From contig CAVPHD010000007.1 of the NCBI GenBank assembly GCA_963704165.1, forward strand, positions 151,150 through 215,149: a stretch of DNA of 64,000 nucleotides. Direction: 5' to 3'. Below, piece after piece: positions 1 through 64,000 of the stretch. Made by a program: the position numbers and the translations under genes. The notes under the pieces were generated by a model, which was given only the letters and a program-made list of their open reading frames with translations, was not told the DNA's origin and did not search any database. Origin of the DNA: an uncultured delta proteobacterium (GTDB lineage Bacteria; Myxococcota_A; UBA9160; SZUA-336). Positions within the stretch are counted from its first letter, which is position 1. Each line of letters starts with the position of its first letter.

Positions 1-18
1 GCCGATCGTAGCTTCGAC

Positions 19-1221
19 CTAACGCGCCTCGATCCGCTGGCCCTCGCGCAGGTCGGGTGCGTCGCCGACGACGAGCGCCTCGCCGCCGGAGAGGCCCTCG
101 ACGACGTCCACCTGCTCACCTCGGGTCGTGCCCGTGCGAAGCGCCTGCCGGCGCAGGCGCCCTCCCGAGACGACCCAGGCGTAGGTTCCGTTCGCGTCGT
201 TGCGGACCGATGATCCCGGCACGAGAACGAGTGCGGATCCGCCGGACTCCGCCGGTCGCTCGTTGCCGAGGAAGTGGACCCGCACGCTCATGTCCGGCAG
301 CAGGGCCTCGTCCGGGCTCTCGAGCGAGACCTCGACTTTGAGCGTGCCCTTCTGGCGATTCACCTGCGGGTAGAGCTTCACGAGCTTCGCCGAGTAGGTC
401 TTGTCCGGGTAGGCGTCGGGAACGACCTGGGCCTTCTGTCCGAGCGAGATGCGCGCGAGATCGGTCTCCGAGATGTCCACCTCGGCGCGAAGCTCGTTCA
501 GATTCGCCATCCGGATCAGCTCGCCCGAACCCGCGAAGCCGCCGGGCACCGCGATCTCACCGACCTCCTTCAGCTTCGCGAGAATCACACCGTCGGTGGG
601 CGCGCGGAGAACCGTGTAGTCGAGGTTCACCTGCGACTGGGCGATCTCCGCCTCGAGCTGTGCGATCTGCGCGCGATCCACGCGCAGCAGCGTGTTGGCC
701 TGATCGAGATCCGCTTGCGATGCGTAGTTCTCCGCGCGGAGCTTGGCTTTGCGGTCGGCGTCGAGCCGGTGGAGCTGGGCATTCGCACGGACGACCTCGA
801 GCCTCGCCCTCATGCTCTCGAGCGCGGCCCGGTAGTCGCGGTCGTCGAGCTGGACGAGCGGATCACCGGCCTTCACGCGATCCGATTCCTCGACGAAGAA
901 TTTCTCGATCCGTCCGGGTATGCGCGTGCCGACCGAGATGTACTTGTCGGCGGTGACGACGTAGCCGGAGCCCGAGAGCACCTGCGCGACCGGTGCGCGG
1001 CCGCCCGCTTCGACCCGGCTCGCGTAGGCGACCGTGACCTCCCGCGGGCTGCTCCGAAGCCACCAGGCCACGAGACCGAGCGCGATCGCGACGATGAGAG
1101 CGAGTCCGACGATCCACCCCCCGAGCGGTCGTCGGCTCGGAGGCCTCGAAGTCGACGTTCCGCGATCGATGCGGAGAGCCTGGAGATCGTCGCGGAGGTT
1201 TCGAGGTGCTTCGGCGGCCAT
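19..1221 (-). CDS. Efflux membrane-fusion protein (HlyD/MacA-like periplasmic adaptor)
   Basis: N-terminal TM anchor, lipoyl-like GRIEKFFVEESDRVKAGDPLVQLD, coiled coil, LRAPTDG; last gene of an ABC operon. Confidence 0.92.
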   Translation of the reverse strand: MAAEAPRNLRDDLQALRIDRGTSTSRPPSRRPLGGWIVGLALIVAIALGLVAWWLRSSPREVTVAYASRVEAGGRAPVAQVLSGSGYVVTADKYISVGTRIPGRIEKFFVEESDRVKAGDPLVQLDDRDYRAALESMRARLEVVRANAQLHRLDADRKAKLRAENYASQADLDQANTLLRVDRAQIAQLEAEIAQSQVNLDYTVLRAPTDGVILAKLKEVGEIAVPGGFAGSGELIRMANLNELRAEVDISETDLARISLGQKAQVVPDAYPDKTYSAKLVKLYPQVNRQKGTLKVEVSLESPDEALLPDMSVRVHFLGNERPAESGGSALVLVPGSSVRNDANGTYAWVVSGGRLRRQALRTGTTRGEQVDVVEGLSGGEALVVGDAPDLREGQRIEAR

Positions 1222-1222
1222 G

Positions 1223-2401
1223 CTAGGCCCTCCGCAGTGCGTCGACGGGCCGCATGCGCGCGGCGCGCGCGGCGGGCGCGAGGCCGCCGAACACGCCGAT
1301 CAGTGCCGACAACACGAGTGGCATCGCGAGGTCGGCCGGTGCGACGCGGAGTTGAATCACATTCGTCGTGAAGGTGGCCGCGCCGAATGCGATCCCGCCG
1401 AGCAGCCAGGAGATGAACAGGCCGAGCGCCCACGCGCCGATCGCTCCGATCGCGAAGGCGAAGAGCGCCGTCATGACGGACTCGAAGAGGAACGAGAACA
1501 GAATCGACGCGCGGGAGAAGCCGAGCGCGCGCAGCGTGCCGATCTCGGCGGTGCGTGACTGCACCGCGGCGTACATCGTGTTCGTCGCGCCGAAGATCGC
1601 CCCGACACCCGCGAGCACCGCCAGGCCGATCACGATGAAATACAGCGTGTTCGCCGACGCCGAGAGCGTCTGGTAGTAGTCGATCTCGCGCGTGGCCTCG
1701 AGTGCGTGCCGTGGATCGTCCCCGATGCGTCGCGCAAGCGCGTCCATGTCGGCCCCGGGCGCGACGCGCACCCGGAGGCCCGAGTAGGGCAGGGGGCGCT
1801 TCGCGTCGCTCGCGAGCTGGCGCGCGTCGACCCAGACCTCGCTCTCGAACGACGAGCCTCCCGATTCGAGAATGCCGACGACCTTCCAGGTTCCGCGCCC
1901 GAACCGGAGCTCCGAGCCGAGCGACGCTCCCGCGTAGCGTCGCGCGACACCGCGGCCGACGACGGCCTCGCCGCTCGAGGGGTCGAACATGCGGCCCTCG
2001 ACGATCGAGACTTCGTCGTGGACGAGCAGGGCCATCGGCTCCACGCCGCGCACGAGCACGTTCTCGCGCCCACCGTCGGAAGTGGTGAAGAACGGCTGCA
2101 CGACGAGCTCGGGCGAGATCATCGGGTTGCCCTCGGCATCGCGCGCGATTCCCTCGAAGAATCGAATCGCCTGGAGCGACTCGAGTGAGAGCTGACTCGA
2201 GCCGTCGTTCGAGGCTCCCTTGCGCATCACGATCAGATTTTCGGGTGACCCGGACGAGACCAGCGTTCGTTTCAGGCTGGCGATCAGACTCCAGAACAGG
2301 GTCGTGGCGATCACGACGAGGGCGATCACCGCGACCGTGAACGCCGTTCGCGTGCCACGCGCGATCAGGCTTCGCCAAGGATAGGAGAGCGGCAGGGCCA
2401 T
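1223..2401 (-). CDS. ABC transporter permease (MacB/FtsX family)
   Basis: MALPLSYPWRSL start; RTAEIGTLRALGF motif; C-terminal PAARAARMRPVDALR. Confidence 0.9.
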   Translation of the reverse strand: MALPLSYPWRSLIARGTRTAFTVAVIALVVIATTLFWSLIASLKRTLVSSGSPENLIVMRKGASNDGSSQLSLESLQAIRFFEGIARDAEGNPMISPELVVQPFFTTSDGGRENVLVRGVEPMALLVHDEVSIVEGRMFDPSSGEAVVGRGVARRYAGASLGSELRFGRGTWKVVGILESGGSSFESEVWVDARQLASDAKRPLPYSGLRVRVAPGADMDALARRIGDDPRHALEATREIDYYQTLSASANTLYFIVIGLAVLAGVGAIFGATNTMYAAVQSRTAEIGTLRALGFSRASILFSFLFESVMTALFAFAIGAIGAWALGLFISWLLGGIAFGAATFTTNVIQLRVAPADLAMPLVLSALIGVFGGLAPAARAARMRPVDALRRA

Positions 2402-2406
2402 GACGC

Positions 2407-3573
2407 CTAGAACACCTCGCGCAGCGATTGCGCGACGCTTCGCTTCGAAGCTCCGAGCGCGGGCAGCCAGCCGGAGACGATCCCGATGAAGAACGCGAGG
2501 AATACGGCCTGTACGAGGATCGCGTCGCTGACGACGAATCCCGTGAGAGGTCCGAGCTGCGCGCCCCCCGTGTCCGTGGTCGATCGAAGCATCGACGTCA
2601 ACGCGAGCGAGAGCAGCGCGCCGACGGCACCCGCGAGGGTCGAGAGCAGGACGGCCTCGGCGAGCAACGTCGCGAAGATCATGCGGTTGCGAAATCCGAT
2701 CGCCTTCAAAATCGCGATCTCGCCCACGCGCTCGCGAACCGACAGGCTCGCGGTGTTCGCAGCGATGAAGACGATGCAGAGCGTGACGATGCCCGCGACG
2801 ATCAGGATGACCGTCACGATTCCCTTCAAGTTGCCGAAGAAGTTCCCGAAGAAGCTCTTCTCGGTCTCGGACGCCGTCTCCGCCTCGCTGTTCCGAAACA
2901 TCTCGTCGATCTGCCGCATGACCGGAGTCACGCGCTCGGGATCGTCGATTCGTGACCAGATCATGCCGGTCACGTCGAAGGCCGAGCCCGCCGACTGCAG
3001 GGCCTGCACCAGATACTCGCGTTGGAAGTAGAACTGCGGGGACTGCGCGTTCGGCACTTCGCCTACGATTCGGAACGACAGCTCGAGCGGGAAGACGGTG
3101 CTCTGGAGTGTGACGACGTCCCCGACCTTCCACCTCATCTTGTCGAGCGTGCCGCGGCCCACGAGAGCCGCGTCGCGATACCTCCGGAAGTCCGCGAGCG
3201 CATCGGGCGCGATCTTCCAGTCCTCGTAGACCCGGCCGAAGTCTTCCGGGTCGACGGCAAAGTTCGGGAACTGCACGCCCTTGGTCGGGTCCGCCGCGCC
3301 GCCGAACCACTGCCAGCTGACCGCGGCGACGACGCCCGGAATGCCGCGCACCTTCTGCAGGTACGAGTACGGCATGCTGTAGACCATGCCCGCTTGATTG
3401 TGCGTCGAGATGCGGGTGTTCGAGGCGATCGAGGTCAGAAGACCGTCCATGCCGGCGGGCATCGTGCGCAGGATGCAGACGAGGGCGATCGCCAACGCGA
3501 TCGCCGCGGCGGTGAGCAGCGAGCGGAGCTTGTTGCGCCCGAGATTCCGCAGGATGAACGGCAGGAACTTCAC
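2407..3573 (-). CDS. ABC transporter permease (MacB/FtsX family)
   Basis: GTG start [34 protein letters not shown] motif. Confidence 0.9.
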
Positions 3574-4313
3574 CGCGATGCCGCCAGCTCGCGCGATCCG
3601 CCACCCGGTCGTGTCTCGAGCAGCACGCCCTTGTCGAGGTGGATCACCTCGTCCACCCATTTCTCGGCGCGTGGATCGTGCGTGACGATCACGACGGTCT
3701 TTCCGAAGTCGCGCTTCAGGGTCTGAAGCAGCGAGAGGATCTCCTCGGCGTTTCGCGCGTCGAGGTCTCCCGTCGGCTCGTCCGCGACGATCAGGTCCGC
3801 GTCGCTCACGATCGCGCGCGCGATCGCCACGCGCTGCTGCTCACCTCCGGACAGCTGCCTCGGGAGGTGCGTCGCGCGTTCCTGCAGGCCCACGATCCGC
3901 AGCGCCGTCTCGGCGCGCTTGCGCCGCTCGGTGCGCGAGAGCTTCGTGAGCAGGAGCGGGAGCTCCACGTTCTCGACCGCCGACAGAACCGGGATCAGAT
4001 TGAAGAACTGGAAGACGAAGCCGACCGTCCGCGCCCGGAACTCGGCGAGCTGGTCCTCGCTGAGTTCGTTCAGCCGATTCTCCCCGACGTTCACCTCGCC
4101 CGAGCTCGGCCGATCCAGTCCGGCGAGCACGTTCAAGAGCGTGGATTTGCCCGAGCCCGAGGGGCCCATCAGCGCGACGAAGCGACCTTTCGGTACGTGC
4201 AAGCTCACGTTCTTCAGCGCGTGGATCGCGTCCGCGCCGCGCTGATAGACACGGGAGACGTCGAGAAGGTCGATCAAGGGCGACTCCTCGCCAGCTGCGA
4301 AGGGCCCGATCAT
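3570..4313 (-). CDS. ABC transporter ATP-binding protein (LolD/MacB-like)
   Basis: Walker [33 protein letters not shown]. Confidence 0.95.
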
Positions 4314-4358
4314 ATCGGATCGGACCCTCGGTCGCGCTGCCTCGGGAGTCCTCTGCCC

Positions 4359-6176
4359 CTACAAGCCGTGTCGGAGTTCGGTGACCACGCGAATCAGGCC
4401 GTCGAGCACACGACGGACGTCGCGGTCCACGGGAGGCGGCGTCCGTCGGGGGCCGTCGGGGTTCAGGTCCTGATGGTTCACGAACGCCGCGATCACGCGC
4501 ATCAGCCCGTCGCACCCGAGCCTGCGCCGGTGGCGCAGAAGGCGATCCGTCGCGTACTCGGCACCGTCCCCGGTGATGCGCTCGCGTCGATTGATCACCG
4601 CGCTGCGATTCGCGACCTCGGCCAGGAGCTCGGGAAGTCCTCGGCGTTCGTGCCGCGAAGCGGCGCGAAGGAGTGCTAGGTACTCCCGTTGCAGCTCACG
4701 GGCGCGGCGCGCGCGTGTGGGTGTGCAGGCGCGATCCGCGCGCTTCGAGTAGCTCGAGCTCGCGAGCTCGACCAGCTCTCGCGCGCTCAGGTTCCGCTCC
4801 CCGCTCGCGAAGCGCCGTGTGAGCTCGCGCAGCAGGTCGCGGGTGCTGAAGATCGCGTTCCAGGTCAGCCCGTCGGCGGCCTTCGACGGCCCGCGCAACG
4901 CGCGCGCTCGCTCGAAGTACGCGTGCGCGCGGCGCAGCCGCGCGAGCGTGGGAGCTCGCGTGCGCGCGATCCAGGCGCCGGTCGCGACGCTGAATCCGAG
5001 CTTGTGGACGAAGAGGCGCGTCTTGGTCGCTTCGAACTCCGCGTCGAAGATGCGCAGCAGCGGGTCGCGTCGGAAGCTCGCGAGCGGGCGCTTGCGGCCG
5101 GTCGAGACGAAGTCGCGGATCTGCGCGAAGCACTGCGCGACGAAGCGCGCCTTCACGCGCTGTTCGGGAATGGTCGTCGACCAGCGATCGTCGTCGTCGA
5201 AGCGGTACTCGCGGTGGTACAGTCCGAACTGGCGCACCGACCCATAGTCGATGATGCCGCCGTTCGCGAGTACGTTGTCGCCGTCCCAGTCCAGCCAGCA
5301 GAAGATGTACTCGCTCTCGAACGTCGCCGCGGCGCGCGCGAAGACGCGGGCGGTCTCTTCGGCCATGAATCGGATCCGCTCCGGACCGGGGGGAAGTTCC
5401 GGCCAGTCGCGATTCGCGATCTGGCGTTCGCAGAAGAGATCGACCGCCGCGCGGAGTCTCTCGAGATCGTTTTGCTTGAGCGGCGCGAACAGGTGCGAGG
5501 GCCGGATCAGATTCCGCCCGGCTCGCACGTTGATCGCTTGGCCGTTCGGAAGTGCGATCACGGCCAGCACGCGCTCGGTCTCGATGCCGTTGCGGTGGAA
5601 GGTTTCGGAGAGGAGAGCGGCGGCGATGCCCTCACCGAGCGCGGCGGTCCCGCAGCCATAGGAAGCCTGGTTGGATCCAGAACGGAAGAAGCGCCCCTCG
5701 ATGGCCGTCGCCGGACACAGACGTGTGACGCCGGTTCCGCAGCTCGAAACGTCCCAGGTGATTCCCGCATGGCGGACCGTGCCGTTCCAGATGCTCCGTC
5801 CATCGCCGGAGGTCTTTCCGCTGCGCCCCGGGTGCTGGAGCTGCAGGTACCGCGTGGCCATGTACGACCCGGGCAGGCGCTCGCGCGCGGGCACCCGGAC
5901 CCGGTGCAGATGATCCCACTCGTTGATGATCCGCAGCCCGAAGGTGCGCAGGATCGCGCGCTCGAGCTCGCGGTTCAGGCGCTCCGGGTGGCTTCGCGGG
6001 ACGAGCCCCATCTCCTTCGCGAGCGGGAAATTGAAGAACGCCACCTGGCCGTTTCGGCGGCTTCGCGCCGAGTAGTCGACGAAGCCGCCGGGCACACGTC
6101 GCTTCCACGGGTGGGACCCGTCGATGCGCCCGAAGCGCGGATAACGGCGTGCGCGTGCGGCTCTTCCTGCGGCCAC
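4359..6176 (-). CDS. Divergent SelO/YdiU (UPF0061)-like pseudokinase / protein adenylyltransferase
   Basis: Motif order SGDGR...CGTGVT...SE..H..GI.TER.L...DGDN...IIDYG parallels SelO GDGR...KG.G.T...SE...LGI.TTR...NTDN...DYG. Confidence 0.65.
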   Translation of the reverse strand: MAAGRAARARRYPRFGRIDGSHPWKRRVPGGFVDYSARSRRNGQVAFFNFPLAKEMGLVPRSHPERLNRELERAILRTFGLRIINEWDHLHRVRVPARERLPGSYMATRYLQLQHPGRSGKTSGDGRSIWNGTVRHAGITWDVSSCGTGVTRLCPATAIEGRFFRSGSNQASYGCGTAALGEGIAAALLSETFHRNGIETERVLAVIALPNGQAINVRAGRNLIRPSHLFAPLKQNDLERLRAAVDLFCERQIANRDWPELPPGPERIRFMAEETARVFARAAATFESEYIFCWLDWDGDNVLANGGIIDYGSVRQFGLYHREYRFDDDDRWSTTIPEQRVKARFVAQCFAQIRDFVSTGRKRPLASFRRDPLLRIFDAEFEATKTRLFVHKLGFSVATGAWIARTRAPTLARLRRAHAYFERARALRGPSKAADGLTWNAIFSTRDLLRELTRRFASGERNLSARELVELASSSYSKRADRACTPTRARRARELQREYLALLRAASRHERRGLPELLAEVANRSAVINRRERITGDGAEYATDRLLRHRRRLGCDGLMRVIAAFVNHQDLNPDGPRRTPPPVDRDVRRVLDGLIRVVTELRHGL

Positions 6177-6250
6177 CTGTGCTTCCTCGACGTCGCATCG
6201 GAGGAGTGCACGGGTGTCTTTAGGGTACGATGCGCACAGGAGGCGACGTC

Positions 6251-7203
6251 GTGGTCAAGATCATCGGAAACGTGAAGCCCGAGGACGATTACACCCACCC
6301 GCTCGGGCCCGAGCCGAACTTCAACGAGTCGGTGTACTTCAACTTCTTCGACCGAGCCCAGAATCGCGGCGGATTCCTGCGCATCGGCAACCGCGCCAAC
6401 GAGGGTCAGGCCGAGATGACCGTGATCGTCTACAACGCGGACGGCTCGGCGTTCTTCAACTACAAGCGCCCGAAGATCGAATCGAACGACGGCTGGAATG
6501 CGGGCGGACTCGAGGTGACCGTGCTCGTGCCCGGCGAGAAGCTGCGCACGCGCTACGAAGGCTCGGCCGTCTACCTCGCAGACCCGCGCGCGATGAAGGA
6601 TCCCGGGCGACGCGTTCAAGGAGAACCCGCACAAGAAACTCGTGATCGATCTCGTGCACGAAGGCGTCGGCCCGATCTACGGCCACGTCGGAAAGCCGGA
6701 CGACGGCAACGATTTCGCGCGCGCGCACTACGAGCAGCACATGAAGGTGTCGGGCACGATCTAGATCGAGGACGAGCCGCCGATCGAGATCCGGGGTCAC
6801 GGGCTGCGCGACCACTCGTGGGGTCCGCGCTACTGGCAGTCGACGCCGTCGTACCGCTGGATCACGGGCAACTTCGGCGACGATCTCGGCATGGTGATTT
6901 CGATCGTCGGTGACCGCGTCGGCGGCGTCTTCCACAAGGGCGAGGAGCTGCTCCGGATCACGAGCGTCGATCTCGAGACCGACTACGAGAGCGGCACGAA
7001 CTACCACTCGGTCCTGAGGGCGAACGTGACGCTCTCCGACGGCACGAAGCACCGCGTCGAGGGGCGGGTGAACGGCTTCATCCCGCTTCGCAATCGCCGC
7101 GCGGGCCAGAACACGCACATCGGCGAGGGCATGACCGAGTACACGCTCGACGGCGAGCGCGTCGGCTACGGCCTCATCGGAGTATCTCGACCAGGGCGCA
7201 TGA
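6251..7203 (+). CDS. Conserved hypothetical protein (NES.YF / RDHSWGPR type, possibly lipid-binding beta-barrel); broken by indels and an in-frame TAG
   Basis: NFNESVYFNFFD, HYEQH and GLRDHSWGPRYW across frames; frameshifts near 6610 and 7178, TAG at 6762. Confidence 0.65.
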
Positions 7204-8513
7204 TCGCCCCGGGTTCCCGCGCGTTCGGAATCGACTTCGGCACGACGAACTCGGCGCTCGCGATGGTCGAGGGCGACTCCGCGCCGAGGCTGGCGCGCTT
7301 CGCGCGGGGTGGCGGAATGACGACCCCGATCTTCCGCTCGGTCGTGTACCTCGAAGAGCGGCGAGAGGGGCGCCTCGCGCCCCGCGAGCTGGCCGGCCCG
7401 CGCGCGATCGCGCGGTATCTCGAGGTCGATGAGCCGGGACGCCTGGTGCAGTCGCTGAAGTCGTTCCTGGCGGCGCGCGACTTCTCGTCCACGCGGATCT
7501 TCGACCGGGAATACCGGCTCGAGACGCTGATCGCGGTGCTGCTGCGTGCACTCACCCGTGAAGCCGAGAAGGAGTTCGGAAAGCTCGACGGTCCCGTCGT
7601 GGTCGGACGCCCCGTCCGCTTCGTCTCGGCGCGCTCACCCGAGGACGAGGCGCTCGCGCTCACGCGTCTGCGCGCGGCGTTCGCGACGTCGGGGTTCGAC
7701 GACGTGGTCTTCGAGTACGAGCCAATCGCCGCCGCGTACCACTACGAGCGGACGCTCGAGCGCGACGAGCTGATCTTGATCGGCGATTTCGGCGGTGGAA
7801 CGAGCGACTTCTCGCTGCTCCGCGTCGGGCCCGGCGCGCGCCGCCAGCGCGCACGCGGAGAGACGCGGGGCGTGCTCGGGAACGCGGGGGTGCCCGTGGC
7901 GGGCGACGTCTTCGACGGGCGGATCGTCCGAGCCGCCGTGGCGCCCGCGCTCGGACTCGGCAGCGAGTTCCGCTCGATCTTCGGCAACGTGCTGCCCATC
8001 CCGCGCTGGATCTACTCCCATCTCGAGCGCTGGCATCATCTGTCGTTCCTGCGCTCGCCGCGCACGCTCGCGCTGCTCTTCGATCTGCGGCGCGACGCGC
8101 TCGATCCTGCCCGGCTCGACGCGCTGATCCACGTCGTCCGCGAAGACCTCGGCTTTCCGCTCCACCGGGCGGTGGAGCGCGCCAAGCTCGCGCTGACGCG
8201 CGACGAGGTGACGCGGCTGCGCTTCGTGGACGCTCCGGCGCGCGTCGAGACCCCGATCGCGCGCGCCGAGTTCGAGAGCTGGATCGCACCGGAGCTCGAC
8301 GCGATCGAGGCCTGTGTCGATGGTCTGCTCCAGAGCACGGGTCTCGCGCGAGCCGACGTCGATCGCGTCTTCCTGACCGGCGGCTCGTCTCTCGTCCCCG
8401 CGGTGCGAGCGCTCTTCGCGTCGCGATTCGGCGTCGACCGCGTTCGCGCGGGCGACGAGCTGGTTTCGGTCGCGAGCGGCCTCGCGTTGCGGGCGCAGGA
8501 ACTCGCGGGCTAG
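7200..8513 (+). CDS. Hsp70-family protein (YegD-like)
   Basis: GIDFGTTNS, YEPIAAA, DFGGGTSDFS, FLTGGSS; no DnaK substrate-binding domain; ATGA overlap with the upstream gene. Confidence 0.9.
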   Translation: MIAPGSRAFGIDFGTTNSALAMVEGDSAPRLARFARGGGMTTPIFRSVVYLEERREGRLAPRELAGPRAIARYLEVDEPGRLVQSLKSFLAARDFSSTRIFDREYRLETLIAVLLRALTREAEKEFGKLDGPVVVGRPVRFVSARSPEDEALALTRLRAAFATSGFDDVVFEYEPIAAAYHYERTLERDELILIGDFGGGTSDFSLLRVGPGARRQRARGETRGVLGNAGVPVAGDVFDGRIVRAAVAPALGLGSEFRSIFGNVLPIPRWIYSHLERWHHLSFLRSPRTLALLFDLRRDALDPARLDALIHVVREDLGFPLHRAVERAKLALTRDEVTRLRFVDAPARVETPIARAEFESWIAPELDAIEACVDGLLQSTGLARADVDRVFLTGGSSLVPAVRALFASRFGVDRVRAGDELVSVASGLALRAQELAG

Positions 8514-8941
8514 TCGGGCGTCGCGATGGCGACCGGGTCGAGCCGGATCGGCACCGACTTCGTCCCGTCCCGGATCTGGCCGACGACCCGGTCGGCCCAC
8601 GTATAGTGCTCCCGCATCAGCTCGTGGATCCGGTCGCGGATCGCCGGATCGTCGCGGACGGGCACGGCCCGGAAGCGGATCGCCTCGCCACGGCGTTCGA
8701 CCACGACGTCGGGGTTCGCGTCGATGCGCTGGAGCCAGGTGTTGTCCGGCATGCCGGCGCGGAGCCAGGCATGGCCCCCGTCGTCGACGATCCAGACGCG
8801 CGTCTCGACGTCGCCGTCGGGTCCAGCCGTGTGCAGCGTGACGATCTCGCCGCCGAGCTCCGACGCGCGCCATGACTCCGATTCCGAGCGCGAGCGCGAC
8901 GAACGACGCAGCACGGCGACGATCTTCAGCAGTCCGCGCAT
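8510..8941 (-). CDS. Split beta-barrel (deazaflavin-dependent nitroreductase-like) protein; probable indel in N-terminal hydrophobic part
   Basis: TLHT...ETRVWIVDDGG..WLR...WLQRIDANPDV...IRLDP pattern. Confidence 0.6.
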   Translation of the reverse strand: MRGLLKIVAVLRRSSRSRSESESWRASELGGEIVTLHTAGPDGDVETRVWIVDDGGHAWLRAGMPDNTWLQRIDANPDVVVERRGEAIRFRAVPVRDDPAIRDRIHELMREHYTWADRVVGQIRDGTKSVPIRLDPVAIATPD

Positions 8942-9031
8942 CCGCTTCTCCTCGGCCTTCGGCCGCCCGTAGTCTATCGGATGGGCCGGATCCGGGGAAA
9001 TCTGGGGCCCTTGGACTGTGCATCGGCGTGC

Positions 9032-9061
9032 TTGACATCGTCAATTGACAGTGTCAATAAT
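9032..9061 (+). promoter_or_regulatory. Tandem palindromic operators overlapping a sigma70-like promoter
   Basis: TTGAC-atc-GTCAA (9032-9044) directly followed by TTGACA-g-TGTCAA (9045-9057); TTGACA at 9032 and AATAAT at 9056; just upstream of a TetR gene. Confidence 0.75.
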
Positions 9062-9067
9062 GCGCCG

Positions 9068-9694
9068 TGCCTCGAAACCGTCCCGAGCGACGACGTCGAC
9101 GCCTTCCGCCAGCGTCTGTGCGCGTCGCCGAACGGCTCTTCGCGCGAGCGCGGCTTCGAGGGCGTGAGCTTCCGCGTGCTCGCCGACGAGCTCGGCGTGC
9201 AGCCGGATGACCCCGTACCGCTACTTCCGCGACAAGGCCGACATCTTCGCGGCGGTGCGCACCGCCGCCTATCTGCGGTTCGCGTCCAGCCAGGAGAAGA
9301 GCGGAGCGGACGAGCGCGATCCGGGCGCGCGGTTGCTCGCGCTCGGGCCGGGCCTACATCGACTTCGCGCTCGTCGAGCCGGACGCCTACCGGTTGATGT
9401 TCGAGCTCGGTCAGCCGGATCCGGACGGACACCCGGAGCTTCGCGAAGCCGAGCTGCGGTCGTGGACGCCTTTGCGCGACGCCGTGCGCGCCGCGGTCGA
9501 TGCGGGCCTCTTGCAGGGCGACGTCGATCTGCTCGCCCACGGTTTCTGGGCGGGCGTACACGGACTCGTGTCGCTGCACCTCGCGGGCAAGCTCGCGCAC
9601 GGTCTCGACATCGCGCAGCTCGCGCGACCGCTGCTCTCGCAGCTCGTCGTCGGTGGAGTCGCGCGCGAACCCCGAATCGAGGAGGACCGCGTAG
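9068..9694 (+). CDS. TetR/AcrR regulator with WHG-like C-terminus (multiple frameshifts)
   Basis: ERGFEGVSFRVLADELG, MTPYRYFRDK and FWAGVHGLVSL in successive frames. Confidence 0.8.
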
Positions 9695-11214
9695 TGGCAC
9701 GGCAGGACCCGCGGCTCGACGACCGCTGGGACGTGATCGTGATCGGATCCGGACTCGGCGGGCTCGGCGCCGCCGCGCGGCTTTCGCGCACCGGCTTGCG
9801 CGTGCTCGTGCTCGAGCAGCACGTCTTCGCCGGCGGCTACGCGCACCACTTCCTGCGCAAGGTGCGGGGGACGAAGATCGTCTACGACTTCGACGTCGCC
9901 CTGCACCAGACCGGGCGATCTGCTCCCGGGGCGCTCCGTGCACCGGCATGCTCACCGAGCTCGGCGTGCTGCCCCAGCTGGAGCTGCGCCGCTTCGACAT
10001 CGCCTATCGCAGCCGCGGACCGCGGCACGACCTGCAGATCCCGGCGGACGCCGACGCGTACGAGGCGCTGCTCGTCGAGCTGCTACCCGGAGCAGGCGCG
10101 CGGCGTCCGCGACCTGTTCCAGACGCTGCGCGAGATCGACGCGACCGGCCCCGACGGCGCGCCGAGCGAAGCCGCGCTCGCGGCGCTGGGGCTCTCCCTC
10201 GCGGAGCTGATCGACGCAGCACGTCCGCGACGAACGCATCCAGGCGATCTTCTCGACCATCTGGGGCTACCTCGGCCTGGTGCCCGGCGAGGTGTCGGCG
10301 TTCCTGTACGCGCGAATGTGGTCGAGCTTCCACCTCGGCGGCTGCTTCTACTTCAAGGGGGGCGGACAGGCGCTGTCCGACGCGTTCGTGCGCGTGATCG
10401 AGAGCCATCGGGGACGCGTCCTGCTGCGCCGCGAGGTCGCGCGAATCGACACCGAGAACGGACGGGTGGTCGGAGTGCGAGACGCGGCACGGAGATCGAT
10501 TCCATGCGCCCGTCGTGATCAGCAACGCGGCGGCGCCGCTGACCTACCACGTGCTGCTCGACGAGCCGGCGCTGGCGGCGGCCGAACTCGCCGCGCGTCG
10601 ACGGCCTGCCGATCGCGTGCTCGATCCACCAGGCCTACGTCGGCATCCGAGGCGATGCCGCCCGGCTGGGGCTCGCCGATCGCGGCGCGTTCTTCATGCC
10701 GACCTACGACTTCGCGGAGGAGCGCGCCGCGATGCAGGCGGGCGCTTTCCGAAAGCAGAGCTGGATGCTCGGCAATCACGACCTGGCCGACCCCGGTCAC
10801 GCGCCCGCGGGTCGCTCGATCCTGCACGCGGCGATCATGGCCGACGGACGACTCTGGCACGACGACGAAGCGGTCTACCGAAAGCGGAAGCTGGAGCTCG
10901 AGGAGCTCCTCGTCGATCGACTCGCGGAAGCGATCCCGGACGTTCGCGAGCGGATCGAGGTGATCGAGATCGGCACGCCCCACACGATGCAGCGCTACTC
11001 GTCGAATCCGGAGGGGTCGATCTACGGCTACGCCTCGTCGCCGACGGCGCACAGCATTCATCGGCCCGACGCCCGGAGCTCCGTCCCCGGCCTCTATCTC
11101 GCCGGCGCCTGGACGTTTCCCGGGCCGGGGTTCTCCGGCGCGATGCACTCCGGCTATCGGACCGCGGGACTGGTCATCGAGGACGTCGAAGGACGCCGCG
11201 CCGGCGCCGCTTGA
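9694..11214 (+). CDS. Phytoene dehydrogenase / retinol saturase-like FAD oxidoreductase (multiple frameshifts)
   Basis: DVIVIGSGLGG, YFKGGGQALSDA, GTPHTMQRY, GSIYG, GLYLAGAWTFPGPG; RBS GAGGAGG before GTG 9694. Confidence 0.82.
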
Positions 11215-11258
11215 CCTCGCTCGGGTAGACTCGAAGCGGGAACGAGCGGGGAGGGCGC

Positions 11259-12473
11259 GTGAGCCTCTGGAAGATGGCGTGGCGCAACGTCGGGCGGAAT
11301 CGCCGCCGCACGCTGGTGACGGTCGGTGCGATGGCCTTCGGCCTGTTCGCGATGGTCATCTACTCCGGATTGCTCGAAGGCTACCTCGCGAATCTCGAGC
11401 GCAGCGTCGTCGACATCGAGGTCGGGGACGTGCAGATCTTCAACGCGGTCTACCGCGACAAGCCCTCGGTCCACGAGCGGATCGAAGATCCCGAGCGCGT
11501 GATCGCCGCCCTCGAAGCTTCCGGACTCCGCGCGAGCCCGCGCCTGCTCGCGTTCGGACTGGCCGCGGGCCCGAACGCATCGACCGGAGCGAGCTTTCGC
11601 GGCGTCGTTCCCGATCGGGATGCCCGCGTGAGCCGGGTGTACGCCGAGGTCGAAACCGGATCGTGGCTGGATCCGGAAACACCGAAAGGTGTCGTCATCG
11701 GACGACGGGTCGCGCGCGCGCTCGGCCTCGGAGTCGGCGACGAGCTCCTGGTGTTCTCGGAAAGCGCGGACGGTGGCATGGCGTACGACCTCTTCGAGGT
11801 GCGCGGCATCCTTCGCGCGATCGGGGAGGCGACCGACCGAACGGCCGTGTTCATGGTGGACGGGGCGTTCCGTGCGCTCTTCGAGGTCGCGAGCGGCGCG
11901 CACCAGATCCTCGTGCGGCGCGCGGACGACGTTCCGCTCGAAGTCGCCGGAGCGCACGCGCGTGAAGCGGCTCCGGGTCTCGACGTCGCGACGTGGCGAG
12001 CGCTGATGCCGACGGTGGCCTCGATGCTCGATTCGACGCGCGGCCTGATCGTCGCGATCTTCGTGATCGCGTACCTCGCGGTCGCGCTGCTCGTCCTGAA
12101 CGCGATGCTGATGGCGGTGTTCGAGCGCGTGCGCGAGTTCGGGATCCTGAAGGCGCTCGGCGTCGGCCCGCCCCAGATCTTCGCTCTGATCCTCGCCGAG
12201 AGCGCAATCCAGACGGCGCTGGCCATCGGCGCCGGCCTCTCGATCGCGGCGCCGGCGCTCGTCTATCTCTCGCGCGTCGGGATCGACATCGTCGGTCTCG
12301 CGGGCGTCTCGGTGATGGGGATCGCGATGGAGCGCTTCTGGCGCGCCTCGGTCGAGCCCGCGACGGTGATGACCCCGGTCGGGGTGCTGGTTCTGCTCGT
12401 CGGGATCGCCGTGCTGTATCCGGCCGCGAAGGCCGCGCTGATCCAGCCCGTCGATGCGATCCGCCACCACTAG
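11259..12473 (+). CDS. ABC transporter permease (LolC/E-FtsX family)
   Basis: AWRNVGRNRRRT; VFERVREFGILKALG. Confidence 0.9.
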   Translation: MSLWKMAWRNVGRNRRRTLVTVGAMAFGLFAMVIYSGLLEGYLANLERSVVDIEVGDVQIFNAVYRDKPSVHERIEDPERVIAALEASGLRASPRLLAFGLAAGPNASTGASFRGVVPDRDARVSRVYAEVETGSWLDPETPKGVVIGRRVARALGLGVGDELLVFSESADGGMAYDLFEVRGILRAIGEATDRTAVFMVDGAFRALFEVASGAHQILVRRADDVPLEVAGAHAREAAPGLDVATWRALMPTVASMLDSTRGLIVAIFVIAYLAVALLVLNAMLMAVFERVREFGILKALGVGPPQIFALILAESAIQTALAIGAGLSIAAPALVYLSRVGIDIVGLAGVSVMGIAMERFWRASVEPATVMTPVGVLVLLVGIAVLYPAAKAALIQPVDAIRHH

Positions 12474-12476
12474 GAG

Positions 12477-13724
12477 ATGGCGATGGCGAGAACTCGAATC
12501 GCTCGCATGGCCTGGCGGAACCTCTGGCGGAACCGGCGACGCACGGTGCTCACGCTCACGTCGATCTCCTTCGGCCTCTTCCTCGCGGTGATCATGACGG
12601 GACTGCAGGAGGGCAGCTTCGCGGCGATGATCGACATGGCCGCGCGGCTCGGTCCCGGCCACGTGACCCTTCAACATCCGGACGCGATCGATTCGCCCGG
12701 GCTCGGGCTCACGGTGAGCCACAGCGCCGAGCTGCGCGCGAGCGCGCGGCGCGAGCCCCATGTCGCGCGCGCGGTCGAGCGCATCTCCGGTCAGGTGATG
12801 CTCTCGACGGCGGGGCAGGTCTATGGCGCGGGCTTCATCGCGTTCGATCCGGCGGGCGAGGACGGGACGACGCTCTCGCTCCTCGATTCCGTCGTCGAGG
12901 GCAAGAACTTCGGGAACGCGGACGTCGGCGGGGTCCTGCTCGGGCGCAAGCTCGCGGAGAATCTCGGAGCCGGCCTCGGACGCAAGGTCGTGTACACGCT
13001 GACCGACAAGAACGGCGAGCTCACCCGCGACGTCGCGCGCGTTTCCGGAATTCTCGAAACGGGGACGCCGAGTCTCGATGCCTCGATCGCGTTGTTCCCG
13101 ATCGACCGAATGCGGCGGGTGCTCGGCTACGGTGCGGACGAGAGCGGCCAGGTCGCGATCTTCGTCGACGATCAGCGCCGCGCGGCCCGGGTCGCGTTCG
13201 GCCTCGTGGGCGACGACTTCGAAGCGCTGCCGTGGTTCGAGATGAACGCCGATCTCGCGAGCTTCATCACGATGAAGATCGTCGGCGCACGCATCATGCT
13301 GACGATCATCGTGCTGCTGATCGCCGCGGGGATCTTCAACACCATCTTCGTCTCGGTGATGGAGCGAGTCCGGGAGTTCGGCGTCCTGCTGGCGATCGGC
13401 TTCAGCCCGGGACGGCTCTTCGGCATGGTGATGCTGGAGAGCTTGTTTCTCGGACTGGTCGGCGTCGCGGTCGGCGCGCTGATCACCGCGTGGCCGTACT
13501 GGTACCTGTCCACGACGGGATTCGACATCGCGAATCTCGTCGATGCGTCCCAAGCCGACGTCGGCGGCGTCAGCCTCGCGATGGACGTGATGCGCGCGCG
13601 CATCTTTCCCGAGAGCCTGGCCGTCATCGTGATCTCGACGGTCGCGGCGACGCTGCTCTCGGGACTTTGGCCGGCGTGGAAGGCGGGGCGCGTCGCGCCC
13701 GTCGACTCGATCCGACTGGTGTAG
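12477..13724 (+). CDS. ABC transporter permease (LolC/E-FtsX family)
   Basis: AWRNLWRNRRRT; VMERVREFGVLLAIG. Confidence 0.9.
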   Translation: MAMARTRIARMAWRNLWRNRRRTVLTLTSISFGLFLAVIMTGLQEGSFAAMIDMAARLGPGHVTLQHPDAIDSPGLGLTVSHSAELRASARREPHVARAVERISGQVMLSTAGQVYGAGFIAFDPAGEDGTTLSLLDSVVEGKNFGNADVGGVLLGRKLAENLGAGLGRKVVYTLTDKNGELTRDVARVSGILETGTPSLDASIALFPIDRMRRVLGYGADESGQVAIFVDDQRRAARVAFGLVGDDFEALPWFEMNADLASFITMKIVGARIMLTIIVLLIAAGIFNTIFVSVMERVREFGVLLAIGFSPGRLFGMVMLESLFLGLVGVAVGALITAWPYWYLSTTGFDIANLVDASQADVGGVSLAMDVMRARIFPESLAVIVISTVAATLLSGLWPAWKAGRVAPVDSIRLV

Positions 13725-13735
13725 AAGGAGGCGAG

Positions 13736-14452
13736 GTGGCGGAAACCGCGATCGTCGAGACCCGGCGACTCACGAAGCTGTATCACCAGGGCGCCGTCGA
13801 GGTGCAGGCGCTTCGCGGCGTCGATCTCGTGATCGCGCCCGGGGAGTTCACGGCCATCTGTGGACCGTCGGGCTCCGGCAAGACCACGCTCCTGAACCTG
13901 ATCGGGGGTCTCGACCGGCCGACATCGGGCGAGGTCTGGGTCGATGGCGTGGAGCTCGGCACGCTCGGCCGCCGCGCGCTCTCGGCGCTGCGCCGCGACC
14001 GGATCGGGTTCGTCTTCCAAGCCTACAACCTGATGCCCGTGCTGACGGCCTTCGAGAACGCCGAGATCGTGCTCAGCTTGCAGGGGGTCGATCCCGCCGA
14101 GCGTCGCAAGCGCGTGCAGGCCGTGCTCGCCGACGTCGGGCTCGTCGGCTTGGACGACCGCCGACCCGACGAGCTCTCGGGGGGACAGCAGCAGCGCGTC
14201 GCGATCGCGCGCGCGATCGTGCCGAGCCCGGCGATCGTGCTCGCCGACGAGCCGACCGCCAACGTGGACTCCGAGACCGCGGAGCGACTCCTCGACCTGA
14301 TGGCGAGCCTGAACCGCGAGCGCGGAATCACGTTCCTGTTCTCGACCCACGATCCGCGCGTGATGGCCCGCGCGCGGCGGATCGTGCGCGTCGTCGACGG
14401 CCGGATCGAGAGTGACGCACCCGGCGCGGGGTCGTCCGGAGTCCCGAAGTGA
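13736..14452 (+). CDS. ABC transporter ATP-binding protein (LolD-like)
   Basis: [39 protein letters not shown]. Confidence 0.93.
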   Translation: MAETAIVETRRLTKLYHQGAVEVQALRGVDLVIAPGEFTAICGPSGSGKTTLLNLIGGLDRPTSGEVWVDGVELGTLGRRALSALRRDRIGFVFQAYNLMPVLTAFENAEIVLSLQGVDPAERRKRVQAVLADVGLVGLDDRRPDELSGGQQQRVAIARAIVPSPAIVLADEPTANVDSETAERLLDLMASLNRERGITFLFSTHDPRVMARARRIVRVVDGRIESDAPGAGSSGVPK

Positions 14453-14823
14453 CGCTCCGGTCGTTCGTCTGGACCTGCGCCGTGCTCGTCCTCGCGACCT
14501 CGGCCGGTCCGGCGGCGGCGGACTCCGAGCGGCGCCTGAAATCCGGCCGCGCGGAGATCGAAACGGGTGACTAGAAGGATGCCGCCGACGATTTCGCGCG
14601 CGGCCTCGTCGAGGCGCTCTTTCTCGAGGCACGCGCGATCGCGGAGGCCGCGCTTCCGCTGCACGACGCCGAGTTCGACATCGGCCTGCGCGGAGCGGGC
14701 GGCGTGCGCATCGAGCGGATGGTTCAGGGGGAAGTGCTGCTGGGACAGGGCGTCCTTCGCGAGTACGTCGTGCGGGTCGACTACGCGCGCAAGAAACCCG
14801 GTCTGACGCCCGTCGCGCGCTGA
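14449..14823 (+). CDS. Small exported hypothetical protein with an in-frame TAG at 14572
   Basis: GTGA overlap with the ATPase gene; signal-peptide-like TLRSFVWTCAVLVLATSAGPAAA; frame continues past the TAG to TGA at 14821-14823. Confidence 0.4.
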
Positions 14824-14859
14824 GCGCGCACCCGGCGCTTTGCAGAAGGCGCATCAGGA

Positions 14860-15909
14860 TCACCCGGAACGGTCACCCCGAACGAATTCGACGGCCCGAC
14901 CGAGGATTTCGAGCTGGTCCGACGTCTTCGACGCGAGCGGGTGCAGCATCAGGTCCGTGATGCCGGCGTCCCGGTACATTCCGATGCGCGCACGCACGTG
15001 GGTCTCGTCGCCGATGATCGTCGTCTTCCGCACCATGTCGTCGGGGACGGCGCGGATCGCTTCGTCCCGCTTCCGGTCGAGCCAGAGCTTGCGGACCTCG
15101 ACGCACGCGTCCTGAAAGCCCGCGCGCGCGAAGGCGTCGTTGTAGAAGTTCATCGTCGGCGATCCCATCGCCGAGAGCTGGAACGCGAGCTGCATCTTCA
15201 CCGCGGGGAAGAACCTCTCGGGGTCGCCGGTGATGGCGATCGGCGCGTCGACGCAGAGCACGAGGTCCGCGAGCTTCCGTCCGGCTCGCTCGGCTCCTCT
15301 GCGAAGGTACTCCAGGTGCGCCTCGGGCGCGTCCGGAGTGAAGGAGGTGCCGAGCCACCCGTCCGCGATCGCTCCCGTCATCTCGAGCGCGCGAGGCGCA
15401 AGCGTGGCGAGGTAGATCGGGATCGCGGCGGGCGGTTGCGAGATGCGAAGCGCCTTGCCCCGTCCGCCCGCGCGAGGCAGCTGAAGCAGCTCGCCATCGT
15501 AGGCCAGCGTCTCGCCGCGTAGCGCCATGCGGATGATCTCGACCGTTTCGCGCATTCGTGTGGCGGGACGATCGAAGTGCGCGCCGTGAAGACCCTCGAC
15601 GACCTGCGGACCCGAGTTCCCGAGTCCGAGCAGGAAGCGTCCGTTGCTGACGGTGTTCATCGACAGAGCGGTCATCGCCGTCGCGGCCGCGGTGCGGGCG
15701 CAGACCTGCATGATTCCGGTCCCGAGCCGGAGCCGTTCGGTCCGCGCCGCGAGGAAGGCGAGCGGAACGATCGCATCCATCCCCCAAGCCTCGGCGCTCC
15801 AGGCCTGGTCCACTCCGACTCGTTCCGCCTCGATCGCGAGCCGGACCATCGCCTCGAACGCCTCACGTCCCCCGGAGGTCGGGCCACCGACCCGAATCGC
15901 GATCTTCAT
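14860..15909 (-). CDS. Luciferase-like (LLM) flavin/F420-dependent oxidoreductase
   Basis: AEAWGMD, LGTGIMQ, GRFLLGLGNSGPQVVEGLHG, ADGW. Confidence 0.9.
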   Translation of the reverse strand: MKIAIRVGGPTSGGREAFEAMVRLAIEAERVGVDQAWSAEAWGMDAIVPLAFLAARTERLRLGTGIMQVCARTAAATAMTALSMNTVSNGRFLLGLGNSGPQVVEGLHGAHFDRPATRMRETVEIIRMALRGETLAYDGELLQLPRAGGRGKALRISQPPAAIPIYLATLAPRALEMTGAIADGWLGTSFTPDAPEAHLEYLRRGAERAGRKLADLVLCVDAPIAITGDPERFFPAVKMQLAFQLSAMGSPTMNFYNDAFARAGFQDACVEVRKLWLDRKRDEAIRAVPDDMVRKTTIIGDETHVRARIGMYRDAGITDLMLHPLASKTSDQLEILGRAVEFVRGDRSG

Positions 15910-16006
15910 ATGGAGGTCTCCTGAGCGAGGGGCGTGAGGACAGCGAACTTTCGGCACGAAACGTGCCATGATCTCCGAGTCGCCGACAACCCGGTGAGCT
16001 GAGCGA

Positions 16007-17242
16007 ATGACCATCGAACGCGACGAGTTCGGCTTCGACGCACCCGCGCCCCTCGGGCATCCGGGCCGTCTCGGGCTCGAGGCGGGCCATCCGACCGGCC
16101 CCGAGGTCGGCGAGCGTCTGCCCGACTTCCGTCTGCCCGATGCGTTCGGACGCATGATCGAGTTTCACGCGGATCGGGGGAACGCCAGGGCGGCCGTCGT
16201 CTTCTACCGTTCGGCGGTGTGGTGACCCCCGTGCTGGACGCAGCTCGGTGAGCTGCGCGACGCGTACGAGAGATTCCGCGAAGCGGGCGTGAAGCTGTAC
16301 GCGATCTCGTACGACGATCAGACGGTGCTTCGCGAGTTCGCCGAGAAGCAGGGGATTCCGTTCCCCTTGCTCTCGGATCTCGACAGCGCCGTCATCCGCA
16401 ACTACGGAATCCTGAACGACCGGATCGGCGAGGACGATGGCTTCCTTTGGGGGGTCCCGTACCCGGGCGTCTACGTGACCGACGAGCGCGGTGTCGTCGT
16501 CGCGAAGTTCTTTCACGATACCTACAAGAAGCGCGACAGCCCCGAGACGCTGATCGACGCCGCGCTCGGGCGGGTCTCGCTTCACGACGATGCGCCGCGA
16601 GTCCGTTCGGAAAGCGGCGACGTGCGCATCACGGCCGCGATCCACGGTGGGCGGGGCACGATCCGGCAGGGCATCGTCCGAAAGGTCGTCGTGCGTTTCG
16701 AGCTTCGCGCGGGGCTTCACCTCTACGGTGAACCCGCGCCGGAGGGCATGATCCCGACGATGGTCATGGTCGTCGGTCCGCCCGGACTCGTCGTCGGAGA
16801 TCCGGTCTTTCCGCCGACGACGATGTTGCCCGTTCCCGGCCTCGACGTGGAGCTCTGCGTCTTCGGCGAGAGCTTCGACGTCGTCATTCCCATCCACGCC
16901 GTCGGCGAGCTCGCGAGCGAGACGCGTCCGCTCGATCTCGATTCGATTCCGATCGACATCGCGATCCGCTACCAGGCCTGCGACAACGATCAGTGTCTGC
17001 TTCCGAGAAGCGAGAAGCTCCGCATCGAGGTGCCACTCGACGTGATCGACATCCCTTCGATCTCGACGCACCAGGGGCACGGGCAGCGCGAGGCGCGCTT
17101 CGACGGAACGCCGCACCTTCGGCGCCTGCTGCGCCGGTCGATCCGGCGCAGCCCGCTCGGCTTCCTCCGCTTCATCGCCAAGAACCTGCGCCTCGAGCTC
17201 GCGGCATGGCGTCGCCGCCGAAGTCGGTCCGCGCGCCCGTGA
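16007..17242 (+). CDS. Probable selenoprotein: AhpC/TSA peroxiredoxin-like domain (UxxC) fused to a DsbD N-terminal-like domain
   Basis: ORFs 16007-16225 and 16289-17242 share one frame; read-through gives VVFYRSAVW-U-PPCWTQLGEL, then FPLLSD; C-terminal YQACDNDQCLLP. Confidence 0.8.
16239..16257 (+). promoter_or_regulatory. Candidate bacterial SECIS hairpin
   Basis: CGCAGCTC-GGT-GAGCTGCG perfect 8-bp stem; G-starting loop lies 21 nt after the TGA at 16223-16225. Confidence 0.65.
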
Positions 17243-17358
17243 TCGCCTTCTTCGGGTATCGGTCCTGAGGACGCCCCGTCGATCGGAGCGGTATGATGGC
17301 TGCATCGTCACGACCGCCGATTCGCGCGTCGTGGCGCAACCGAGCAGGGGGCAGGACG

Positions 17359-18384
17359 ATGGCTGAGGCACGCCGGCGCTACTGGGGTTTCGTGAGTTCA
17401 CTTCCCGCGCCGATCCTCGCCGCAGTTGCGCGCCAGGCCGAGGCCCAGGGGCTCGAGGGTCTGTTCGCGCCGCAGGTGTACGGCCCGCCGTGGATCCCGC
17501 TCGCCGGTGCAGCGATGGTCACGGAACGGATCAAGCTCGCGAGCGGCATCGCGATCGCGGCGGCGCGCAGCCCGTTCGAGACCGCGATGGCGGCGCTCGA
17601 CATGGATCGCTTGACGGGCGGCCGCTTCGTCCTCGGGCTCGGTGCAAGCGTGCAGTCGTGGACGCGCGGTGTCTTCGGCGCGCCCGAACACCGCCCGCTC
17701 GCGCATCTACGCGAGACCGTCGCCGCGGTGCGCCACGTGATGCGCGGTGCGCACCGGGGACTCGAGCCCTTCGAAGGGGAGTACTACCGAGCCGACTTCG
17801 CCGAGCTCCAGCCCACCGCGGCACCGGTTCGTGAGGAGGTCCCCGTCTGGATCGCGGCACTGCGTGGCCCGGCCGTGCGCCTCGCGGCCGAGATCGCCGA
17901 CGGTGTGATGGGGCATCCGATGTGGTCGCTCGACTGGGCGGTCGAGCGCATCCAGCCGGAACTCCGGGCCGGACTCGCGAGCGGTGGGCGAAAGCGCGAG
18001 GACATCGACCTGAATCTGTGGCTCTGGTGCGCGCCCGGCGCCGACGAACGCGAAGCGATCGAGGATGCGCGCGCAACGGTCGCGTTCTACGCCGGAATCG
18101 CGCAGTACGAATCCTTCTTCGCCGCGCACGGATTCGCCGAGATCGCGCGCCGCCTGCAGGAAGAGGTCAAACGCGGAGAGGTGCTCTCGCACGCGCGGCT
18201 CGTACCCGACGAGATGGTGCGCGCCTTCGTGCTGCTCGGTGACGCCGATCGGGTGCGAGCACAGGTCGAGCGGGCGTGGACCGTGGCGGACTCGCTCTGT
18301 CTCGTGCCTCCGGCCTATGCGATCGCGCCCGAGAAGCTCTTCGCCTACCAGGAGCGAATCGCCAAGCTCTTCTACGAGGGCTGA
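17359..18384 (+). CDS. Luciferase-like (LLM) flavin/F420-dependent oxidoreductase
   Basis: IKLASGIAIAAARSP, GRFVLGLG, ADGVMGHP. Confidence 0.88.
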   Translation: MAEARRRYWGFVSSLPAPILAAVARQAEAQGLEGLFAPQVYGPPWIPLAGAAMVTERIKLASGIAIAAARSPFETAMAALDMDRLTGGRFVLGLGASVQSWTRGVFGAPEHRPLAHLRETVAAVRHVMRGAHRGLEPFEGEYYRADFAELQPTAAPVREEVPVWIAALRGPAVRLAAEIADGVMGHPMWSLDWAVERIQPELRAGLASGGRKREDIDLNLWLWCAPGADEREAIEDARATVAFYAGIAQYESFFAAHGFAEIARRLQEEVKRGEVLSHARLVPDEMVRAFVLLGDADRVRAQVERAWTVADSLCLVPPAYAIAPEKLFAYQERIAKLFYEG

Positions 18385-18755
18385 TCCGGCGTCGCGCGGG
18401 CGAACCCTGCGTTCATCATGACACCGTTGTGGATCAGGAACGAGAGCACGTCGGCCGATGCCCGCCGAGCCTCGAGCGACGAAAGCGCGCGGGCGGCGAT
18501 GCAATCGCGCAGCTTCGCGGCGAGTTCCGCGCGGCGGGCGACGCTGACGAAGCGCTCTCCCGTTGCGCGCTTGCGCAGAAAGCAGAACGCGACCAGCGCG
18601 TCGGGATCCTGGCCGGTGAACTCGCAGAACTTCGCGAGGCTGTCGAGCTTGCCGGGATCCTCGCCGAGCGGATCGCCACCCCACTGCGCGCGCAGTCCCT
18701 CACGCCAGACCGCGACGCTCGGGTAGGCGTCGAGCGCACGCTCGAGCGCCATCAC
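18372..18755 (-). CDS. Hypothetical protein
   Basis: Directly follows the nitroreductase on the same strand with host-like codon usage; ends SFLIHNGV. Confidence 0.6.
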   Translation of the reverse strand: MMALERALDAYPSVAVWREGLRAQWGGDPLGEDPGKLDSLAKFCEFTGQDPDALVAFCFLRKRATGERFVSVARRAELAAKLRDCIAARALSSLEARRASADVLSFLIHNGVMMNAGFARATPDQPS

Positions 18756-18756
18756 C

Positions 18757-19539
18757 TCATTCCGGTAGCGCGAGACGGCGCGCGAGCGCGCGCACTTCCT
18801 CGCGGCGGCCGGGGAGCGGGGCCGGTGTCTGGATCATGCCCGCCTTCTCCAGCTCGCGGACCACTTCCGGATCGCGCGCGAAAGGCTGGCCGAAGCGACC
18901 CTCGAAGTACAGCTCCTCGAAGGGCGGACGCGGACGCTGTCCACCGGCCTCTTTCGATTCGAGCGGGTAGCCGATGTTCAGGCAGTAGAGCGGCACCCAA
19001 TCATCGGGAATCCCGAGCAACTGCTTTGCGGGCACGGGATTGAACGCCGTCCAGCAGGTGCCCAACCCCTCTTCGACGGCCATCAGAAGTCCCTGCGTGC
19101 CGGCGCCTCCGCAGTCGAAGGCGGCCGACGTGTGATATCCGGGTCCCTTCGTCATCGGCTCGAGAATCTGCGGATAGACGAATTCGTCGACGAAGCGGTG
19201 ACTCCATCCATGCGTCGGATTGAGGGCGCCGACATCGACGAGCTCCTTCAGCCGCGCACCCTTCGTGCGCGTGACGATCCCCGCGTCGAGGTAACAGTAG
19301 ATGTGGACGGGAGCGAGCTCCTGCACGAGACCGGCGACCGGCGTCTTCAGCTCCTCGAGCGTCGCGGCCGGAATGTCTGCGCGGTTCACGACGATGGCGC
19401 GCAGCCAGTGCGCGTTCACCGCGCACGAGGCGATTCGCATCGCTTCGAGGATCTTCTGGATCTTCGCACGCTCGACCGGTCGATCCGGATCGAAGAAGCG
19501 GATCGATCGTCGCGCACCGAGAACACCACGTAGTTCCAT
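18757..19539 (-). CDS. Nitroreductase family protein
   Basis: RRSIRFF, AVEEGLGTCW, IGYP. Confidence 0.88.
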   Translation of the reverse strand: MELRGVLGARRSIRFFDPDRPVERAKIQKILEAMRIASCAVNAHWLRAIVVNRADIPAATLEELKTPVAGLVQELAPVHIYCYLDAGIVTRTKGARLKELVDVGALNPTHGWSHRFVDEFVYPQILEPMTKGPGYHTSAAFDCGGAGTQGLLMAVEEGLGTCWTAFNPVPAKQLLGIPDDWVPLYCLNIGYPLESKEAGGQRPRPPFEELYFEGRFGQPFARDPEVVRELEKAGMIQTPAPLPGRREEVRALARRLALPE

Positions 19540-19571
19540 GTTTCGACGCTAGCCCCCGAAGTGAGTGGCAC

Positions 19572-19589
19572 CTATGATGCTCATCATAG
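19572..19589. promoter_or_regulatory. Palindromic operator CTATGATG-CT-CATCATAG in a divergent intergenic region
   Basis: Perfect 8-bp inverted repeat; core TATGAT-N4-ATCATA recurs at 29743-29758. Confidence 0.7.
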
Positions 19590-19642
19590 CCAGCGATCGG
19601 CGCGGCTGCTGCGTTGGCGAGACGCACAAGGAGGAACGGGCC

Positions 19643-20995
19643 ATGACGATGGATTCCGAGACGCGAAAGCTGCTCGAAGAGGCCTGGTCGACGCCACTCT
19701 TCGAGTCGATCTTCACCCGACGCTCGCGGCGCTTCGGATTGGGCATGGAGATCCGGCACGGGCCCAATGCGTTCAAGTCGCAGGCCGAGCCGCTCCCCCT
19801 CTCGTTCGAGGAGGAAGCGCTGCTCTGCATGGCGGCGACGGGGATGTCCGGCATGAACCTCGCCGACATGCCCCACACGCGGAAGGAAGAGCTCGCTCCG
19901 GGAGAGGTCTGGGACGGCAACTGCAACACGATGCTCGAATACTCGGGCCGGACGTTCCCGAGCCCCTGCGGATCGCACGCCACGGAGCTCTTCTACGCCA
20001 ACGACGAGGGCACCTACGTCGTCAAGATCCGCGGCACGCACCCCGAGCGGATGCAGGAAATCTCACGGATGGACGATCTCGAGAAGCTCGTCGCGGTCTT
20101 CTCCGATCGGCGCGTGCAGATCTCGAGCGAGCGGATCGATCTGCCGCACTCCTCGCCGGCCTTCATGTCGTTCAACACCTGGAATGCGAACCAGCCGGGC
20201 ACGACGCTCTTCATGCCGGTCTGTGACGTCACCGAGGAGCTGATCAACGGGCTCATGCTCTTCCTCGAGCAAGGGAACTACCCCGTCGACATCGAGGACG
20301 GCATGAAGCCGCTCGGTTGCGAGAAGTGGGTGAAGCAGGGGCTGGCGACGATCCCGGTGCCGTACCAGAGCCTCGAGCCGCTCGTCGCCTTCGGCGCGTC
20401 GAGCGTCGAGGTCGGCTTCATGTCGCAGAATCTGCTGCTCGCCGAGACGGCGCTCGGCCTGGGCGGTTGGCCGTTCGGCGGTTTCAACGCGATGATGGCG
20501 CTGGGTGGCACACCTTTGTGTCGCGGTCTCGGTTTCCGCTTCGAGACGGCGGAGCACGGACCGCTCGCGGGGTTTCCATATCCGATCGGGAAGGACGGCG
20601 TATTCGAGACCCACCATCCCTACTACTTCAACGGATCGATCGACGACGCCGTCGATGACGTGATCGAGCGGAAGTGGGGCTCGGCTGGGATCTTCCATCC
20701 CTCGAACGCGGAGAACGCGCCGTACAAGAAGCCGGGGCAGATGGAGGTCGCCATCCCGCGCACGGATCCGGCGATCGTGCAGTGCACGAAGGACATCCTG
20801 AACGCGGTCTGGCGCAAGTGGGGGCGCTTTCCGGCGTTCGCCGACCCGTGCCTGCTGACGGTGATGGTGCAGGCGCAGCATCTCGACTGCGATTTCTACG
20901 ACGCCTACTACCGCGACGGCGCCTACACCGAACGGCATCGCCGACACCTCGAGCGCTGGCACTCGAAGTCGCGTCGCGCGCTGCGAGCCGCCTGA
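19643..20995 (+). CDS. Large nitroreductase-fold / SagB-like FMN oxidoreductase of unknown function
   Basis: RRSRRF, RTFPSP and SQNLLL...LGLGGWPFGG resemble nitroreductase/SagB FMN-binding motifs; RBS AGGAGG. Confidence 0.6.
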   Translation: MTMDSETRKLLEEAWSTPLFESIFTRRSRRFGLGMEIRHGPNAFKSQAEPLPLSFEEEALLCMAATGMSGMNLADMPHTRKEELAPGEVWDGNCNTMLEYSGRTFPSPCGSHATELFYANDEGTYVVKIRGTHPERMQEISRMDDLEKLVAVFSDRRVQISSERIDLPHSSPAFMSFNTWNANQPGTTLFMPVCDVTEELINGLMLFLEQGNYPVDIEDGMKPLGCEKWVKQGLATIPVPYQSLEPLVAFGASSVEVGFMSQNLLLAETALGLGGWPFGGFNAMMALGGTPLCRGLGFRFETAEHGPLAGFPYPIGKDGVFETHHPYYFNGSIDDAVDDVIERKWGSAGIFHPSNAENAPYKKPGQMEVAIPRTDPAIVQCTKDILNAVWRKWGRFPAFADPCLLTVMVQAQHLDCDFYDAYYRDGAYTERHRRHLERWHSKSRRALRAA

Positions 20996-20996
20996 G

Positions 20997-21227
20997 ATGA
21001 AAGTCGAGTCGCAAGCGGGCCGCTTCATTCTCTCGTTCGACAAGATGGAGCCGGGCGAGGGCGAGATCATCATCAGCGGAAAGATGGGCGTGTGGGATGC
21101 GCGCACCCACATGACGCTCGGCGAGTTCACGCGACTCCTGGGGATGACGCTGCGGCCGAGGATGCTCGCCTTCCTCGTGCGCGCGGTTCTCGGCTTCGGT
21201 GGCGGCAAGGCCTCCCGAACGGGCTGA
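20997..21227 (+). CDS. Small hypothetical protein
   Basis: Starts 1 nt after the previous stop; 76 aa. Confidence 0.6.
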   Translation: MKVESQAGRFILSFDKMEPGEGEIIISGKMGVWDARTHMTLGEFTRLLGMTLRPRMLAFLVRAVLGFGGGKASRTG

Positions 21228-21462
21228 CGGGGCCGCTGGGCGACGGGATCCGAGCTGGCATCCGGGTGCCGACCGGAGTGATCCGATGTGCAATAGTGCC
21301 CGGCGCCGTGCGGGCTCTTCCGCTCGCCGGGTAGGGACGTAAAGTGACGATTCGATGATCTGGCTGAGGCACCTTGGCACGGCGTTGTGCTCATCGGTCA
21401 GCTCCAAGGTCGGCGACGGCAGGCCCTCTGCTGGCCCGTCGCTTGCACACCGGCCGGGCGGA

Positions 21463-22910
21463 ATGTCGTCAGGTGACGCCGGGATCCGTGCATCGCTAGA
21501 GCTACGTGCGGCTTCGCGCCGCTGGCTCGCCCTGTCGCTCGTCGTGCTCGTGCTCGCGGGACTGTTCGCGCTTGCAGTCGTCGTCGGCCGCATGCCGCCC
21601 TTCGATCGCTTCGTGACCGACCCCGTCTTCTTCAAGCGCTGTCTGATCGCTCACGTCAACATGGCGCTCGTCGCGTGGTTCTACTCGATCACGGCCGCGC
21701 TCTTCTTCCTGCTCCCATCGCAGGGCCGAGCGGGCTGGCTCGCCCGGCACTCGGTCCACGTCGCTGGGTTGGGAATCGGGATGCAGCTGGCCGGCGCGGG
21801 GGTCCCCGGCGCGGCTCCCTTGCTCTCGAACTACATTCCGACGCTCGATCACTGGGTCTTCCAGTCCGGTCAGCTGGTCTTCGGGCTCGGCGTCCTGCTG
21901 AGCTTCGTGGACCGCCGATTCCTTCCCGGTGCCGAGCCGCTCGTCGTCGTGCCGCTGCCGCCCGGCGTGGTCAGCGGTCTTCGCGCAACGCGCGCGGCAC
22001 TCCTGCTCGCCGCGCTCACGTTCGGCTTCACCTGGTTGCGGGCGCCGAGTGGTCTCGAACCGGCCGTGTACGCGGATCTGCTCGTGTGGGGACTCGGGCA
22101 CGTTCTTCAGCTCGTGTGCGCGCTCGCGATGATCTCGCTCTGGCTCTGGCTGCTCGAGACCGTTCTCGGCGAGGCGCCCGTGAGCGCGCTCGCGTCGCGC
22201 TGGCTCTTTGCGGCGCTGGTTCTGCCGTGGTCGTTCGCGCCCGTGTTCGCGCTCGCGGGCACGAGCAGCATGGCGTACCAGGTCGGCTTCACCGAGCTCA
22301 TGCGTTGGTGCATCGTTCCGGTCGTCGCGATCTTTCTGATCTTGTCCCTTTCCAAGGTGGTGCGGCGTGGCGCGCAGGCCGGATCTCCGCCGCGTCGCTT
22401 TCGGACCCACATCTTTCGGCTATCCTCGTCAGCGGGTTCCTGACTGTGCTCGGATTCGGGCTCGGCGCGGCAATCCGCGGGCAGAGCACGATGGTCCCAG
22501 CTCACTATCACGCCTCGGTCGGAGCGATCACGGTTTCGTTCATGGCGGGAAGCTACCTGTTGCTTCCGGTGCTCGGTCTGAAGCTTCCCGAAGGGTGGTT
22601 GCGCCGCGTGAGAGCTTGGCAACCCACCGTCTACGGAACTGGAATGCTCGTGCTCGCCGGTGGCTTCGCGCTCGCGGGCGCGCACGGGATGGGGCGCAAG
22701 ATCTACGGAGCCGAGCAGGCCGCGCGCGGCACGGCAGAGACGCTGGGTCTGGGAATGATGGGTATCGGAGGCTTCGCCTCGATCGCGGGGGGAATCATGT
22801 TCCTCGCCGTCGTCGGCGTCGCTTGGATGAGTCGTGTCGGAGTCGGGTCGGCGTCGGAAAAGCTGGCCGCGTCGAGGAGGTTGGACTATGGCGCCGAAGG
22901 ACCCGGGTGA
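21463..22910 (+). CDS. Degenerate heme-copper oxidase subunit I-like membrane protein (frameshift near 22360)
   Basis: About 12 hydrophobic segments with AHVN, WGLGHVLQ and PAHYH, echoing the subunit I His motifs. Confidence 0.7.
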
Positions 22911-23043
22911 CATCCACCCGATTCAGAAACTCATGGACAATCCGTGGCTGCTGCTTTTTCTCGGGGTGCTCATCCCGACCGTCTCATTCACCCTCTGGGC
23001 GTGGTACGAGCTGTACGTACTGCCGCACGCAACACTGCCCTGA
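22888..23043 (+). CDS. Small single-TM subunit (subunit IIa-like)
   Basis: 51 aa, QKLMDNPWLLLFLG, immediately before the CuA subunit. Confidence 0.7.
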   Translation: MAPKDPGDIHPIQKLMDNPWLLLFLGVLIPTVSFTLWAWYELYVLPHATLP

Positions 23044-23058
23044 GCGAGGACTGACACC

Positions 23059-23586
23059 ATGAGTATCCATCCGCCCGCGGCAGGCTGGTTCAAGGCACCC
23101 CACGGAGCCGAGCGGCTCTGGATCGGGCTCGCGATGTGTTGGTGCTTGATCATGTCGATCGCGATGCCGTACTGGCACTTCTACGGCAAGCAGAACAGCA
23201 CGGGCGAGGCCTACCGGGTCGCGCCCGGGGACTTCGCGCAGCGCGTGCAGCGCTTCGTTTCCACCAATCAAGTGGGCGAGCTGAACGGTGTTCCCATCGT
23301 GCAGCCGGCGCCCGGCGGGGACGCGTATCTGCAGGCCCAGATGTGGTCCTGGTTTCCGGTCCTGAAGCTCAAGAAGGGGCAGACCTACCGGGTGCACGTC
23401 TCGTCGATCGACCTGCAGCATGGCTTCTCGCTTCACCCACTGAACATGAACTTCCAGGTCCTTCCGGGCTACGACCACGTGCTCACCCTGACTCCGACGA
23501 GCTCGGGGGAGTTCACGATCATCTGCAACGAGTTCTGCGGCATTGGCCACCACGCGATGGCCGGGCGCATCCTCGTCGAGGAGTAG
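23059..23586 (+). CDS. Heme-copper oxidase subunit II (single TM plus CuA domain)
   Basis: QHGFS...CNEFCGIGHHAM CuA motif. Confidence 0.93.
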   Translation: MSIHPPAAGWFKAPHGAERLWIGLAMCWCLIMSIAMPYWHFYGKQNSTGEAYRVAPGDFAQRVQRFVSTNQVGELNGVPIVQPAPGGDAYLQAQMWSWFPVLKLKKGQTYRVHVSSIDLQHGFSLHPLNMNFQVLPGYDHVLTLTPTSSGEFTIICNEFCGIGHHAMAGRILVEE

Positions 23587-23590
23587 AGTG

Positions 23591-25345
23591 ATGACGACCA
23601 CCACGATTGGCGCAGACGTGACTCTCGGCGAGACAGCCGGAAACCACCCGCGGGGGGAGGTGCGGGCCTGCGACACGACTGGCCTGCCGATCTGCCTGAC
23701 CGCGCAGCGCTTCATCAAGCTTCACGCGGTCGTCGCCGTCGTCTTTCTGCTGATCGGTGGCGTTGCCGCGATTCTGATCGGGCTCACTCGCTGGCCGGCC
23801 GTGCACCTTCTTCCCGCGGATTGGTACTACCGGCTGGTGACGCTCCACGGTCTGGACATGCTGATCGTGATGATCCTGAACTTCGAGATCGCGATTCTCT
23901 ATTTCGCGGGATCGTTCCTGCTGAACAGCCGGCTGTTCTCGAAGACGCTGTCGTGGATCACGTTCGCGCTGATGCTGATCGGCGCGGTGATGTGCAACGC
24001 GACGGTGCTGATGGGCAAGGCCGATGTCATGTACACGTCGTACGTACCGCTTCGCGCAGACCCGCAGTTCTATCTGGGATTGATCCTGTTCACCGTCGGG
24101 ACGCTGCTGGGCGTGATCAATTTCTTCGGCACGGTCTACATCGCCAAGCGCGACCACACCTACGAGGGCTCCGTGCCGCTCGTCACGTTCGGTGCGATTG
24201 CCGCGGCGATCATCGCGGTCGCTACGCTCCTGCACGCGGCCACGACGATGATCCCGACCTATCTGTGGTCGATCAACGTGCTCTCCTCGATCGACCCGGA
24301 GTGGTACCGCGTCACGTGGTGGGGACTCGGGCACATGAGCCAGCAGGTGAACGTCTGCGCGATGGTCTCGGTCTGGTATCTGCTCGGTACTCTCACGGTC
24401 GGCTCGAAGCCTCTGTCCGAGGCCGTCTGCAGGGGCGCGTTCCTGCTCTACATCCTGTTCATCAACCTCGCCTCGGCCCACCACGAGTTGGTCGATCCTG
24501 GCGTCAGCGCGAGCTGGAAGATCTGGAACACCTCGTACGCGATGTACCTCGCGGTGCTTGCGTCGATGATCCACGGCTTCACGGTCCCGGCGTCGATCGA
24601 GGTGGCGATGCGGGCGAAGGGCTTCAAGCGCGGTCTCTTCGGCTGGCTGGCCAACGCGCCGTGGTCCAACCCGGGCTTTTCGGGGTTCTTCCTGTCGCTG
24701 GTGATCTTCGGCTTCGGCGGCGGCATCACCGGAGTCACCCTCGGGACGCAGCAGATCAACATCATGGCGCACAACACGCTGCGCATCCCGGGCCACTTCC
24801 ACGTCACCGTCGTCGGGGGCACGGCGCTCGCGTTCATGGCGGTGACGTACTACGTCGTGCCGCTGGTCTTCCAACGTGAGTTCTACGCGAAGGCGTTGTG
24901 CCGTCTGCAGCCGTACCTCTTCGGGATCGGAATCACGACGATGGCGATCGGGATGTCGTTCGCCGGCTCCTACGGTGTTCCGCGCCGCCACTGGGACGTC
25001 GAGTTCAGCGGCTCGCCGTTCGCGCCCGGATTCGATTCCGGTGCGCACGTGATGCTCGGCCTGCTCGGCGTCGGCGCCGTCATCGCCTTCACGGCTGTGC
25101 TTCTCTTCGTCCTGCTCGTGGTCGCGGCCGTGTTCTTCGGCCGTTCGAATGCGGGCCGTCCGATGGAGCCCTGGCACGTCGAGCGTGGCGTGACCGCCGC
25201 GCCGAGGTCCTCGCACGGCGCGGGCGAGGAGGAAGACCACCGCACGCCGGGAACACTGGTGCTCGTGGGCGTGTTTCTGGCGTCGTTCGCGGTCTACTAC
25301 TTCGCGAACTGGCTCTGGCTCTCGGACGTCTGGCACGTTCGATGA
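23591..25345 (+). CDS. Heme-copper oxidase subunit I, B-family-derived; probable eNOR-type nitric oxide reductase
   Basis: Six His ligands (LHG, GHMSQQ, AHH, GHFH); Gln at His+4 where O2 reductases have the cross-linked Tyr. Confidence 0.82.
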   Translation: MTTTTIGADVTLGETAGNHPRGEVRACDTTGLPICLTAQRFIKLHAVVAVVFLLIGGVAAILIGLTRWPAVHLLPADWYYRLVTLHGLDMLIVMILNFEIAILYFAGSFLLNSRLFSKTLSWITFALMLIGAVMCNATVLMGKADVMYTSYVPLRADPQFYLGLILFTVGTLLGVINFFGTVYIAKRDHTYEGSVPLVTFGAIAAAIIAVATLLHAATTMIPTYLWSINVLSSIDPEWYRVTWWGLGHMSQQVNVCAMVSVWYLLGTLTVGSKPLSEAVCRGAFLLYILFINLASAHHELVDPGVSASWKIWNTSYAMYLAVLASMIHGFTVPASIEVAMRAKGFKRGLFGWLANAPWSNPGFSGFFLSLVIFGFGGGITGVTLGTQQINIMAHNTLRIPGHFHVTVVGGTALAFMAVTYYVVPLVFQREFYAKALCRLQPYLFGIGITTMAIGMSFAGSYGVPRRHWDVEFSGSPFAPGFDSGAHVMLGLLGVGAVIAFTAVLLFVLLVVAAVFFGRSNAGRPMEPWHVERGVTAAPRSSHGAGEEEDHRTPGTLVLVGVFLASFAVYYFANWLWLSDVWHVR

Positions 25346-26281
25346 CTCGCGCTGCTCAGAGTGGAAGAGCCGCTCGATTCTTCGACGGACGGCAGCTTTC
25401 CCGCATTTGCGCTCGGCGTCCTCGTGTTCTGGGAGATCCTGCTCCTGGCGATGCTGATCGCCCCGATCGGGCGAATCGGGTCTGCGGGGGTTCGCCGACG
25501 AGTTCCGCATCTGGTGCTTCGGGTACGACCCGTCGACCGGGCGCATGAATCCCGGATTGGTGATGGCGATGACGAGCCCGCCGATCGTGATCGGGTCCGG
25601 TGCTCGCGCTGGTCTGGTGGCAGCCGCTGCGGGAGCTGATGGTGCGCCGCCGCGGCTGGCTGCGGCCGTGCGTGGCGAGCGCGCTCACCGTCGCCATCGC
25701 CGCGTCGGGGCTCGTGGCGCTCGCTCGAGAGCCCGCCCGAGAGGATCTGCCCTTTCCAGCGGAGTCTCTGCGCACGGAGATACGCTCCCCCGAGCTGCGG
25801 CTCGTGAATCAGAACGGCGATACGGTCGATCTCGCCGAGCTGCGCGGAAATGTCGTGGTGCTCACGGCCATATACTCGTCGTGTCCGCTGAGCTGCCCAT
25901 TGATCCTCGGTCAGGCGAAGGCGGCGATCGCCGACGTCCCGGCGACGCTGCGCGGCGATCTGCAGGTGATCGCGGTCAGCATGGATCCCGAGCAGGATTC
26001 GCCCGAGGTACTCGCGGCGCTCGCTCGCCAGCACGCGGTCGAGGCTCCGGAGTACTCACTGGTCACGGGCGATCCGGTCGAAGTCGAGCGCATCCTCGAC
26101 GAGCTCGGGATCTCACGCACGCGGGATCCCGGAGACCGGAGTGATCGATCACGCGAATCTCTTCTTGCTCGTCGATCGCGCTGGCCGGATCGCCTACCGC
26201 CTCACGCTCGGCGAACGGCAACAGCGCTGGCTGACATCGGCGCTGGAGTTCCTGCTTCGTGAGGAGCCCGGTGGAGCGTGA
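25342..26281 (+). CDS. SCO1/SenC copper chaperone with N-terminal membrane region (several frameshifts)
   Basis: LVNQNG, YSSCPLSCP, VSMDPEQD, then IDHANLFLLVDR in the next frame. Confidence 0.85.
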
Positions 26282-28361
26282 TGCCATCGGCTTGGCCTCG
26301 GAGGTCGCCCATGGTGGCGAGGCCAAGGTCCGCGGCGAGGGTGTGCTGCGCGCACTCGAGCGACCGTTCCTCGCCTTCGATCGCGTGCTCTCTCGCGCGC
26401 TACCGGATGCGCTGAACCCGTTTCTCCAGACGGGGGCCGTGGCGGTGACGGCGACCCTCGTCGCCACGATCACCGGCGTGCTGCTGCTGTTCTGGTACCG
26501 GCCGAGCGTGCACCTGGCGTACTCCTCGGTGGCGGCGATGTCCGACTCCGCGTGGAGCGCGGGCCTGCTGCGCTCGCTGCATCGCTACAGCTCAGATGCC
26601 GCGCTCTTCTTCGCTCTCGTGCACGCTGCGCGGCTCTTCTTCGAGCGACGCTTCGCCGGTGCGCGCTGGGTTGCCTGGGTGACCGGAGTGGCCTCGCTCC
26701 TGGTGGTCTGGGTTCTCGGCTGGACCGGCTACTGGCTGGTCTGGGACGTGCGCGCGAAGTACGTCGCGGTAGAGACGGCGCGAGTTCTCGACGTGCTGCC
26801 GATTTTCGCCGATCCGATGGGGCGCTCGTTCCTCTTCGAGGAGGGAATCAACTCTCTCCTGTTCTTCGTCGTGTTCTTCTTCCACATGCTCGCCCCGCTG
26901 GCCCTCGCGTTCCTGCTCTGGCTGCATCTGACCCGAACCGCGCGCGCGCGCTTTCTCACGCGCCTGCCGATGACGATCTGGGTCGTCGGGACGCTCTCAC
27001 TGCTCTCTGTGGCGTATCCGGCGACGAACGCCGAGCCCGCTCGAATGACCGCACGCGCCGAGTCGTTCGGCATGGACTGGTGGTACCTGTTTCCGCTCGC
27101 GCTCGGGCAGCGGCTCTCGGGCGGCGCGATCTGGGCGGTCTGCCTGATGGGCGGAGCGCTCGCCGTCTCCGCGCCGTGGACGCTGCGCAAGCGCGTCGGC
27201 CGGAGCGCGAAGGTCGATCCTGCGCGCTGCAACGCCTGCGAGCAGTGTTACGTGGACTGTCCCTACGAGGCGATCTCGATGATCCCGCGCGAGAACCCCG
27301 AGAAACGGAAGAGGTACGCGCTCGAGGCGTTCGTAGATCCCGCGAAGTGCGTCTCGTGCGGGATCTGTGTCGCTTCGTGCAACTCGATCGGCACGGACCT
27401 TCCGGGATTCCCGCTTCGCGACCAGCGACAGCGCGTTTCGACCTGGCTCGACCAGGTGAAGGCGAGCGGCGAGAGTGCGGGTGTCGCGTTCGTCTGCGCG
27501 CAGTCGGCCGCAGCCGGGCTCGAGATCGAATCGGAGACGGGATTGTGCAGTGAGCTGCCCGGCTGGCGCGTTCTCGAGGTCCCTTGTGCCGGATGGGTGC
27601 ACTCGATGTCGATCGAACTCGCCTTGCGACGGGGAGCCAGGAAAGTCCTGATCGCGAGCTGTCCGCCCGGGTCGTGTCACTTCCGTGAAGGACCGGAATT
27701 CCTCGATCAGCACCTGGCGGGAACTCGGCCCCCGTCCATCCGCGAGAAGTACGTCCCCGGGGATGCCGTCGAGGTCGTCTGGTTCGGCCGCGGAAGCGAG
27801 CGAGAGCTCGTTCGCGCGGCGAGAGGCGCGCTCGCGGACGAGCGTCGGCCAGCGGCCGCGGTGCCCGGACGATCCCTTGCCGGCGTCGCATCGGTCGTCC
27901 TCGCGGTCGCCGTCAGCGCCATCATCGGTGTTGTCAGCGATTGGGGCTACGCCGCGCACGCGTCCCCGGGAGCGGAGCTCGTGGTCACGTTCAAGCACCC
28001 CGGAGAGCGAAGCGAAGTCTGCCGCGAGCGGACACCGGAAGAGCTCGAGCGACTCCCGCAGCACATGCGCGAGGCGAAGGTCTGCGAGCGGGCGCGTGCT
28101 CCCGTGCGTCTGCGTGTGAACGTCGACGGCGCACACCGGATCGCACAGACCTACGCTCCGAGCGGGATCTGGAGCGACGGCTCGAGCGTCGCGGTGGTAC
28201 CGTTGCGCGTCACGCCGGGGGTGCACGAGATCCGGGTCGAGATCGGAGATAGTCACGATCCCACGGAATGGACCCATGTCAGCGAGCAGACGCTCGAGTT
28301 CGACGAGAGCGTCCGGCGGGTGATCGCGTTCGATCGATCGTCCGGATTCAAGGTGCACTAG
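26271..28361 (+). CDS. Fusion of cytochrome b (PetB-like), 2x[4Fe-4S] ferredoxin, MvhD/FlpD-like [2Fe-2S] domain, TM helix and soluble C-terminal domain
   Basis: His pairs SLHRY..LVH and FFHM..WLH; CNACEQCYVDCP, CVSCGICVASC; FVC..VPCAG..SCPPGSCHFREG. Confidence 0.85.
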   Translation: MERDAIGLASEVAHGGEAKVRGEGVLRALERPFLAFDRVLSRALPDALNPFLQTGAVAVTATLVATITGVLLLFWYRPSVHLAYSSVAAMSDSAWSAGLLRSLHRYSSDAALFFALVHAARLFFERRFAGARWVAWVTGVASLLVVWVLGWTGYWLVWDVRAKYVAVETARVLDVLPIFADPMGRSFLFEEGINSLLFFVVFFFHMLAPLALAFLLWLHLTRTARARFLTRLPMTIWVVGTLSLLSVAYPATNAEPARMTARAESFGMDWWYLFPLALGQRLSGGAIWAVCLMGGALAVSAPWTLRKRVGRSAKVDPARCNACEQCYVDCPYEAISMIPRENPEKRKRYALEAFVDPAKCVSCGICVASCNSIGTDLPGFPLRDQRQRVSTWLDQVKASGESAGVAFVCAQSAAAGLEIESETGLCSELPGWRVLEVPCAGWVHSMSIELALRRGARKVLIASCPPGSCHFREGPEFLDQHLAGTRPPSIREKYVPGDAVEVVWFGRGSERELVRAARGALADERRPAAAVPGRSLAGVASVVLAVAVSAIIGVVSDWGYAAHASPGAELVVTFKHPGERSEVCRERTPEELERLPQHMREAKVCERARAPVRLRVNVDGAHRIAQTYAPSGIWSDGSSVAVVPLRVTPGVHEIRVEIGDSHDPTEWTHVSEQTLEFDESVRRVIAFDRSSGFKVH

Positions 28362-28371
28362 GAGAGAACCC

Positions 28372-29709
28372 ATGACGACGAGCGCCCAGCTCATCGCGAC
28401 TCTCGCGCCGCGCCTCTCGCGCCTTCGCGACTACGTCGATCTGACGCGTCCCGGCATCCTCGTCGGCGTGCTGCTGACGGCAATGCCGGGACTCGCGCTG
28501 GACCCGGTCTCGCGCCCGGACATCGGCACGGTTCTCCTGGTGTTGCTCGGAGTTGCGCTCGTCGGGGGCGGATCGAGCGCGCTCAATGCATGGTGGGAGC
28601 GCGACGCCGATGCGCGCATGGCGCGAACACGCGGTCGGCCGCTGCCATCGGGGCGCCTGCCCGCGCCGCGCGCGCTGATCTTCGGAGTCGCGTCCTCGAT
28701 TGCCGGTCTGGCCGCCCTCGGGCTGGCCGGTGGTTGGCTTCCCGCTGCGATCGGCGCAGCGACGCTTCTTCACTACCTGCTCGTCTACACCGTCTGGCTG
28801 AAGCCGCGCAGCGCATGGAATACGCTGGTCGGCGCCTTGGCGGGATCCACGGCACCGCTGATCGCCGATGCGGCCGTACACGGACGCGTCGGCGTCTGGG
28901 GCCTGTCCCTTTTCGCGATCGTGCTCTTCTGGCAGCCACCGCATGTCTTCGCGATCGCCTTGTACCGGCGCGAGGAGTACGCCGCCGCGCCGTTTCGGAT
29001 GCTGCCGGCGGTCGTCGGCGACGTCGCGACGCGACGCTTCAGTCTCGCCTTCGCGTTCGCGCTGATCCCGATCTCGATGCTGCCGTTCTTCGGGGGTGTG
29101 TTCGGCGCTGGCTACGCGGTGGTGGCCGCGCTCGGGGGCGTCGCGTTCAGCGCTTCGATCGTCGCTTCGATGCGGGCGCGAACGGATGCCGCCGATCGGC
29201 GCGTGTTCATCGTGTCGCTGTCGTACCTCGCAGCTCTGTTCGGGGCGATGATGCTCGAGATCGGAGCCAGAGGAGTGGGAATGGGCCCGCGCGAGCTGCT
29301 ACCGCACGTGAACGGCGCGCTCAACGCCGCGATCACCGCACTCCTGATCGCCGCATTCGTCGCGATCCGCCGGGGCCGACGCGAGACCCACCGACGGCTG
29401 ATGGTCTCGGCCGTATCTCTCGGGACCGCGTTCGTCGGCCTCTACGTCCTCCAGACCGCGCTGCTCGGCCACCAGCGCTTCCCCGGAGACGATTGGGTGC
29501 GAACGCTCTTCCTGTCGGTGCTGACGACGCACACGATCCTCGCGGTCGTCGTCGTCCCGCTGGTGGCCCGCGCTCTGTTTCTGGGGCTTCGAGAGCGCTT
29601 CGTCGAGCATCGCCGCATCGTCCGCGTGGCCTATCCCATCTGGCTCTACGTCGCGCTGACGGGGCTGTTCATCTACTGGATGAACAACTTCGTGCGACCG
29701 GGATCCTAG
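28372..29709 (+). CDS. ctaB: Heme O synthase (protoheme IX farnesyltransferase) in frame with a DUF420/CtaM-like domain
   Basis: ERDADARMARTRGRPLPSG, YTVWLK, FWQPPH; C-terminal HRRLM...HTILA..HRRI..YPIWLYVALTG. Confidence 0.88.
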   Translation: MTTSAQLIATLAPRLSRLRDYVDLTRPGILVGVLLTAMPGLALDPVSRPDIGTVLLVLLGVALVGGGSSALNAWWERDADARMARTRGRPLPSGRLPAPRALIFGVASSIAGLAALGLAGGWLPAAIGAATLLHYLLVYTVWLKPRSAWNTLVGALAGSTAPLIADAAVHGRVGVWGLSLFAIVLFWQPPHVFAIALYRREEYAAAPFRMLPAVVGDVATRRFSLAFAFALIPISMLPFFGGVFGAGYAVVAALGGVAFSASIVASMRARTDAADRRVFIVSLSYLAALFGAMMLEIGARGVGMGPRELLPHVNGALNAAITALLIAAFVAIRRGRRETHRRLMVSAVSLGTAFVGLYVLQTALLGHQRFPGDDWVRTLFLSVLTTHTILAVVVVPLVARALFLGLRERFVEHRRIVRVAYPIWLYVALTGLFIYWMNNFVRPGS

Positions 29710-29742
29710 AAGCTTCGTAGCCGCGATCTCGTCCGATGGCGT

Positions 29743-29758
29743 TATGATACCCATCATA
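29743..29758. promoter_or_regulatory. Palindromic operator TATGAT-ACCC-ATCATA
   Basis: Same core as 19573-19588; upstream of the acyl-CoA dehydrogenase operon. Confidence 0.65.
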
Positions 29759-29817
29759 GACGCGCCGACGTGCGCTCCATAGCCTTCGACGCATCCATCG
29801 CGTCGAGGAGGACACCC

Positions 29818-31023
29818 ATGCCGATCACGGACATCGAAGTCGGGCTCAGCGACGAGCAGCGCAGCATCCGCGACAATGCGCGGAAGTTCGCCGACGAGGT
29901 GATGCGGCCAGCCGGGATCGCGCTCGATCGTCTCTCCGACCCGGCGCAGGTGATCGCTCCGGACTCGCCGCTCTGGCGAGTTCTCGAGAAGTCGCGCGAG
30001 CTCGGTTTCGAGCAGCTCGAATCTTCGGCCGGTGACCTCTCTCCGGGAGAGGCTGCGCGCATCCGCTACCTGGTCAACGAGGAACTGGGTCGCGGGGATT
30101 CGGGTCTCGCGATCAGTCTGGCGGTCGCGAGCTTCCACCGCATCTTCGCGCAGATGTCCGGCCGCCCGGCGCTGATCGAGCGCTTCTGCGGCGAGTCTTC
30201 GCGCGAGATCGGCTGCTGGGCGATCACCGAGCCCGATCATGGCAGCGATTCGCTGACGGTCACCGAGCCGCACTTCCGCGATCCCGCGTTGAAACCGAAC
30301 TGTGTGGCCCGCAAGGACGGCAAGGAGTGGGTGATCCAAGGCCAGAAGGCCGCGTGGGTCTCGAACGGCACGATCTCCACCGTGGCGTCGCTGTTCTGCA
30401 CGATCGATCCGAAGGCGGGATTCATCGGCGGGGGCGTGTGCCTCGTTCCGCTCGACCAGCCCGGCGTTTCTCGTGGCAAGCCACTCGACAAGATCGGACA
30501 GCGAGCCTTGAATCAGGGCGAGATCTTCTTCGACGACGTGCGCATTCCCGAGGAGTACATGATCGTCGGAGCCGAGGGGTACGGCACCGTCGTCGAGATG
30601 GTGCTGACGATGGCGAATGCCTCGATGGGCGCGATCTTCGTCGGCGTAGCCCAGGCGGCGCTCGAACTCGCGGTCGCCTACGCGAAGGAACGCGTGCAAG
30701 GGGGGCTGCCGATCATCCAGCACCAGAGCGTGCGCGGACGACTCTTCAAGATGTTCGCGCGCACGGAAGCCGCACGAGCGCTGGCGCGTCGCGTCGCGCT
30801 CTACAATGCGACGAACCCGCCGCTCCTGCAGTACTCGATCGCCTCCAAGACCTTCGTCACGCAGACCGCATTCGAGGTGGCGAGCGAGGCGCTCCAGATC
30901 TTCGGCGGAAACGGACTGACGCGCGAATACCCGATCGAGAAGCTCGTGCGTGACGCGCGCGCTTCGATGATCGAGGACGGTTGCAACGAGGTTCTCGGCC
31001 TGGTCGGCGCGACGCGGCTCTGA
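29818..31023 (+). CDS. Acyl-CoA dehydrogenase
   Basis: AITEPDHGSD, GQKAWVSNG, QIFGGNG...YPIEKLVRDAR; RBS GAGGAG. Confidence 0.93.
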   Translation: MPITDIEVGLSDEQRSIRDNARKFADEVMRPAGIALDRLSDPAQVIAPDSPLWRVLEKSRELGFEQLESSAGDLSPGEAARIRYLVNEELGRGDSGLAISLAVASFHRIFAQMSGRPALIERFCGESSREIGCWAITEPDHGSDSLTVTEPHFRDPALKPNCVARKDGKEWVIQGQKAAWVSNGTISTVASLFCTIDPKAGFIGGGVCLVPLDQPGVSRGKPLDKIGQRALNQGEIFFDDVRIPEEYMIVGAEGYGTVVEMVLTMANASMGAIFVGVAQAALELAVAYAKERVQGGLPIIQHQSVRGRLFKMFARTEAARALARRVALYNATNPPLLQYSIASKTFVTQTAFEVASEALQIFGGNGLTREYPIEKLVRDARASMIEDGCNEVLGLVGATRL

Positions 31024-31045
31024 GACGGAGCGGAGAGGAAGAGCC

Positions 31046-31834
31046 ATGGAGCTACGCGAGGTGATCGGCAATCGGCGCTCGATCCGCTTCCTGCGACCGT
31101 ACAAGCCGGTCGAGCCGGAGAAGATCCAGCGCATGCTCGAAGCGGCGCGGCTCGCGTCGTTCTGGGGGAACGTCAGCGCGCTCCGCGCCGTGGTCGTCTT
31201 TCGCGACACCGCGCCGAAGGAAGTGGTCGATGCGATCGTCGCGCCCGTCGCCGGCTTCCAGATCCGCCGCGCGCCCGTCGTGATCGTCTGGTACCTCGAC
31301 ACCCGTGCGATCGACGATCAGTCCAATCGACTGCGGGAGCTGCTGAAAGCGGGTGCGCTGGGATTCGGCGAGGGCAAGGAGCAGGCGCTCGAGACGCAGC
31401 TCATCCCGATCTTCACGACGCTGCTCGAGCGGCTGAAGGAGCCGGGTCTGACGGAAGTCGATTGCGGCCAGGGGATCGCTCAGGCCACGCTCGTCGCGTA
31501 CGAGCAGGGACTCGGCACCTGCTGTCTCGGTACACCGAACAGCGACAAGATCCGCATCGCGCTCGGGATGCCGGACGCGTGCCGGATCCTGGTCTTGCAG
31601 ACCGTCGGCTATCCGCTCGAAGATCCGCTCGCCGGTGGGCAGCGGCCGCGGCGGCCTTTCGGAGAGCTCTTCCACATGAACAGCTACGGGAGCGCGTTTC
31701 CGCGCGATCCGAAGGTCGTGGAGGAGCTGCGCGCCGATCGGATGATCCAGGATGCCGCGCCGCTCCCGTACCGGGAAGCGGAGCTCGACTTCCTGCAAAA
31801 AGCACTCGACATCAAGGGTCACGGACTTCTGTGA
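31046..31834 (+). CDS. Nitroreductase family protein (paralog of 18757-19539)
   Basis: RRSIRF, GLGTC, VGYP, shared GGQRPR.PF.EL tail. Confidence 0.88.
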   Translation: MELREVIGNRRSIRFLRPYKPVEPEKIQRMLEAARLASFWGNVSALRAVVVFRDTAPKEVVDAIVAPVAGFQIRRAPVVIVWYLDTRAIDDQSNRLRELLKAGALGFGEGKEQALETQLIPIFTTLLERLKEPGLTEVDCGQGIAQATLVAYEQGLGTCCLGTPNSDKIRIALGMPDACRILVLQTVGYPLEDPLAGGQRPRRPFGELFHMNSYGSAFPRDPKVVEELRADRMIQDAAPLPYREAELDFLQKALDIKGHGLL

Positions 31835-31856
31835 CTCGTCTCTGGGAGGACGTCCA

Positions 31857-33089
31857 ATGCGAATGAATGCGGTCGTGGCCGGAGTCGGCATGACGACGTT
31901 CGGCAAGCACTTCGACATGGGGCTGAAGGCGCTCGGCGCCGAAGCCGTGCGTGCCGCGCTCGGCGATGCGGGAATCGATGCGAAGGATCTCGAGGCTGCA
32001 TGGGTCGGGAACGCCGCGGCGGGTCTGATCACCGGTCAGGAGTCGATCCGCGGCCAGGTCATCCTTCGGTCGATCGACATCGGCAAGATCCCGGTGGTCA
32101 ACGTCGAGAACGCGTGCGCAAGCGCCTCCACCGCGTTCCAGCAGGCGACCGCGATGGTGAGCGCCGGGCTCTACGACGTCGTGTTGGCGCTCGGCGTCGA
32201 GAAGCTCTACCACGCCGACAAGAAGCGCAGCTTCGCCGCGTTCACGGGCGCGGTCGACGTCGAGGCGCTGCAGGGAATTCTCCAGTCGCTGCAGAAGGGC
32301 GCCGCCGACACGGGTGCCAAGAGCGCGTCGAGCGGCGCCGGTGAGAGCCGCTCGATGTTCATGGACATCTACGCGGCCACGGCGCGGAACCACATGAAGC
32401 GCTACGGCACGACCGTCCGCCAGTTCGCGGGAGTCTCGGCCAAGAACTCGGAGCACGGCAGTCAGAACGCACGTGCGCAGTTCCGCGACGTGCTCAGCGT
32501 CGACGACGTGCTCGCGGCGCCGATGATCGCCGAGCCGTTGACGCGTCCGATGTGCTCGCCGATCGGCGACGGTGCGGCCGCCGTCGTGATCATGAGCGAG
32601 CGCAAGGCGCGCGAGTTCGGGATTCGCAATCCGATCCGCGTCGCTTCTTCGGTGCTGCGCTCCGGCTGGGATCACGGCGTCGACGATCCGGGCACCGTCG
32701 AGCTGACCTCGCGCGACGCCTACGAAGACGCCGGCATCGGTCCGAACGAGCTCAGCGTGATCGAGTGCCACGATGCTTCCGCCCCGGCTGAGGTCCTGGC
32801 GTACGAATCGCTCGGCCTCTGCGGAAAGGGAGAGGGCGGAAGGCTGATCGACGAGGGTGCGACGCGTCTCGGCGGGCGCATCCCGGTGAACACGTCGGGC
32901 GGTCTGCTTCGAAAGGGACACCCGGTCGGCGCGACGGGGCTCGCTCAGATCGTCGAGCTCACCGAACAGCTGCAAGGCCGTTCGGGCGCGCGCCAGGTCG
33001 CCGGTGCTCGCGTGGCTCTGGCGCACAACGGCGGCGGAAACATCGGCACCGATGCCGCAGCGATGTGCGTGACGATTCTCCGGACCTGA
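31857..33089 (+). CDS. Thiolase (SCP-x / lipid-transfer type)
   Basis: NVENACAS, CSPIGDGAAA, ECHD, KGHPVGATG. Confidence 0.92.
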   Translation: MRMNAVVAGVGMTTFGKHFDMGLKALGAEAVRAALGDAGIDAKDLEAAWVGNAAAGLITGQESIRGQVILRSIDIGKIPVVNVENACASASTAFQQATAMVSAGLYDVVLALGVEKLYHADKKRSFAAFTGAVDVEALQGILQSLQKGAADTGAKSASSGAGESRSMFMDIYAATARNHMKRYGTTVRQFAGVSAKNSEHGSQNARAQFRDVLSVDDVLAAPMIAEPLTRPMCSPIGDGAAAVVIMSERKAREFGIRNPIRVASSVLRSGWDHGVDDPGTVELTSRDAYEDAGIGPNELSVIECHDASAPAEVLAYESLGLCGKGEGGRLIDEGATRLGGRIPVNTSGGLLRKGHPVGATGLAQIVELTEQLQGRSGARQVAGARVALAHNGGGNIGTDAAAMCVTILRT

Positions 33090-33105
33090 TCGAAAGGAGC
33101 CCAAG

Positions 33106-34722
33106 ATGCGCGAGCAGAGCCCGCTGATCCTCGGTGATCTGGTCCGGATCCGTGCGAACGAGAAGCCCGATCTCGACGTCCTGACGTTCGAGCACCTCTC
33201 GCTCGACGAGGGCCGCACGCCGGACGAGGTGCGGACCTACTCCGGGCTCGCGACCCATGCGAACCGGATCGCAGCCACTCTCATCGCGCGCGGGCTCGCG
33301 CGCGGTGACCGCTTCGGGTTGATGATGCGAAATCACCCGGAGTACGTGGAGACGATGACCGCCGCCTCGATCACGGCGACGGTCTTCGTGCCGATCGACC
33401 CACGCACGCGTGGCGAGAAGCTCGCGTTCTTCCTCGGTCGGGCGGGCTGCAAGGGCATCGTCTGTGCGGACTATTGCCTGCCCGCCATCGAAGCCGTGCG
33501 CGGCTCGCTCCCCGACCTCGAATGGATCCTGGCGCTCGACACGGGCGAGGGCGACGACGCCGTGCCTCTGTCCTCGGTGAAAGGGGTGGAGTCGCTGCGC
33601 GAGGTCTTGTCGAAGCCGGTGCCGGGCGTCGATTCGCGCCTCGTCGACGCGAACGATCCCCTGCAGATCATCTACACCTCCGGCACCACGGGAGATCCGA
33701 AGGGCGTGGTGTTTCCGAACGCGCGATTCGGCGGCTTCGCGATGCTCGGCGCATTGCTCGGCTATCAGGCCGACGAGCGGCCCTACACGGGTCTCTCGCT
33801 CACCCACGGAAACGCCCAGGCCGTGACGCTGGGTCCATCGCTGTCGATGGGGCTGCGCGCGGTCTTCAGTCGCAGGTTCACGAAGTCGCGGCTCTGGGAC
33901 GTCTGTCGCTTGCACGGGTGCACCACGTTCTCTCTGCTCGGCGGCATGTCGACCGCGATCTACAGCGAACCGCTGCGGAAGAACGACGCCGACAACCCCG
34001 TGCGCAAGGTGATCAGCGCGGGCATGCCCGCTGCGATCTGGGCGTCGTTCGAGAAGCGCTTCAACGTGAAGATCTTCGAGTGGTACGGCGCCGTCGAGGG
34101 CGGACTCGCATTCAAGCCGATTGGCGAGGGTCCGATCGGCTCGTTCGGGAAGTCGGCGCCGGGGCTCGACATGCGCGTGCTCGACGACAACGACCGCGAG
34201 TGCGCGCCCGGCGAGATCGGCGAGATCTGCTCCCGCCCGTCGAGCGGCGCGTCGGCCGAGGTGGAGTACTTCGAGAACGCCGAAGCGTCCGCGCAGAAGA
34301 CCCGTGGCGGCTGGCTGCGCAGCGGTGACATGGGTTCGCGCGACGCGGAGGGGTGGTTCTTCTTTTCGCATCGAAAGGGCGGCGGCATCCGTCACAACGG
34401 CGACTTCGTGAATGCCGGATTCGTCGAGAAGCTGATCGCCGAGCAGCCGAGCGTCTCCGATGTCTTCGTCTACGGCGTGCCGGCCGCATCTGGATCGCCC
34501 GGCGAGAAGGACGTGGTCGCCGCGATCGTCCCGCAATCCGGCGCGACGTTCGACCCGGCCGCGATCTATGCCGCGTGCCGCGCCGGTCTCGAGTCGAATT
34601 TCGTTCCGTCCTACCTTCAGGTCGTCGACGAGATTCCGAAGACCGCGTCCGAGAAGCCGCAGGAGCGATTTCTGCTCGATCGCTTCGCACCCGATGCGAA
34701 GAATGTCTACGTCGAGCGGTAA
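33106..34722 (+). CDS. AMP-dependent acyl-CoA ligase (CaiC-like)
   Basis: YTSGTTGDPKG, YGAVEG, SGD, PKTASEK. Confidence 0.9.
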   Translation: MREQSPLILGDLVRIRANEKPDLDVLTFEHLSLDEGRTPDEVRTYSGLATHANRIAATLIARGLARGDRFGLMMRNHPEYVETMTAASITATVFVPIDPRTRGEKLAFFLGRAGCKGIVCADYCLPAIEAVRGSLPDLEWILALDTGEGDDAVPLSSVKGVESLREVLSKPVPGVDSRLVDANDPLQIIYTSGTTGDPKGVVFPNARFGGFAMLGALLGYQADERPYTGLSLTHGNAQAVTLGPSLSMGLRAVFSRRFTKSRLWDVCRLHGCTTFSLLGGMSTAIYSEPLRKNDADNPVRKVISAGMPAAIWASFEKRFNVKIFEWYGAVEGGLAFKPIGEGPIGSFGKSAPGLDMRVLDDNDRECAPGEIGEICSRPSSGASAEVEYFENAEASAQKTRGGWLRSGDMGSRDAEGWFFFSHRKGGGIRHNGDFVNAGFVEKLIAEQPSVSDVFVYGVPAASGSPGEKDVVAAIVPQSGATFDPAAIYAACRAGLESNFVPSYLQVVDEIPKTASEKPQERFLLDRFAPDAKNVYVER

Positions 34723-34738
34723 CCGGGCCGAGAGCGAG

Positions 34739-36139
34739 ATGTCTCGTCCGCCGATCGAGCTCGACCCGGAGCACGCCGAAGCCATCTTGATGCGCTACGC
34801 GGGCACCGGGCCGCGCTACACGAGCTACCCGACCGCGCCGGTCTGGACCGAAGCGTATGGTGCGGGAAGCTTCGAGGACGACCTGGCCGCGAGCTCACCG
34901 GGAGCCGAGCTCTCGGTCTACGTCCACGTTCCGTTCTGCACCAGCCTCTGTCACTTCTGCGCGTGCAATCGCGTGATCACGCGGAAGGCCGAGCTCCCGG
35001 CGCGATACCTCGACACGATCGAACGCGAGATCGGACGCGTGCGAGCGGCGCTCCCCGGCGAACGACCGGTCGTGCAGCACCACTGGGGTGGAGGAACGCC
35101 GACCCATCTCGATCCGGCGCAGGTCAAGCGGCTCTTCCGCGCCGTGAACGACGCGTTTCCGGCGGTGGAGGGCGCGGAGATCTCGCTCGAGGTGGACCCC
35201 CGCGTCACCGGCGACGCTCACATCGATGCGCTGCGCGAATGCGGATTCAACCGCATCTCGCTCGGCGTGCAGGACTTCGCGCCGCGCGTGCAGGCTGCGA
35301 TCCATCGCGAGCAGAGCCCGGAGCTGACCGGGCGACTCGTGGAACGCGCACGCGCGAGCGGCTTCGAGAGCGTGAACCTCGACCTGATCTACGGACTGCC
35401 GTTTCAGACCCTCGAATCGACTTCCCAGACGCTCGACGAGGTGCTCGCGATCGCTCCGGATCGGATCGCGCTCTACGCGTACGCGCACGTCACGTGGGTT
35501 GCGAAGCAGCAGCGCGGTTTCGAGCGACAGGACCTGCCGGCTCCCGGGCTGCGGTTGCGAATTCAGCTCGCCGCGATCCGGCGTCTGCTCGAGGCGGGCT
35601 ACGTGTACATCGGAATGGACCACTTCGCGCGACCCGACGATGCGCTCGCCGACGCGGTCCGCGAGCGAACGCTGCGGCGCAACTTCATGGGCTACACGAC
35701 GCGCGCGGGGGTCGACATGATCGGCCTGGGTCCGAGCGCGATCAGCGAACTTTCCCGGAGCTACGCGCAGTCCGTTCGGGAGCTCGAGCCCTGGCACGAG
35801 GCGATCGACTCCGGTCGCTTGGCGACGCTGCGCGGGCATCGGCTCTCGCGCGACGACGTCGAGCGGCGCTGGGTGATCGGCGAGATCATGTGCCACGAGG
35901 AGGTCCGCGCGGCCGAGTTCCGCGAGCGCTTCGGTCTCGAATTCGCGCAGCGCTTCGCGCGGGAACGTGCGGCGCTCGAGCCTTTCGTCGCCGACGGGCT
36001 CGTCGCGTTCGAACCCGAAGGCGGACTGCGCGTGACGCCGCTCGGGCGGCTGGTTCTGCGGAACGTGGCGATGGTCTTCGACGCGTATCTCGAAGGACAG
36101 CGCTCTGGAGATCGCCCGCTCTTCAGCCAGACCGTCTGA
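34739..36139 (+). CDS. hemN: Oxygen-independent coproporphyrinogen III oxidase (radical SAM)
   Basis: GPRYTSYPTA, HVPFCTSLCHFCAC, GGGTPT, GMDHFA, RNFMGY. Confidence 0.95.
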   Translation: MSRPPIELDPEHAEAILMRYAGTGPRYTSYPTAPVWTEAYGAGSFEDDLAASSPGAELSVYVHVPFCTSLCHFCACNRVITRKAELPARYLDTIEREIGRVRAALPGERPVVQHHWGGGTPTHLDPAQVKRLFRAVNDAFPAVEGAEISLEVDPRVTGDAHIDALRECGFNRISLGVQDFAPRVQAAIHREQSPELTGRLVERARASGFESVNLDLIYGLPFQTLESTSQTLDEVLAIAPDRIALYAYAHVTWVAKQQRGFERQDLPAPGLRLRIQLAAIRRLLEAGYVYIGMDHFARPDDALADAVRERTLRRNFMGYTTRAGVDMIGLGPSAISELSRSYAQSVRELEPWHEAIDSGRLATLRGHRLSRDDVERRWVIGEIMCHEEVRAAEFRERFGLEFAQRFARERAALEPFVADGLVAFEPEGGLRVTPLGRLVLRNVAMVFDAYLEGQRSGDRPLFSQTV

Positions 36140-36146
36140 GTCGGCG

Positions 36147-36527
36147 TCAGCCCGAGTCGGGTTCTTCGGCGAGCACGGCCGACATCGGACGCAGCGCGAC
36201 GGGAAACCAGTGCGGTTCGGAGTGGCCCTCGGGCGGGATGATCTTCTCGACCGGGAGCGCGAGCACGCGGCCGTCCCGCTTGTACGCCGAGAGATGCACC
36301 GGTTTGGCCGCGAGCACCTCTTCGTCGAGAAGCTCGAGAATCGCGTCGAAGAGCTCGCGCGGCATGCCGCTCCAGATCACGCGATTCCCGGGCAGGACGA
36401 TCTCGGTCGCCTCGCGCGCGTCTCTGGCCAGGTTCTTGTGCAGCGCCGCGAACGTGACCCAGTCGTCGCGCTCGACGAACGCGCGCACGGCGACCTTGTA
36501 TTCGTCTTTGGTCGTCGATGCGCTCAC
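36147..36527 (-). CDS. Hypothetical protein
   Basis: GTG start overlaps the hydratase stop; 126 aa. Confidence 0.65.
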   Translation of the reverse strand: MSASTTKDEYKVAVRAFVERDDWVTFAALHKNLARDAREATEIVLPGNRVIWSGMPRELFDAILELLDEEVLAAKPVHLSAYKRDGRVLALPVEKIIPPEGHSEPHWFPVALRPMSAVLAEEPDSG

Positions 36528-37366
36528 GTGCCGTCCGGTCTTTCCTTGGTGCGGTAGTCGCCGAATTGCGCGTCGCGGACGTCGAGTGCGTGGGTCACGC
36601 CCTTCGCGAAGTTCTTGAAGTACTCCCGAGTCGAGGGCGTGTGGAAGCCGAGCGCTTGGATCTCCGTGCCCGCGCGAAGAGCCGTGCGCATTCCCATGAC
36701 TTCCATCGCGCGGTGCACGCTTCGCTTGTTCAGCTGCTGCAGGTCCGTCGGAATCCTCGCGATGCGTTCGGCCAGCTCGAGCACACGCGCTTCGAGCTCT
36801 TCGGCCGGCCAGGCGCGATTCGCGAACCCCAGACGGGCGGCTTCGGTCCCGCTGATCGCATCGCCGGTGAGCATCAGCTCCATCGCGTTTCGCATTCCCA
36901 CGAGCCACGGGTGGTATTGCATGTCCGGCGGGCTCATCAAGCGTACGGGCGGATAGCCGATCTGCGCATCGTCGGCGACGTAGACGAGGTCGCACGAGGT
37001 CGCGAGCTCGCTTCCGCCCGCGAGACAGTACCCGTGCACCTGCGCGATCACGGGTTTGCGCAAGTCCCAGACGCGGAAGTGGCCCTCGACGACGTGTCGT
37101 GACCAGTTCCCGTCGCCACCGGACGTGTGCCACGGTTGGTCCACCGCCGTGTTCGAGCCGAGATCGTAGCCGGACGAGAACGAGGTTCCCGCGCCGCGGA
37201 GGATCGTCACCCGGACCCCGTCGTCGCGGTCCGCCGCCTCGAGCGCGGCGTAGAGTTCGCCGCGCAGGGCGTTGGAGAGCGCGTTTCGCTTTTCGGGACG
37301 ATTCAGCGTGAACCGCCGCACCATCGGGATCGGATCGTCGACGAGGATGTACTGCGGAGTCTCCAT
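36524..37366 (-). CDS. Enoyl-CoA hydratase/isomerase (crotonase) family
   Basis: LNRPEKRNAL, FSSGYDL, HGYCLAGG. Confidence 0.92.
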   Translation of the reverse strand: METPQYILVDDPIPMVRRFTLNRPEKRNALSNALRGELYAALEAADRDDGVRVTILRGAGTSFSSGYDLGSNTAVDQPWHTSGGDGNWSRHVVEGHFRVWDLRKPVIAQVHGYCLAGGSELATSCDLVYVADDAQIGYPPVRLMSPPDMQYHPWLVGMRNAMELMLTGDAISGTEAARLGFANRAWPAEELEARVLELAERIARIPTDLQQLNKRSVHRAMEVMGMRTALRAGTEIQALGFHTPSTREYFKNFAKGVTHALDVRDAQFGDYRTKERPDGT

Positions 37367-37383
37367 CGCCGAAGCATACACGC

Positions 37384-38355
37384 TCAAGCCGGTCGCGATG
37401 CCGCCGCCGCGAGGACGCCCGCGTAACCGTTTGCGACGCACGCCTGGTCGAGGACACCGCGCTCGCGGAGAAGCCGGTGAAAGAGCGGCAGCTTGTAGTG
37501 TGGGACGGTCATGATCAGGTGGTGCTCGAGGTGGTAGTTCACGCGGTTGGGCGCGACGAAGAGCCTCTCGAGCGCCGACGCGGTCGTCGTCCGGGTGTTG
37601 TTCAGTGCGTCACTCGCGTTCGGCGTGAGCGCGTGCTCCGCGATCGAGCGGATGCGCGTGAACAGGCGGTTTGTCGTGAGCCAGGCGACGGCCCAGAGCA
37701 GATAGAGTGCGGGATGCCCCGCGAGCGAGACGATCGTCAGCAGCGCGAGGTTCGTGACGGTGACCGGAACGAGCTTGTGCCAGCCGACGTCCGGCTGCTC
37801 GCCGCGGCTCATGCCCTGATCGCGCTGCGAGCGCCCGTGCCCGCGTCCGACGTCGCGCAGGAAGACGGCCTTCGCCTGCTTCCATCCCGTTTGCCCGGAG
37901 AGGTCGCGGAAGACCTTGCGCGCGAAGCTCGCGCGCGTGATCGGAAACGGCCGGATCAGCCCGAGATCCGGATCCTTCTCGGAGCCGGTGTGAGCGTGAT
38001 GCACGAGATGGTAGCGTCGATACGGCTCGACTTCGGCCCAGACCGGATACGCCGCGAGCCAGTTCCCGGCCCAGTCGTTGAGCGCCCGGTTTCGGAAAAG
38101 CGTGCGGTGAGCCGCCTCGTGCATGAGGACCGCGAAGCCGAGCTGGCGCGCGCCGATCACGAAGATCGCCAGCACGATCGTGAGCGGGTTCGGCGCCCAC
38201 GCGACGAGCGCCATCGCTCCGAAGACGAGCGCCCAGTTCAGTGCGATCGAGAGCGCGCCGTGCAGGTTGTCGACTTCGAGAAGCTCGCGGCGCTCTTCGG
38301 CCGAGAGCGCGTCTCGCCAGTTCCAGGCCTCCCAGTCGGTCGTCGGTGTACTCAA
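37384..38355 (-). CDS. Membrane fatty-acid desaturase
   Basis: His boxes HEAAH, HLVHH, HLEHH. Confidence 0.9.
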   Translation of the reverse strand: MSTPTTDWEAWNWRDALSAEERRELLEVDNLHGALSIALNWALVFGAMALVAWAPNPLTIVLAIFVIGARQLGFAVLMHEAAHRTLFRNRALNDWAGNWLAAYPVWAEVEPYRRYHLVHHAHTGSEKDPDLGLIRPFPITRASFARKVFRDLSGQTGWKQAKAVFLRDVGRGHGRSQRDQGMSRGEQPDVGWHKLVPVTVTNLALLTIVSLAGHPALYLLWAVAWLTTNRLFTRIRSIAEHALTPNASDALNNTRTTTASALERLFVAPNRVNYHLEHHLIMTVPHYKLPLFHRLLRERGVLDQACVANGYAGVLAAAASRPA

Positions 38356-39227
38356 GCCGTACTCCTCGTCGGGGTTCCGAGAGCGATCGCGCGCGCCTCG
38401 CCGGAGAGGCCCGCCAGATTGGCGGGGGAGCTTCGGTGCGGCGCGTCGTGTGCGCGCATGAAGTCGCTCCAGTGCGCGCGCCCGGCGCGGTCGTATTCGC
38501 GCATCGCCTCGATCAACGCGTGGTAGTGCGAGTCCGGTGCGATCTCGTCCGGCAGGCAGGGATCCAGCGCGATCGCCCGGATCGCGCGACCACCGACGAG
38601 AAACGTCTCGACCATGGCGGCGTTGCGCCGGAGCCGCGGTAGCCGGGCCGCGCTTCGCTCGATCTCGCCGAGCGCACCTCTGTGCGCGCGCGCGATCGCG
38701 CCTCCGTCCCAGAGCTGCCGCGCCCGGTTCTCGGTCCCTTCGTCGAGCGAGCTCACGGCGAGCACGCGCGCGGCGGGATCGAGCCCGAGCTCGTGAAGCT
38801 CGCGCCGGACCTGCTCGATTCCGCCACGCAGGTTGTCGGGTCGGATCATGAGACCGGGGTCGAGCTCCGCGAAGCCGAGGTACGCGAGCGCGCGTGCATC
38901 GCGCCGACGTTCGGCGCGGTCGCTTCGCGGCAGGCGATGGACGAAGACACCGACCCAGCTCCCGGTCCAACGCAGCGCGCGCGAGTCCGCGCTCGACCAG
39001 CCGCCGACCCGGCGTGACACCGGCTGTGCACCGGCCGCGAGACGATATCGGCCGGGTCGTTCGCGCTCGACGAGTCCCCGCGCGAGCAGGCGTGTGAGCG
39101 CGACGCGCACACCGTTCTCGGCCAGACCGAAGAGCGTGCCGGCCTCGACGAGCGCCCGCACCGGCATCGATCGCCCGCGCAGGCTCTGCAGGAGATCGAG
39201 AATCAGCGTCTTGGCGTTCGGTTTCAC
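38352..39227 (-). CDS. PaaX-family transcriptional regulator
   Basis: wHTH with VRVALTRL..RG, W.GSW, L..LGF, DP.LP.E. Confidence 0.85.
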   Translation of the reverse strand: MKPNAKTLILDLLQSLRGRSMPVRALVEAGTLFGLAENGVRVALTRLLARGLVERERPGRYRLAAGAQPVSRRVGGWSSADSRALRWTGSWVGVFVHRLPRSDRAERRRDARALAYLGFAELDPGLMIRPDNLRGGIEQVRRELHELGLDPAARVLAVSSLDEGTENRARQLWDGGAIARAHRGALGEIERSAARLPRLRRNAAMVETFLVGGRAIRAIALDPCLPDEIAPDSHYHALIEAMREYDRAGRAHWSDFMRAHDAPHRSSPANLAGLSGEARAIALGTPTRSTA

Positions 39228-39295
39228 CGTCGAGAGATTACGAAGGTAGCTGATTCAGGTCAACAGCTGTAATGGGCGAAGAAGGCCGTCGGGCG

Positions 39296-39868
39296 TCAGC
39301 CGAGCGCGCCGTCGGCGAGTCGTCGTTCGACCTTGCGCGCCATTCGCAGGAGGCTCTCGTCGTCGAGCACGTCTCCGGCGCCGGCGTTCGGGAACCAGCG
39401 CAGGTCGAGCGACTCGCCGGAGATGTGGAGAGACTCGTCGTGCGAGGCGACCAGCAGGTAGCGAAGGTCGTAATGCAGATGCGCGGGCTCGGTGCCGCGT
39501 TCCGGGATCAGGTGAACATCGACGTCGAGCGGAAGTCCGGGGGCATCGGGTGCCGCGATCCGAAGCCCGTCCATTCCCGATTCCTCCCTGGCTTCGCGCA
39601 GAGCCACCGCCTCGAGGTCCGTCTCGCCATCGGCGTGGCCGCCGAGCTGTAGCCAGCGACCGAGCTTTCTGTGGTGAGTCAGCAGGAAGCGCCCGTGGTC
39701 GTGCGACAGGATCCAGGCCGAGGCGGTCATGTGGCCATCGCGGCACGAGCGCTCGAAGCAGTCGGAGTTCGCGCGCACGAACTGCCGGACGTGATCGACG
39801 CCGACCCGCTCGTCGGGATGGCGGCGCAGATAGCGTTCGAGAAGATCGAGCAGGGGCTTGCGGTGCAA
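39296..39868 (-). CDS. NUDIX hydrolase
   Basis: GGHADGE......[11 protein letters not shown]udix box; GHMTAS. Confidence 0.92.
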
Positions 39869-39912
39869 GGACGACTCCGAGATGATGGCCGACCCCGAGT
39901 AGGAGACGAGAC

Positions 39913-40383
39913 ATGCGCGGCGACCCGGCAGTGATCGAGGCGTTGAACGGCATCCTGACCGCCGAACTCACCGCGATCAACCAGTACTTCATCCACTCGA
40001 AGATGTGCCGCAACTGGGGCTTCCTCCGGCTCGCCAAGCACAACCACCACGAATCGATCGAAGAGATGAAGCACGCCGATTCGGTCATCGAGCGGATCCT
40101 CTTTCTCGACGGCCTGCCGAACATGCAGCGCCTCGGAGCGATTCGCGTGGGTGAGACCGTGCCCGAGCAGTTCAAGGTCGATCTCGCTCTCGAGCTGGAC
40201 GCGGTCAAGCGCTACAACGCGGCGATCGCGCTCTGCGCGGAGAAGAGCGACGCGGGAACCCGCGAGATGCTCGAGGACCTGCTGAAAGACGAAGAGAGCT
40301 CGGTCGATTGGCACGAGACGCAGCTCGATCTGATCGAGAAGATCGGCGCGGAGCTCTATCTGGCGGAGCAGCTCGGGGAATAG
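39913..40383 (+). CDS. bfr: Bacterioferritin
   Basis: [29 protein letters not shown]. Confidence 0.95.
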
Positions 40384-40407
40384 CTCCCGGTGCGGGCTCG
40401 GCTCGCT

Positions 40408-41727
40408 CTAGTCGAGCTTGTCGAGCGCGCGCGCGAGCGCGGAGACGAGTTCCTCCACCTCGTCCTCGCCGAGGACCAGGGGCGGCGCGAGGGCGATGCA
40501 ACCCGCAACGACGCGCGCGATGATGCCATCGGCCAGAAGCAGCGCGCCGATCCGCTTCGCATCCTCGGGATTCCTCGGCTCGAGCGCGGCGATCATGCCG
40601 ACGCCGCGCACGTCCCGGAGCTTCGCGTGCCCTGCGCAGCGCTCGCGCAATCGGCTCTGCAGAAGGGTTCCGACTCGATCTGCGCGCGGGATGAGCTTCT
40701 CGCGTTCCAGGATCTCGAGGTTCGCGAGCGCGGCGGACGCGGCCACCGGGTGTCCCGAGTAAGTGTAGCCGTGCGCGAACGGACCGACTTCGCGCGACGA
40801 GGCGCGCAGCACCGCGTGGAGCTTCTCCGAGATCAGGCACGCCGACATCGGTACGTATCCGCTGGTGAGTCCTTTCGCGATCGTCACGAGGTCCGGCGCG
40901 ATCGCGTAGCGCTCCGAACCGAACCAGCGTCCGAGCCGGCCGAAGCCACAGATCACCTCGTCGGCGACGAGCAGCACGTCGTGGCGATGCAGGACGGGCT
41001 GGATCTTCTCGAAGTAGCGCTCGGGCGGCACGAGCACGCCACCCGCGCCCATGATCGGCTCGGCGAAGAACGCCGCGACGGTCTCCGGTCCTTCGCGCAG
41101 GATCGCTTCTTCGAGCTCGCGTGCGAGCCGCTCGGCGCAGGCGTCCTCGCTTTCTTCCGGCTCCGCACCCGCGGGCCAGTGCGCGGGCGAGACATGGACG
41201 AAGAGCGTCGAGAGCGGGAGGTCGAAGCGCGCGTGCACGTAGGGCAGGCCCGTCAGCGAGGAGGCGCCGAGCGTGGTTCCGTGGTAGCCGCGCGTGCGCG
41301 CGATCAGCTTCTTCTTGCCCGGGCGGCCGAGCAGGTTGTTGTAGTGCCAGATCAGTTTGATCTGCGAGTCGTTCGCCTCGGATCCGGAGCTCGCGAAGAA
41401 AATCTGAGCGTTCTGCATCGGCGCGAGCTCGCGAAGTTTCGCGGCGAGTCGGATCGCCGGTTCGTTCGCTGCACCCGCGAACCCGTGGTAGTAGGGCAGG
41501 CGGCGCGCTTGCTTCGCGATGGCATCCGCGATCTCGTCACGCCCGTAGCCGACGTTGACGCACCAGAGCCCCGCCATCGCGTCGAGATACCAGCGGCCCT
41601 GCGCGTCCCGCACGCGCGCGCCACGCCCCTCGACCAGAACCAGGCCAGGTGTGGACTCGTGCTCCGCGATCGAGGTGAACGGGTGAAGCCAGGCGCGATC
41701 GAGCTCGGCGAGGGATGCGGCCGTCAT
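40408..41727 (-). CDS. Class III PLP aminotransferase (omega-amino acid type)
   Basis: SGSEAND, YHG, EPIMGAGG, DEVICGFGRLG, AKGLTSGY. Confidence 0.93.
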   Translation of the reverse strand: MTAASLAELDRAWLHPFTSIAEHESTPGLVLVEGRGARVRDAQGRWYLDAMAGLWCVNVGYGRDEIADAIAKQARRLPYYHGFAGAANEPAIRLAAKLRELAPMQNAQIFFASSGSEANDSQIKLIWHYNNLLGRPGKKKLIARTRGYHGTTLGASSLTGLPYVHARFDLPLSTLFVHVSPAHWPAGAEPEESEDACAERLARELEEAILREGPETVAAFFAEPIMGAGGVLVPPERYFEKIQPVLHRHDVLLVADEVICGFGRLGRWFGSERYAIAPDLVTIAKGLTSGYVPMSACLISEKLHAVLRASSREVGPFAHGYTYSGHPVAASAALANLEILEREKLIPRADRVGTLLQSRLRERCAGHAKLRDVRGVGMIAALEPRNPEDAKRIGALLLADGIIARVVAGCIALAPPLVLGEDEVEELVSALARALDKLD

Positions 41728-41765
41728 GGCGCTGCTATCATGGCACGAGCCGAACCGGAGAACCG

Positions 41766-43001
41766 ATGAAACCCGTCGATCCAGAGCTCTGCGTCCGACT
41801 CGCTCGCGAGTACGGGACGCCGTACTACCTGTACGACGCGGGCGTGATCCGTCAGCGGATCGCGGAGCTACGCGGCTTCGACGTGATCCGATACGCGCAG
41901 AAGGCGTGCTCCAACATCCATCTGCTCCGGCTCATGCGCGCCGAAGGCGTGCTCGTCGATGCAGTGTCGAACGGCGAGATCGAGCGTGCCCTGCGCGCCG
42001 GCTACGGCGGCGGATCGGAGCCCGCGGGAGTCGTCTACACGGCGGACGTGATCGACGACGCGACACTCGATCGTGTGATCGAGCTCGACATCCCGGTGAA
42101 TGCCGGCTCGACGGACATGCTCGAGCAGGTCGGGCGGCGCAAGCCGGGGCATCGCGTCTGGCTGCGCGTGAATCCGGGTTTCGGCCACGGGCACAGCCGC
42201 AAGACGAACACCGGCGGACCGTGGAGCAAGCACGGCATCTGGCACGAGTTCCTCGACGAGGCCCTGCGCGTGGTCGAGAAGCACCGGCTCGATCTCGTCG
42301 GCCTGCACATGCACATCGGCTCAGGTGCGGACTTCGAGCACCTCGGGCGCGTCTGCGACGCCATGGTCGCGCAGGTGCGCGCGCTGCAGCTCGACGTGCG
42401 CGCGCTCTCGGGGGGTGGGGGATTGCCGATCCCCTACAAGGCGGAGACCGCGCGGATCGACACGGCCGCGTTGCATCGGCTCTGGGACGCGGCGCGCAGG
42501 AAGGTCGAGGCCAGCGTCGGTCACCGCGTATCGCTCGAGATCGAGCCGGGACGTTTCCTCGTGGCCGAGTCCGGAGTGCTCGTCGCGCAGATTCGCGCGA
42601 GCAAGCGGGTTGGCGCGACGAGATTCCTGATCGTCGATGCCGGCTTCGACAATCTGATTCGCCCGGCCATGTACGGCAGCTACCACGAGATCTCGATCGT
42701 GCGGGCCGATGGAACGCGCGCGAGCGGCGCGGGCGAGCCGACGGTCGTCGGCGGCCCGCTCTGCGAGTCGGGCGACGTCTTCACGCAGGAGGAGGGCGGC
42801 GTCGTCGTGCCGCGCGATCTCCCGATGGCTTCGGTCGGCGATTTCGTCGTGCTGCACGATGCGGGCGCCTACGCCGCATCGCAGGCGAGCAACTACAACA
42901 CCCGACCACTCGCGCCCGAGATCCTGCTCGAGGACGGCTACGTGCGACCGATCCGTCGCCGGCAGACCGTCGACGAGCTTCTCGAGCTCGAAGAAGTCTG
43001 A
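41766..43001 (+). CDS. lysA: Diaminopimelate decarboxylase
   Basis: YAQKAC, HMHIGSG, EPGR, GPLCESGD, GAY. Confidence 0.95.
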   Translation: MKPVDPELCVRLAREYGTPYYLYDAGVIRQRIAELRGFDVIRYAQKACSNIHLLRLMRAEGVLVDAVSNGEIERALRAGYGGGSEPAGVVYTADVIDDATLDRVIELDIPVNAGSTDMLEQVGRRKPGHRVWLRVNPGFGHGHSRKTNTGGPWSKHGIWHEFLDEALRVVEKHRLDLVGLHMHIGSGADFEHLGRVCDAMVAQVRALQLDVRALSGGGGLPIPYKAETARIDTAALHRLWDAARRKVEASVGHRVSLEIEPGRFLVAESGVLVAQIRASKRVGATRFLIVDAGFDNLIRPAMYGSYHEISIVRADGTRASGAGEPTVVGGPLCESGDVFTQEEGGVVVPRDLPMASVGDFVVLHDAGAYAASQASNYNTRPLAPEILLEDGYVRPIRRRQTVDELLELEEV

Positions 43002-43019
43002 GAGCAGCGTCCCGCGCCG

Positions 43020-43544
43020 CTACTTCTTCGCGCGGGCCGCGCGTCGCTTCGAAAGCTCCGATTCGATCGCTTCGTGCGCGTAGCGCGCGCGATCGGCGAT
43101 CAGGTGCCGCTCGAGGCGCTCCCGGAGTTCCGGATCACCGAGCGCGAGGATTCGCGCGGCGAGCAGCGCCGCATTTCGTGCGCCGTTCACGGCCACCGCG
43201 GCGACGGGCGTGCCGGGAGGCATCTGCATGGTGGAGAGGGCCGCATCGAAGCCCTGCAGCGGACCGCTCGCGCACGGCACGCCGATGACGGGTAGAAGGG
43301 TGTGCGCGGCCGACACGCCGGCCAGCGCCGCGGACATTCCCGCAAACGCGACGACGACGCGGATCCCTTCCTTCTCGGCGTTCTTGATCGTCTCGGCCGT
43401 CTCGTCGGGGGTGCGGTGCGCGGAGAGCACGCGCGCGGTCGACGCGACCTCGAGGTCGCGGAGCGCGTCTTCGCATTCCAGGACCAGATCGAGGTCGTTC
43501 GGGCTGCCGCAGATCAAGAGAACTGATGGAGGGGGAGTCTTCAT
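43020..43544 (-). CDS. purE: N5-CAIR mutase
   Basis: SAHRTP, LPVIGVP, QMPPGTPVA. Confidence 0.93.
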   Translation of the reverse strand: MKTPPPSVLLICGSPNDLDLVLECEDALRDLEVASTARVLSAHRTPDETAETIKNAEKEGIRVVVAFAGMSAALAGVSAAHTLLPVIGVPCASGPLQGFDAALSTMQMPPGTPVAAVAVNGARNAALLAARILALGDPELRERLERHLIADRARYAHEAIESELSKRRAARAKK

Positions 43545-43584
43545 CCCGCCATCTAATCGCGATTCTCATTGACTCCGCAACTGC

Positions 43585-43621
43585 GCTGACGGTAGTGTCA
43601 CCCGCTGACATGAACGTCAGC
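43585..43621. promoter_or_regulatory. Tandem operators GCTGAC-N6-GTCA
   Basis: GCTGAC-ggtagt-GTCAC (43585-43601) and GCTGAC-atgaac-GTCAGC (43604-43621) at the TetR start. Confidence 0.65.
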
Positions 43622-44224
43622 GTACATCGAGACGGGTCGGGAGCCCGTGCCCCCGGGCGTGCGCGCGCGCTGACGCGCGGGCGACTGCGCTCGAGCGCCC
43701 GACGGCTCTTCGCGGAGCGCGGGCTCCACGCCGTCACCACCCACGACATCGCCGAAGCTGCGGGCGTCGCTGCCGGGACGTTCTACCTGCACTTCCGCGA
43801 CAAGCACGAGCTCTTCCGCGAGCTCGTCTTCGAGGCGCTCGCGGAGCTCGAGCAACGCCTCGAGGCAGCGGTCGGCCCGCTCCTGGCCGAGCCCGATCCG
43901 GAGCCCGCCGCTCGGGCGCGAGCGGAAGTGCTGCTCGGCTTCGCCGATGACCACGGCGAGGTCGTGCGCATGGCGTTCGGACGCGGCTCCGAAGCCGCGA
44001 GCGTGGGTGCGGATGCGCTCGACTACCTCGTCGCGAGGATCGAGGCGGATTTCTCGACGAACAATCCGGGCGGCGCCGTACCTCGACACCCCGCGGTGAC
44101 GGCACAAGCGCTCGTCGGCATGTGGGCGCGCGTCGTCACCTGGTGGGCGGAGTCCCCGGGACGCGCGCCGCGCGATGCCGTTCTGAGAACCATGATCGAC
44201 CTGCAGCTCTCCGGAGTCAGGTGA
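43610..44224 (+). CDS. TetR/AcrR regulator (start uncertain)
   Basis: LFAERG....TTHDIAEAAGVAAGTFYLHFRDK. Confidence 0.92.
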   Translation: MNVSVHRDGSGARAPGRARALTRGRLRSSARRLFAERGLHAVTTHDIAEAAGVAAGTFYLHFRDKHELFRELVFEALAELEQRLEAAVGPLLAEPDPEPAARARAEVLLGFADDHGEVVRMAFGRGSEAASVGADALDYLVARIEADFSTNNPGGAVPRHPAVTAQALVGMWARVVTWWAESPGRAPRDAVLRTMIDLQLSGVR

Positions 44225-44234
44225 GGAGACGACG

Positions 44235-45356
44235 ATGTCCAATCAGATCACGTACGACGCCGCCTACAACACCGTCGATCGCGACGATTTCAAGTCGCTG
44301 ATCGAGGTCGACCGCTACGGCGATCGCACGACCGCGTTCGACGCGATCATCAGCGCGACCGAAGACCACTTCTGGGATCCCAACGATCCGGCCTACATCG
44401 ATTTCAGCGAGAAGTTCGACCTGCGCGAGCGGCTGCTCATGCCGCGCGAGTTCGCCGTCGAGCTGAATTGCGCGGTTGCGGACAAGCTCACACCCCAGCA
44501 GCAGATCGAGCTCGCGAACGAGAGCACGCGATTTCAGATCTCCTCGATCCTGCACGGCGAGCAGGGCGCGCTGTCGCTCTCCGCGAGCCTGTGTCAGATC
44601 ATGCGCGACCCCGGGGCGCAGGAGTACGCCTCGAACCAGGCCCGCGAAGAGGCGCGCCACGTGACCGCGTTCTCGCACTACGTGAAGGCCCGCTGGGGTA
44701 CACCGCTCGCGGTCGGGCCCACGCTTGGAAACCTGCTCGAAGAGCTCGTTCTCGCGCCCGAGGTCTACAAGAAGCTGGTCGGCATGCAGATGCTGGTCGA
44801 GGGCCTCGCGATGGGCGCCTTCGCGACCTTCCACTCGCTGACCGAGGATCCGCTGCTGCGCCGGACCGTGCAGTTCGTGATGACCGACGAGGCCTTCCAC
44901 CACAAGTTCGGAAAGATCTGGGCGGATCTCACCGTTCCGAAGCTGTCGCGAGGAGGAGCACGAGCGAGTCGAGCTCTGGGCCGCGAAGTGCTTCCAGACG
45001 CTGCTCTTCAACCTGGTGAACTCCGAGCAGAAGCAGGAGATCTACGGCGCGCTTCGGACTCGACTGGCAGTGGGTGCGCAGCGCGGTGCTCGAGGCCTTC
45101 ACCGACGCCGACCGGCGCTCCGCCATGACCGAAGGGCACGAACATCTTCCGCGTCCTGATCAAGACGCTCCTGAAGGCCGGCATCATCACCGAGCGGACC
45201 CGTTCGGTCTACGCGGCCTGGGTGGACATGGACGAGCTCTCGCGCGAGCGCGACGAGGTCGCCGGACAGGACGTCGCGGACGCCGCGATGGTCGAGTTGC
45301 GCGAGATCAATCGCGGCCGAAAGAAGATCGGCCGCGCGCAGCGCTCGTCGACCTAG
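44235..45356 (+). CDS. Ferritin-like diiron protein (AurF / diiron oxygenase-like); frameshifts at about 44950-45140
   Basis: HGEQGA, EEARH, VEGLA, DEAFH diiron motifs. Confidence 0.85.
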
Positions 45357-45365
45357 CCCGACGGG

Positions 45366-45623
45366 CTATTTCTTGGCGGCTTCTTCCGGCCGCGGGGCTC
45401 CGCCGGGGGGCTCGCGGTAGGTGATGAAGCCGTGGCTGGGGTCGTACGGAGAGATCCCGCACTGCACCCGGTCGCCCTGAATCACCCGGATGTGGAACCG
45501 GCGCATCCGGCCTGAAAGCTGGGCGGTGATGACGGATCCGTTCTCGAGCTTCACGGCATATCGGCCGCCGCCGAGAATCTTCTCGATCGCGCCGCTCACG
45601 GTGATCAGGTCCTTTTTCGACAT
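45366..45623 (-). CDS. infA: Translation initiation factor IF-1
   Basis: VKLENG...SGRMR..HIRVIQGDRV...SPYD...ITYR. Confidence 0.93.
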   Translation of the reverse strand: MSKKDLITVSGAIEKILGGGRYAVKLENGSVITAQLSGRMRRFHIRVIQGDRVQCGISPYDPSHGFITYREPPGGAPRPEEAAKK

Positions 45624-45666
45624 TCGCCTGCTTCGATTCCTTCTCGGGTTTTCTGGGCCGGCGGCA

Positions 45667-46611
45667 TTATAGCGGGGGAGTCTCGACCTGCAGCAGCCGA
45701 GGGGCGGACTCGGTCTGGATCGTCGTGTGGGCGATCGCGTAGCGCTGATGCAGCAACTGGTGGACCGAGCGCCGGACGGCCTCGGCATCGGCTCCCGCCT
45801 GCAGGTCCACGTGGGCGCTCATGGCCGTGAATCCGGATCCGACGGTCCAGATGTGCAGGTCATGGATGCGAGCGACGCCCGCCAGACTCGTGACTTCGCG
45901 CGCGATCGAGTCGAGGTCGAGGTGGCGTGGCGTGCCCTCGAGCAGGATTTCGACCGACTCCCGCACGAGCCGGATCGCTCCCGCCACCAGAAGGGCCGCG
46001 ATGACCAGGCCGGCGATCGCGTCGGCGCGCGTGAAGTCGAAGAGCCAGATCGCCGCGCCGGCGGAAAGCGCCGCGATCGATCCGAGCGCGTCGCCGGCGA
46101 CGTGGAACAGGGCGGCTCGGACGTTCAGATTCTCGTGCGCATGGCGCAGCAGGAACGAACCGGAGGCCACGTTGGCGCCCAACCCGATGGCGGCGATCGC
46201 CATCATCGGGCCGGCATCGACGGCGCTCGGCTCGCCCAGACGCGAGAACGACTCGATCGCGATTCCGACCGAGACCCCTCCGAGCAAGAGGCCGTTGAGG
46301 AGCGCCGCGAGGATCTCCGCGCGGCCGTAGCCGAAGCTGTGACGCGGCCGGCGAGGTTGGGTCGCGGCCCACGCGGCGAGCATCGCGATTCCGAGGGCGC
46401 CCGCATCCGTCAGCATGTGTCCCGCGTCCGCGAGGAGCGCGACCGAGCCAGTGAGCAGCCCTCCGACGAGCTCGAGGACGAGCACGCTCGCGGTGATCGA
46501 GAAGGCCACGAACAGAGGGCGCGACGGTGTCTCGGCGTGCACGTGCCCGTGGTGAGGATCGCTCTCCGAAGGGCGGTCCTTGCGACGGAGTTCGTTGGTT
46601 TGCGACATCAA
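45667..46611 (-). CDS. Cation diffusion facilitator (ZitB/CzcD-like)
   Basis: LLADAGHMLTD, HVAGDALGS, HDLHIW, HTTIQ; His-rich N-terminus. Confidence 0.93.
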   Translation of the reverse strand: MMSQTNELRRKDRPSESDPHHGHVHAETPSRPLFVAFSITASVLVLELVGGLLTGSVALLADAGHMLTDAGALGIAMLAAWAATQPRRPRHSFGYGRAEILAALLNGLLLGGVSVGIAIESFSRLGEPSAVDAGPMMAIAAIGLGANVASGSFLLRHAHENLNVRAALFHVAGDALGSIAALSAGAAIWLFDFTRADAIAGLVIAALLVAGAIRLVRESVEILLEGTPRHLDLDSIAREVTSLAGVARIHDLHIWTVGSGFTAMSAHVDLQAGADAEAVRRSVHQLLHQRYAIAHTTIQTESAPRLLQVETPPL

Positions 46612-46667
46612 AACCCCGTTCGCGAGCTTGCCGCAGGGTAGAATCGCCGGCCAGGAGGCTCGAGCCG

Positions 46668-47384
46668 ATGGAAAGACTCTGGATGGCGCCGAGCTACATG
46701 GTCCTGACGCTGATCGCGGTCGGGACCGTCGGGGCGTTCACGGGCGGGCTCACGCCGGTCCTCGGGTTCTCTCTCGTGTTCCTGGGCATCCTGACGTCGG
46801 TGGTCTTCGGCATTGCGCTCGCGGCTGCGGCCGCGTTCGCGAGCGCAACCGGCAAGTCGTGGAGGCCGCGTGCTCTCCGCTCCGCGATCATCCCGCTCGT
46901 GATCGCGCTTCCGGCATTTGCGGTGGTGAATCTGTCCGACACGCCGACGATGAACGACGTCTCCACCGATCTGATCGACAGGCTCGAATTCGCGCCCGAA
47001 GTCACCGCGCAGCGCTCGAGTCCGGAGCCCGGTGAAGAACAACGCGCGCACTTCGACGAATTGCAGCGTCAGGCGTATCCGGACGTCGCGCCGATTCTGC
47101 TCGCCGTGCCACCCGATCAGGCGTTCGCGCGGGCGAAGCAGGCGGCGGAGTCGCTTCCCGGCTGGCAGGTCACGAGCGCCGATGCCATGACCGGGCGAAT
47201 CGAAGCGACCGACACGTCGCGGGTCTTTCACTTCGTGGACGACGTCGTCATCCGCGTCCGGCACGAGGACGGCGGCTCGCGCATCGACATTCGTTCGCGC
47301 TCGCGCGACGGGCTCGGCGACATGGGCGTGAACGCCGCGCGCATCGGAGCTTTCACGGCGGCCGTCGAAGCGCAGGGGGACTGA
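46668..47384 (+). CDS. DUF1499 membrane protein
   Basis: NDVSTD, FVDDVVIRV, RSRSRDG.GDMGVNAARI. Confidence 0.85.
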   Translation: MERLWMAPSYMVLTLIAVGTVGAFTGGLTPVLGFSLVFLGILTSVVFGIALAAAAAFASATGKSWRPRALRSAIIPLVIALPAFAVVNLSDTPTMNDVSTDLIDRLEFAPEVTAQRSSPEPGEEQRAHFDELQRQAYPDVAPILLAVPPDQAFARAKQAAESLPGWQVTSADAMTGRIEATDTSRVFHFVDDVVIRVRHEDGGSRIDIRSRSRDGLGDMGVNAARIGAFTAAVEAQGD

Positions 47385-47389
47385 GCTCC

Positions 47390-48130
47390 TCAGGAGCCCT
47401 TCTTCTTGCGCTGCTCCTCGATCATCGCGCCCATGCCCTCGACGGTGCGGACCCGGACCTTCTTTCCGCCGACGTAGAGGGTGGGGGTCCCGCGCACGTC
47501 GACGCTCTGTCCGAGAGCGAGCTCCGCATCGATGCGCTTGTCGTATTCGGTCTTCTTCGTCTCGAGGTCCTTCTTGAACCGCGCGACGTCGAGTCCCGCC
47601 TGCTTCGCGTAGTCGTCGAGCTTCGATGCATCGAGAGTCGTCTGATTGGCGAAGAGCACCGCGTGCATTTCCCAGAACCTCCCCTGCTCCTGCGCCGCGA
47701 TCGACGCCTGAGCAGCGGGCCGCGCGGCGGCGTGGAACGAGAGCGGGAAGTGCTTGAAGACGTAGTTCACGTCGTCGGGGTACTTCGCGAGCACGCCCTC
47801 GACGATCGGATTCGAGCGCGCGCAGAACGGACACTGGAAGTCCGAGAATTCGACGATCGTCACCGGCGCGTTCGGGTTGCCGCGCACCGGTGATCCGGCG
47901 ACCGCGATCGTGTAGGACTTCTCGAAGTCCTCTTCCGCGCGCGCCGGCCGTGAGGGCGCGGCGGCTTGCAGCTTCTTCTGGCCGTCTTCGATCGCGGTGA
48001 GACGCTCGAGGATCTCGTCCTGCTTTGCCTTGATCTCCGCGAGATCCTTCGCCTGTTGGGGATTACAGCCCGCGAGTCCGAGGCACACAGCCAGAAGCGC
48101 GATCCATTTCAACACTCGTCTCCTCAGCAA
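47390..48130 (-). CDS. DsbA-family thioredoxin-fold lipoprotein
   Basis: Lipobox LAGC; EFSDFQCPFC; HFPL; GTPT. Confidence 0.9.
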   Translation of the reverse strand: MLRRRVLKWIALLAVCLGLAGCNPQQAKDLAEIKAKQDEILERLTAIEDGQKKLQAAAPSRPARAEEDFEKSYTIAVAGSPVRGNPNAPVTIVEFSDFQCPFCARSNPIVEGVLAKYPDDVNYVFKHFPLSFHAAARPAAQASIAAQEQGRFWEMHAVLFANQTTLDASKLDDYAKQAGLDVARFKKDLETKKTEYDKRIDAELALGQSVDVRGTPTLYVGGKKVRVRTVEGMGAMIEEQRKKKGS

Positions 48131-48148
48131 GTCGCGGGGCAGGGTAAC

Positions 48149-49706
48149 TCAGGCGCGCTTGCGCCACCAAGCGTAGATCCCGATCAGAAGCAGCGCTTCG
48201 GGCAGCGCGAACGCCAGGAAGTAGAAGTACGCCACCGTCTGCTGCAGCGTCAGCGGATCCTGGTTCGGCGTCCACGCCTTGTCGGTGAGGGCGATGTGCG
48301 CCTCGTCGGCGGCGAGCCAGCGCACGGAGTTCAGCAACAGGTCGCGGTTGTACAGGGCGTCGAGCAGCCGATTCGAGGCGAAATCCCGATCGCCGATCAC
48401 GACGATTCGCGCCTCGACCTCACCCGCGGCATCCGGGCGGCTGCGCGGGTAGCTGCCCGTCGCCGCGACCGGTGGCTCGCCCATCGACGTGTCCCCGTCG
48501 GTCTCGACGCCGTGGCCGGCGAAGGCGCGGGTGAGATCTCGATCGACGAAGGCGCGTCCGGTCGCGAACGCGACGCGCTCGAGCCGGTCGTCGGGCTGTG
48601 GCTTCCGGGAGAGCTCGACCGGGCGGGTGGTCGGCATCAGCACCATCGTTCGCCGTGAAAGCGTGCGCGTGACCGGATTGTACGGTGCGAACAGGTGCAC
48701 GAGCAGGTTCAGGGGCGACGGATCCTCGAGCAGCGGGCTCGACGCCGCGTCGAGGATCACACCGTCCTCGAGGTCGAAGCCCCAGCGGCGCAGCAGATCG
48801 GAATAGAGGTTCGAACGAAGACCGGGCTCGCCGAGCGCGAGCAGCCTTCCCCCGCCCTCGAGGTATTCGTCGAGCAGCGCGATCTCCCGGGGCAGGAGGT
48901 CGCGCTCGGGCGCAGCGGCGATCAGGACGTCCGCCTCCCCGGGAAGCTCGGCCATGGCCGGTCCGACGAGCGCGCGAACGTCGAAACCCTGGTCTCGCAG
49001 CAGCGCCGCGAGGCCCGCGTAGCCGCCGTCGCTCTGACTCGCCAGATCGACCTCGCCGTGCCCGACCAGGAAGAACACGCGAGGCGCGCGCTCACTCGAG
49101 AGACGCAGCAGCGCTCCGGTGATGTTCCGCTCCGACGGGTAGCCGACCGGATCGCAGACCTCGCCACGGCAGGCGATCACCGTGGTCGCGGTGGTCATGT
49201 ACAGCTCGCGTGCGCCCGCCGGTGGCTCTTTGCGACTGGCATCGCGCACGGTGACGAGCGGACACGACGCCGCATAGGCGGCGATCAGCAGGCGTACGTC
49301 CTTGGCGAGAAGCGAATCCTCGAAGAACACGAGCTCGATCGGCGAGTCGGCGCGGCTGTCGAGCTCCAGGCAGAGCTCGCGCGTCTGGTCCGAAAGCGTG
49401 TAGAGCCGATCGACGGTCAGATCGATTCGCGCGGTCCAGCTCCGGGCGGCGATGCCGAGTCCGACGACGGCGAGACTTCCTGCGGCAAAGATCGAGAGCG
49501 CCCGCAAAGCGACCCTCCGCGATGCCGCGCCGGAGAAGCCGCGGAGGGACCGCAGCTGCGCGGCCGCACCGACGAGGATGAGCAGTACCCCGAATCCCGA
49601 GATTCACGAGCGAGAAGACGGAGAATCCGTGCAATGAGCGCGTCGCGTAGTACGACCCGACACCGACGAGGATCATCACCAACCCGGCCGCGGGCAGGAA
49701 CGCCAT
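48149..49706 (-). CDS. GldG-like ABC auxiliary protein (frameshift near 49590)
   Basis: DLT....YTLSDQT, GHGE, GDRDF, NRDLLLNSVRWL, C-terminal TM with WWRKR. Confidence 0.85.
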
Positions 49707-50504
49707 CTAGCGCGCCCTTCCGAGTTCGAGCGACGTCAGCGATGCGAGCCAGCCCAGGAATGCGATCGAGGCGAAGTACAGCACTTCGCGCAGCTCGATC
49801 ACGCCGCGCGGGAACGAGCCGTAGTGATCGAGCAGCGAGATCGCGCGAAGCCAGCCCGCGACCTGTTCCGAAACCGTGTTCGTGAGCCAGGCGAAGTCGA
49901 GCAGGATGAACGGGATCGAGTAGCCGAGTACCGCGGCGACGATCTGGCTCGAGGTGAACGACGAGCACGCGAGTCCGATCGATGCGATCGCACAGCCGTA
50001 GCAGAGCTGACCGATGTAGAGCGCGAAGAGATGCTCGAAGCCCAGCCCGGCGCGCGAGACGACCACCGCCGGATAGATTGCGCTCGAGGCGAGCAGCAGC
50101 AGCACGAAGAGATAGGTGACCCCGTGCTTGGCGAGCGCGATCTCCCACGGGCGCAGGCCGCTGGTCAGAAGCAGCTCGTCGGTCCCGTTCGCTCGCTCCT
50201 CGGCGAAGACGCGCATCGTCACCAGTGGAAGCACGACGAGCAGGAAGAGCCCGAAGTCGTCCGCTGCCGGGACGAAGACCTCGTTGAGCACGTTGATGTG
50301 GCTCGGCACCGTACCCTGGTCGAAGCCGCCGCCGGTCAGGCCTTCCGACTGGTACACGAAGAGCAATTGGTTGTAGCTGACCAGATGCTGGAAGAAGTAG
50401 ATCCCGGTGAGCGCGACGTAGGCCGTCCCGACGACGTAGGCGATCGGTGAAGCGAAGAGCTGCCGCACTTCCTTGCGCGCGAGCGCGAGCACGCGTCCGA
50501 TCAC
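49707..50504 (-). CDS. GldF-like ABC-2 permease
   Basis: KE...F.SPIAY; TMRVFAEERANGTDELLLT. Confidence 0.88.
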   Translation of the reverse strand: MIGRVLALARKEVRQLFASPIAYVVGTAYVALTGIYFFQHLVSYNQLLFVYQSEGLTGGGFDQGTVPSHINVLNEVFVPAADDFGLFLLVVLPLVTMRVFAEERANGTDELLLTSGLRPWEIALAKHGVTYLFVLLLLASSAIYPAVVVSRAGLGFEHLFALYIGQLCYGCAIASIGLACSSFTSSQIVAAVLGYSIPFILLDFAWLTNTVSEQVAGWLRAISLLDHYGSFPRGVIELREVLYFASIAFLGWLASLTSLELGRAR

Positions 50505-51238
50505 GTCGTGTTCCCGGCTCGCGGCGCATGGCCGACACGCGCGAGAAAGAGCGCCTCGAGGCTGCCACCGGCGCGGATCTCCTCGGCCGTCGCGAGGGCC
50601 GCGAGTCGGCCGCGATCGAGCAACGCCACGCGGTCGCAGATCGCCTCGGCTTCGTGCAGCTGGTGCGTGCAGAGAATCACGGTGTGCGTGCCCCGGAAGC
50701 CCGCGATGATGTTCCGGAGCTCGATCTGTTGCGCGGGGTCGAGCCCGACCGTGGGCTCGTCGACGACGAGGAGCGGCGGGTCGTGCAGAAGCGCCTGCGC
50801 GAGCGCGACTCGCTGACGAAAGCCCTTCGAGAGCACTCCGATGCGCCGCTTTCGAACCGCTTCGAGACCCATGCGCTCGACCGAAAGACCGACCGCCTCG
50901 CGCAGCCGCGCGCCCGTGAGTCCGCGAACCTCGCCCATGAAGCGCAGGAACGCATCGACGCCGTGGTCGGCGTAGAGCTTCGGCTGTTCGCACGCGTAGC
51001 CGAGTCGGGATTGAACGCGGAAGCGATCGCGCGTCACCGACACGCCATCGACGCGCACGTCCCCCTCGGACGCGAGCCAGAAGCCGGTCAGGATGCGGAT
51101 GAAGGTGGTCTTGCCGGCGCCGTTCGGCCCGATCAAACCGAAGATCTCGCCGGGCGCGACCTCGAGGGAGAAATCGTCGAGAGCGACGACTGGTCCGAAC
51201 CGCTTCGACACGTGCTGCGCCTCGATCCGCGCGCTCAT
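50501..51238 (-). CDS. GldA-like ABC ATP-binding protein
   Basis: GPNGAGKT, LSKGFRQR, DEPTVGLDP. Confidence 0.93.
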   Translation of the reverse strand: MSARIEAQHVSKRFGPVVALDDFSLEVAPGEIFGLIGPNGAGKTTFIRILTGFWLASEGDVRVDGVSVTRDRFRVQSRLGYACEQPKLYADHGVDAFLRFMGEVRGLTGARLREAVGLSVERMGLEAVRKRRIGVLSKGFRQRVALAQALLHDPPLLVVDEPTVGLDPAQQIELRNIIAGFRGTHTVILCTHQLHEAEAICDRVALLDRGRLAALATAEEIRAGGSLEALFLARVGHAPRAGNTT

Positions 51239-51341
51239 CTGCCAAGTCCCGTCATCAGCGGCGCAACCCTACGTCACGAGCCCGCGGCGCCGCAAACCCC
51301 CCGGTTTGACCGGGGAAAAAGCCGGGAGATAGACTGCCGCC

Positions 51342-52463
51342 ATGAATTTCGGTTTCTCGGAAGAGCAGGAGTTTCTGCGCACGACGGCCCGCGAGTTCCT
51401 GGCCAAGGAATGCCCGATGACCGCGGTTCGCGGGTGGATGGATGACGCACGCGGCTACGCGCCCGAGATCTGGGAGAAGATGGCGGAGCTCGGCTGGCTG
51501 GGTCTGCTCCTGCCCGAGGAACACGGTGGCGCGGACCTCTCCGTCGTCGATCTGATCGTGGTCGCCGAGGAGCTCGGCCGCGCGCTCACGCCTTCTCCGT
51601 TCTTCGCCAATCTGCAGGGCTCCCTCGCGGTGCTGCACGGTGGTACGGAGACGCAGCGAAAGGAGATCCTTCCCGAGGTCGCGTCCGGCCGACGCGTGCT
51701 CTCGTTCGCGATCACCGAGGAGTCCGGGGCCGAGAACGCCGACGACATCGCGACGCGTGCCTCGAAGTCCGGCTCGAGCTGGACGCTCTCGGGGACGAAG
51801 CTCTTCGTCCCCGACGCGCAGAACGCCGACGCGATCGTGGTCGCGGCGCGGAGCGGCGGGGCGGGCGAGGGCGGGATCTCGCTCTTCGTGGTCGAGCGCG
51901 GCGCGCCGGGGCTCTCGATCACGCCGCTTCGCTCGATGGACCAGACGCGGCGCATCGCCGAGGTTCGCTTCGACGGTACGCCTGCGCAGTTGCTCGGGAG
52001 CGAAGACGGCGGCTGGGACACCTGGCGCACGGTGCGCACGCACGCGCTGGTCTATCTCTCCGCCGAGGCGCTCGGCGGCGCCCAGAAGGTGCTCGAGGAC
52101 TCCGTGAAGTACGCGAAGGAGCGCATCCAGTTCGGCAAGCCGATCGGGGTGAACCAGGCCATCAAGCACAAGTGCGCGGACATGTTGATCGAGGTCGAGT
52201 CCTCGAAGTCGATCACGTACTACGCGGCTTGGGCCGTGGCCGAGAAGACCGACGAGGCCGAGCTCGCCGCGAGCATGGCGAAGGCCTATACGAGCGACGC
52301 CTATCGACACGCGAGCGCCGAGAACATCCAGATCCACGGAGGGGTCGGCTTCACCTGGGAGTACGACTGCCACCTGTACTTCAAGCGCGCGAAGGCGATC
52401 GAGGTCACCTACGGCGATCCGACCGAGCACCGCGAGCGCGTCGCGCAGCTCCTGAACCTCTGA
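51342..52463 (+). CDS. Acyl-CoA dehydrogenase
   Basis: RIQFGKPIG.NQAIKH, QIHGGVGFTWE. Confidence 0.93.
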   Translation: MNFGFSEEQEFLRTTAREFLAKECPMTAVRGWMDDARGYAPEIWEKMAELGWLGLLLPEEHGGADLSVVDLIVVAEELGRALTPSPFFANLQGSLAVLHGGTETQRKEILPEVASGRRVLSFAITEESGAENADDIATRASKSGSSWTLSGTKLFVPDAQNADAIVVAARSGGAGEGGISLFVVERGAPGLSITPLRSMDQTRRIAEVRFDGTPAQLLGSEDGGWDTWRTVRTHALVYLSAEALGGAQKVLEDSVKYAKERIQFGKPIGVNQAIKHKCADMLIEVESSKSITYYAAWAVAEKTDEAELAASMAKAYTSDAYRHASAENIQIHGGVGFTWEYDCHLYFKRAKAIEVTYGDPTEHRERVAQLLNL

Positions 52464-52475
52464 GCGCGCCGAACG

Positions 52476-53745
52476 CTACGGGAACACGCCGCGGACGCGC
52501 TTCGCCGCGGTGATGCGCGAGATGCCGCGGATCAGCGAGGCGGTACGCAGGTCGGTGTTCTTCTCGCGTGCCACGCCGAGCACGTCCTTGAACGCCCGAG
52601 ACATGATCGTGATCAGCTTCTGATTGACCTCGTCCTCGGTCCAGAAGAACTGCTGAGCGTCCTGCACCCACTCGAAGTACGAGACCGTGACGCCGCCGGC
52701 GTTGGCCAGAACGTCGGGCACGACGAACACGCCCCGCTCGCGCAAGATCGCGTCGGCCTCGAGCGAGGTCGGGCCGTTCGCTCCCTCGACGATGATCTTC
52801 GCGCGGATCCGGTCCGCGTTCGCCTCTCCGATCTGGTTCTGCATCGCGGCGGGGATCAGCACGTCGCAGTCGATCTCCAGCAGCTGCGCGTTCGTGATCG
52901 CATCGGCACCGGGGAAGCCCTCGAGAAAGCGGTGCTCCTTCACCCAGGCGTCGACCGCGGCGATGTCCAACCCGTGCGCGTCGTAGATGCCGCCCTTCAC
53001 GTCCGACACCGCGACCACGCGTGCGCCCAACGCGGCCGCGATCCGGGCCGCGTTCGAACCGACATTCCCGTAGCCCTGAATCGCGAAGCGTGCGCCGGCC
53101 AGGTCGATCCCGAGGTGACGGCAGGCCTCGCTCGCGCACGTCATCACCCCTCGACCGGTCGCCTCGCGACGGCCCAGGGAGCCGCCGATCTCGATCGGCT
53201 TTCCCGTGACGACGCCGGGAACCGCGTAGCCCTTCTGGGCCGAATACGTGTCCATCATCCACGCCATCACCAGCTCGTCGGTGCCGAGATCGGGTGCGGG
53301 GATGTCCCGATCCGGCCCGATCATCTCGATGATCTCGAGCGTGTAGCGACGCGTGATGCGCTGCAGCTCGGTGCGCGAGAGCGAGCCCGGGTCGATGCGC
53401 ACGCCGCCCTTCGCGCCGCCGAAGGGCAAACCGATCAGCGCGCACTTCCAGGACATCCACATCGCGAGCGCGGTCACTTCGCCGAGGTGCACGTCGTCGT
53501 CGTAGCGCACGCCTCCCTTCGTCGGCCCCATCGTCAGCAGGTGCTGCACGCGGTAGCCGTGGACGGTCTCGACGGTCGAGTAGTCGTCGCGCCGGAACGG
53601 GAACGACACGATCAGCGAGCGTTGAGGCGTGCGCAGCCGCTCCCAGATGTTCGTCGTCGAGCTCCATCAGCTTCGCGGTCTGGTCGAGCTGCGCGACCGC
53701 GAGCCGGTACATCGGTGTGTCCCATTCGAGTGCGGGTTCGGTCAT
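52476..53745 (-). CDS. gdhA: Glu/Leu/Phe/Val dehydrogenase (frameshift near 53655)
   Basis: GPTKGGVRY, GGAKGG, PAPD, TGKP...GGS.GR.EATG, EGANGP, NAGGVTVSYFEW. Confidence 0.88.
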
Positions 53746-54545
53746 CGTCTCGCGAGCTCCTCTACTGCTTTGCGGCGGAGCAGCGCGGGATCGGCGGACT
53801 TGCCGCTCCAGATCCGGATCTGCTCGACCGCCTGGTGTACCAGCATGTCGAGTCCGTCCTGAACCCGGCAGCCTCGAGCGCGCGCCTCGCGCAGAAGTCG
53901 TGTCTCGAGCGGGCGATACACGGTGTCGAAGACGGTCGCTCCCGCGATGAGCGCGGACGAGGCTGCCGGCGTGGCTTCGATCTCGGGTGACATTCCCAGC
54001 GAGGTCGCATTGACGAGCAGATCGTAGGGCTCGTCGAGCGTGCCGACGCGCCCACCGAGCTCGGCGACGAGCTTCTCGGCGCGCGCGCGGGTCCGGTTCA
54101 CGACCGTGATCTCGAGCCCCATCCGGGCGAGCGCGTGGACGACCGCGCGCGCTGCGCCACCGGCCCCGAGCACGGTCGCGCGCCTTCCACTCCACGGCCC
54201 GAGCCGCGAGAGCGTCCGCGTGACGCCGATCCAGTCGGTATTGTCCGCGACGAGCTCCCCGTCGAGACGCGTCAGCGTATTGGCTGCTCCGATCACACGG
54301 GCGTCGTCCGAGACGCGATCGGCCAGCGCGAGCACGGCCTCCTTGTGCGGCAGGGAGACGCAGAGCTGTGTCAGACCGGAGGTTCCAAGCTCCCGAATCG
54401 TGTCGGCGAGCCGAACGGCGGGTACGTCGAAGACGCTGAACGAGGCGTCGAGCTCGAGTGCCTCGTACGCTTTTCGGTGAATCACCGGCGAGAGGGTGTG
54501 ACCGGCCGGGTGCAGCACGATCCCGCAGACGGCGCGCGGGCTCAT
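53742..54545 (-). CDS. aroE: Shikimate dehydrogenase
   Basis: HTLSP, PHK, GAANT, NTD, GAGGAARA, NATSLG. Confidence 0.92.
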   Translation of the reverse strand: MSPRAVCGIVLHPAGHTLSPVIHRKAYEALELDASFSVFDVPAVRLADTIRELGTSGLTQLCVSLPHKEAVLALADRVSDDARVIGAANTLTRLDGELVADNTDWIGVTRTLSRLGPWSGRRATVLGAGGAARAVVHALARMGLEITVVNRTRARAEKLVAELGGRVGTLDEPYDLLVNATSLGMSPEIEATPAASSALIAGATVFDTVYRPLETRLLREARARGCRVQDGLDMLVHQAVEQIRIWSGKSADPALLRRKAVEELARR

Positions 54546-55828
54546 CGACTGTCCGCGGGTAGGACGGATCGCGCGTCGAGCAGGCGAAGCGTCTCGCTCG
54601 ACTGCGTGGTCAACCACTCCGACATCCCGCGGCCGAAGAACGAGAAGCACGCCTCGTAGCCGCCACGGTCGAAGCCCTGAGGATCGACGACGTAGCCGAT
54701 CCAGTCGTTGGCGTGATCGATGACGAATCGGGTCCGGTCCGCGGGGCGGTCGGCGCGCAGCCCGGCTCCGGTGCTCGCGCCCGGCTCGGCGGGCAGGAAG
54801 AGCAACTCCGTGTCGCCGACGCGCACGACCTGCAGGGGGACGCGTTTCGAAACGAATGCATCGACCGTTCCGCGGACGAGCGGCAAGGTCCACCAGAGCG
54901 CGCAGAAACGTCGGAGCTGGATCTCCGGTGGCTCGATCCAGCGCTCGAGTGCGGAGAGTTCGACCTCGGCGAGCGGGGTGAGCGACTCGGCTTCGCTCGA
55001 GACCGCGTCCGCGATCGCAGCTCCGTACTCGGCGCTCTTCTGCCGCTCGGTCTCGATGCTCGGCCAGAAGCCGAGATCGATCCTCGGCTCCTGATCGCCG
55101 AGCGGACCCGGTACGAAGATGGCTCGCACGCCCTTCGCGGCGAGCGCGTCGCGCGCGGCTCCCGGCCAATCGGCCGAGTACAGGTCGCTTCGCGCCGAGA
55201 GCAGGCTCGCGTGAGCGCCGAAGGCGAAGAGCACGATCGTCGGGCGATCCTCTTCGAAGTCGATGCGCAGTACGGGAATCTCGTCGTCGGTGGCACCGTC
55301 CGAGAAGCGCCGATTGCGCGCGAGCGCGACCTGCGCATGTCCGCTCGCGAGCTTCGCCGGGGCGAGATCGGCCACGGCGAGTTCGAGCGCGCGCGCGGCC
55401 GAGCGCACGATTCGCATCGGCTGCTCGGGATCGTAGGCGCCACCGGTCACCCGTTCCGCGAGGAAGCCCGGCAGATACCCCCCGGGACCGGAATGCGTGT
55501 GAGTCGCGACGAGCGCGAGCAGGTCGAACTGGTGATGGGCGACCTCCTCGAGCAATGGGTCTCGAAGGCTCGGGCGGGGAATCACGATGTCGACCGCGAC
55601 GACCGCGACGCGCAGGTCGCCCTGCTCGAGGACGAGCGCGCGGGCCTCCGGTGGATCGAGCGTGCCCTCCGCTCGTCGCGTCATCAATCCACCAAAACCG
55701 CCGATCGCCCCACCGACGTGCGCGGGCAGCGGGGCCGAGCCGAAGCCGGCGCGCAGCTCTTCCGAGTGTGCGCCCGTCGCGGTGAATACGAACGCCGCAG
55801 CGAGAATGCCAAACGCCTTACGTTTCAC
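54542..55828 (-). CDS. Exported neutral/alkaline ceramidase-like protein
   Basis: Signal peptide; ARALVL, ATHTHSGPG, SADWPG, YEA. Confidence 0.78.
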   Translation of the reverse strand: MKRKAFGILAAAFVFTATGAHSEELRAGFGSAPLPAHVGGAIGGFGGLMTRRAEGTLDPPEARALVLEQGDLRVAVVAVDIVIPRPSLRDPLLEEVAHHQFDLLALVATHTHSGPGGYLPGFLAERVTGGAYDPEQPMRIVRSAARALELAVADLAPAKLASGHAQVALARNRRFSDGATDDEIPVLRIDFEEDRPTIVLFAFGAHASLLSARSDLYSADWPGAARDALAAKGVRAIFVPGPLGDQEPRIDLGFWPSIETERQKSAEYGAAIADAVSSEAESLTPLAEVELSALERWIEPPEIQLRRFCALWWTLPLVRGTVDAFVSKRVPLQVVRVGDTELLFLPAEPGASTGAGLRADRPADRTRFVIDHANDWIGYVVDPQGFDRGGYEACFSFFGRGMSEWLTTQSSETLRLLDARSVLPADSR

Positions 55829-56576
55829 CGCTTCCTTCGACGCGCTCTTTGGCGGCGCGCAGATCGTCCCAGACCGCCTGTCGCGTCTCGCGTGTGTAGT
55901 TCCGCAGCACATAGGCGGGATGGTAGGTGGGCATCACGGGCGTTCCCTGCCACTCCTGCCACTGCCCGCGAAGTTTCGTGATCGCCACGCTGCGTCCGAG
56001 CAGCGCGGAGATCGCGGGCCTCCCGAGCGTCACGATCACGCTCGGGGCGATCGCGGCAATCTGTTGCTCGAGAAACGGTCGACAGGTCGATACCTCCTCG
56101 GGGCGAGGGTCTCGATTCCCGGGTGGCCGACACTTCACGATGTTGCAGATGTACACGTCTTCCCGTCGCCAACCCACCGCCTCGATCATCTTCGTGAGCA
56201 GCTCGCCCGCTCGTCCGACGAAGGGCCGGCCGCTCCTGTCCTCTTCCTCGCCCGGGCCCTCGCCGATGAAGACGAGGCGCGCGTCGGCCGCACCCTCGCC
56301 GAAGACGAGCTGGCTTCGCTTCTCGCAAAGCCCACAGCGACGGCAATCGCCGAGATCCGCACGGACGGCGTCGAGCCGCGACGCGTGCGCGTTCGCCGCT
56401 TCGTCGATCCGTAGCGGCGGGCGGAGCGGAGCGACCCGTGGCGTGAACGGCTTCTCGGCGCGCGCGGGCGCGGCTCTCGGCGGACGAGGGATGTGCTCGA
56501 CCCCTTCGGCGACGAGCTCTTCGAGCGAATCGCGGATCCGTCGAAGCGTCTTCGCTCGCTCGTTCGCGATGGTCAC
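55818..56576 (-). CDS. Uracil-DNA glycosylase family 4
   Basis: CRRC.LC, GEGPG.EED..GRPFVG, KCRPP.NR, YHP. Confidence 0.93.
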   Translation of the reverse strand: MTIANERAKTLRRIRDSLEELVAEGVEHIPRPPRAAPARAEKPFTPRVAPLRPPLRIDEAANAHASRLDAVRADLGDCRRCGLCEKRSQLVFGEGAADARLVFIGEGPGEEEDRSGRPFVGRAGELLTKMIEAVGWRREDVYICNIVKCRPPGNRDPRPEEVSTCRPFLEQQIAAIAPSVIVTLGRPAISALLGRSVAITKLRGQWQEWQGTPVMPTYHPAYVLRNYTRETRQAVWDDLRAAKERVEGSGET

Positions 56577-58477
56577 TTGGCGGCGGCCTTCTCGTCGCGG
56601 AATCCGTGTCGGATCCGATCGAGCTTGTCCTGGAGCTCGAACTCGAAGCCCGGATCATTGGCGTCGTCGTGGCACGATCCGCAGATCTGCATGATCACGC
56701 AGCTGTCGCATTTCTCGGTCAGACGGAGGATCGTGCCTTGGGACTTACCCGCGTCATCGACGTGGCGCTTGCCGGGGCCGTGGCAGCTCTCGCAGCCGAC
56801 GTTCTCGAACGTCCTTCCGCCGGCCGGAAAGCCGGTGGCCTCGCCGAATCCCGTCGTGTGACAGCGCTGGCAGTCCGCCTTCTTCTGGTCGCCCGCCTTC
56901 ACCAGTGTCTCGAATGCCCGTGCATGCGCGGACGATGCCCAGCGCTCGTGCTCTTTCGGGTGACAGCCGAGGCAGGAATTGGAGCCGACGTAGTCGCCCT
57001 TCTCGAAGAGCTGTCGCTCGCGCTTGTCGCGCTTGGCGAGAAGCTCCTGACGTTCCTCGAGCGAGAGGCTCTCGAACTGCGCGCTCGCGGCGTGCGAGAT
57101 CATCGGCAGACGATCCGCGAAGACGAAGTGAAGCGAGTGCTCCTGCGTGTGGCACTCGAGGCAGACGGCCTCGAAGCCCGCCTTCGCGAATTCGGGAGAC
57201 TGATGCGGCCCGCCTCGGCCGTGACAGCTCTCGCACTGCACGCCGCGCAGGTGATCCTGGCGCAGCTTCGGATCGAAGCCCCCGGGCTTGCCCCAGCCGA
57301 CGGTGTGACACGGCAGGCATTCCGGATCGCGGTCGGCCCCGTGCTCGACCAGCGTCTCGAAGGCATAGGCGTGGTTGGTGAGCGACCAGGTCGCGTGGGG
57401 CTTCTCGTGGCAGACGGAGCACAGCTCCTCGCCGCTGTACGCGGCCTTCTCGAGCAGGATCGGATTCGTGACCCCGAGCGCATGTCGGATCGCGAGCGTG
57501 AGCCGGACGTGGATGCGCGGAGACGAGCCGTCGGTGCGCGAAACCACGCGCCGATTCCGGTCGATCACGAAGATCTCGGGGACGCCCTGCTTGAATCCGT
57601 AGGCCTTCTGCGCGCGGCGGTTGAGATCGAGGTACGGAACGAGCGAGATGCCGAGATCATCGACCATCTCCTCGACCACGTACTTCTTCTCCGACACGCT
57701 CACCGACACGATCGCGAGGTCCGGGTTCGCGAGCTGCTTCTGCAATCCGTCGAGATACTTCAGCGCGTCGTGGCAGTGCGGGCAGGTCGGCAGGAAGAAG
57801 ACGAGCACGACGACCTTGCCCGCGAGCTGGTCGAGGGTGACGTGCGCTTTTCCTTCGAGATCCACGACGTCGAAGTCCGGCGCTTCGGGGCGGATTCCGA
57901 GCTGCGGTGTCGCCACGACGTCCTTCGGTCCGAGGTGGAGGAATCGCCGCAGCTCTCCCGCGAGCGCGGCGTCCTGTTCCTTGGGCTGCTCGGCGAGGCG
58001 AGAGATGCCGCCGGTCACGTAGCCTTCGGAGTCGACGATGAGGAGCGCGGAACTCGCGGGTCCGATTCGGAGCTTTCGTGAGATCTGGCCGTCGCGGTCG
58101 GAGATCACAGGAAACGCGAAGCCCCGACTCTCCATGAACGAGCGGGCGAGCGCGGGATTCAGATCGCGATTCACGCCGAGGATCACGACGTTCGCCGCCG
58201 CGGCTTCGGCGCGTATGCCGTCGAGAAGCGCCGCGACGCGCACCGCATCGGGATCGGTGGAGGCGAAGACGAAGACGAGACCCCGGCGTTTCCGGAACAG
58301 GTCGGTGCTGGCGCGGCCGCCATCGAGCGTCGCTCCCTCGAAACGGGGCAGCGCCAGCTCCCGGCGGGGCTCCTCCGCGAAGCTCTGTGGAGCGCCGAGG
58401 CCCACGAGGAAGAGCAGCGCGAGGGCGCGCGCGAGGAACGGAGAGCGCGCGTCGGTCCGGGTCCGGGAAGTCGGCAT
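56573..58477 (-). CDS. Exported fusion of two redoxin domains and an eight-heme c554-like cytochrome
   Basis: Signal peptide; redoxin folds (second has CPHC); CSVCH, CLPCH, CESCH, CLECH, CLGCH, CQRCH, CESCH, CGSCH. Confidence 0.85.
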   Translation of the reverse strand: MPTSRTRTDARSPFLARALALLFLVGLGAPQSFAEEPRRELALPRFEGATLDGGRASTDLFRKRRGLVFVFASTDPDAVRVAALLDGIRAEAAAANVVILGVNRDLNPALARSFMESRGFAFPVISDRDGQISRKLRIGPASSALLIVDSEGYVTGGISRLAEQPKEQDAALAGELRRFLHLGPKDVVATPQLGIRPEAPDFDVVDLEGKAHVTLDQLAGKVVVLVFFLPTCPHCHDALKYLDGLQKQLANPDLAIVSVSVSEKKYVVEEMVDDLGISLVPYLDLNRRAQKAYGFKQGVPEIFVIDRNRRVVSRTDGSSPRIHVRLTLAIRHALGVTNPILLEKAAYSGEELCSVCHEKPHATWSLTNHAYAFETLVEHGADRDPECLPCHTVGWGKPGGFDPKLRQDHLRGVQCESCHGRGGPHQSPEFAKAGFEAVCLECHTQEHSLHFVFADRLPMISHAASAQFESLSLEERQELLAKRDKRERQLFEKGDYVGSNSCLGCHPKEHERWASSAHARAFETLVKAGDQKKADCQRCHTTGFGEATGFPAGGRTFENVGCESCHGPGKRHVDDAGKSQGTILRLTEKCDSCVIMQICGSCHDDANDPGFEFELQDKLDRIRHGFRDEKAAAK

Positions 58478-58553
58478 GAAACCTCGGGTTCTTGAAGTCG
58501 GGCGATGGTAGGAAGGGCTGCGCGGGGGTGTCAATCGACGTAGACTGCGGGCG

Positions 58554-59426
58554 ATGGGTGCGGCCAGCGCGAGCGAGTTCGTCCGGATCCTCGATGCCCG
58601 CCTGCGCGCCGGCGAGCAGGTCGTGGTGGCCACGGTCGTGCGCATCGAGGGTAGCGCGTCCGCGAAGCCCGGTGCGAAGGCGATCCTCGACGTAGCCGGG
58701 AACCTGATCTGGGGCTGGGTCGGTGGCGGCTGCGTCGATTCCGCCGTGCGGGACGTCTCGCGCGACGTGCTCGGAGATCGCCGTCCGAAGCTGATCCGTC
58801 TCGATCTCGACGACGAAGTGCTCGGCGTCGGCATGCCCTGCGGCGGCTACATGGAGATCTACGTGGAAGCCATGGCTCACGACCCGAAGCTCCTCGTGCT
58901 CGGCCACGGACGGATCGCGGAGACGATGTGCACGCTCGGCGCAGCGCTCGGCTTCCACGTGACGGTCAACGACGCGCGAGCGACGCGCGAAGCCTATCCC
59001 GCGGCGAGCGCACTCGTCACCGACGACGTCGAGTACGCGAAGGTCGAATGCGGTGCGGATACCTACGTCGTGATCGCGACTCAGCACAAGAGCGACTACG
59101 AGGCGCTGCAGCAGGTCCTGCTCCAGCGTCCCGCCTATGTGGGACTGGTCGCCAGTCGCAAGCGCAGCGCGCTCGTTCTCGAGCGCATGCACGAGGACGG
59201 GGTGCCGCTCGAGCTCCTGCGCCGCGTGTCGGCGCCGGCCGGACTCGACCTCGGCGCCGAGACCCCCCAAGAGATCGCGCTCTCGATCTCGGCCGAGATC
59301 GTGCAGCTCTGGCGCGGCGGTGCGACCAGCGGCGGACGCCTCTCGAGCATTCGGGGCGTGCGAATCACCGACGCGGGTATCGAGATCCCGGACGGCTCGC
59401 TCGAGTCGGCGAAGTGTCCGACCTGA
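58554..59426 (+). CDS. XdhC/CoxI-family molybdoenzyme maturation factor
   Basis: GSAS.KPGAK, GGGC, CGG, YVGLVAS, PAGLDLGAETPQEIALSI.AE. Confidence 0.9.
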   Translation: MGAASASEFVRILDARLRAGEQVVVATVVRIEGSASAKPGAKAILDVAGNLIWGWVGGGCVDSAVRDVSRDVLGDRRPKLIRLDLDDEVLGVGMPCGGYMEIYVEAMAHDPKLLVLGHGRIAETMCTLGAALGFHVTVNDARATREAYPAASALVTDDVEYAKVECGADTYVVIATQHKSDYEALQQVLLQRPAYVGLVASRKRSALVLERMHEDGVPLELLRRVSAPAGLDLGAETPQEIALSISAEIVQLWRGGATSGGRLSSIRGVRITDAGIEIPDGSLESAKCPT

Positions 59427-59857
59427 GCGACGCCTCGACGTCGATCGAGGCGCTCTACCGCGAAGTCGTCCTCGAGCACTACCGCAATCCGCGCAATCGC
59501 GCGCCGCTTGCGCAGCCCTCCGCGGAGGCGTTGGTCTCGAATCCCGTCTGTGGCGACCAGGTTCGCGTCGAGCTCGAACTCGAGGGCGGACGGATCGCGG
59601 CGGTTTCGGCACGCGCACGCGGCTGCTCGATCGCCGTCGCCGCGGCCAGCGTCATGACCGAACTCGTGCGCGGTCTCGAGCCCGGGGCCGCGCTCGAGCT
59701 CGGCGCGGAAGCCGCGCGCGTCTCGCGCGGCGAACCTGCGCCGGCCGATCTCGATCCGCGTCTGCGCGCGTTCGCGCGCGTCGCAACGCTGCCTTCGCGG
59801 CAGCGCTGCGCGACGCTGGCCTGGGAAGCGCTCGCGGAGTGCCTCAGGTCCGGTTGA
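59423..59857 (+). CDS. sufU: SufU/IscU-type scaffold (apparent CTG start)
   Basis: LYREVVLEHYRNPRN, NPVCGD, GCSI, R.RCATLAW. Confidence 0.85.
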   Translation: MSDASTSIEALYREVVLEHYRNPRNRAPLAQPSAEALVSNPVCGDQVRVELELEGGRIAAVSARARGCSIAVAAASVMTELVRGLEPGAALELGAEAARVSRGEPAPADLDPRLRAFARVATLPSRQRCATLAWEALAECLRSG

Positions 59858-61250
59858 CGTTGACCACCTGGATCTCGGTGAAGCCGAGCAGGCCCCAAGA
59901 CCCGTTCTCGACGCCGATTCCCGACCACTTCGCGCCGCCGAAGGGCAGGTGGGGCGCGATCGCCAGGTGCTGGTTCACCCACGCGGTGCCGCAGTCGAGC
60001 TCGCGCGCGACTTCGGCCGCCTTCTCGGGGTCGGCCGACCAGACCGAGCCCGCCAGGCCGAAGTGCGTACCGTTGGCGCGCTCGATCGCGTCCTCGACTT
60101 TGCGGTACGAGACGATCGGAAGTGCGGGGCCGAACTGCTCCTCGTCGACGAGCCGCGTGCCGTCGGCGATGTCGGCGACGATCGTCGGCTCGTAGAAGTA
60201 GCCCTTCACGCCGAGCCGCTTGCCGCCGGTGACGATGCGCGCTCCGTGCGTTCGCGCGTCCTCGACCAGCTCCGAGACCCGCTCGAACTGCGGTTTGTTG
60301 TTGAGCGGGCCGAGCTGCGTTCCGGCCTCGAGGCCGTTGCCGACCTTGATCGAGCGCGCGGTCTCGGCGAGTTCGTTCACCAGCGCGCCGTAGAGCTTCT
60401 CCGGCACGTACACGCGCTTGATCGCGCTGCAGATCTGTCCCGAGTTCGCGAACGCGCCCCAGAACAGCTTCTGCGCGGTCGCCTTCACGTCGACGTCGTC
60501 GAGCACGATCGCAGCGTCGTTGCCGCCGAGCTCGAGCGTGACACGCTTCAGATCGGACGCGGCCGAGGCCGCCACCTTCTTGCCCGTCGCGACCGAGCCG
60601 GTGAACGAGATCTTCCGCACCGCGGGATGACTCGTCATCCAGCCGCCGAGATCGTTTCCGCCGGAGACGACGTTGAGAACGCCGGGCGGTAGAACGGAGC
60701 GCAGGATCTCGCCGAGCTTCAGAGTCGTGAGCGGCGTGAAGGGCGAGGGCTTGATCACGACCGTGTTCCCGGCGAGCAGGGCCGGGGCGATCTTCCACAC
60801 GCCGAGCATGAGCGGGAAGTTCCAGGGAGTGATCGCGGCGACGACGCCGAGCGGCCGGCGGCGGATTTCGACCCGCCCTTGCTCGTTGTCCTGAATCGTC
60901 TCGATCGGGATCTGCAGCGATGCGGTGTACTGGAACCAGATCGACGCGCCGAAGATCTCCTCCATGGCCTTGTCGACGGGCTTGCCCTGCTCCTGCGTGA
61001 GCAGCGGTGCGAGTTCGGAAATGCGGGCCTTGATGGCCTCGGCGCAGTCGATCAGGGCCTGGCGGCGGCGCGCTTCGTCCTTGCGCCACCCACGGTAGGC
61101 GTTCGAAGCCGAGTCCATCGCCTGGTCGAGCTGCGCGCGCGTGCACTCGGGCGGTTGCGCGAAAACTTCTTCCGTCGCGGGATTGATCACGCCGAACGTC
61201 GCCTTCGCGGACTCGGCCTTGCCATCGATCGTCATCGTGTAGTCGCTCAC
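59844..61250 (-). CDS. Aldehyde dehydrogenase
   Basis: PWNFP, FTGS, LELGGND, GQIC, EQFGP, PFGG. Confidence 0.95.
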   Translation of the reverse strand: MSDYTMTIDGKAESAKATFGVINPATEEVFAQPPECTRAQLDQAMDSASNAYRGWRKDEARRRQALIDCAEAIKARISELAPLLTQEQGKPVDKAMEEIFGASIWFQYTASLQIPIETIQDNEQGRVEIRRRPLGVVAAITPWNFPLMLGVWKIAPALLAGNTVVIKPSPFTPLTTLKLGEILRSVLPPGVLNVVSGGNDLGGWMTSHPAVRKISFTGSVATGKKVAASAASDLKRVTLELGGNDAAIVLDDVDVKATAQKLFWGAFANSGQICSAIKRVYVPEKLYGALVNELAETARSIKVGNGLEAGTQLGPLNNKPQFERVSELVEDARTHGARIVTGGKRLGVKGYFYEPTIVADIADGTRLVDEEQFGPALPIVSYRKVEDAIERANGTHFGLAGSVWSADPEKAAEVARELDCGTAWVNQHLAIAPHLPFGGAKWSGIGVENGSWGLLGFTEIQVVNVNRT

Positions 61251-61885
61251 GGCTCTCTCCTGGTGGGTGTAGGGGCGGAAGGTACGCGCAGCCCGTCGCC
61301 GATCACGGCGGCGGCCTGACACATTCGTGCGTCGAGCGGATAGCGTGGATCGTTCAGCCAGTGACCCAGCGCTGCAAGGAGCGCGGCGCTCGCCAGCTCG
61401 GCGAGGAACGCGGCCTCGACGTCGCCACGAACGTCGCCGCGTTGCTGCCCGGCTACGAAGAGGCGAGAGAACGCGCTTCGCAGGTTCGCGCGGCCGTCGC
61501 AGGCGAAGCCGCACCCGGAGCTGCGCATGACGCGAAGAAGGAGCGGGCCGAGCACCTCCCGCGCCGCATGGACGAGCGGAACGGCGTCCGCGAGCGCGCG
61601 CGTGATTCGGTCCTGCGTCGAGAGGTCGCCGGGGCGATCGGGGTCGAGAAGGGCGCGCAGGCCCTCGAAGACGTCGCTCGCCAGCTCGGCGACGAGCGTG
61701 TCCTTGGACGGGAAGTAGTTGAAGACGGTCGCCGGAGCGACGCGGGCGGCGTCGGCGATCTGCTCGATCGAGGTCGCGAAGTAGCCCTGCTCGGACAGCA
61801 GGCGGCGCGCCTCCGAAAGCACGCGCGCGTGCGTTTCCATCCTGTTGCGTTCGCGCTTCGGGGTGGGCTCGAGAGCTTGGAGCAA
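61247..61885 (-). CDS. TetR/AcrR regulator
   Basis: TSIEQIADAARVAPATVFNYFPSK. Confidence 0.9.
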   Translation of the reverse strand: MLQALEPTPKRERNRMETHARVLSEARRLLSEQGYFATSIEQIADAARVAPATVFNYFPSKDTLVAELASDVFEGLRALLDPDRPGDLSTQDRITRALADAVPLVHAAREVLGPLLLRVMRSSGCGFACDGRANLRSAFSRLFVAGQQRGDVRGDVEAAFLAELASAALLAALGHWLNDPRYPLDARMCQAAAVIGDGLRVPSAPTPTRREP

Positions 61886-61890
61886 GGCGT

Positions 61891-61927
61891 CTCCAAAAAA
61901 CTTGGAGTCTCTCCAAGTTTTTTGGAG
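61891..61927. promoter_or_regulatory. Perfect 17-bp inverted repeat made of two CTCCAA-N5-TTGGAG operators
   Basis: CTCCAAAAAACTTGGAG-tct-CTCCAAGTTTTTTGGAG immediately upstream of the TetR gene. Confidence 0.8.
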
Positions 61928-61952
61928 CTTACGCGGGAGCGGGGGCGGGGGT

Positions 61953-61996
61953 CAAATGAAGCGGGCCGGCCCCGTTTCCAGGACCGGCCCGTCTTT
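61953..61996 (-). terminator. Probable intrinsic terminator after the thiolase gene
   Basis: Minus strand CGGGCCGGTCC-loop-GGGCCGGCCCG followed by CTTCATTT. Confidence 0.6.
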
Positions 61997-62016
61997 CGTA
62001 CCCGATGGCTCCCGGA

Positions 62017-63165
62017 TCAGGTCGCGACCTTCTCCAGCACGTGGATCGCGCACGCCGAGCCGAGGCCGATCACGTGGGTCAGGCCGACCTTGGCGCCCTG
62101 GACCTGGCGCTTCCCGGCCTCGCCGCGCAGATGCGTGGCCACTTCGTAGACGTTCGCGATGCCGGTTGCGCCGAGAGGGTGTCCCTTCGAGAGAAGCCCG
62201 CCCGAGACGTTCACCGGAATGCGGCCGCCGAGATAGGTCTGCTTCTCGTCGATCAGCCGTCCCGCTTCTCCGTCCTTGCAGATGCCGAGGTTCTCGTAGT
62301 GCAGGATTTCGGCGGTCGCGAAGCAGTCGTGAAGCTCGATCAGGTTCACGTCGCTCGGGCCGACGCCCGCCATCTCGTAGGCCTTCTTGGCGGCTTCGCG
62401 CGTGCACGTGTTCACGTCGGGCATCGTGAGATCGCGCAGCGTGTAGCGGTCGCTGGTCAGGATCGAGGCCGAGATCTTCACCGCGCGGCGCAGGCCGAGC
62501 TGTCGGGCCTTCTTCTCCGAGGCGAGCACGGCCGCGGCCGAGCCATCGACGTTCACCGAGCACATCAGCTTGGTGTTGGGGTACGAGATCATCTCGGCGC
62601 CCATCACCTCTTCGAGCGGTGTCTCGATCTGATACCGGGCCTTCGGATTCATCGTGGAGTGCCAGTGGTTCTTCACCGACACCTTCGCGAACTGCTCGAA
62701 GGTCGTGCCGTACTTCCGCGTGTGTTCCATCCCGGCTTCGGCGAAGACCGCGGGCATCGTTCCGGAGCCGAGCAGGCCCTCGGTGGGGATGCCCTTTCCG
62801 CCGCCGCCGCCACCGAGCAGGCCCGCGCCCGCCATCTGCTCGACGCCGACGCAGAGCACGAGGTCGTAGAGCCCCGCCTTGATCGAAGCCCAGCCTTCGC
62901 GCAGCGCCGTCGCTCCGGTCGCGCAGGCGTTCGCGACGTTGATCACGGGGATGCCCGTCTGTCCGATCTGCTGCAGGACGCGCTGGCCGACCATCCCGGA
63001 AGCCTGCATCAGGTTCCCGCAATACAGGGCTTCCATGTCGTGGATCGTCAGGCCCGCGTCATCGAGCGCGAGCAGCGCAGATTCGGCAGCGATCTGCGGA
63101 ATGGTCCGGTCGGCGAACTTGCCGAACTTGATCATGTCGGTGCCGAGGATGTAGACGTCGCTCAT
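62017..63165 (-). CDS. Thiolase (SCP-x type)
   Basis: NVANACATG, ELHDCF, SGGLLSKGHPLGATG. Confidence 0.93.
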   Translation of the reverse strand: MSDVYILGTDMIKFGKFADRTIPQIAAESALLALDDAGLTIHDMEALYCGNLMQASGMVGQRVLQQIGQTGIPVINVANACATGATALREGWASIKAGLYDLVLCVGVEQMAGAGLLGGGGGGKGIPTEGLLGSGTMPAVFAEAGMEHTRKYGTTFEQFAKVSVKNHWHSTMNPKARYQIETPLEEVMGAEMISYPNTKLMCSVNVDGSAAAVLASEKKARQLGLRRAVKISASILTSDRYTLRDLTMPDVNTCTREAAKKAYEMAGVGPSDVNLIELHDCFATAEILHYENLGICKDGEAGRLIDEKQTYLGGRIPVNVSGGLLSKGHPLGATGIANVYEVATHLRGEAGKRQVQGAKVGLTHVIGLGSACAIHVLEKVAT

Positions 63166-63177
63166 CTTGGCTTCCCC

Positions 63178-63513
63178 CTATGCCTTGGCGGGCTGGAAGT
63201 AATAGGTCAGGTACTCGTTTCCCTCGCGGTCCTTGCGCGGGGCGATCTTGTAGACGACCTCGACGGGCATCCCCATCTTGATCTTCTTGGGATCCGGATC
63301 GATTCCGATCAGGTTGCCCTTCACCGTGCCACCGCCTGCGAGATCGACGATGGCCGAGATGTACGGCGTCTCGACGCCCGGGAACGAGCGGTAGGTGATC
63401 GAGTACACGTAGAGCTCGCCTTTGTCGGAGAGCTTGATCTGCTCGAATTTCTTGCGCGCGCCGCACGAAGCGCAGACATCTCGCGCGCCGAGAAACACCG
63501 CCTTGCACTCGGT
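63178..63513 (-). CDS. Zn-ribbon/OB-fold (DUF35) thiolase partner, 5'-truncated by a junction
   Basis: (T)[21 protein letters not shown]...VDL..G, GMPVE. Confidence 0.85.
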
Positions 63514-64000
63514 GGGGCCATCAACGCCACCTGCCGGCCGCACTCCACTGCCTGCAGAGCGGCCAGGGCGCTGACGATGGTCTTGCCCGATCCCACATCG
63601 CCCTGCACCAGGCGCTGCATCGGGAGCGGTTGATTCAGATCCGCCTCGATTTCCAGCACCACCCGCTGCTGGGCCCTGGTCAAAGTAAATGGCAGGCTAT
63701 TGAGCAGCTGACGCCGCAAGGCGCCATCCCCCTGCAATGCCGGCGCCGCCATTCTGGCATGCTGCAGGCGCAGCTCCCGCAGACTGATCTGATGCGCCAG
63801 CAACTCCTCAAGGTGAGGCGCTGCTGGGCCGGATGACGGCCCTCCAGAAGCTGGTCCTGGGTGCGTCCGGTGGCGGCCGATGCAGAGTTCTGATGGCGGC
63901 CGCCAGGTCAGGTAAGCGAAACCGGCCCAGCAACCTGGCGGGCAGCCACTCCTGTAAACCAGCTGGATAATCTTCCAATAAAACCAGAGCCTGTTGCGTA
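63508..64000 (-). pseudogene. recG: Internal fragment of ATP-dependent DNA helicase RecG (foreign composition, frameshifts)
   Basis: [35 protein letters not shown]...[22 protein letters not shown]. Confidence 0.9.

What the first reader, a model, noticed from the sequence alone, without database searches (positions are those of the whole stretch)
23059..25345. Apparent cytochrome c oxidase is probably an eNOR-type nitric oxide reductase
Seen: subunit I keeps all six His ligands, but helix VI reads WWGLGHMSQQVN, with Gln at His+4. Its partner is a single-TM CuA subunit II. Known: A- and B-family O2 reductases carry the His-Tyr cross-link here (HPxVY), cNOR/qNOR have Glu, and the B-family-derived eNOR family (characterised in Rhodothermus marinus) lacks the Tyr and uses CuA. 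Inference: this organism respires or detoxifies NO with an enzyme that pipelines would mislabel as an oxidase.
Basis: partly seen in the sequence, partly recalled or inferred. Interest (0 to 1): 0.8.

Follow-up and report, generated by a model that had tools for sequence, protein, structure and literature searches.

The report
eNOR nitric oxide reductase operon
These two genes look like a cytochrome oxidase but carry the sequence signature of eNOR, an already described enzyme family, so they likely turn nitric oxide into the greenhouse gas N2O instead of reducing oxygen, which makes this a correct call but an ordinary member of a known family.

Summary
Subunit I (23591-25345) keeps six His ligands and has Gln252 where Thermus ba3 has the cross-linked Tyr237. 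It and CuA subunit II match all five eNOR marker residues of Murali et al. 2024 (Q252, Y263, S325, H328, II-E18). It falls in a Gln clade (100/99) apart from Tyr-bearing B-family oxidases. It is 72-75% identical to proteins from two genomes that the authors score eNOR=1 (linked by name). The genome also holds nirS, nirK, nosZ and a separate A-family oxidase; no true cNOR/qNOR was found (84% complete). The operon extends beyond the finding: a subunit-I paralogue lacking two metal His, a small subunit, SCO, a cytochrome b-ferredoxin-MvhD fusion and CtaB. A NO-dismutase-like gene lies in the denitrification island on another contig. Caveats: activity is untested, the R. marinus sequence was not obtained, an invariant helix-VII Tyr287 is unexplained, and five frameshifts hit accessory genes (likely assembly errors). 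eNOR is a described, common family, and this scan has noted such operons and the paralogue before on other genomes. New member of a known kind.

The parts
21463..22910 (+). Degenerate paralogue of subunit I (probably the 'eNOR scaffold protein'). Keeps the equivalents of both heme-ligand sets and the helix-VI His; lacks the helix-VII His-His. One-base frameshift near 22365 in this assembly.
   Evidence: HHalign 100%, E 1e-42, to subunit I. The model of the intact L001 copy matches ba3 subunit I, TM 0.75. Present in 63 of 63 loci with enough flank. Frameshift seen against G007.
22888..23043 (+). Small hydrophobic protein, 51 aa, likely the subunit IIa equivalent
   Evidence: Open frame and conserved motif in 58 of 71 loci. 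A similar small gene precedes subunit II in named plasmid loci. The IIa role is inferred from position.
23059..23586 (+). eNOR subunit II: single TM plus CuA cupredoxin domain; K-channel entry Glu18
   Evidence: CuA ligands C156, E158, C160, H164, M167 in 75 of 75 homologues; H121 and E18 in 74 of 75.
23591..25345 (+). eNOR subunit I, 584 aa: H86/H404 (low-spin heme), H402 (high-spin heme), H248/H297/H298 (non-heme metal), Q252 in place of the cross-link Tyr, K-channel Y263, S325, H328
   Evidence: The AlphaFold model (pLDDT 78.7) best matches ba3 structures.
24332..24346 (+). Codons His248 to Gln252 of the active-site helix VI
   Evidence: Read directly from the sequence
25342..26281 (+). Membrane-anchored SCO1/SenC copper chaperone, likely for CuA loading; four single-base frameshifts in this assembly
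   Evidence: Pfam SCO1-SenC. Present in 71 of 71 loci. Indels at 25389, 25472, 25593, 26131 against G007.
26271..28361 (+). Di-heme cytochrome b/b6 fused to a 2x[4Fe-4S] ferredoxin, an MvhD/FlpD-like domain, a TM helix and a soluble C-terminal domain
   Evidence: Pfam. Four His and eight ferredoxin Cys in 65 of 65 homologues. Present in 69 of 69 loci. The only PF00033 match in the genome. The start at 26271 is inferred from a ribosome-binding site; the ORF list gives 26259.
28372..29709 (+). Heme o synthase (CtaB) fused to DUF420
   Evidence: TIGR01473 above cut-off; Pfam UbiA and DUF420. CtaB within the flank in 33 of 59 loci.

Best explanation
The two genes encode an eNOR-family heme-copper enzyme that likely reduces NO to N2O, not O2 to water, as the NO step of this bacterium's predicted nitrite-to-N2 pathway. 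Shown: the residues, the clade, the operon, and the presence of nirS, nirK, nosZ and a separate Tyr-bearing A-family oxidase in the genome. Inferred from the R. marinus enzyme (PMC11214002): electrons enter at CuA in subunit II from a periplasmic carrier and pass through the low-spin heme (H86/H404) to the high-spin heme (H402) and the three-His metal site. Two NO are joined there in a two-electron reaction that needs no tyrosyl radical, which is why Tyr is replaced by Gln. Inferred and untested in any eNOR: protons come from the cytoplasm through a ba3-like K-channel (II-E18, Y263, S325, H328, Q252), so the reaction would conserve energy by charge separation. SCO likely loads CuA. CtaB, with CtaA elsewhere in the genome, likely supplies heme a. 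The His-His-less paralogue most likely handles heme during assembly. The cytochrome b-FeS fusion most likely links the quinol pool to the system.
For: All five Dataset S1 markers are present at a constant +7 offset in subunit I: Q245/Y256/S318/H321 become Q252/Y263/S325/H328, and II-E21 becomes E18. Y263, S325 and H328 are in 200 of 200 homologues. The Gln clade of 17 rows has support 100/99 against 10 Tyr-bearing B-family rows. L026 (72%) and L010 (75%) come from records named Glo_12 and CAADGG01; GTDB genomes of those names are scored eNOR=1, and GLO-12 also B1=0. Own genome: nirS-type cd1, nirK above cut-off, clade II nosZ with nosD; A-family oxidase with GHPEVY. Among 30 relatives, nosZ is in 8 of 9 with this enzyme against 5 of 21 without, and nirS in 6 of 9 against 1 of 21. 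Among 49 genomes with close homologues, 37 have nirS or nirK and 46 have nir or nosZ; 26 of the 37 have no cNOR/qNOR/NOD-like match. On a T. thermophilus plasmid the homologue sits beside an annotated nitrite reductase.
Against: No activity or expression data exist for this protein. Only one eNOR has been assayed, and its sequence could not be obtained here, so its distance from this subclade is unknown. An invariant helix-VII Tyr287 exists in the whole clade. No FNR/DNR box lies upstream: 9 of 59 loci against 122 of 1180 shuffles. The operon is not in the genome's denitrification island. Five frameshifts break the paralogue and SCO genes, and nosZ and the NOD-like gene are also split. Three of 49 genomes have neither nir nor nosZ matches. 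No narG or napA above cut-off was found.
Confidence: 0.9

Rival explanations
1. It is an O2 reductase whose cross-linked tyrosine has moved to helix VII (Tyr287), as happened in the C family.
For: Tyr287 is in 200 of 200 close homologues and all 17 Gln-clade rows, and in none of the 10 Tyr-bearing B-family rows. CuA subunit II, SCO and CtaB are typical oxidase parts.
Against: The C-family Tyr lies at HH-6 (CcoN of L140); Tyr287 lies at HH-10, one helical turn further from the metal site, and HH-6 is Ile in 200 of 200. R. marinus eNOR did not reduce O2, and the authors saw no migrated Tyr in their models (PMC11214002). The genome already has an A-family oxidase. The enzyme co-occurs with nir and nos genes. 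I could not measure distances on the model.
Confidence: 0.04
2. The operon is a real eNOR locus but is decaying in this strain and no longer yields active enzyme; NO would then be handled by the NOD-like enzyme.
For: One frameshift in the paralogue and four clustered in the SCO gene, relative to G007. nosZ and the NOD-like gene are also split.
Against: Subunits I and II, the cytochrome b fusion and CtaB are intact and 78-95% identical to G007. All five breaks are single-base indels, and unrelated genes on other contigs are broken too, as expected of an unpolished long-read assembly (inference from 12 contigs). Other SCO genes exist on C3 and C4.
Confidence: 0.04
3. It is an eNOR-like enzyme with some other substrate or product; the one assayed member does not represent this paralogue-bearing subclade.
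For: Only one member has been assayed (PMC11214002). This subclade is 44-57% identical to the other Gln-clade members in the tree and always carries the paralogue.
Against: Active-site and channel residues are identical to the assayed enzyme's listed markers. In 18 of 49 genomes, nir and nosZ are both present with no other NorB-like match, which leaves this enzyme as the obvious NO step.
Confidence: 0.02

Closest known systems
eNOR family of heme-copper NO reductases (Rhodothermus marinus enzyme; Murali et al. 2024, PMC11214002)
   Same: Gln for the cross-link Tyr, six His, K-channel residues Y/S/H and subunit II Glu, CuA subunit II, B-family-like fold, and a host with nirS, nirK and nosZ.
   Different: Host is an uncultured bacterium whose closest named relatives are Myxococcota/'Deltaproteobacteria' MAGs. 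No CtaA in the operon (it lies on contig C3). No napA found here. The host also has a NOD-like gene. Identity to the R. marinus protein was not measured.
Ferrigenium straubiae eNOR operon (bioRxiv 10.64898/2026.01.22.701106)
   Same: Lists eNOR I and II, heme o synthase, sco1, an 'eNOR scaffold protein of unknown function' and cytochrome b-[Fe-S] proteins; also formerly misannotated as coxAB.
   Different: There, two cytochrome b proteins, one with FAD/NADH-binding domains; here, one with an MvhD-like domain. That the 'scaffold' equals this paralogue is inferred from its name and place; sequences were not compared.
B-family O2 reductase, Thermus thermophilus ba3
   Same: Best solved relative by sequence (E 5e-44) and by fold; small gene-II-I order; K-channel only.
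   Different: ba3 has Tyr237 and Thr312 where this has Gln252 and His328; separate clade.
bNOR, sNOR, nNOR (other B-derived CuA NORs)
   Same: Tyr-less active site with a CuA subunit II.
   Different: They have Asn, Asn and Glu at the Tyr position and Thr or Asn/Thr at position 312 (Dataset S1); this has Gln and His.

Membership tests
eNOR | Gln in place of the helix-VI cross-link Tyr (R. marinus Q245 = ba3 Y237) | tested here: met
   Q252 aligns to ba3 Y237; marker from Dataset S1; 199 of 200 homologues
eNOR | K-channel residues S318, H321, Y256 in subunit I | tested here: met
   S325, H328, Y263, each in 200 of 200
eNOR | K-channel entry Glu in subunit II (E21) | tested here: met
   E18 just before the TM helix, 74 of 75; equivalence inferred from position
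eNOR | CuA-binding subunit II | tested here: met
   H121, C156, E158, C160, H164, M167
eNOR | Three His for the non-heme metal plus heme ligands | tested here: met
   H248, H297, H298, H402 in 200 of 200; H404 in 199; H86 in 198 with 2 gaps
eNOR | Placement in the B-related eNOR clade | tested here: met
   Gln clade 100/99, containing rows from records whose names match genomes scored eNOR=1. No R. marinus, bNOR, sNOR, gNOR or nNOR row was in the tree.
eNOR | Best score on the authors' eNOR HMM | not testable with these tools
   The HMMs are not in the libraries offered
eNOR | NO to N2O activity, no O2 reduction, heme As | not testable with these tools
   Needs protein. CtaB is in the operon and CtaA on C3.
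A/B-family O2 reductase | Tyr at His+4 of helix VI | tested here: not met
   Gln252; all 10 B-family comparison rows and the genome's own A-family protein have Tyr
C-family O2 reductase | Helix-VII Tyr six residues before His-His | tested here: not met
   Ile291 there; Tyr287 is at -10. ccoN model 31.7 bits against cut-off 583.
bNOR / sNOR | Asn at the Tyr position | tested here: not met
   Gln252
cNOR / qNOR / nNOR | Glu at His+4 | tested here: not met
   Gln252; cNOR-like rows show HLWVE and branch far away
gNOR | Asp replacing one active-site His; subunit II without CuA ligands | tested here: not met
   All three His and all CuA ligands present

The most novel reading that the evidence does not exclude
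The operon encodes its own heme-a building and electron-supply module: an oxidase-fold paralogue that keeps two heme sites but lost the metal site, working with CtaB and the cytochrome b-FeS fusion (relatives are fused to each). In this organism the NO-dismutase-like enzyme makes the O2 that heme-a synthesis needs, so a denitrifier would build its O2-dependent NO reductase in anoxia from self-made oxygen.
Probability: 0.07. Interest if true: 0.7.

Novelty: new member of a known kind. Interest (0 to 1): 0.25.

Why it matters
Correct annotation changes the reading of this genome. Without it, the organism looks like a nitrite reducer with two oxidases and no NO reductase. With it, the nitrite-NO-N2O-N2 chain is complete, with a possibly energy-conserving NO step. 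The same mislabelling affects many metagenome bins: 26 of 37 nitrite-reductase-bearing genomes tested had no other NorB-like match. This is the point Murali et al. already made, so a specialist would not be surprised. What stays open is the function of the His-His-less paralogue and the cytochrome b-FeS fusion, and why one genome keeps both an eNOR and a NOD-like enzyme for the same substrate.

Tried and rejected
R. marinus eNOR sequence: not obtained. The paper's alignment is a picture PDF, and a search seeded with a Rhodothermales homologue listed no protein named R. marinus among its best 120. Paralogue as a replacement for heme A synthase CtaA: not supported, since CtaA was found in 47 of 49 paralogue-bearing genomes (48 of 50 with the unpublished G059); mutual exclusion fails, though those CtaA genes may serve other oxidases. 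Obligatory link between eNOR and NOD: rejected; NOD-like matches were found in only 5 of 49 genomes, although 4 of 5 NOD-bearing relatives had eNOR. FNR/DNR control: no box upstream and no enrichment in relatives. Complex prediction of subunit I with the paralogue (L001 pair): no answer, score 0.00. Sequencing runs: none was listed, so expression and the frameshifts stayed unchecked. narG, napA, cytochrome bd and ccoN were not found above cut-off in the 84%-complete genome. The 44-row careful tree did not finish; only the quick tree was seen. No earlier notes of this scan on this genome fit the search. Paper searches for a function of the paralogue returned only Murali et al. and the Ferrigenium preprint.

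Full report
Observation. The window encodes a 175-aa subunit II at 23059-23586 with one predicted TM helix and a full CuA site. It is followed after 4 bp by a 584-aa subunit I at 23591-25345. Subunit I has H86, H248, H297, H298, H402 and H404, and helix VI reads WWGLGHMSQQVN. The best solved relative is T. thermophilus ba3 (E 4.7e-44). The alignment places Q252 on the cross-link Y237, Y263 on Y248, S325 on S309 and H328 on T312. An AlphaFold model (mean pLDDT 78.7) also matches ba3 best. In 200 homologues (120 database proteins and 80 genome loci, partly redundant), position 252 is Gln in 199, and Y263, S325 and H328 are invariant. The feature is real and selected.

Family. Dataset S1 of Murali et al. 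2024 (PMC11214002) lists, for R. marinus eNOR, Q245, Y256, S318, H321 and subunit II E21. bNOR and sNOR have Asn, and nNOR Glu, at the Tyr position. The window protein has the eNOR set at a constant +7 offset, with E18 in subunit II. A maximum-likelihood tree of 28 rows puts it in a 17-row Gln clade with support 100/99, against 10 Tyr-bearing B-family rows from named plasmids and the genome's own A-family protein. I dropped 16 of the 44 rows from that tree: 7 paralogues, 5 NOD-like, 3 cNOR-like and one long-branch Azospirillum row. It held no R. marinus, bNOR, sNOR, gNOR or nNOR reference. Two neighbours, L026 (72%, isolate Glo_12) and L010 (75%, contig prefix CAADGG01), match by name GTDB genomes that the authors score eNOR=1; GLO-12 is also B1=0. 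Both are classed there as Myxococcota UBA9160, so the host is likely in or near that class (inference).

The helix-VII test. CcoN from L140 has its Tyr six residues before His-His. A result that cuts the other way: Tyr287, ten residues before His-His, is invariant in the Gln clade and absent from the B-family rows. It lies one turn further from the metal site, at about the depth of ba3 Y244, which Dataset S1 leaves blank for eNOR. I read it as a proton-channel Tyr, but this is inference and was not measured on coordinates.

Genome context. G000 (3.87 Mb, 12 contigs, 84% complete) has three COX1-family genes: this one, an A-family oxidase with GHPEVY, and a qNOR-like gene on C4. The last has Thr, Arg, Asn and Gln where G. 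stearothermophilus qNOR has His328, Glu332, His560 and Glu581. The first three changes are the nod pattern of PMC10286720, and the Asn is diagnostic in PMC11549561; the Glu581 change is recalled as a nod feature. It is therefore NOD-like, not a true qNOR. The same 45-kb stretch holds clade II nosZ with nosD, cd1 nitrite reductase with heme d1 genes, and nirK above cut-off. No narG, napA, bd or ccoN reached cut-off. Among 30 relatives, 9 carry this enzyme. nosZ is in 8 of those 9 against 5 of 21 others, and nirS in 6 of 9 against 1 of 21 (Fisher p 0.002 and 0.001, overstated by kinship; nirK was not searched in this set). Among 49 of the 80 genomes behind my loci, 17 have nirS, 27 nirK, 38 nosZ and 46 at least one of these. 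12 have a cNOR/qNOR/NOD-like match, and 26 of the 37 with a nitrite reductase have none. That query would miss sNOR, gNOR and nNOR. The two genome sets may overlap. Within the 10-kb flanks of the 80 loci, strong nirS hits occur in 7, nirK in 4, nosZ in 3 and NOD in 1. The T. thermophilus plasmid homologue lies beside an annotated nitrite reductase. Against this, no FNR/DNR box was found upstream, and the operon here is on a different contig from the nir/nos island.

Operon. Seven genes overlap or nearly touch from 21463 to 29709: paralogue, small subunit, II, I, SCO, cytochrome b fusion, CtaB-DUF420. In loci with enough flank the paralogue is present in 63 of 63, subunit II in 73 of 73, SCO in 71 of 71, the cytochrome b fusion in 69 of 69 and CtaB in 33 of 59. 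These loci were picked by similarity to subunit I and are kin. They include L046 from the unpublished genome G059, which is also one row of alignment A1 and one of the 50 genomes; no conclusion depends on it. More distant Gln-clade loci (L101-L103, L125, L126) show no paralogue within the fetched range, and three of the five keep the cytochrome b fusion.

The paralogue aligns to subunit I at 100% probability and folds like ba3 subunit I (pLDDT 92.6, TM 0.75). It keeps H64, H217, H352 and H354, equivalent to H86, H248, H402 and H404, but has no helix-VII His-His. Among 129 of 150 cluster representatives (21 dropped for length), three of these His are in 129 and the fourth in 128. Relatives are fused to a CtaB-type UbiA domain, to cytochrome b or to TPR repeats. 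A heme-handling role is my best inference. It does not replace CtaA, which 47 of 49 such genomes have. The Ferrigenium preprint (10.64898/2026.01.22.701106) names an 'eNOR scaffold protein of unknown function' and cytochrome b-FeS genes in its eNOR operon. My searches found no paper giving it a function. The cytochrome b fusion keeps four His and eight ferredoxin Cys in 65 of 65 homologues and is the genome's only PF00033 match. Its FeS domains are predicted on the cytoplasmic side, so direct delivery to periplasmic CuA is not obvious.

Integrity. Against same-genus G007 there are five single-base frameshifts, one in the paralogue and four in SCO, and none in subunits I or II. The paralogue is one ORF in 65 of 67 loci (after removing two rows whose best hit was subunit I itself). 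nosZ and the NOD-like gene are also split. Assembly error is the likely cause, but this is unverified.

Mechanism and verdict. Shown: residues, clade, operon, gene inventory. Taken from the one assayed member (kcat 0.68 NO per s, no O2 reduction, heme As; PMC11214002): NO to N2O. Inferred by those authors and untested: proton uptake from the cytoplasm. I put 0.9 on a working eNOR-type NO reductase. The family is described and common (547 GTDB genomes), and relatives in this lineage were already scored. Earlier notes of this scan report eNOR operons and the paralogue on other genomes; these are leads, not support. Interest 0.25.

What I read. PMC11214002: parts 1-4 of 6 of the text, Datasets S1, S4 and S5 whole, and row searches in S6 (cut when stored) and S8. 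S2 was unreadable and the SI Appendix too large; it holds the operon maps and active-site alignments and may already describe the paralogue or Tyr287. Passages only: 10.1101/2021.10.15.464467, 10.64898/2026.01.22.701106, 10.1101/2023.11.21.568154, PMC11549561, PMC10286720; their supplements were not seen. The roles of individual His ligands, of SCO and of CtaA/CtaB are from established knowledge.

Noticed in passing
G000:C4:206699-208933 (L099:8777-10936): NO-dismutase-like qNOR relative (His328Thr, Glu332Arg, His560Asn, Glu581Gln against 3ayf), between a LuxR-type regulator and a ferredoxin, frameshifted near residue 625. Close matches in 5 of 30 relatives, 4 of which also have eNOR.
   Followed up: partly
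G000:C4:188000-229000 (L098-L100): Denitrification island: clade II nosZ (split) with nosD and ABC genes, nirS, heme d1 genes, nirK with SCO, a c554-like cytochrome, an NrfC/NrfD-like pair, a COX3-like protein and a hemerythrin.
   Followed up: partly
window 24449-24451 (Tyr287 of subunit I): Helix-VII Tyr invariant in the eNOR-type clade and absent from the B-family oxidases compared; possibly a relocated proton-channel residue.
   Followed up: partly
P0451, P0454, P0462: The His-His-less paralogue occurs fused to a CtaB-type prenyltransferase, to cytochrome b, or to TPR repeats.
   Followed up: partly
L103 (NZ_LR027520.1) and hits H3-H12: Thermus thermophilus plasmids carry a Gln-clade enzyme annotated as ba3 or cbb3 oxidase; in L103 it lies next to nitrite reductase genes and has Lys in place of the second helix-X His.
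   Followed up: partly
G000:C5:203551-207393: Molybdopterin-family-like ORF next to an NrfD-family gene, possibly alternative complex III; no separate bc1 cytochrome b was found.
   Followed up: no
window 19565-21227: A 476-aa ORF with no Pfam match and a 76-aa ORF directly upstream of the operon; found in only 1 of 80 loci and in G007, so not part of the conserved unit.
   Followed up: partly
window 34460-36139 and 39913-40383: HemN-type radical SAM gene and a bacterioferritin-like ORF (recognised from its sequence, recalled) downstream of the operon.
   Followed up: no
L134 (Azospirillum brasilense plasmid): B-related subunit I with unusual motifs (Leu at His+4, single His in helix VII, Tyr-Phe-His in helix X); long branch, left out of the final tree.
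   Followed up: no

What the first reader, a model, noticed from the sequence alone, without database searches (positions are those of the whole stretch)
26271..28361. Cytochrome b + ferredoxin + MvhD-like fusion inside the NOR operon: possible dedicated electron-input module
Seen: one 696-aa protein joins a PetB-like diheme membrane domain (two His pairs 14 residues apart), two CxxCxxCxxxC clusters, a Cys pattern like the MvhD/FlpD [2Fe-2S] subunit, another TM helix and a soluble tail with two Cys. No Rieske or cytochrome c1 gene is nearby. Known: MvhD normally couples hydrogenase or formate dehydrogenase to heterodisulfide reductase. Inference: it may be an uncharacterised wire from cytoplasmic low-potential donors or quinol to the CuA-NOR, or a reductase needed for cofactor maturation.
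Basis: partly seen in the sequence, partly recalled or inferred. Interest (0 to 1): 0.8.

Follow-up and report, generated by a model that had tools for sequence, protein, structure and literature searches.

The report
Membrane electron wire beside NO reductase
This gene encodes a membrane cytochrome b with conserved binding sites for two haems and three iron-sulfur clusters; it sits next to one type of nitric-oxide reductase (eNOR) in almost every genome examined that has either, and it likely carries electrons outward across the membrane for that enzyme, a job nobody has yet tested although the fusion itself is already in print.

Summary
Observation confirmed. The 696-aa ORF is a bc-type cytochrome b (helices A-G, four invariant haem His, Qo motif PEWY changed to MDWW). 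A 2x[4Fe-4S] plus MvhD-like [2Fe-2S] module is inserted in its cytoplasmic F-G loop, and a periplasmic beta-sandwich ends the chain (model pLDDT 95). The neighbouring oxidase carries the eNOR-diagnostic Gln. In 653 genomes from three phyla, eNOR and the fusion each occurred 41 times, 39 times together, and their sequences diverge in step. eNOR without it exists (Thermus and Thermomicrobium plasmids, one planctomycete). The host has no HdrA or [NiFe]-hydrogenase match. NAD(H)-flavin modules accompany some relatives. Best reading (0.45): an outward wire from a cytoplasmic NAD(H)/ferredoxin-level donor to eNOR's copper side. Rivals are an assembly reductase (0.28) and reverse, bifurcating flow (0.15). 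The fusion is in print (Kao and Hunte 2014, PDWF-FeS clade), and so is a cytochrome b/Fe-S gene in one genus's eNOR operon (Becker 2026 preprint, which calls it unusual; here it is close to the rule). This scan found the same system before on other DNA (eleven notes seen).

The parts
26271..28361 (+). Whole gene, 696 aa: cytochrome b / 2x[4Fe-4S] / MvhD-like / helix G / periplasmic beta-sandwich
   Evidence: AlphaFold2 model pLDDT 95.0, pTM 0.92
26415..27179 (+). bc-type cytochrome b, helices A-F (residues 49-303); haem ligands H104, H118, H205, H219; no haem ci Cys
   Evidence: (Z 23.2 to Corynebacterium QcrB, model 49-310)
27072..27083 (+). Qo-site motif MDWW, aligned to PEWY; Asp269 kept in 90 of 97 homologues
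   Evidence: profile-profile alignment; census
27207..27401 (+). 2x[4Fe-4S] ferredoxin domain (C320, C323, C326, C330, C360, C363, C366, C370), inferred to be cytoplasmic
   Evidence: topology by homology and loop charges
27480..27833 (+). MvhD/FlpD-like [2Fe-2S] domain (C409, C439, C464, C469)
   Evidence: ferredoxin plus MvhD stretch matches the C-terminal part of HdrA2
27870..27938 (+). Seventh TM helix, equivalent to cytochrome b helix G
   Evidence: model 43-566 aligns with mouse cytochrome b 25-346; homologue P0166 lacks the Fe-S insert and joins helix F to this helix
27963..28358 (+). Periplasmic beta-sandwich without a known cofactor motif; Cys584/Cys605 pair; Px(H/N)MR hairpin; a separate adjacent gene in split forms
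   Evidence: (best Z 8.9, generic)
23591..25345 (+). eNOR subunit I (H86, H248, Q252 in place of the cross-link Tyr, H297, H298, H402, H404)
   Evidence: diagnostic Gln per PMC8756737
23059..23586 (+). eNOR subunit II with CuA ligands H121, C156, E158, C160, H164, M167
22888..23043 (+). Small one-helix subunit, 51 aa, conserved ahead of subunit II
   Evidence: hit in 59 of 80 loci
25342..26262 (+). Membrane-anchored SCO copper chaperone; frameshifted twice in this assembly, intact in relatives
28372..29709 (+). Haem O synthase (CtaB) fused to DUF420
21355..22910 (+). Subunit-I paralogue that keeps four His but lacks the His-His metal ligands; one frameshift near 22400 in this assembly

Best explanation
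The protein is a Rieske-less bc-type cytochrome b that travels with eNOR and likely works as that enzyme's private outward electron wire. Inferred path: a cytoplasmic NAD(H)-linked flavoprotein or ferredoxin reduces the MvhD-like [2Fe-2S] cluster; electrons pass through two [4Fe-4S] clusters and haems bH and bL to the retained Qo-like site at the periplasmic face. They would then reach the CuA centre of subunit II, directly or by way of quinol, with the beta-sandwich as a predicted docking surface. This would let eNOR turn over, or stay reductively activated, independently of the bc1/ACIII-cytochrome c chain. Shown: domain make-up, conserved ligands, fold homology, genomic coupling. Inferred: cofactor occupancy, topology, direction, donor, acceptor.
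For: All ligands for two haems and three clusters are conserved across 97 homologues at 23-56% identity. The domains pack into one confident model (pTM 0.92). The topology puts the Fe-S module inside and the beta-sandwich outside. Coupling to eNOR: both in 39 of 653 genomes, eNOR alone in 2, fusion alone in 2, and 3 of those 4 are cut by contig ends. The link survives several gene orders, including divergent ones. An eNOR core gene lies in 59 of 61 close and 23 of 25 distant loci with at least 4.5 kb upstream. Distance matrices of fusion and subunit I correlate (Spearman 0.85, 97 loci). NAD(H) pointers: locus L147 has a NuoF-like FMN/NADH flavoprotein gene overlapping the fusion's stop, followed by a second copy of the cytochrome b-Fe-S gene; relatives with FAD/NAD(H) domains are reported in Ferrigenium and Alicycliphilus. 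The Ferrigenium proteins were in the proteome with eNOR under denitrifying growth. Outward flow from low-potential clusters to b haems is downhill (textbook knowledge, recalled). In the host's phylum sample only 1 of 28 fusion genomes has another PF00033 cytochrome b, against 79 of 223 others.
Against: eNOR exists without the fusion in its cluster (Thermus and Thermomicrobium plasmids, planctomycete G550). Purified Rhodothermus eNOR reduces NO with TMPD/ascorbate alone. The flavoprotein neighbour is seen in only 1 of 159 loci, so the donor is unnamed for nearly all members. The host has an ACIII-like cluster that could feed eNOR through cytochrome c. Outward flow would conserve little or no energy (inference). 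Most other conserved neighbours are assembly factors. The lack of other cytochromes b is not general: Ferrigenium has bc1, and the family-stratified p is 0.008 or 0.053 depending on one stop-ridden hit.
Confidence: 0.45

Rival explanations
1. Same wire and same outward direction, but low-flux and for assembly or repair only: it reduces Cu(II), SCO or CuA thiols, or serves haem a synthesis, in the manner of CcoG, CcdA/DsbD or NosR (analogies recalled).
For: The gene sits between sco and ctaB here. SCO is hit in 78 of 80 close loci. Among 83 downstream genes scanned, ctaA occurs 6 times, thioredoxin 3, HemN 3 and PCuAC 2. Purified eNOR is active without a reported cytochrome b. A wasteful outward flux suits a low-flux job (inference).
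Against: The whole subunit-IV-like half and the Qo acid are kept, which a metal or thiol reductase would not need (inference). The putative metal ligand His598 is Asn in 48 of 57 full-length homologues of the proteobacterial type. The tail Cys pair is absent in 32 of 97. G550 has eNOR plus SCO but no fusion.
Confidence: 0.28
2. Reverse, bifurcating flow: quinol is oxidised at the Qo-like site, one electron goes to CuA and NO, the other crosses bL and bH to the Fe-S clusters and reduces NAD+ or ferredoxin (the quinol:NAD+ supercomplex proposed for Ferrigenium).
For: Qo acid kept and Qi His not kept (position 224 is A/S/N), so bH can only hand electrons to the Fe-S module. NAD(H)-binding variants exist. 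Fusion genomes rarely have another cytochrome b in the host's phylum.
Against: No Rieske motif within 6 kb in 159 loci and no cofactor motif in the beta-sandwich, so the mobile high-potential acceptor that bifurcation needs is missing. The Qo Pro is lost in nearly all homologues. The step is uphill in redox and against the membrane potential (recalled energetics). The window's genes point to a heterotroph with little need for reverse electron flow (inference).
Confidence: 0.15
3. The MvhD domain plays its methanogen role and docks a hydrogenase, formate dehydrogenase or HdrA, coupling H2 or formate oxidation to NO reduction.
For: All four MvhD Cys positions are present, and the ferredoxin-MvhD stretch matches the C-terminal part of HdrA2.
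Against: The host shows no HdrA, no [NiFe]-hydrogenase large subunit and no other FlpD domain (84% complete; formate dehydrogenase and [FeFe]-hydrogenase not searched). No such family is among the frequent neighbours or the 83 downstream genes (three molybdopterin oxidoreductases there were not typed further).
Confidence: 0.06
4. A passenger or decaying remnant of a bc complex with no function tied to eNOR.
For: A few loci lack an eNOR core gene (L046, L078, L114, L153), and genome G252 gave no subunit I match.
Against: Invariant cofactor ligands; linkage kept through gene rearrangements; co-divergence; near-exclusive co-occurrence in three phyla.
Confidence: 0.03

Closest known systems
PDWF-FeS clade of cytochrome b (Kao and Hunte 2014, PMC4122944; Magnetospirillum magneticum AMB-1, Turneriella parva, Alicycliphilus denitrificans)
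   Same: [quoted passage not shown]
   Different: Motif here is MDWW (Pro lost). The passages read name no link to eNOR, no periplasmic beta-sandwich, no insertion topology and no function. Those sequences were not aligned here.
Cytochrome b/[Fe-S] genes of the Ferrigenium straubiae eNOR operon (Becker et al., bioRxiv 10.64898/2026.01.22.701106, section 6.5.2)
   Same: A cytochrome b plus Fe-S gene in an eNOR operon with sco and haem O synthase; a supercomplex with eNOR is proposed.
   Different: There are two genes there, one with FAD and NADH domains. The authors call them rather unusual and suggest them as Ferrigenium markers, whereas here the pairing holds in 39 of 41 eNOR genomes from three other phyla. 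No MvhD domain is named in that text (0 hits).
Cytochrome b of bc1 and cytochrome b6 plus subunit IV of b6f (PDB 7q21_B, 7o37_C, 6rqf_I)
   Same: Fold of helices A-G, four haem His, ef loop with a Qo acid.
   Different: No Rieske or c1 partner, no haem ci Cys, no Qi His, a three-cluster Fe-S insert in the F-G loop, and a beta-sandwich where helix H would be.
C-terminal ferredoxin domain of HdrA plus MvhD (PDB 5odc; fused HdrA2/QmoB type)
   Same: Ferredoxin followed by an MvhD domain with the same four Cys positions.
   Different: No FAD-bifurcating HdrA core, no HdrBC or hydrogenase partner in the host; tied to a membrane cytochrome b instead.
eNOR of Rhodothermus marinus (Murali et al. 2024, PMC11214002)
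   Same: The neighbouring oxidase has no cross-link Tyr, a CuA subunit II and haem a synthesis genes.
   Different: The parts of that paper read mention only ctaA/ctaB as operon partners. The natural electron donor was not determined (assays used TMPD/ascorbate).

Membership tests
PDWF-FeS clade of cytochrome b | Cytochrome b fused to a 4Fe-4S domain and an MvhD/FlpD domain | tested here: met
   against the description
PDWF-FeS clade of cytochrome b | Qo motif PDWF or PDWY | tested here: inconclusive
   Asp-Trp-aromatic is kept (MDWW; xDWF is the commonest form) but the Pro is replaced in nearly all homologues
PDWF-FeS clade of cytochrome b | No Rieske gene in the cluster | tested here: met
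   0 of 159 loci have a bc-type Rieske motif within 6 kb, and none is in the window
PDWF-FeS clade of cytochrome b | Branches with the Magnetospirillum and Turneriella proteins | not tested
Rieske/cytochrome b (bc1, b6f) complexes | Di-haem cytochrome b fold with four axial His | tested here: met
Rieske/cytochrome b (bc1, b6f) complexes | Rieske protein and cytochrome c1/f partner | tested here: not met
   by contrast 17 of 20 other cytochrome b loci fetched carry a Rieske motif
Rieske/cytochrome b (bc1, b6f) complexes | Qi site His or haem ci for a Q-cycle | tested here: not met
   no Cys at the haem ci position in 97 of 97; position 224 is A/S/N (equivalence to the Qi His is recalled)
MvhD / HdrA-MvhD electron-bifurcating module | Four Cys positions of the [2Fe-2S] cluster | tested here: met
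   alignment to 5odc_D, 8rvu_F, 7bkb_F; all four in 74 of 97; which Cys ligate the cluster is recalled
MvhD / HdrA-MvhD electron-bifurcating module | HdrA and a hydrogenase or formate dehydrogenase as partners | tested here: not met
   no HdrA or [NiFe]-hydrogenase match in the 84% complete host; formate dehydrogenase not searched
eNOR (neighbouring oxidase) | Gln in place of the cross-link Tyr of subunit I | tested here: met
   H248-x3-Q252 invariant in 63 of 63; criterion from PMC8756737
eNOR (neighbouring oxidase) | CuA-containing subunit II next to subunit I | tested here: met
   six CuA ligands invariant in 87 of 87
eNOR (neighbouring oxidase) | NO reductase activity, haem As | not testable with these tools
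   needs biochemistry; the host has ctaB in the operon and ctaA elsewhere

The most novel reading that the evidence does not exclude
The fusion and eNOR form a Rieske-free bifurcating supercomplex: quinol is split at the Qo-like site, CuA takes the place of the Rieske protein as the high-potential acceptor, and NO reduction drives the second electron across the membrane to NAD+ or ferredoxin. That would be a widespread energy-coupling machine in hundreds of denitrifiers and the first quinol bifurcation without a Rieske cluster.
Probability: 0.15. Interest if true: 0.92.

Novelty: new member of a known kind. Interest (0 to 1): 0.55.

Why it matters
eNOR is reported to be about as widespread as the classical NO reductases (547 GTDB genomes, 2,709 metagenome hits; PMC11214002), and it makes the greenhouse gas N2O, yet its natural electron supply and assembly are unknown. 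A partner gene found beside it in about 95% of the genomes sampled turns that gap into a one-gene knockout and a one-protein titration. It also shows a whole bc-type cytochrome b reused without a Rieske protein, which bears on how Q-cycle enzymes were built from modules. It argues against using the plain cytochrome b/Fe-S gene as a marker for Ferrigenium.

Tried and rejected
Complex prediction of the fusion with subunit II was not available, so there is no result on binding either way. No RNA holder was listed for the operon, which is no evidence on expression. The beta-sandwich has no specific solved relative (best Z 8.9, in the generic range; it was not folded alone), and Atlas look-alikes are unnamed hypothetical proteins. 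The idea that His598-Met599 is a copper site or mimics the Rieske His was weakened: His is Asn in 48 of 57 full-length proteobacterial-type homologues. A redox role for the tail disulfide was weakened (absent in 32 of 97). The SCO-cytochrome b fusion P0161 looks like a read-through and was not used. A search for FAD/NAD-domain variants among the best 120 hits of two searches found none; the evidence for them rests on two papers and locus L147. 'Replaces the bc complex' was not adopted as the mechanism: kin are not independent, p ranges 0.008-0.053, ACIII may be the hidden variable, and Ferrigenium has both. One query (C-terminal domain) was out of frame and its counts were dropped. No Rfam match in 20000-30500. 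Paper searches listed no experimental study of this protein; Dibrova et al. 2013 was not held, subscription journals are not covered, one figure PDF among the PNAS supplements had no text, and the preprints' supplements were not seen and may show operon maps.
Full report
Observation. The frame 26271-28361 (+) is open for 696 residues. Pfam finds Cytochrome_B (E 7e-18), two Fer4 stretches and FlpD (E 2.6e-11), and NCBIfam matches the ferredoxin-plus-FlpD stretch to positions 571-727 of the HdrA2 model. The family is large: 575 clusters at 50% identity score E under 1e-30. In a diverse alignment of 97 proteins (23-56% identity) the four haem His are invariant, the eight ferredoxin Cys are in 96-97, and Cys409/439/464/469 are in 95, 94, 94 and 74. 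These four align with the Cys positions of solved MvhD chains.

Anatomy. A model built on that alignment has pLDDT 95.0 and pTM 0.92 (an earlier model on 41 close relatives gave 78.2). It matches bc-type cytochrome b over about 260 residues (Z 23.2 to 7q21_B). The match to mouse cytochrome b runs from model 43-566 to chain 25-346, so the seventh helix (534-556) takes the place of helix G (helix naming recalled). The Fe-S module is therefore inserted in the loop between helices F and G, which by homology and loop charge faces the cytoplasm. One natural homologue, P0166, lacks the insert and joins F to G directly (a single case). Profile alignment to 12 fetched cytochromes b places M268-D269-W270-W271 on P-E-W-Y. 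The acid is kept in 90 of 97 and the Pro is lost. There is no haem ci Cys in any of 97 and no His at the Qi-equivalent position. Residues 565-696 form a beta-sandwich with only generic matches (best Z 8.9). In split forms, helix G plus this domain is a separate gene directly downstream (61 of 118 proteobacterial-type hits are the short form).

The operon. The order is a subunit-I paralogue, a 51-residue peptide, CuA subunit II, subunit I, SCO, the fusion and ctaB-DUF420. Subunit I has H248-x3-Q252 where oxygen reductases have Tyr, invariant in 63 of 63 relatives; that Gln is the published eNOR criterion (PMC8756737, passages). The CuA ligands are invariant in 87 of 87. The paralogue and SCO are frameshifted here and intact in relatives; nosZ and an nrfD-like gene elsewhere in the genome are also in pieces, so assembly errors are likely.

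Coupling to eNOR. In 251 genomes of the host's phylum, subunit I matched in 26 and the fusion in 28; all 26 have both on one contig. The two extra fusions lie at contig ends. In 201 genomes around a Verrucomicrobiota centre the same 6 have both. In 201 around a Planctomycetota centre, 9 have eNOR and 7 have the fusion beside it; one of the other two contigs ends after SCO, and G550 is a true fusion-less cluster. In total: 653 genomes, 41 with eNOR, 41 with the fusion, 39 with both. Three of these are the centres, chosen for having the fusion; without them the figures are 650, 38, 38 and 36. Among fetched loci with at least 4.5 kb upstream, an eNOR core gene is present in 59 of 61 close and 23 of 25 distant ones (19 and 54 shorter loci left out). 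The exceptions are L046 (eNOR on another contig of that genome), L078 (no match in its genome), L114 and L153. Distant relatives keep the link in downstream, upstream and divergent gene orders. Pairwise distances of fusion and subunit I correlate over 97 loci (Spearman 0.85; nearest neighbour agrees in 82 of 97); these loci include near-duplicates and kin, so this is descriptive. Against universality: of 12 plasmid records with an eNOR-type subunit I at 43% identity or more, only the Defluviimonas one has the fusion; ten Thermus records and Thermomicrobium do not (their chromosomes were not searched). In a quick tree the three fusion-less subunits I sampled sit on long branches inside the fusion-linked radiation, which suggests loss but does not prove it. 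Pseudomonadota, Bacteroidota, Chloroflexota and archaea were not sampled at genome level.

Partners. Frequent neighbours are SCO, the paralogue, ctaB, an Rrf2 regulator (49 loci), nirS, a nirK-like gene and ctaA. Among 83 of 86 candidate downstream genes scanned there were ctaA (6), thioredoxin (3), HemN (3), PCuAC (2) and three molybdopterin oxidoreductases, and no hydrogenase or Hdr family. The host (84% complete) gave no HdrA, no [NiFe]-hydrogenase, no second FlpD domain and no second cytochrome b. It has nirS, a broken nosZ, ctaA, complex I, an ACIII-like cluster and a qNOR-family gene with one metal-ligand His replaced by Asn. One locus of 159, L147, has a NuoF-like FMN/NADH flavoprotein gene overlapping the fusion's stop codon, followed by a second cytochrome b-ferredoxin-MvhD gene. 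In the host's phylum sample, 1 of 28 fusion genomes has another PF00033 hit (and that one holds six stops), against 79 of 223 others. Stratified over five informative families, p is 0.008 if that hit is ignored and 0.053 if it is counted (one further mixed family was left out because its size was not shown).

Mechanism. Five redox centres in series across a membrane make a wire. With no Qi site, haem bH can trade electrons only with the Fe-S module (inference). With no Rieske cluster there is no standard Q-cycle. The downhill direction, by usual potentials and by membrane potential, is outward (recalled energetics). The only cytoplasmic partners that nature points to are NAD(H) flavin modules (L147; the Ferrigenium and Alicycliphilus variants in print). 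I therefore rank first an outward wire that feeds eNOR's copper side (0.45), then the same wire used only for assembly or repair (0.28), then reverse bifurcating flow (0.15), an MvhD-hydrogenase coupling (0.06) and a passenger (0.03). The evidence does not separate the first two well. Purified Rhodothermus eNOR works with TMPD alone, the gene sits among assembly factors, and outward flux saves no energy; on the other side, the Qo acid and the whole subunit-IV-like half are kept, and the candidate metal and thiol residues of the periplasmic domain are not universal.

What is known. [quoted passage not shown] Becker et al. 2026 (bioRxiv 10.64898/2026.01.22.701106; abstract, passages and section 6.5.2) report two cytochrome b/Fe-S genes in the Ferrigenium eNOR operon, call them rather unusual, and propose a quinol:NAD+ supercomplex. 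Murali et al. 2024 (PMC11214002; parts 1-3 of 6, supplement text searched without hits; preprint passages) define eNOR and mention only ctaA/ctaB as operon partners. Passages of PMC6431628, PMC8879329, PMC10734462, PMC5600118 and 10.1101/2023.11.21.568154 did not mention this fusion. Nine searches listed no experimental study. The scan's own notes show eleven earlier reports of the same system on other DNA; they are not independent support.

Verdict. Real, widespread and tightly tied to eNOR, but the architecture is in print and the function is untested. New member of a known but uncharacterised kind; interest 0.55.

Noticed in passing
window 21355-22910 (+): Subunit-I paralogue: in 68 of 68 relatives it keeps the His equivalents of H86, H248, H402 and H404 and an Arg-Lys pair, but lacks the His-His metal ligands; found in 53 of 61 close and 10 of 25 distant loci. 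It may be a haem-carrying assembly scaffold.
   Followed up: partly
G000:C4:206699-208933 (L212), outside the window: qNOR-family protein (E 1e-115 to PDB 3ayf) with His-His changed to His-Asn, next to nirS and near nosZ. This resembles putative NO dismutase (signature recalled), which could supply O2 for haem a synthesis.
   Followed up: partly
L147:6446-11381 (+): eNOR cluster with the fusion, a NuoF-like NADH/FMN flavoprotein overlapping its stop, a second cytochrome b-ferredoxin-MvhD gene without the tail, and two subunit-I paralogues.
   Followed up: partly
window 28372-29709 (+): Haem O synthase fused to DUF420; a DUF420 hit lies near the fusion gene in 9 of 80 close loci, in most of them as a separate gene.
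   Followed up: no
window 56573-58834 (-): 753-aa frame with nine CxxCH motifs plus ResA-like thioredoxin and UshA-like matches: a multihaem cytochrome fused to thiol-redox domains, or several genes merged by frameshifts.
   Followed up: no
window 34460-36139 (+) and 39913-40383 (+): HemN (oxygen-independent coproporphyrinogen oxidase) 6 kb downstream of the operon, and a bacterioferritin-like gene further on (by eye).
   Followed up: no
host phylum sample: Genomes with eNOR plus the fusion almost never carry another bc-type cytochrome b (1 of 28 against 79 of 223); may reflect ACIII versus bc lineages.
   Followed up: partly
L092, L093, L207: The three fusion-less eNORs share a His-x-Ala-Gln-Gln-Val-Asn-Leu motif and long branches, a possible sub-type with another electron supply.
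   Followed up: partly
window 21355-26262 and G000:C4:190690-192489: Several frameshifts in otherwise conserved genes (paralogue, SCO, nosZ, nrfD-like) point to indel errors in this assembly.
   Followed up: no
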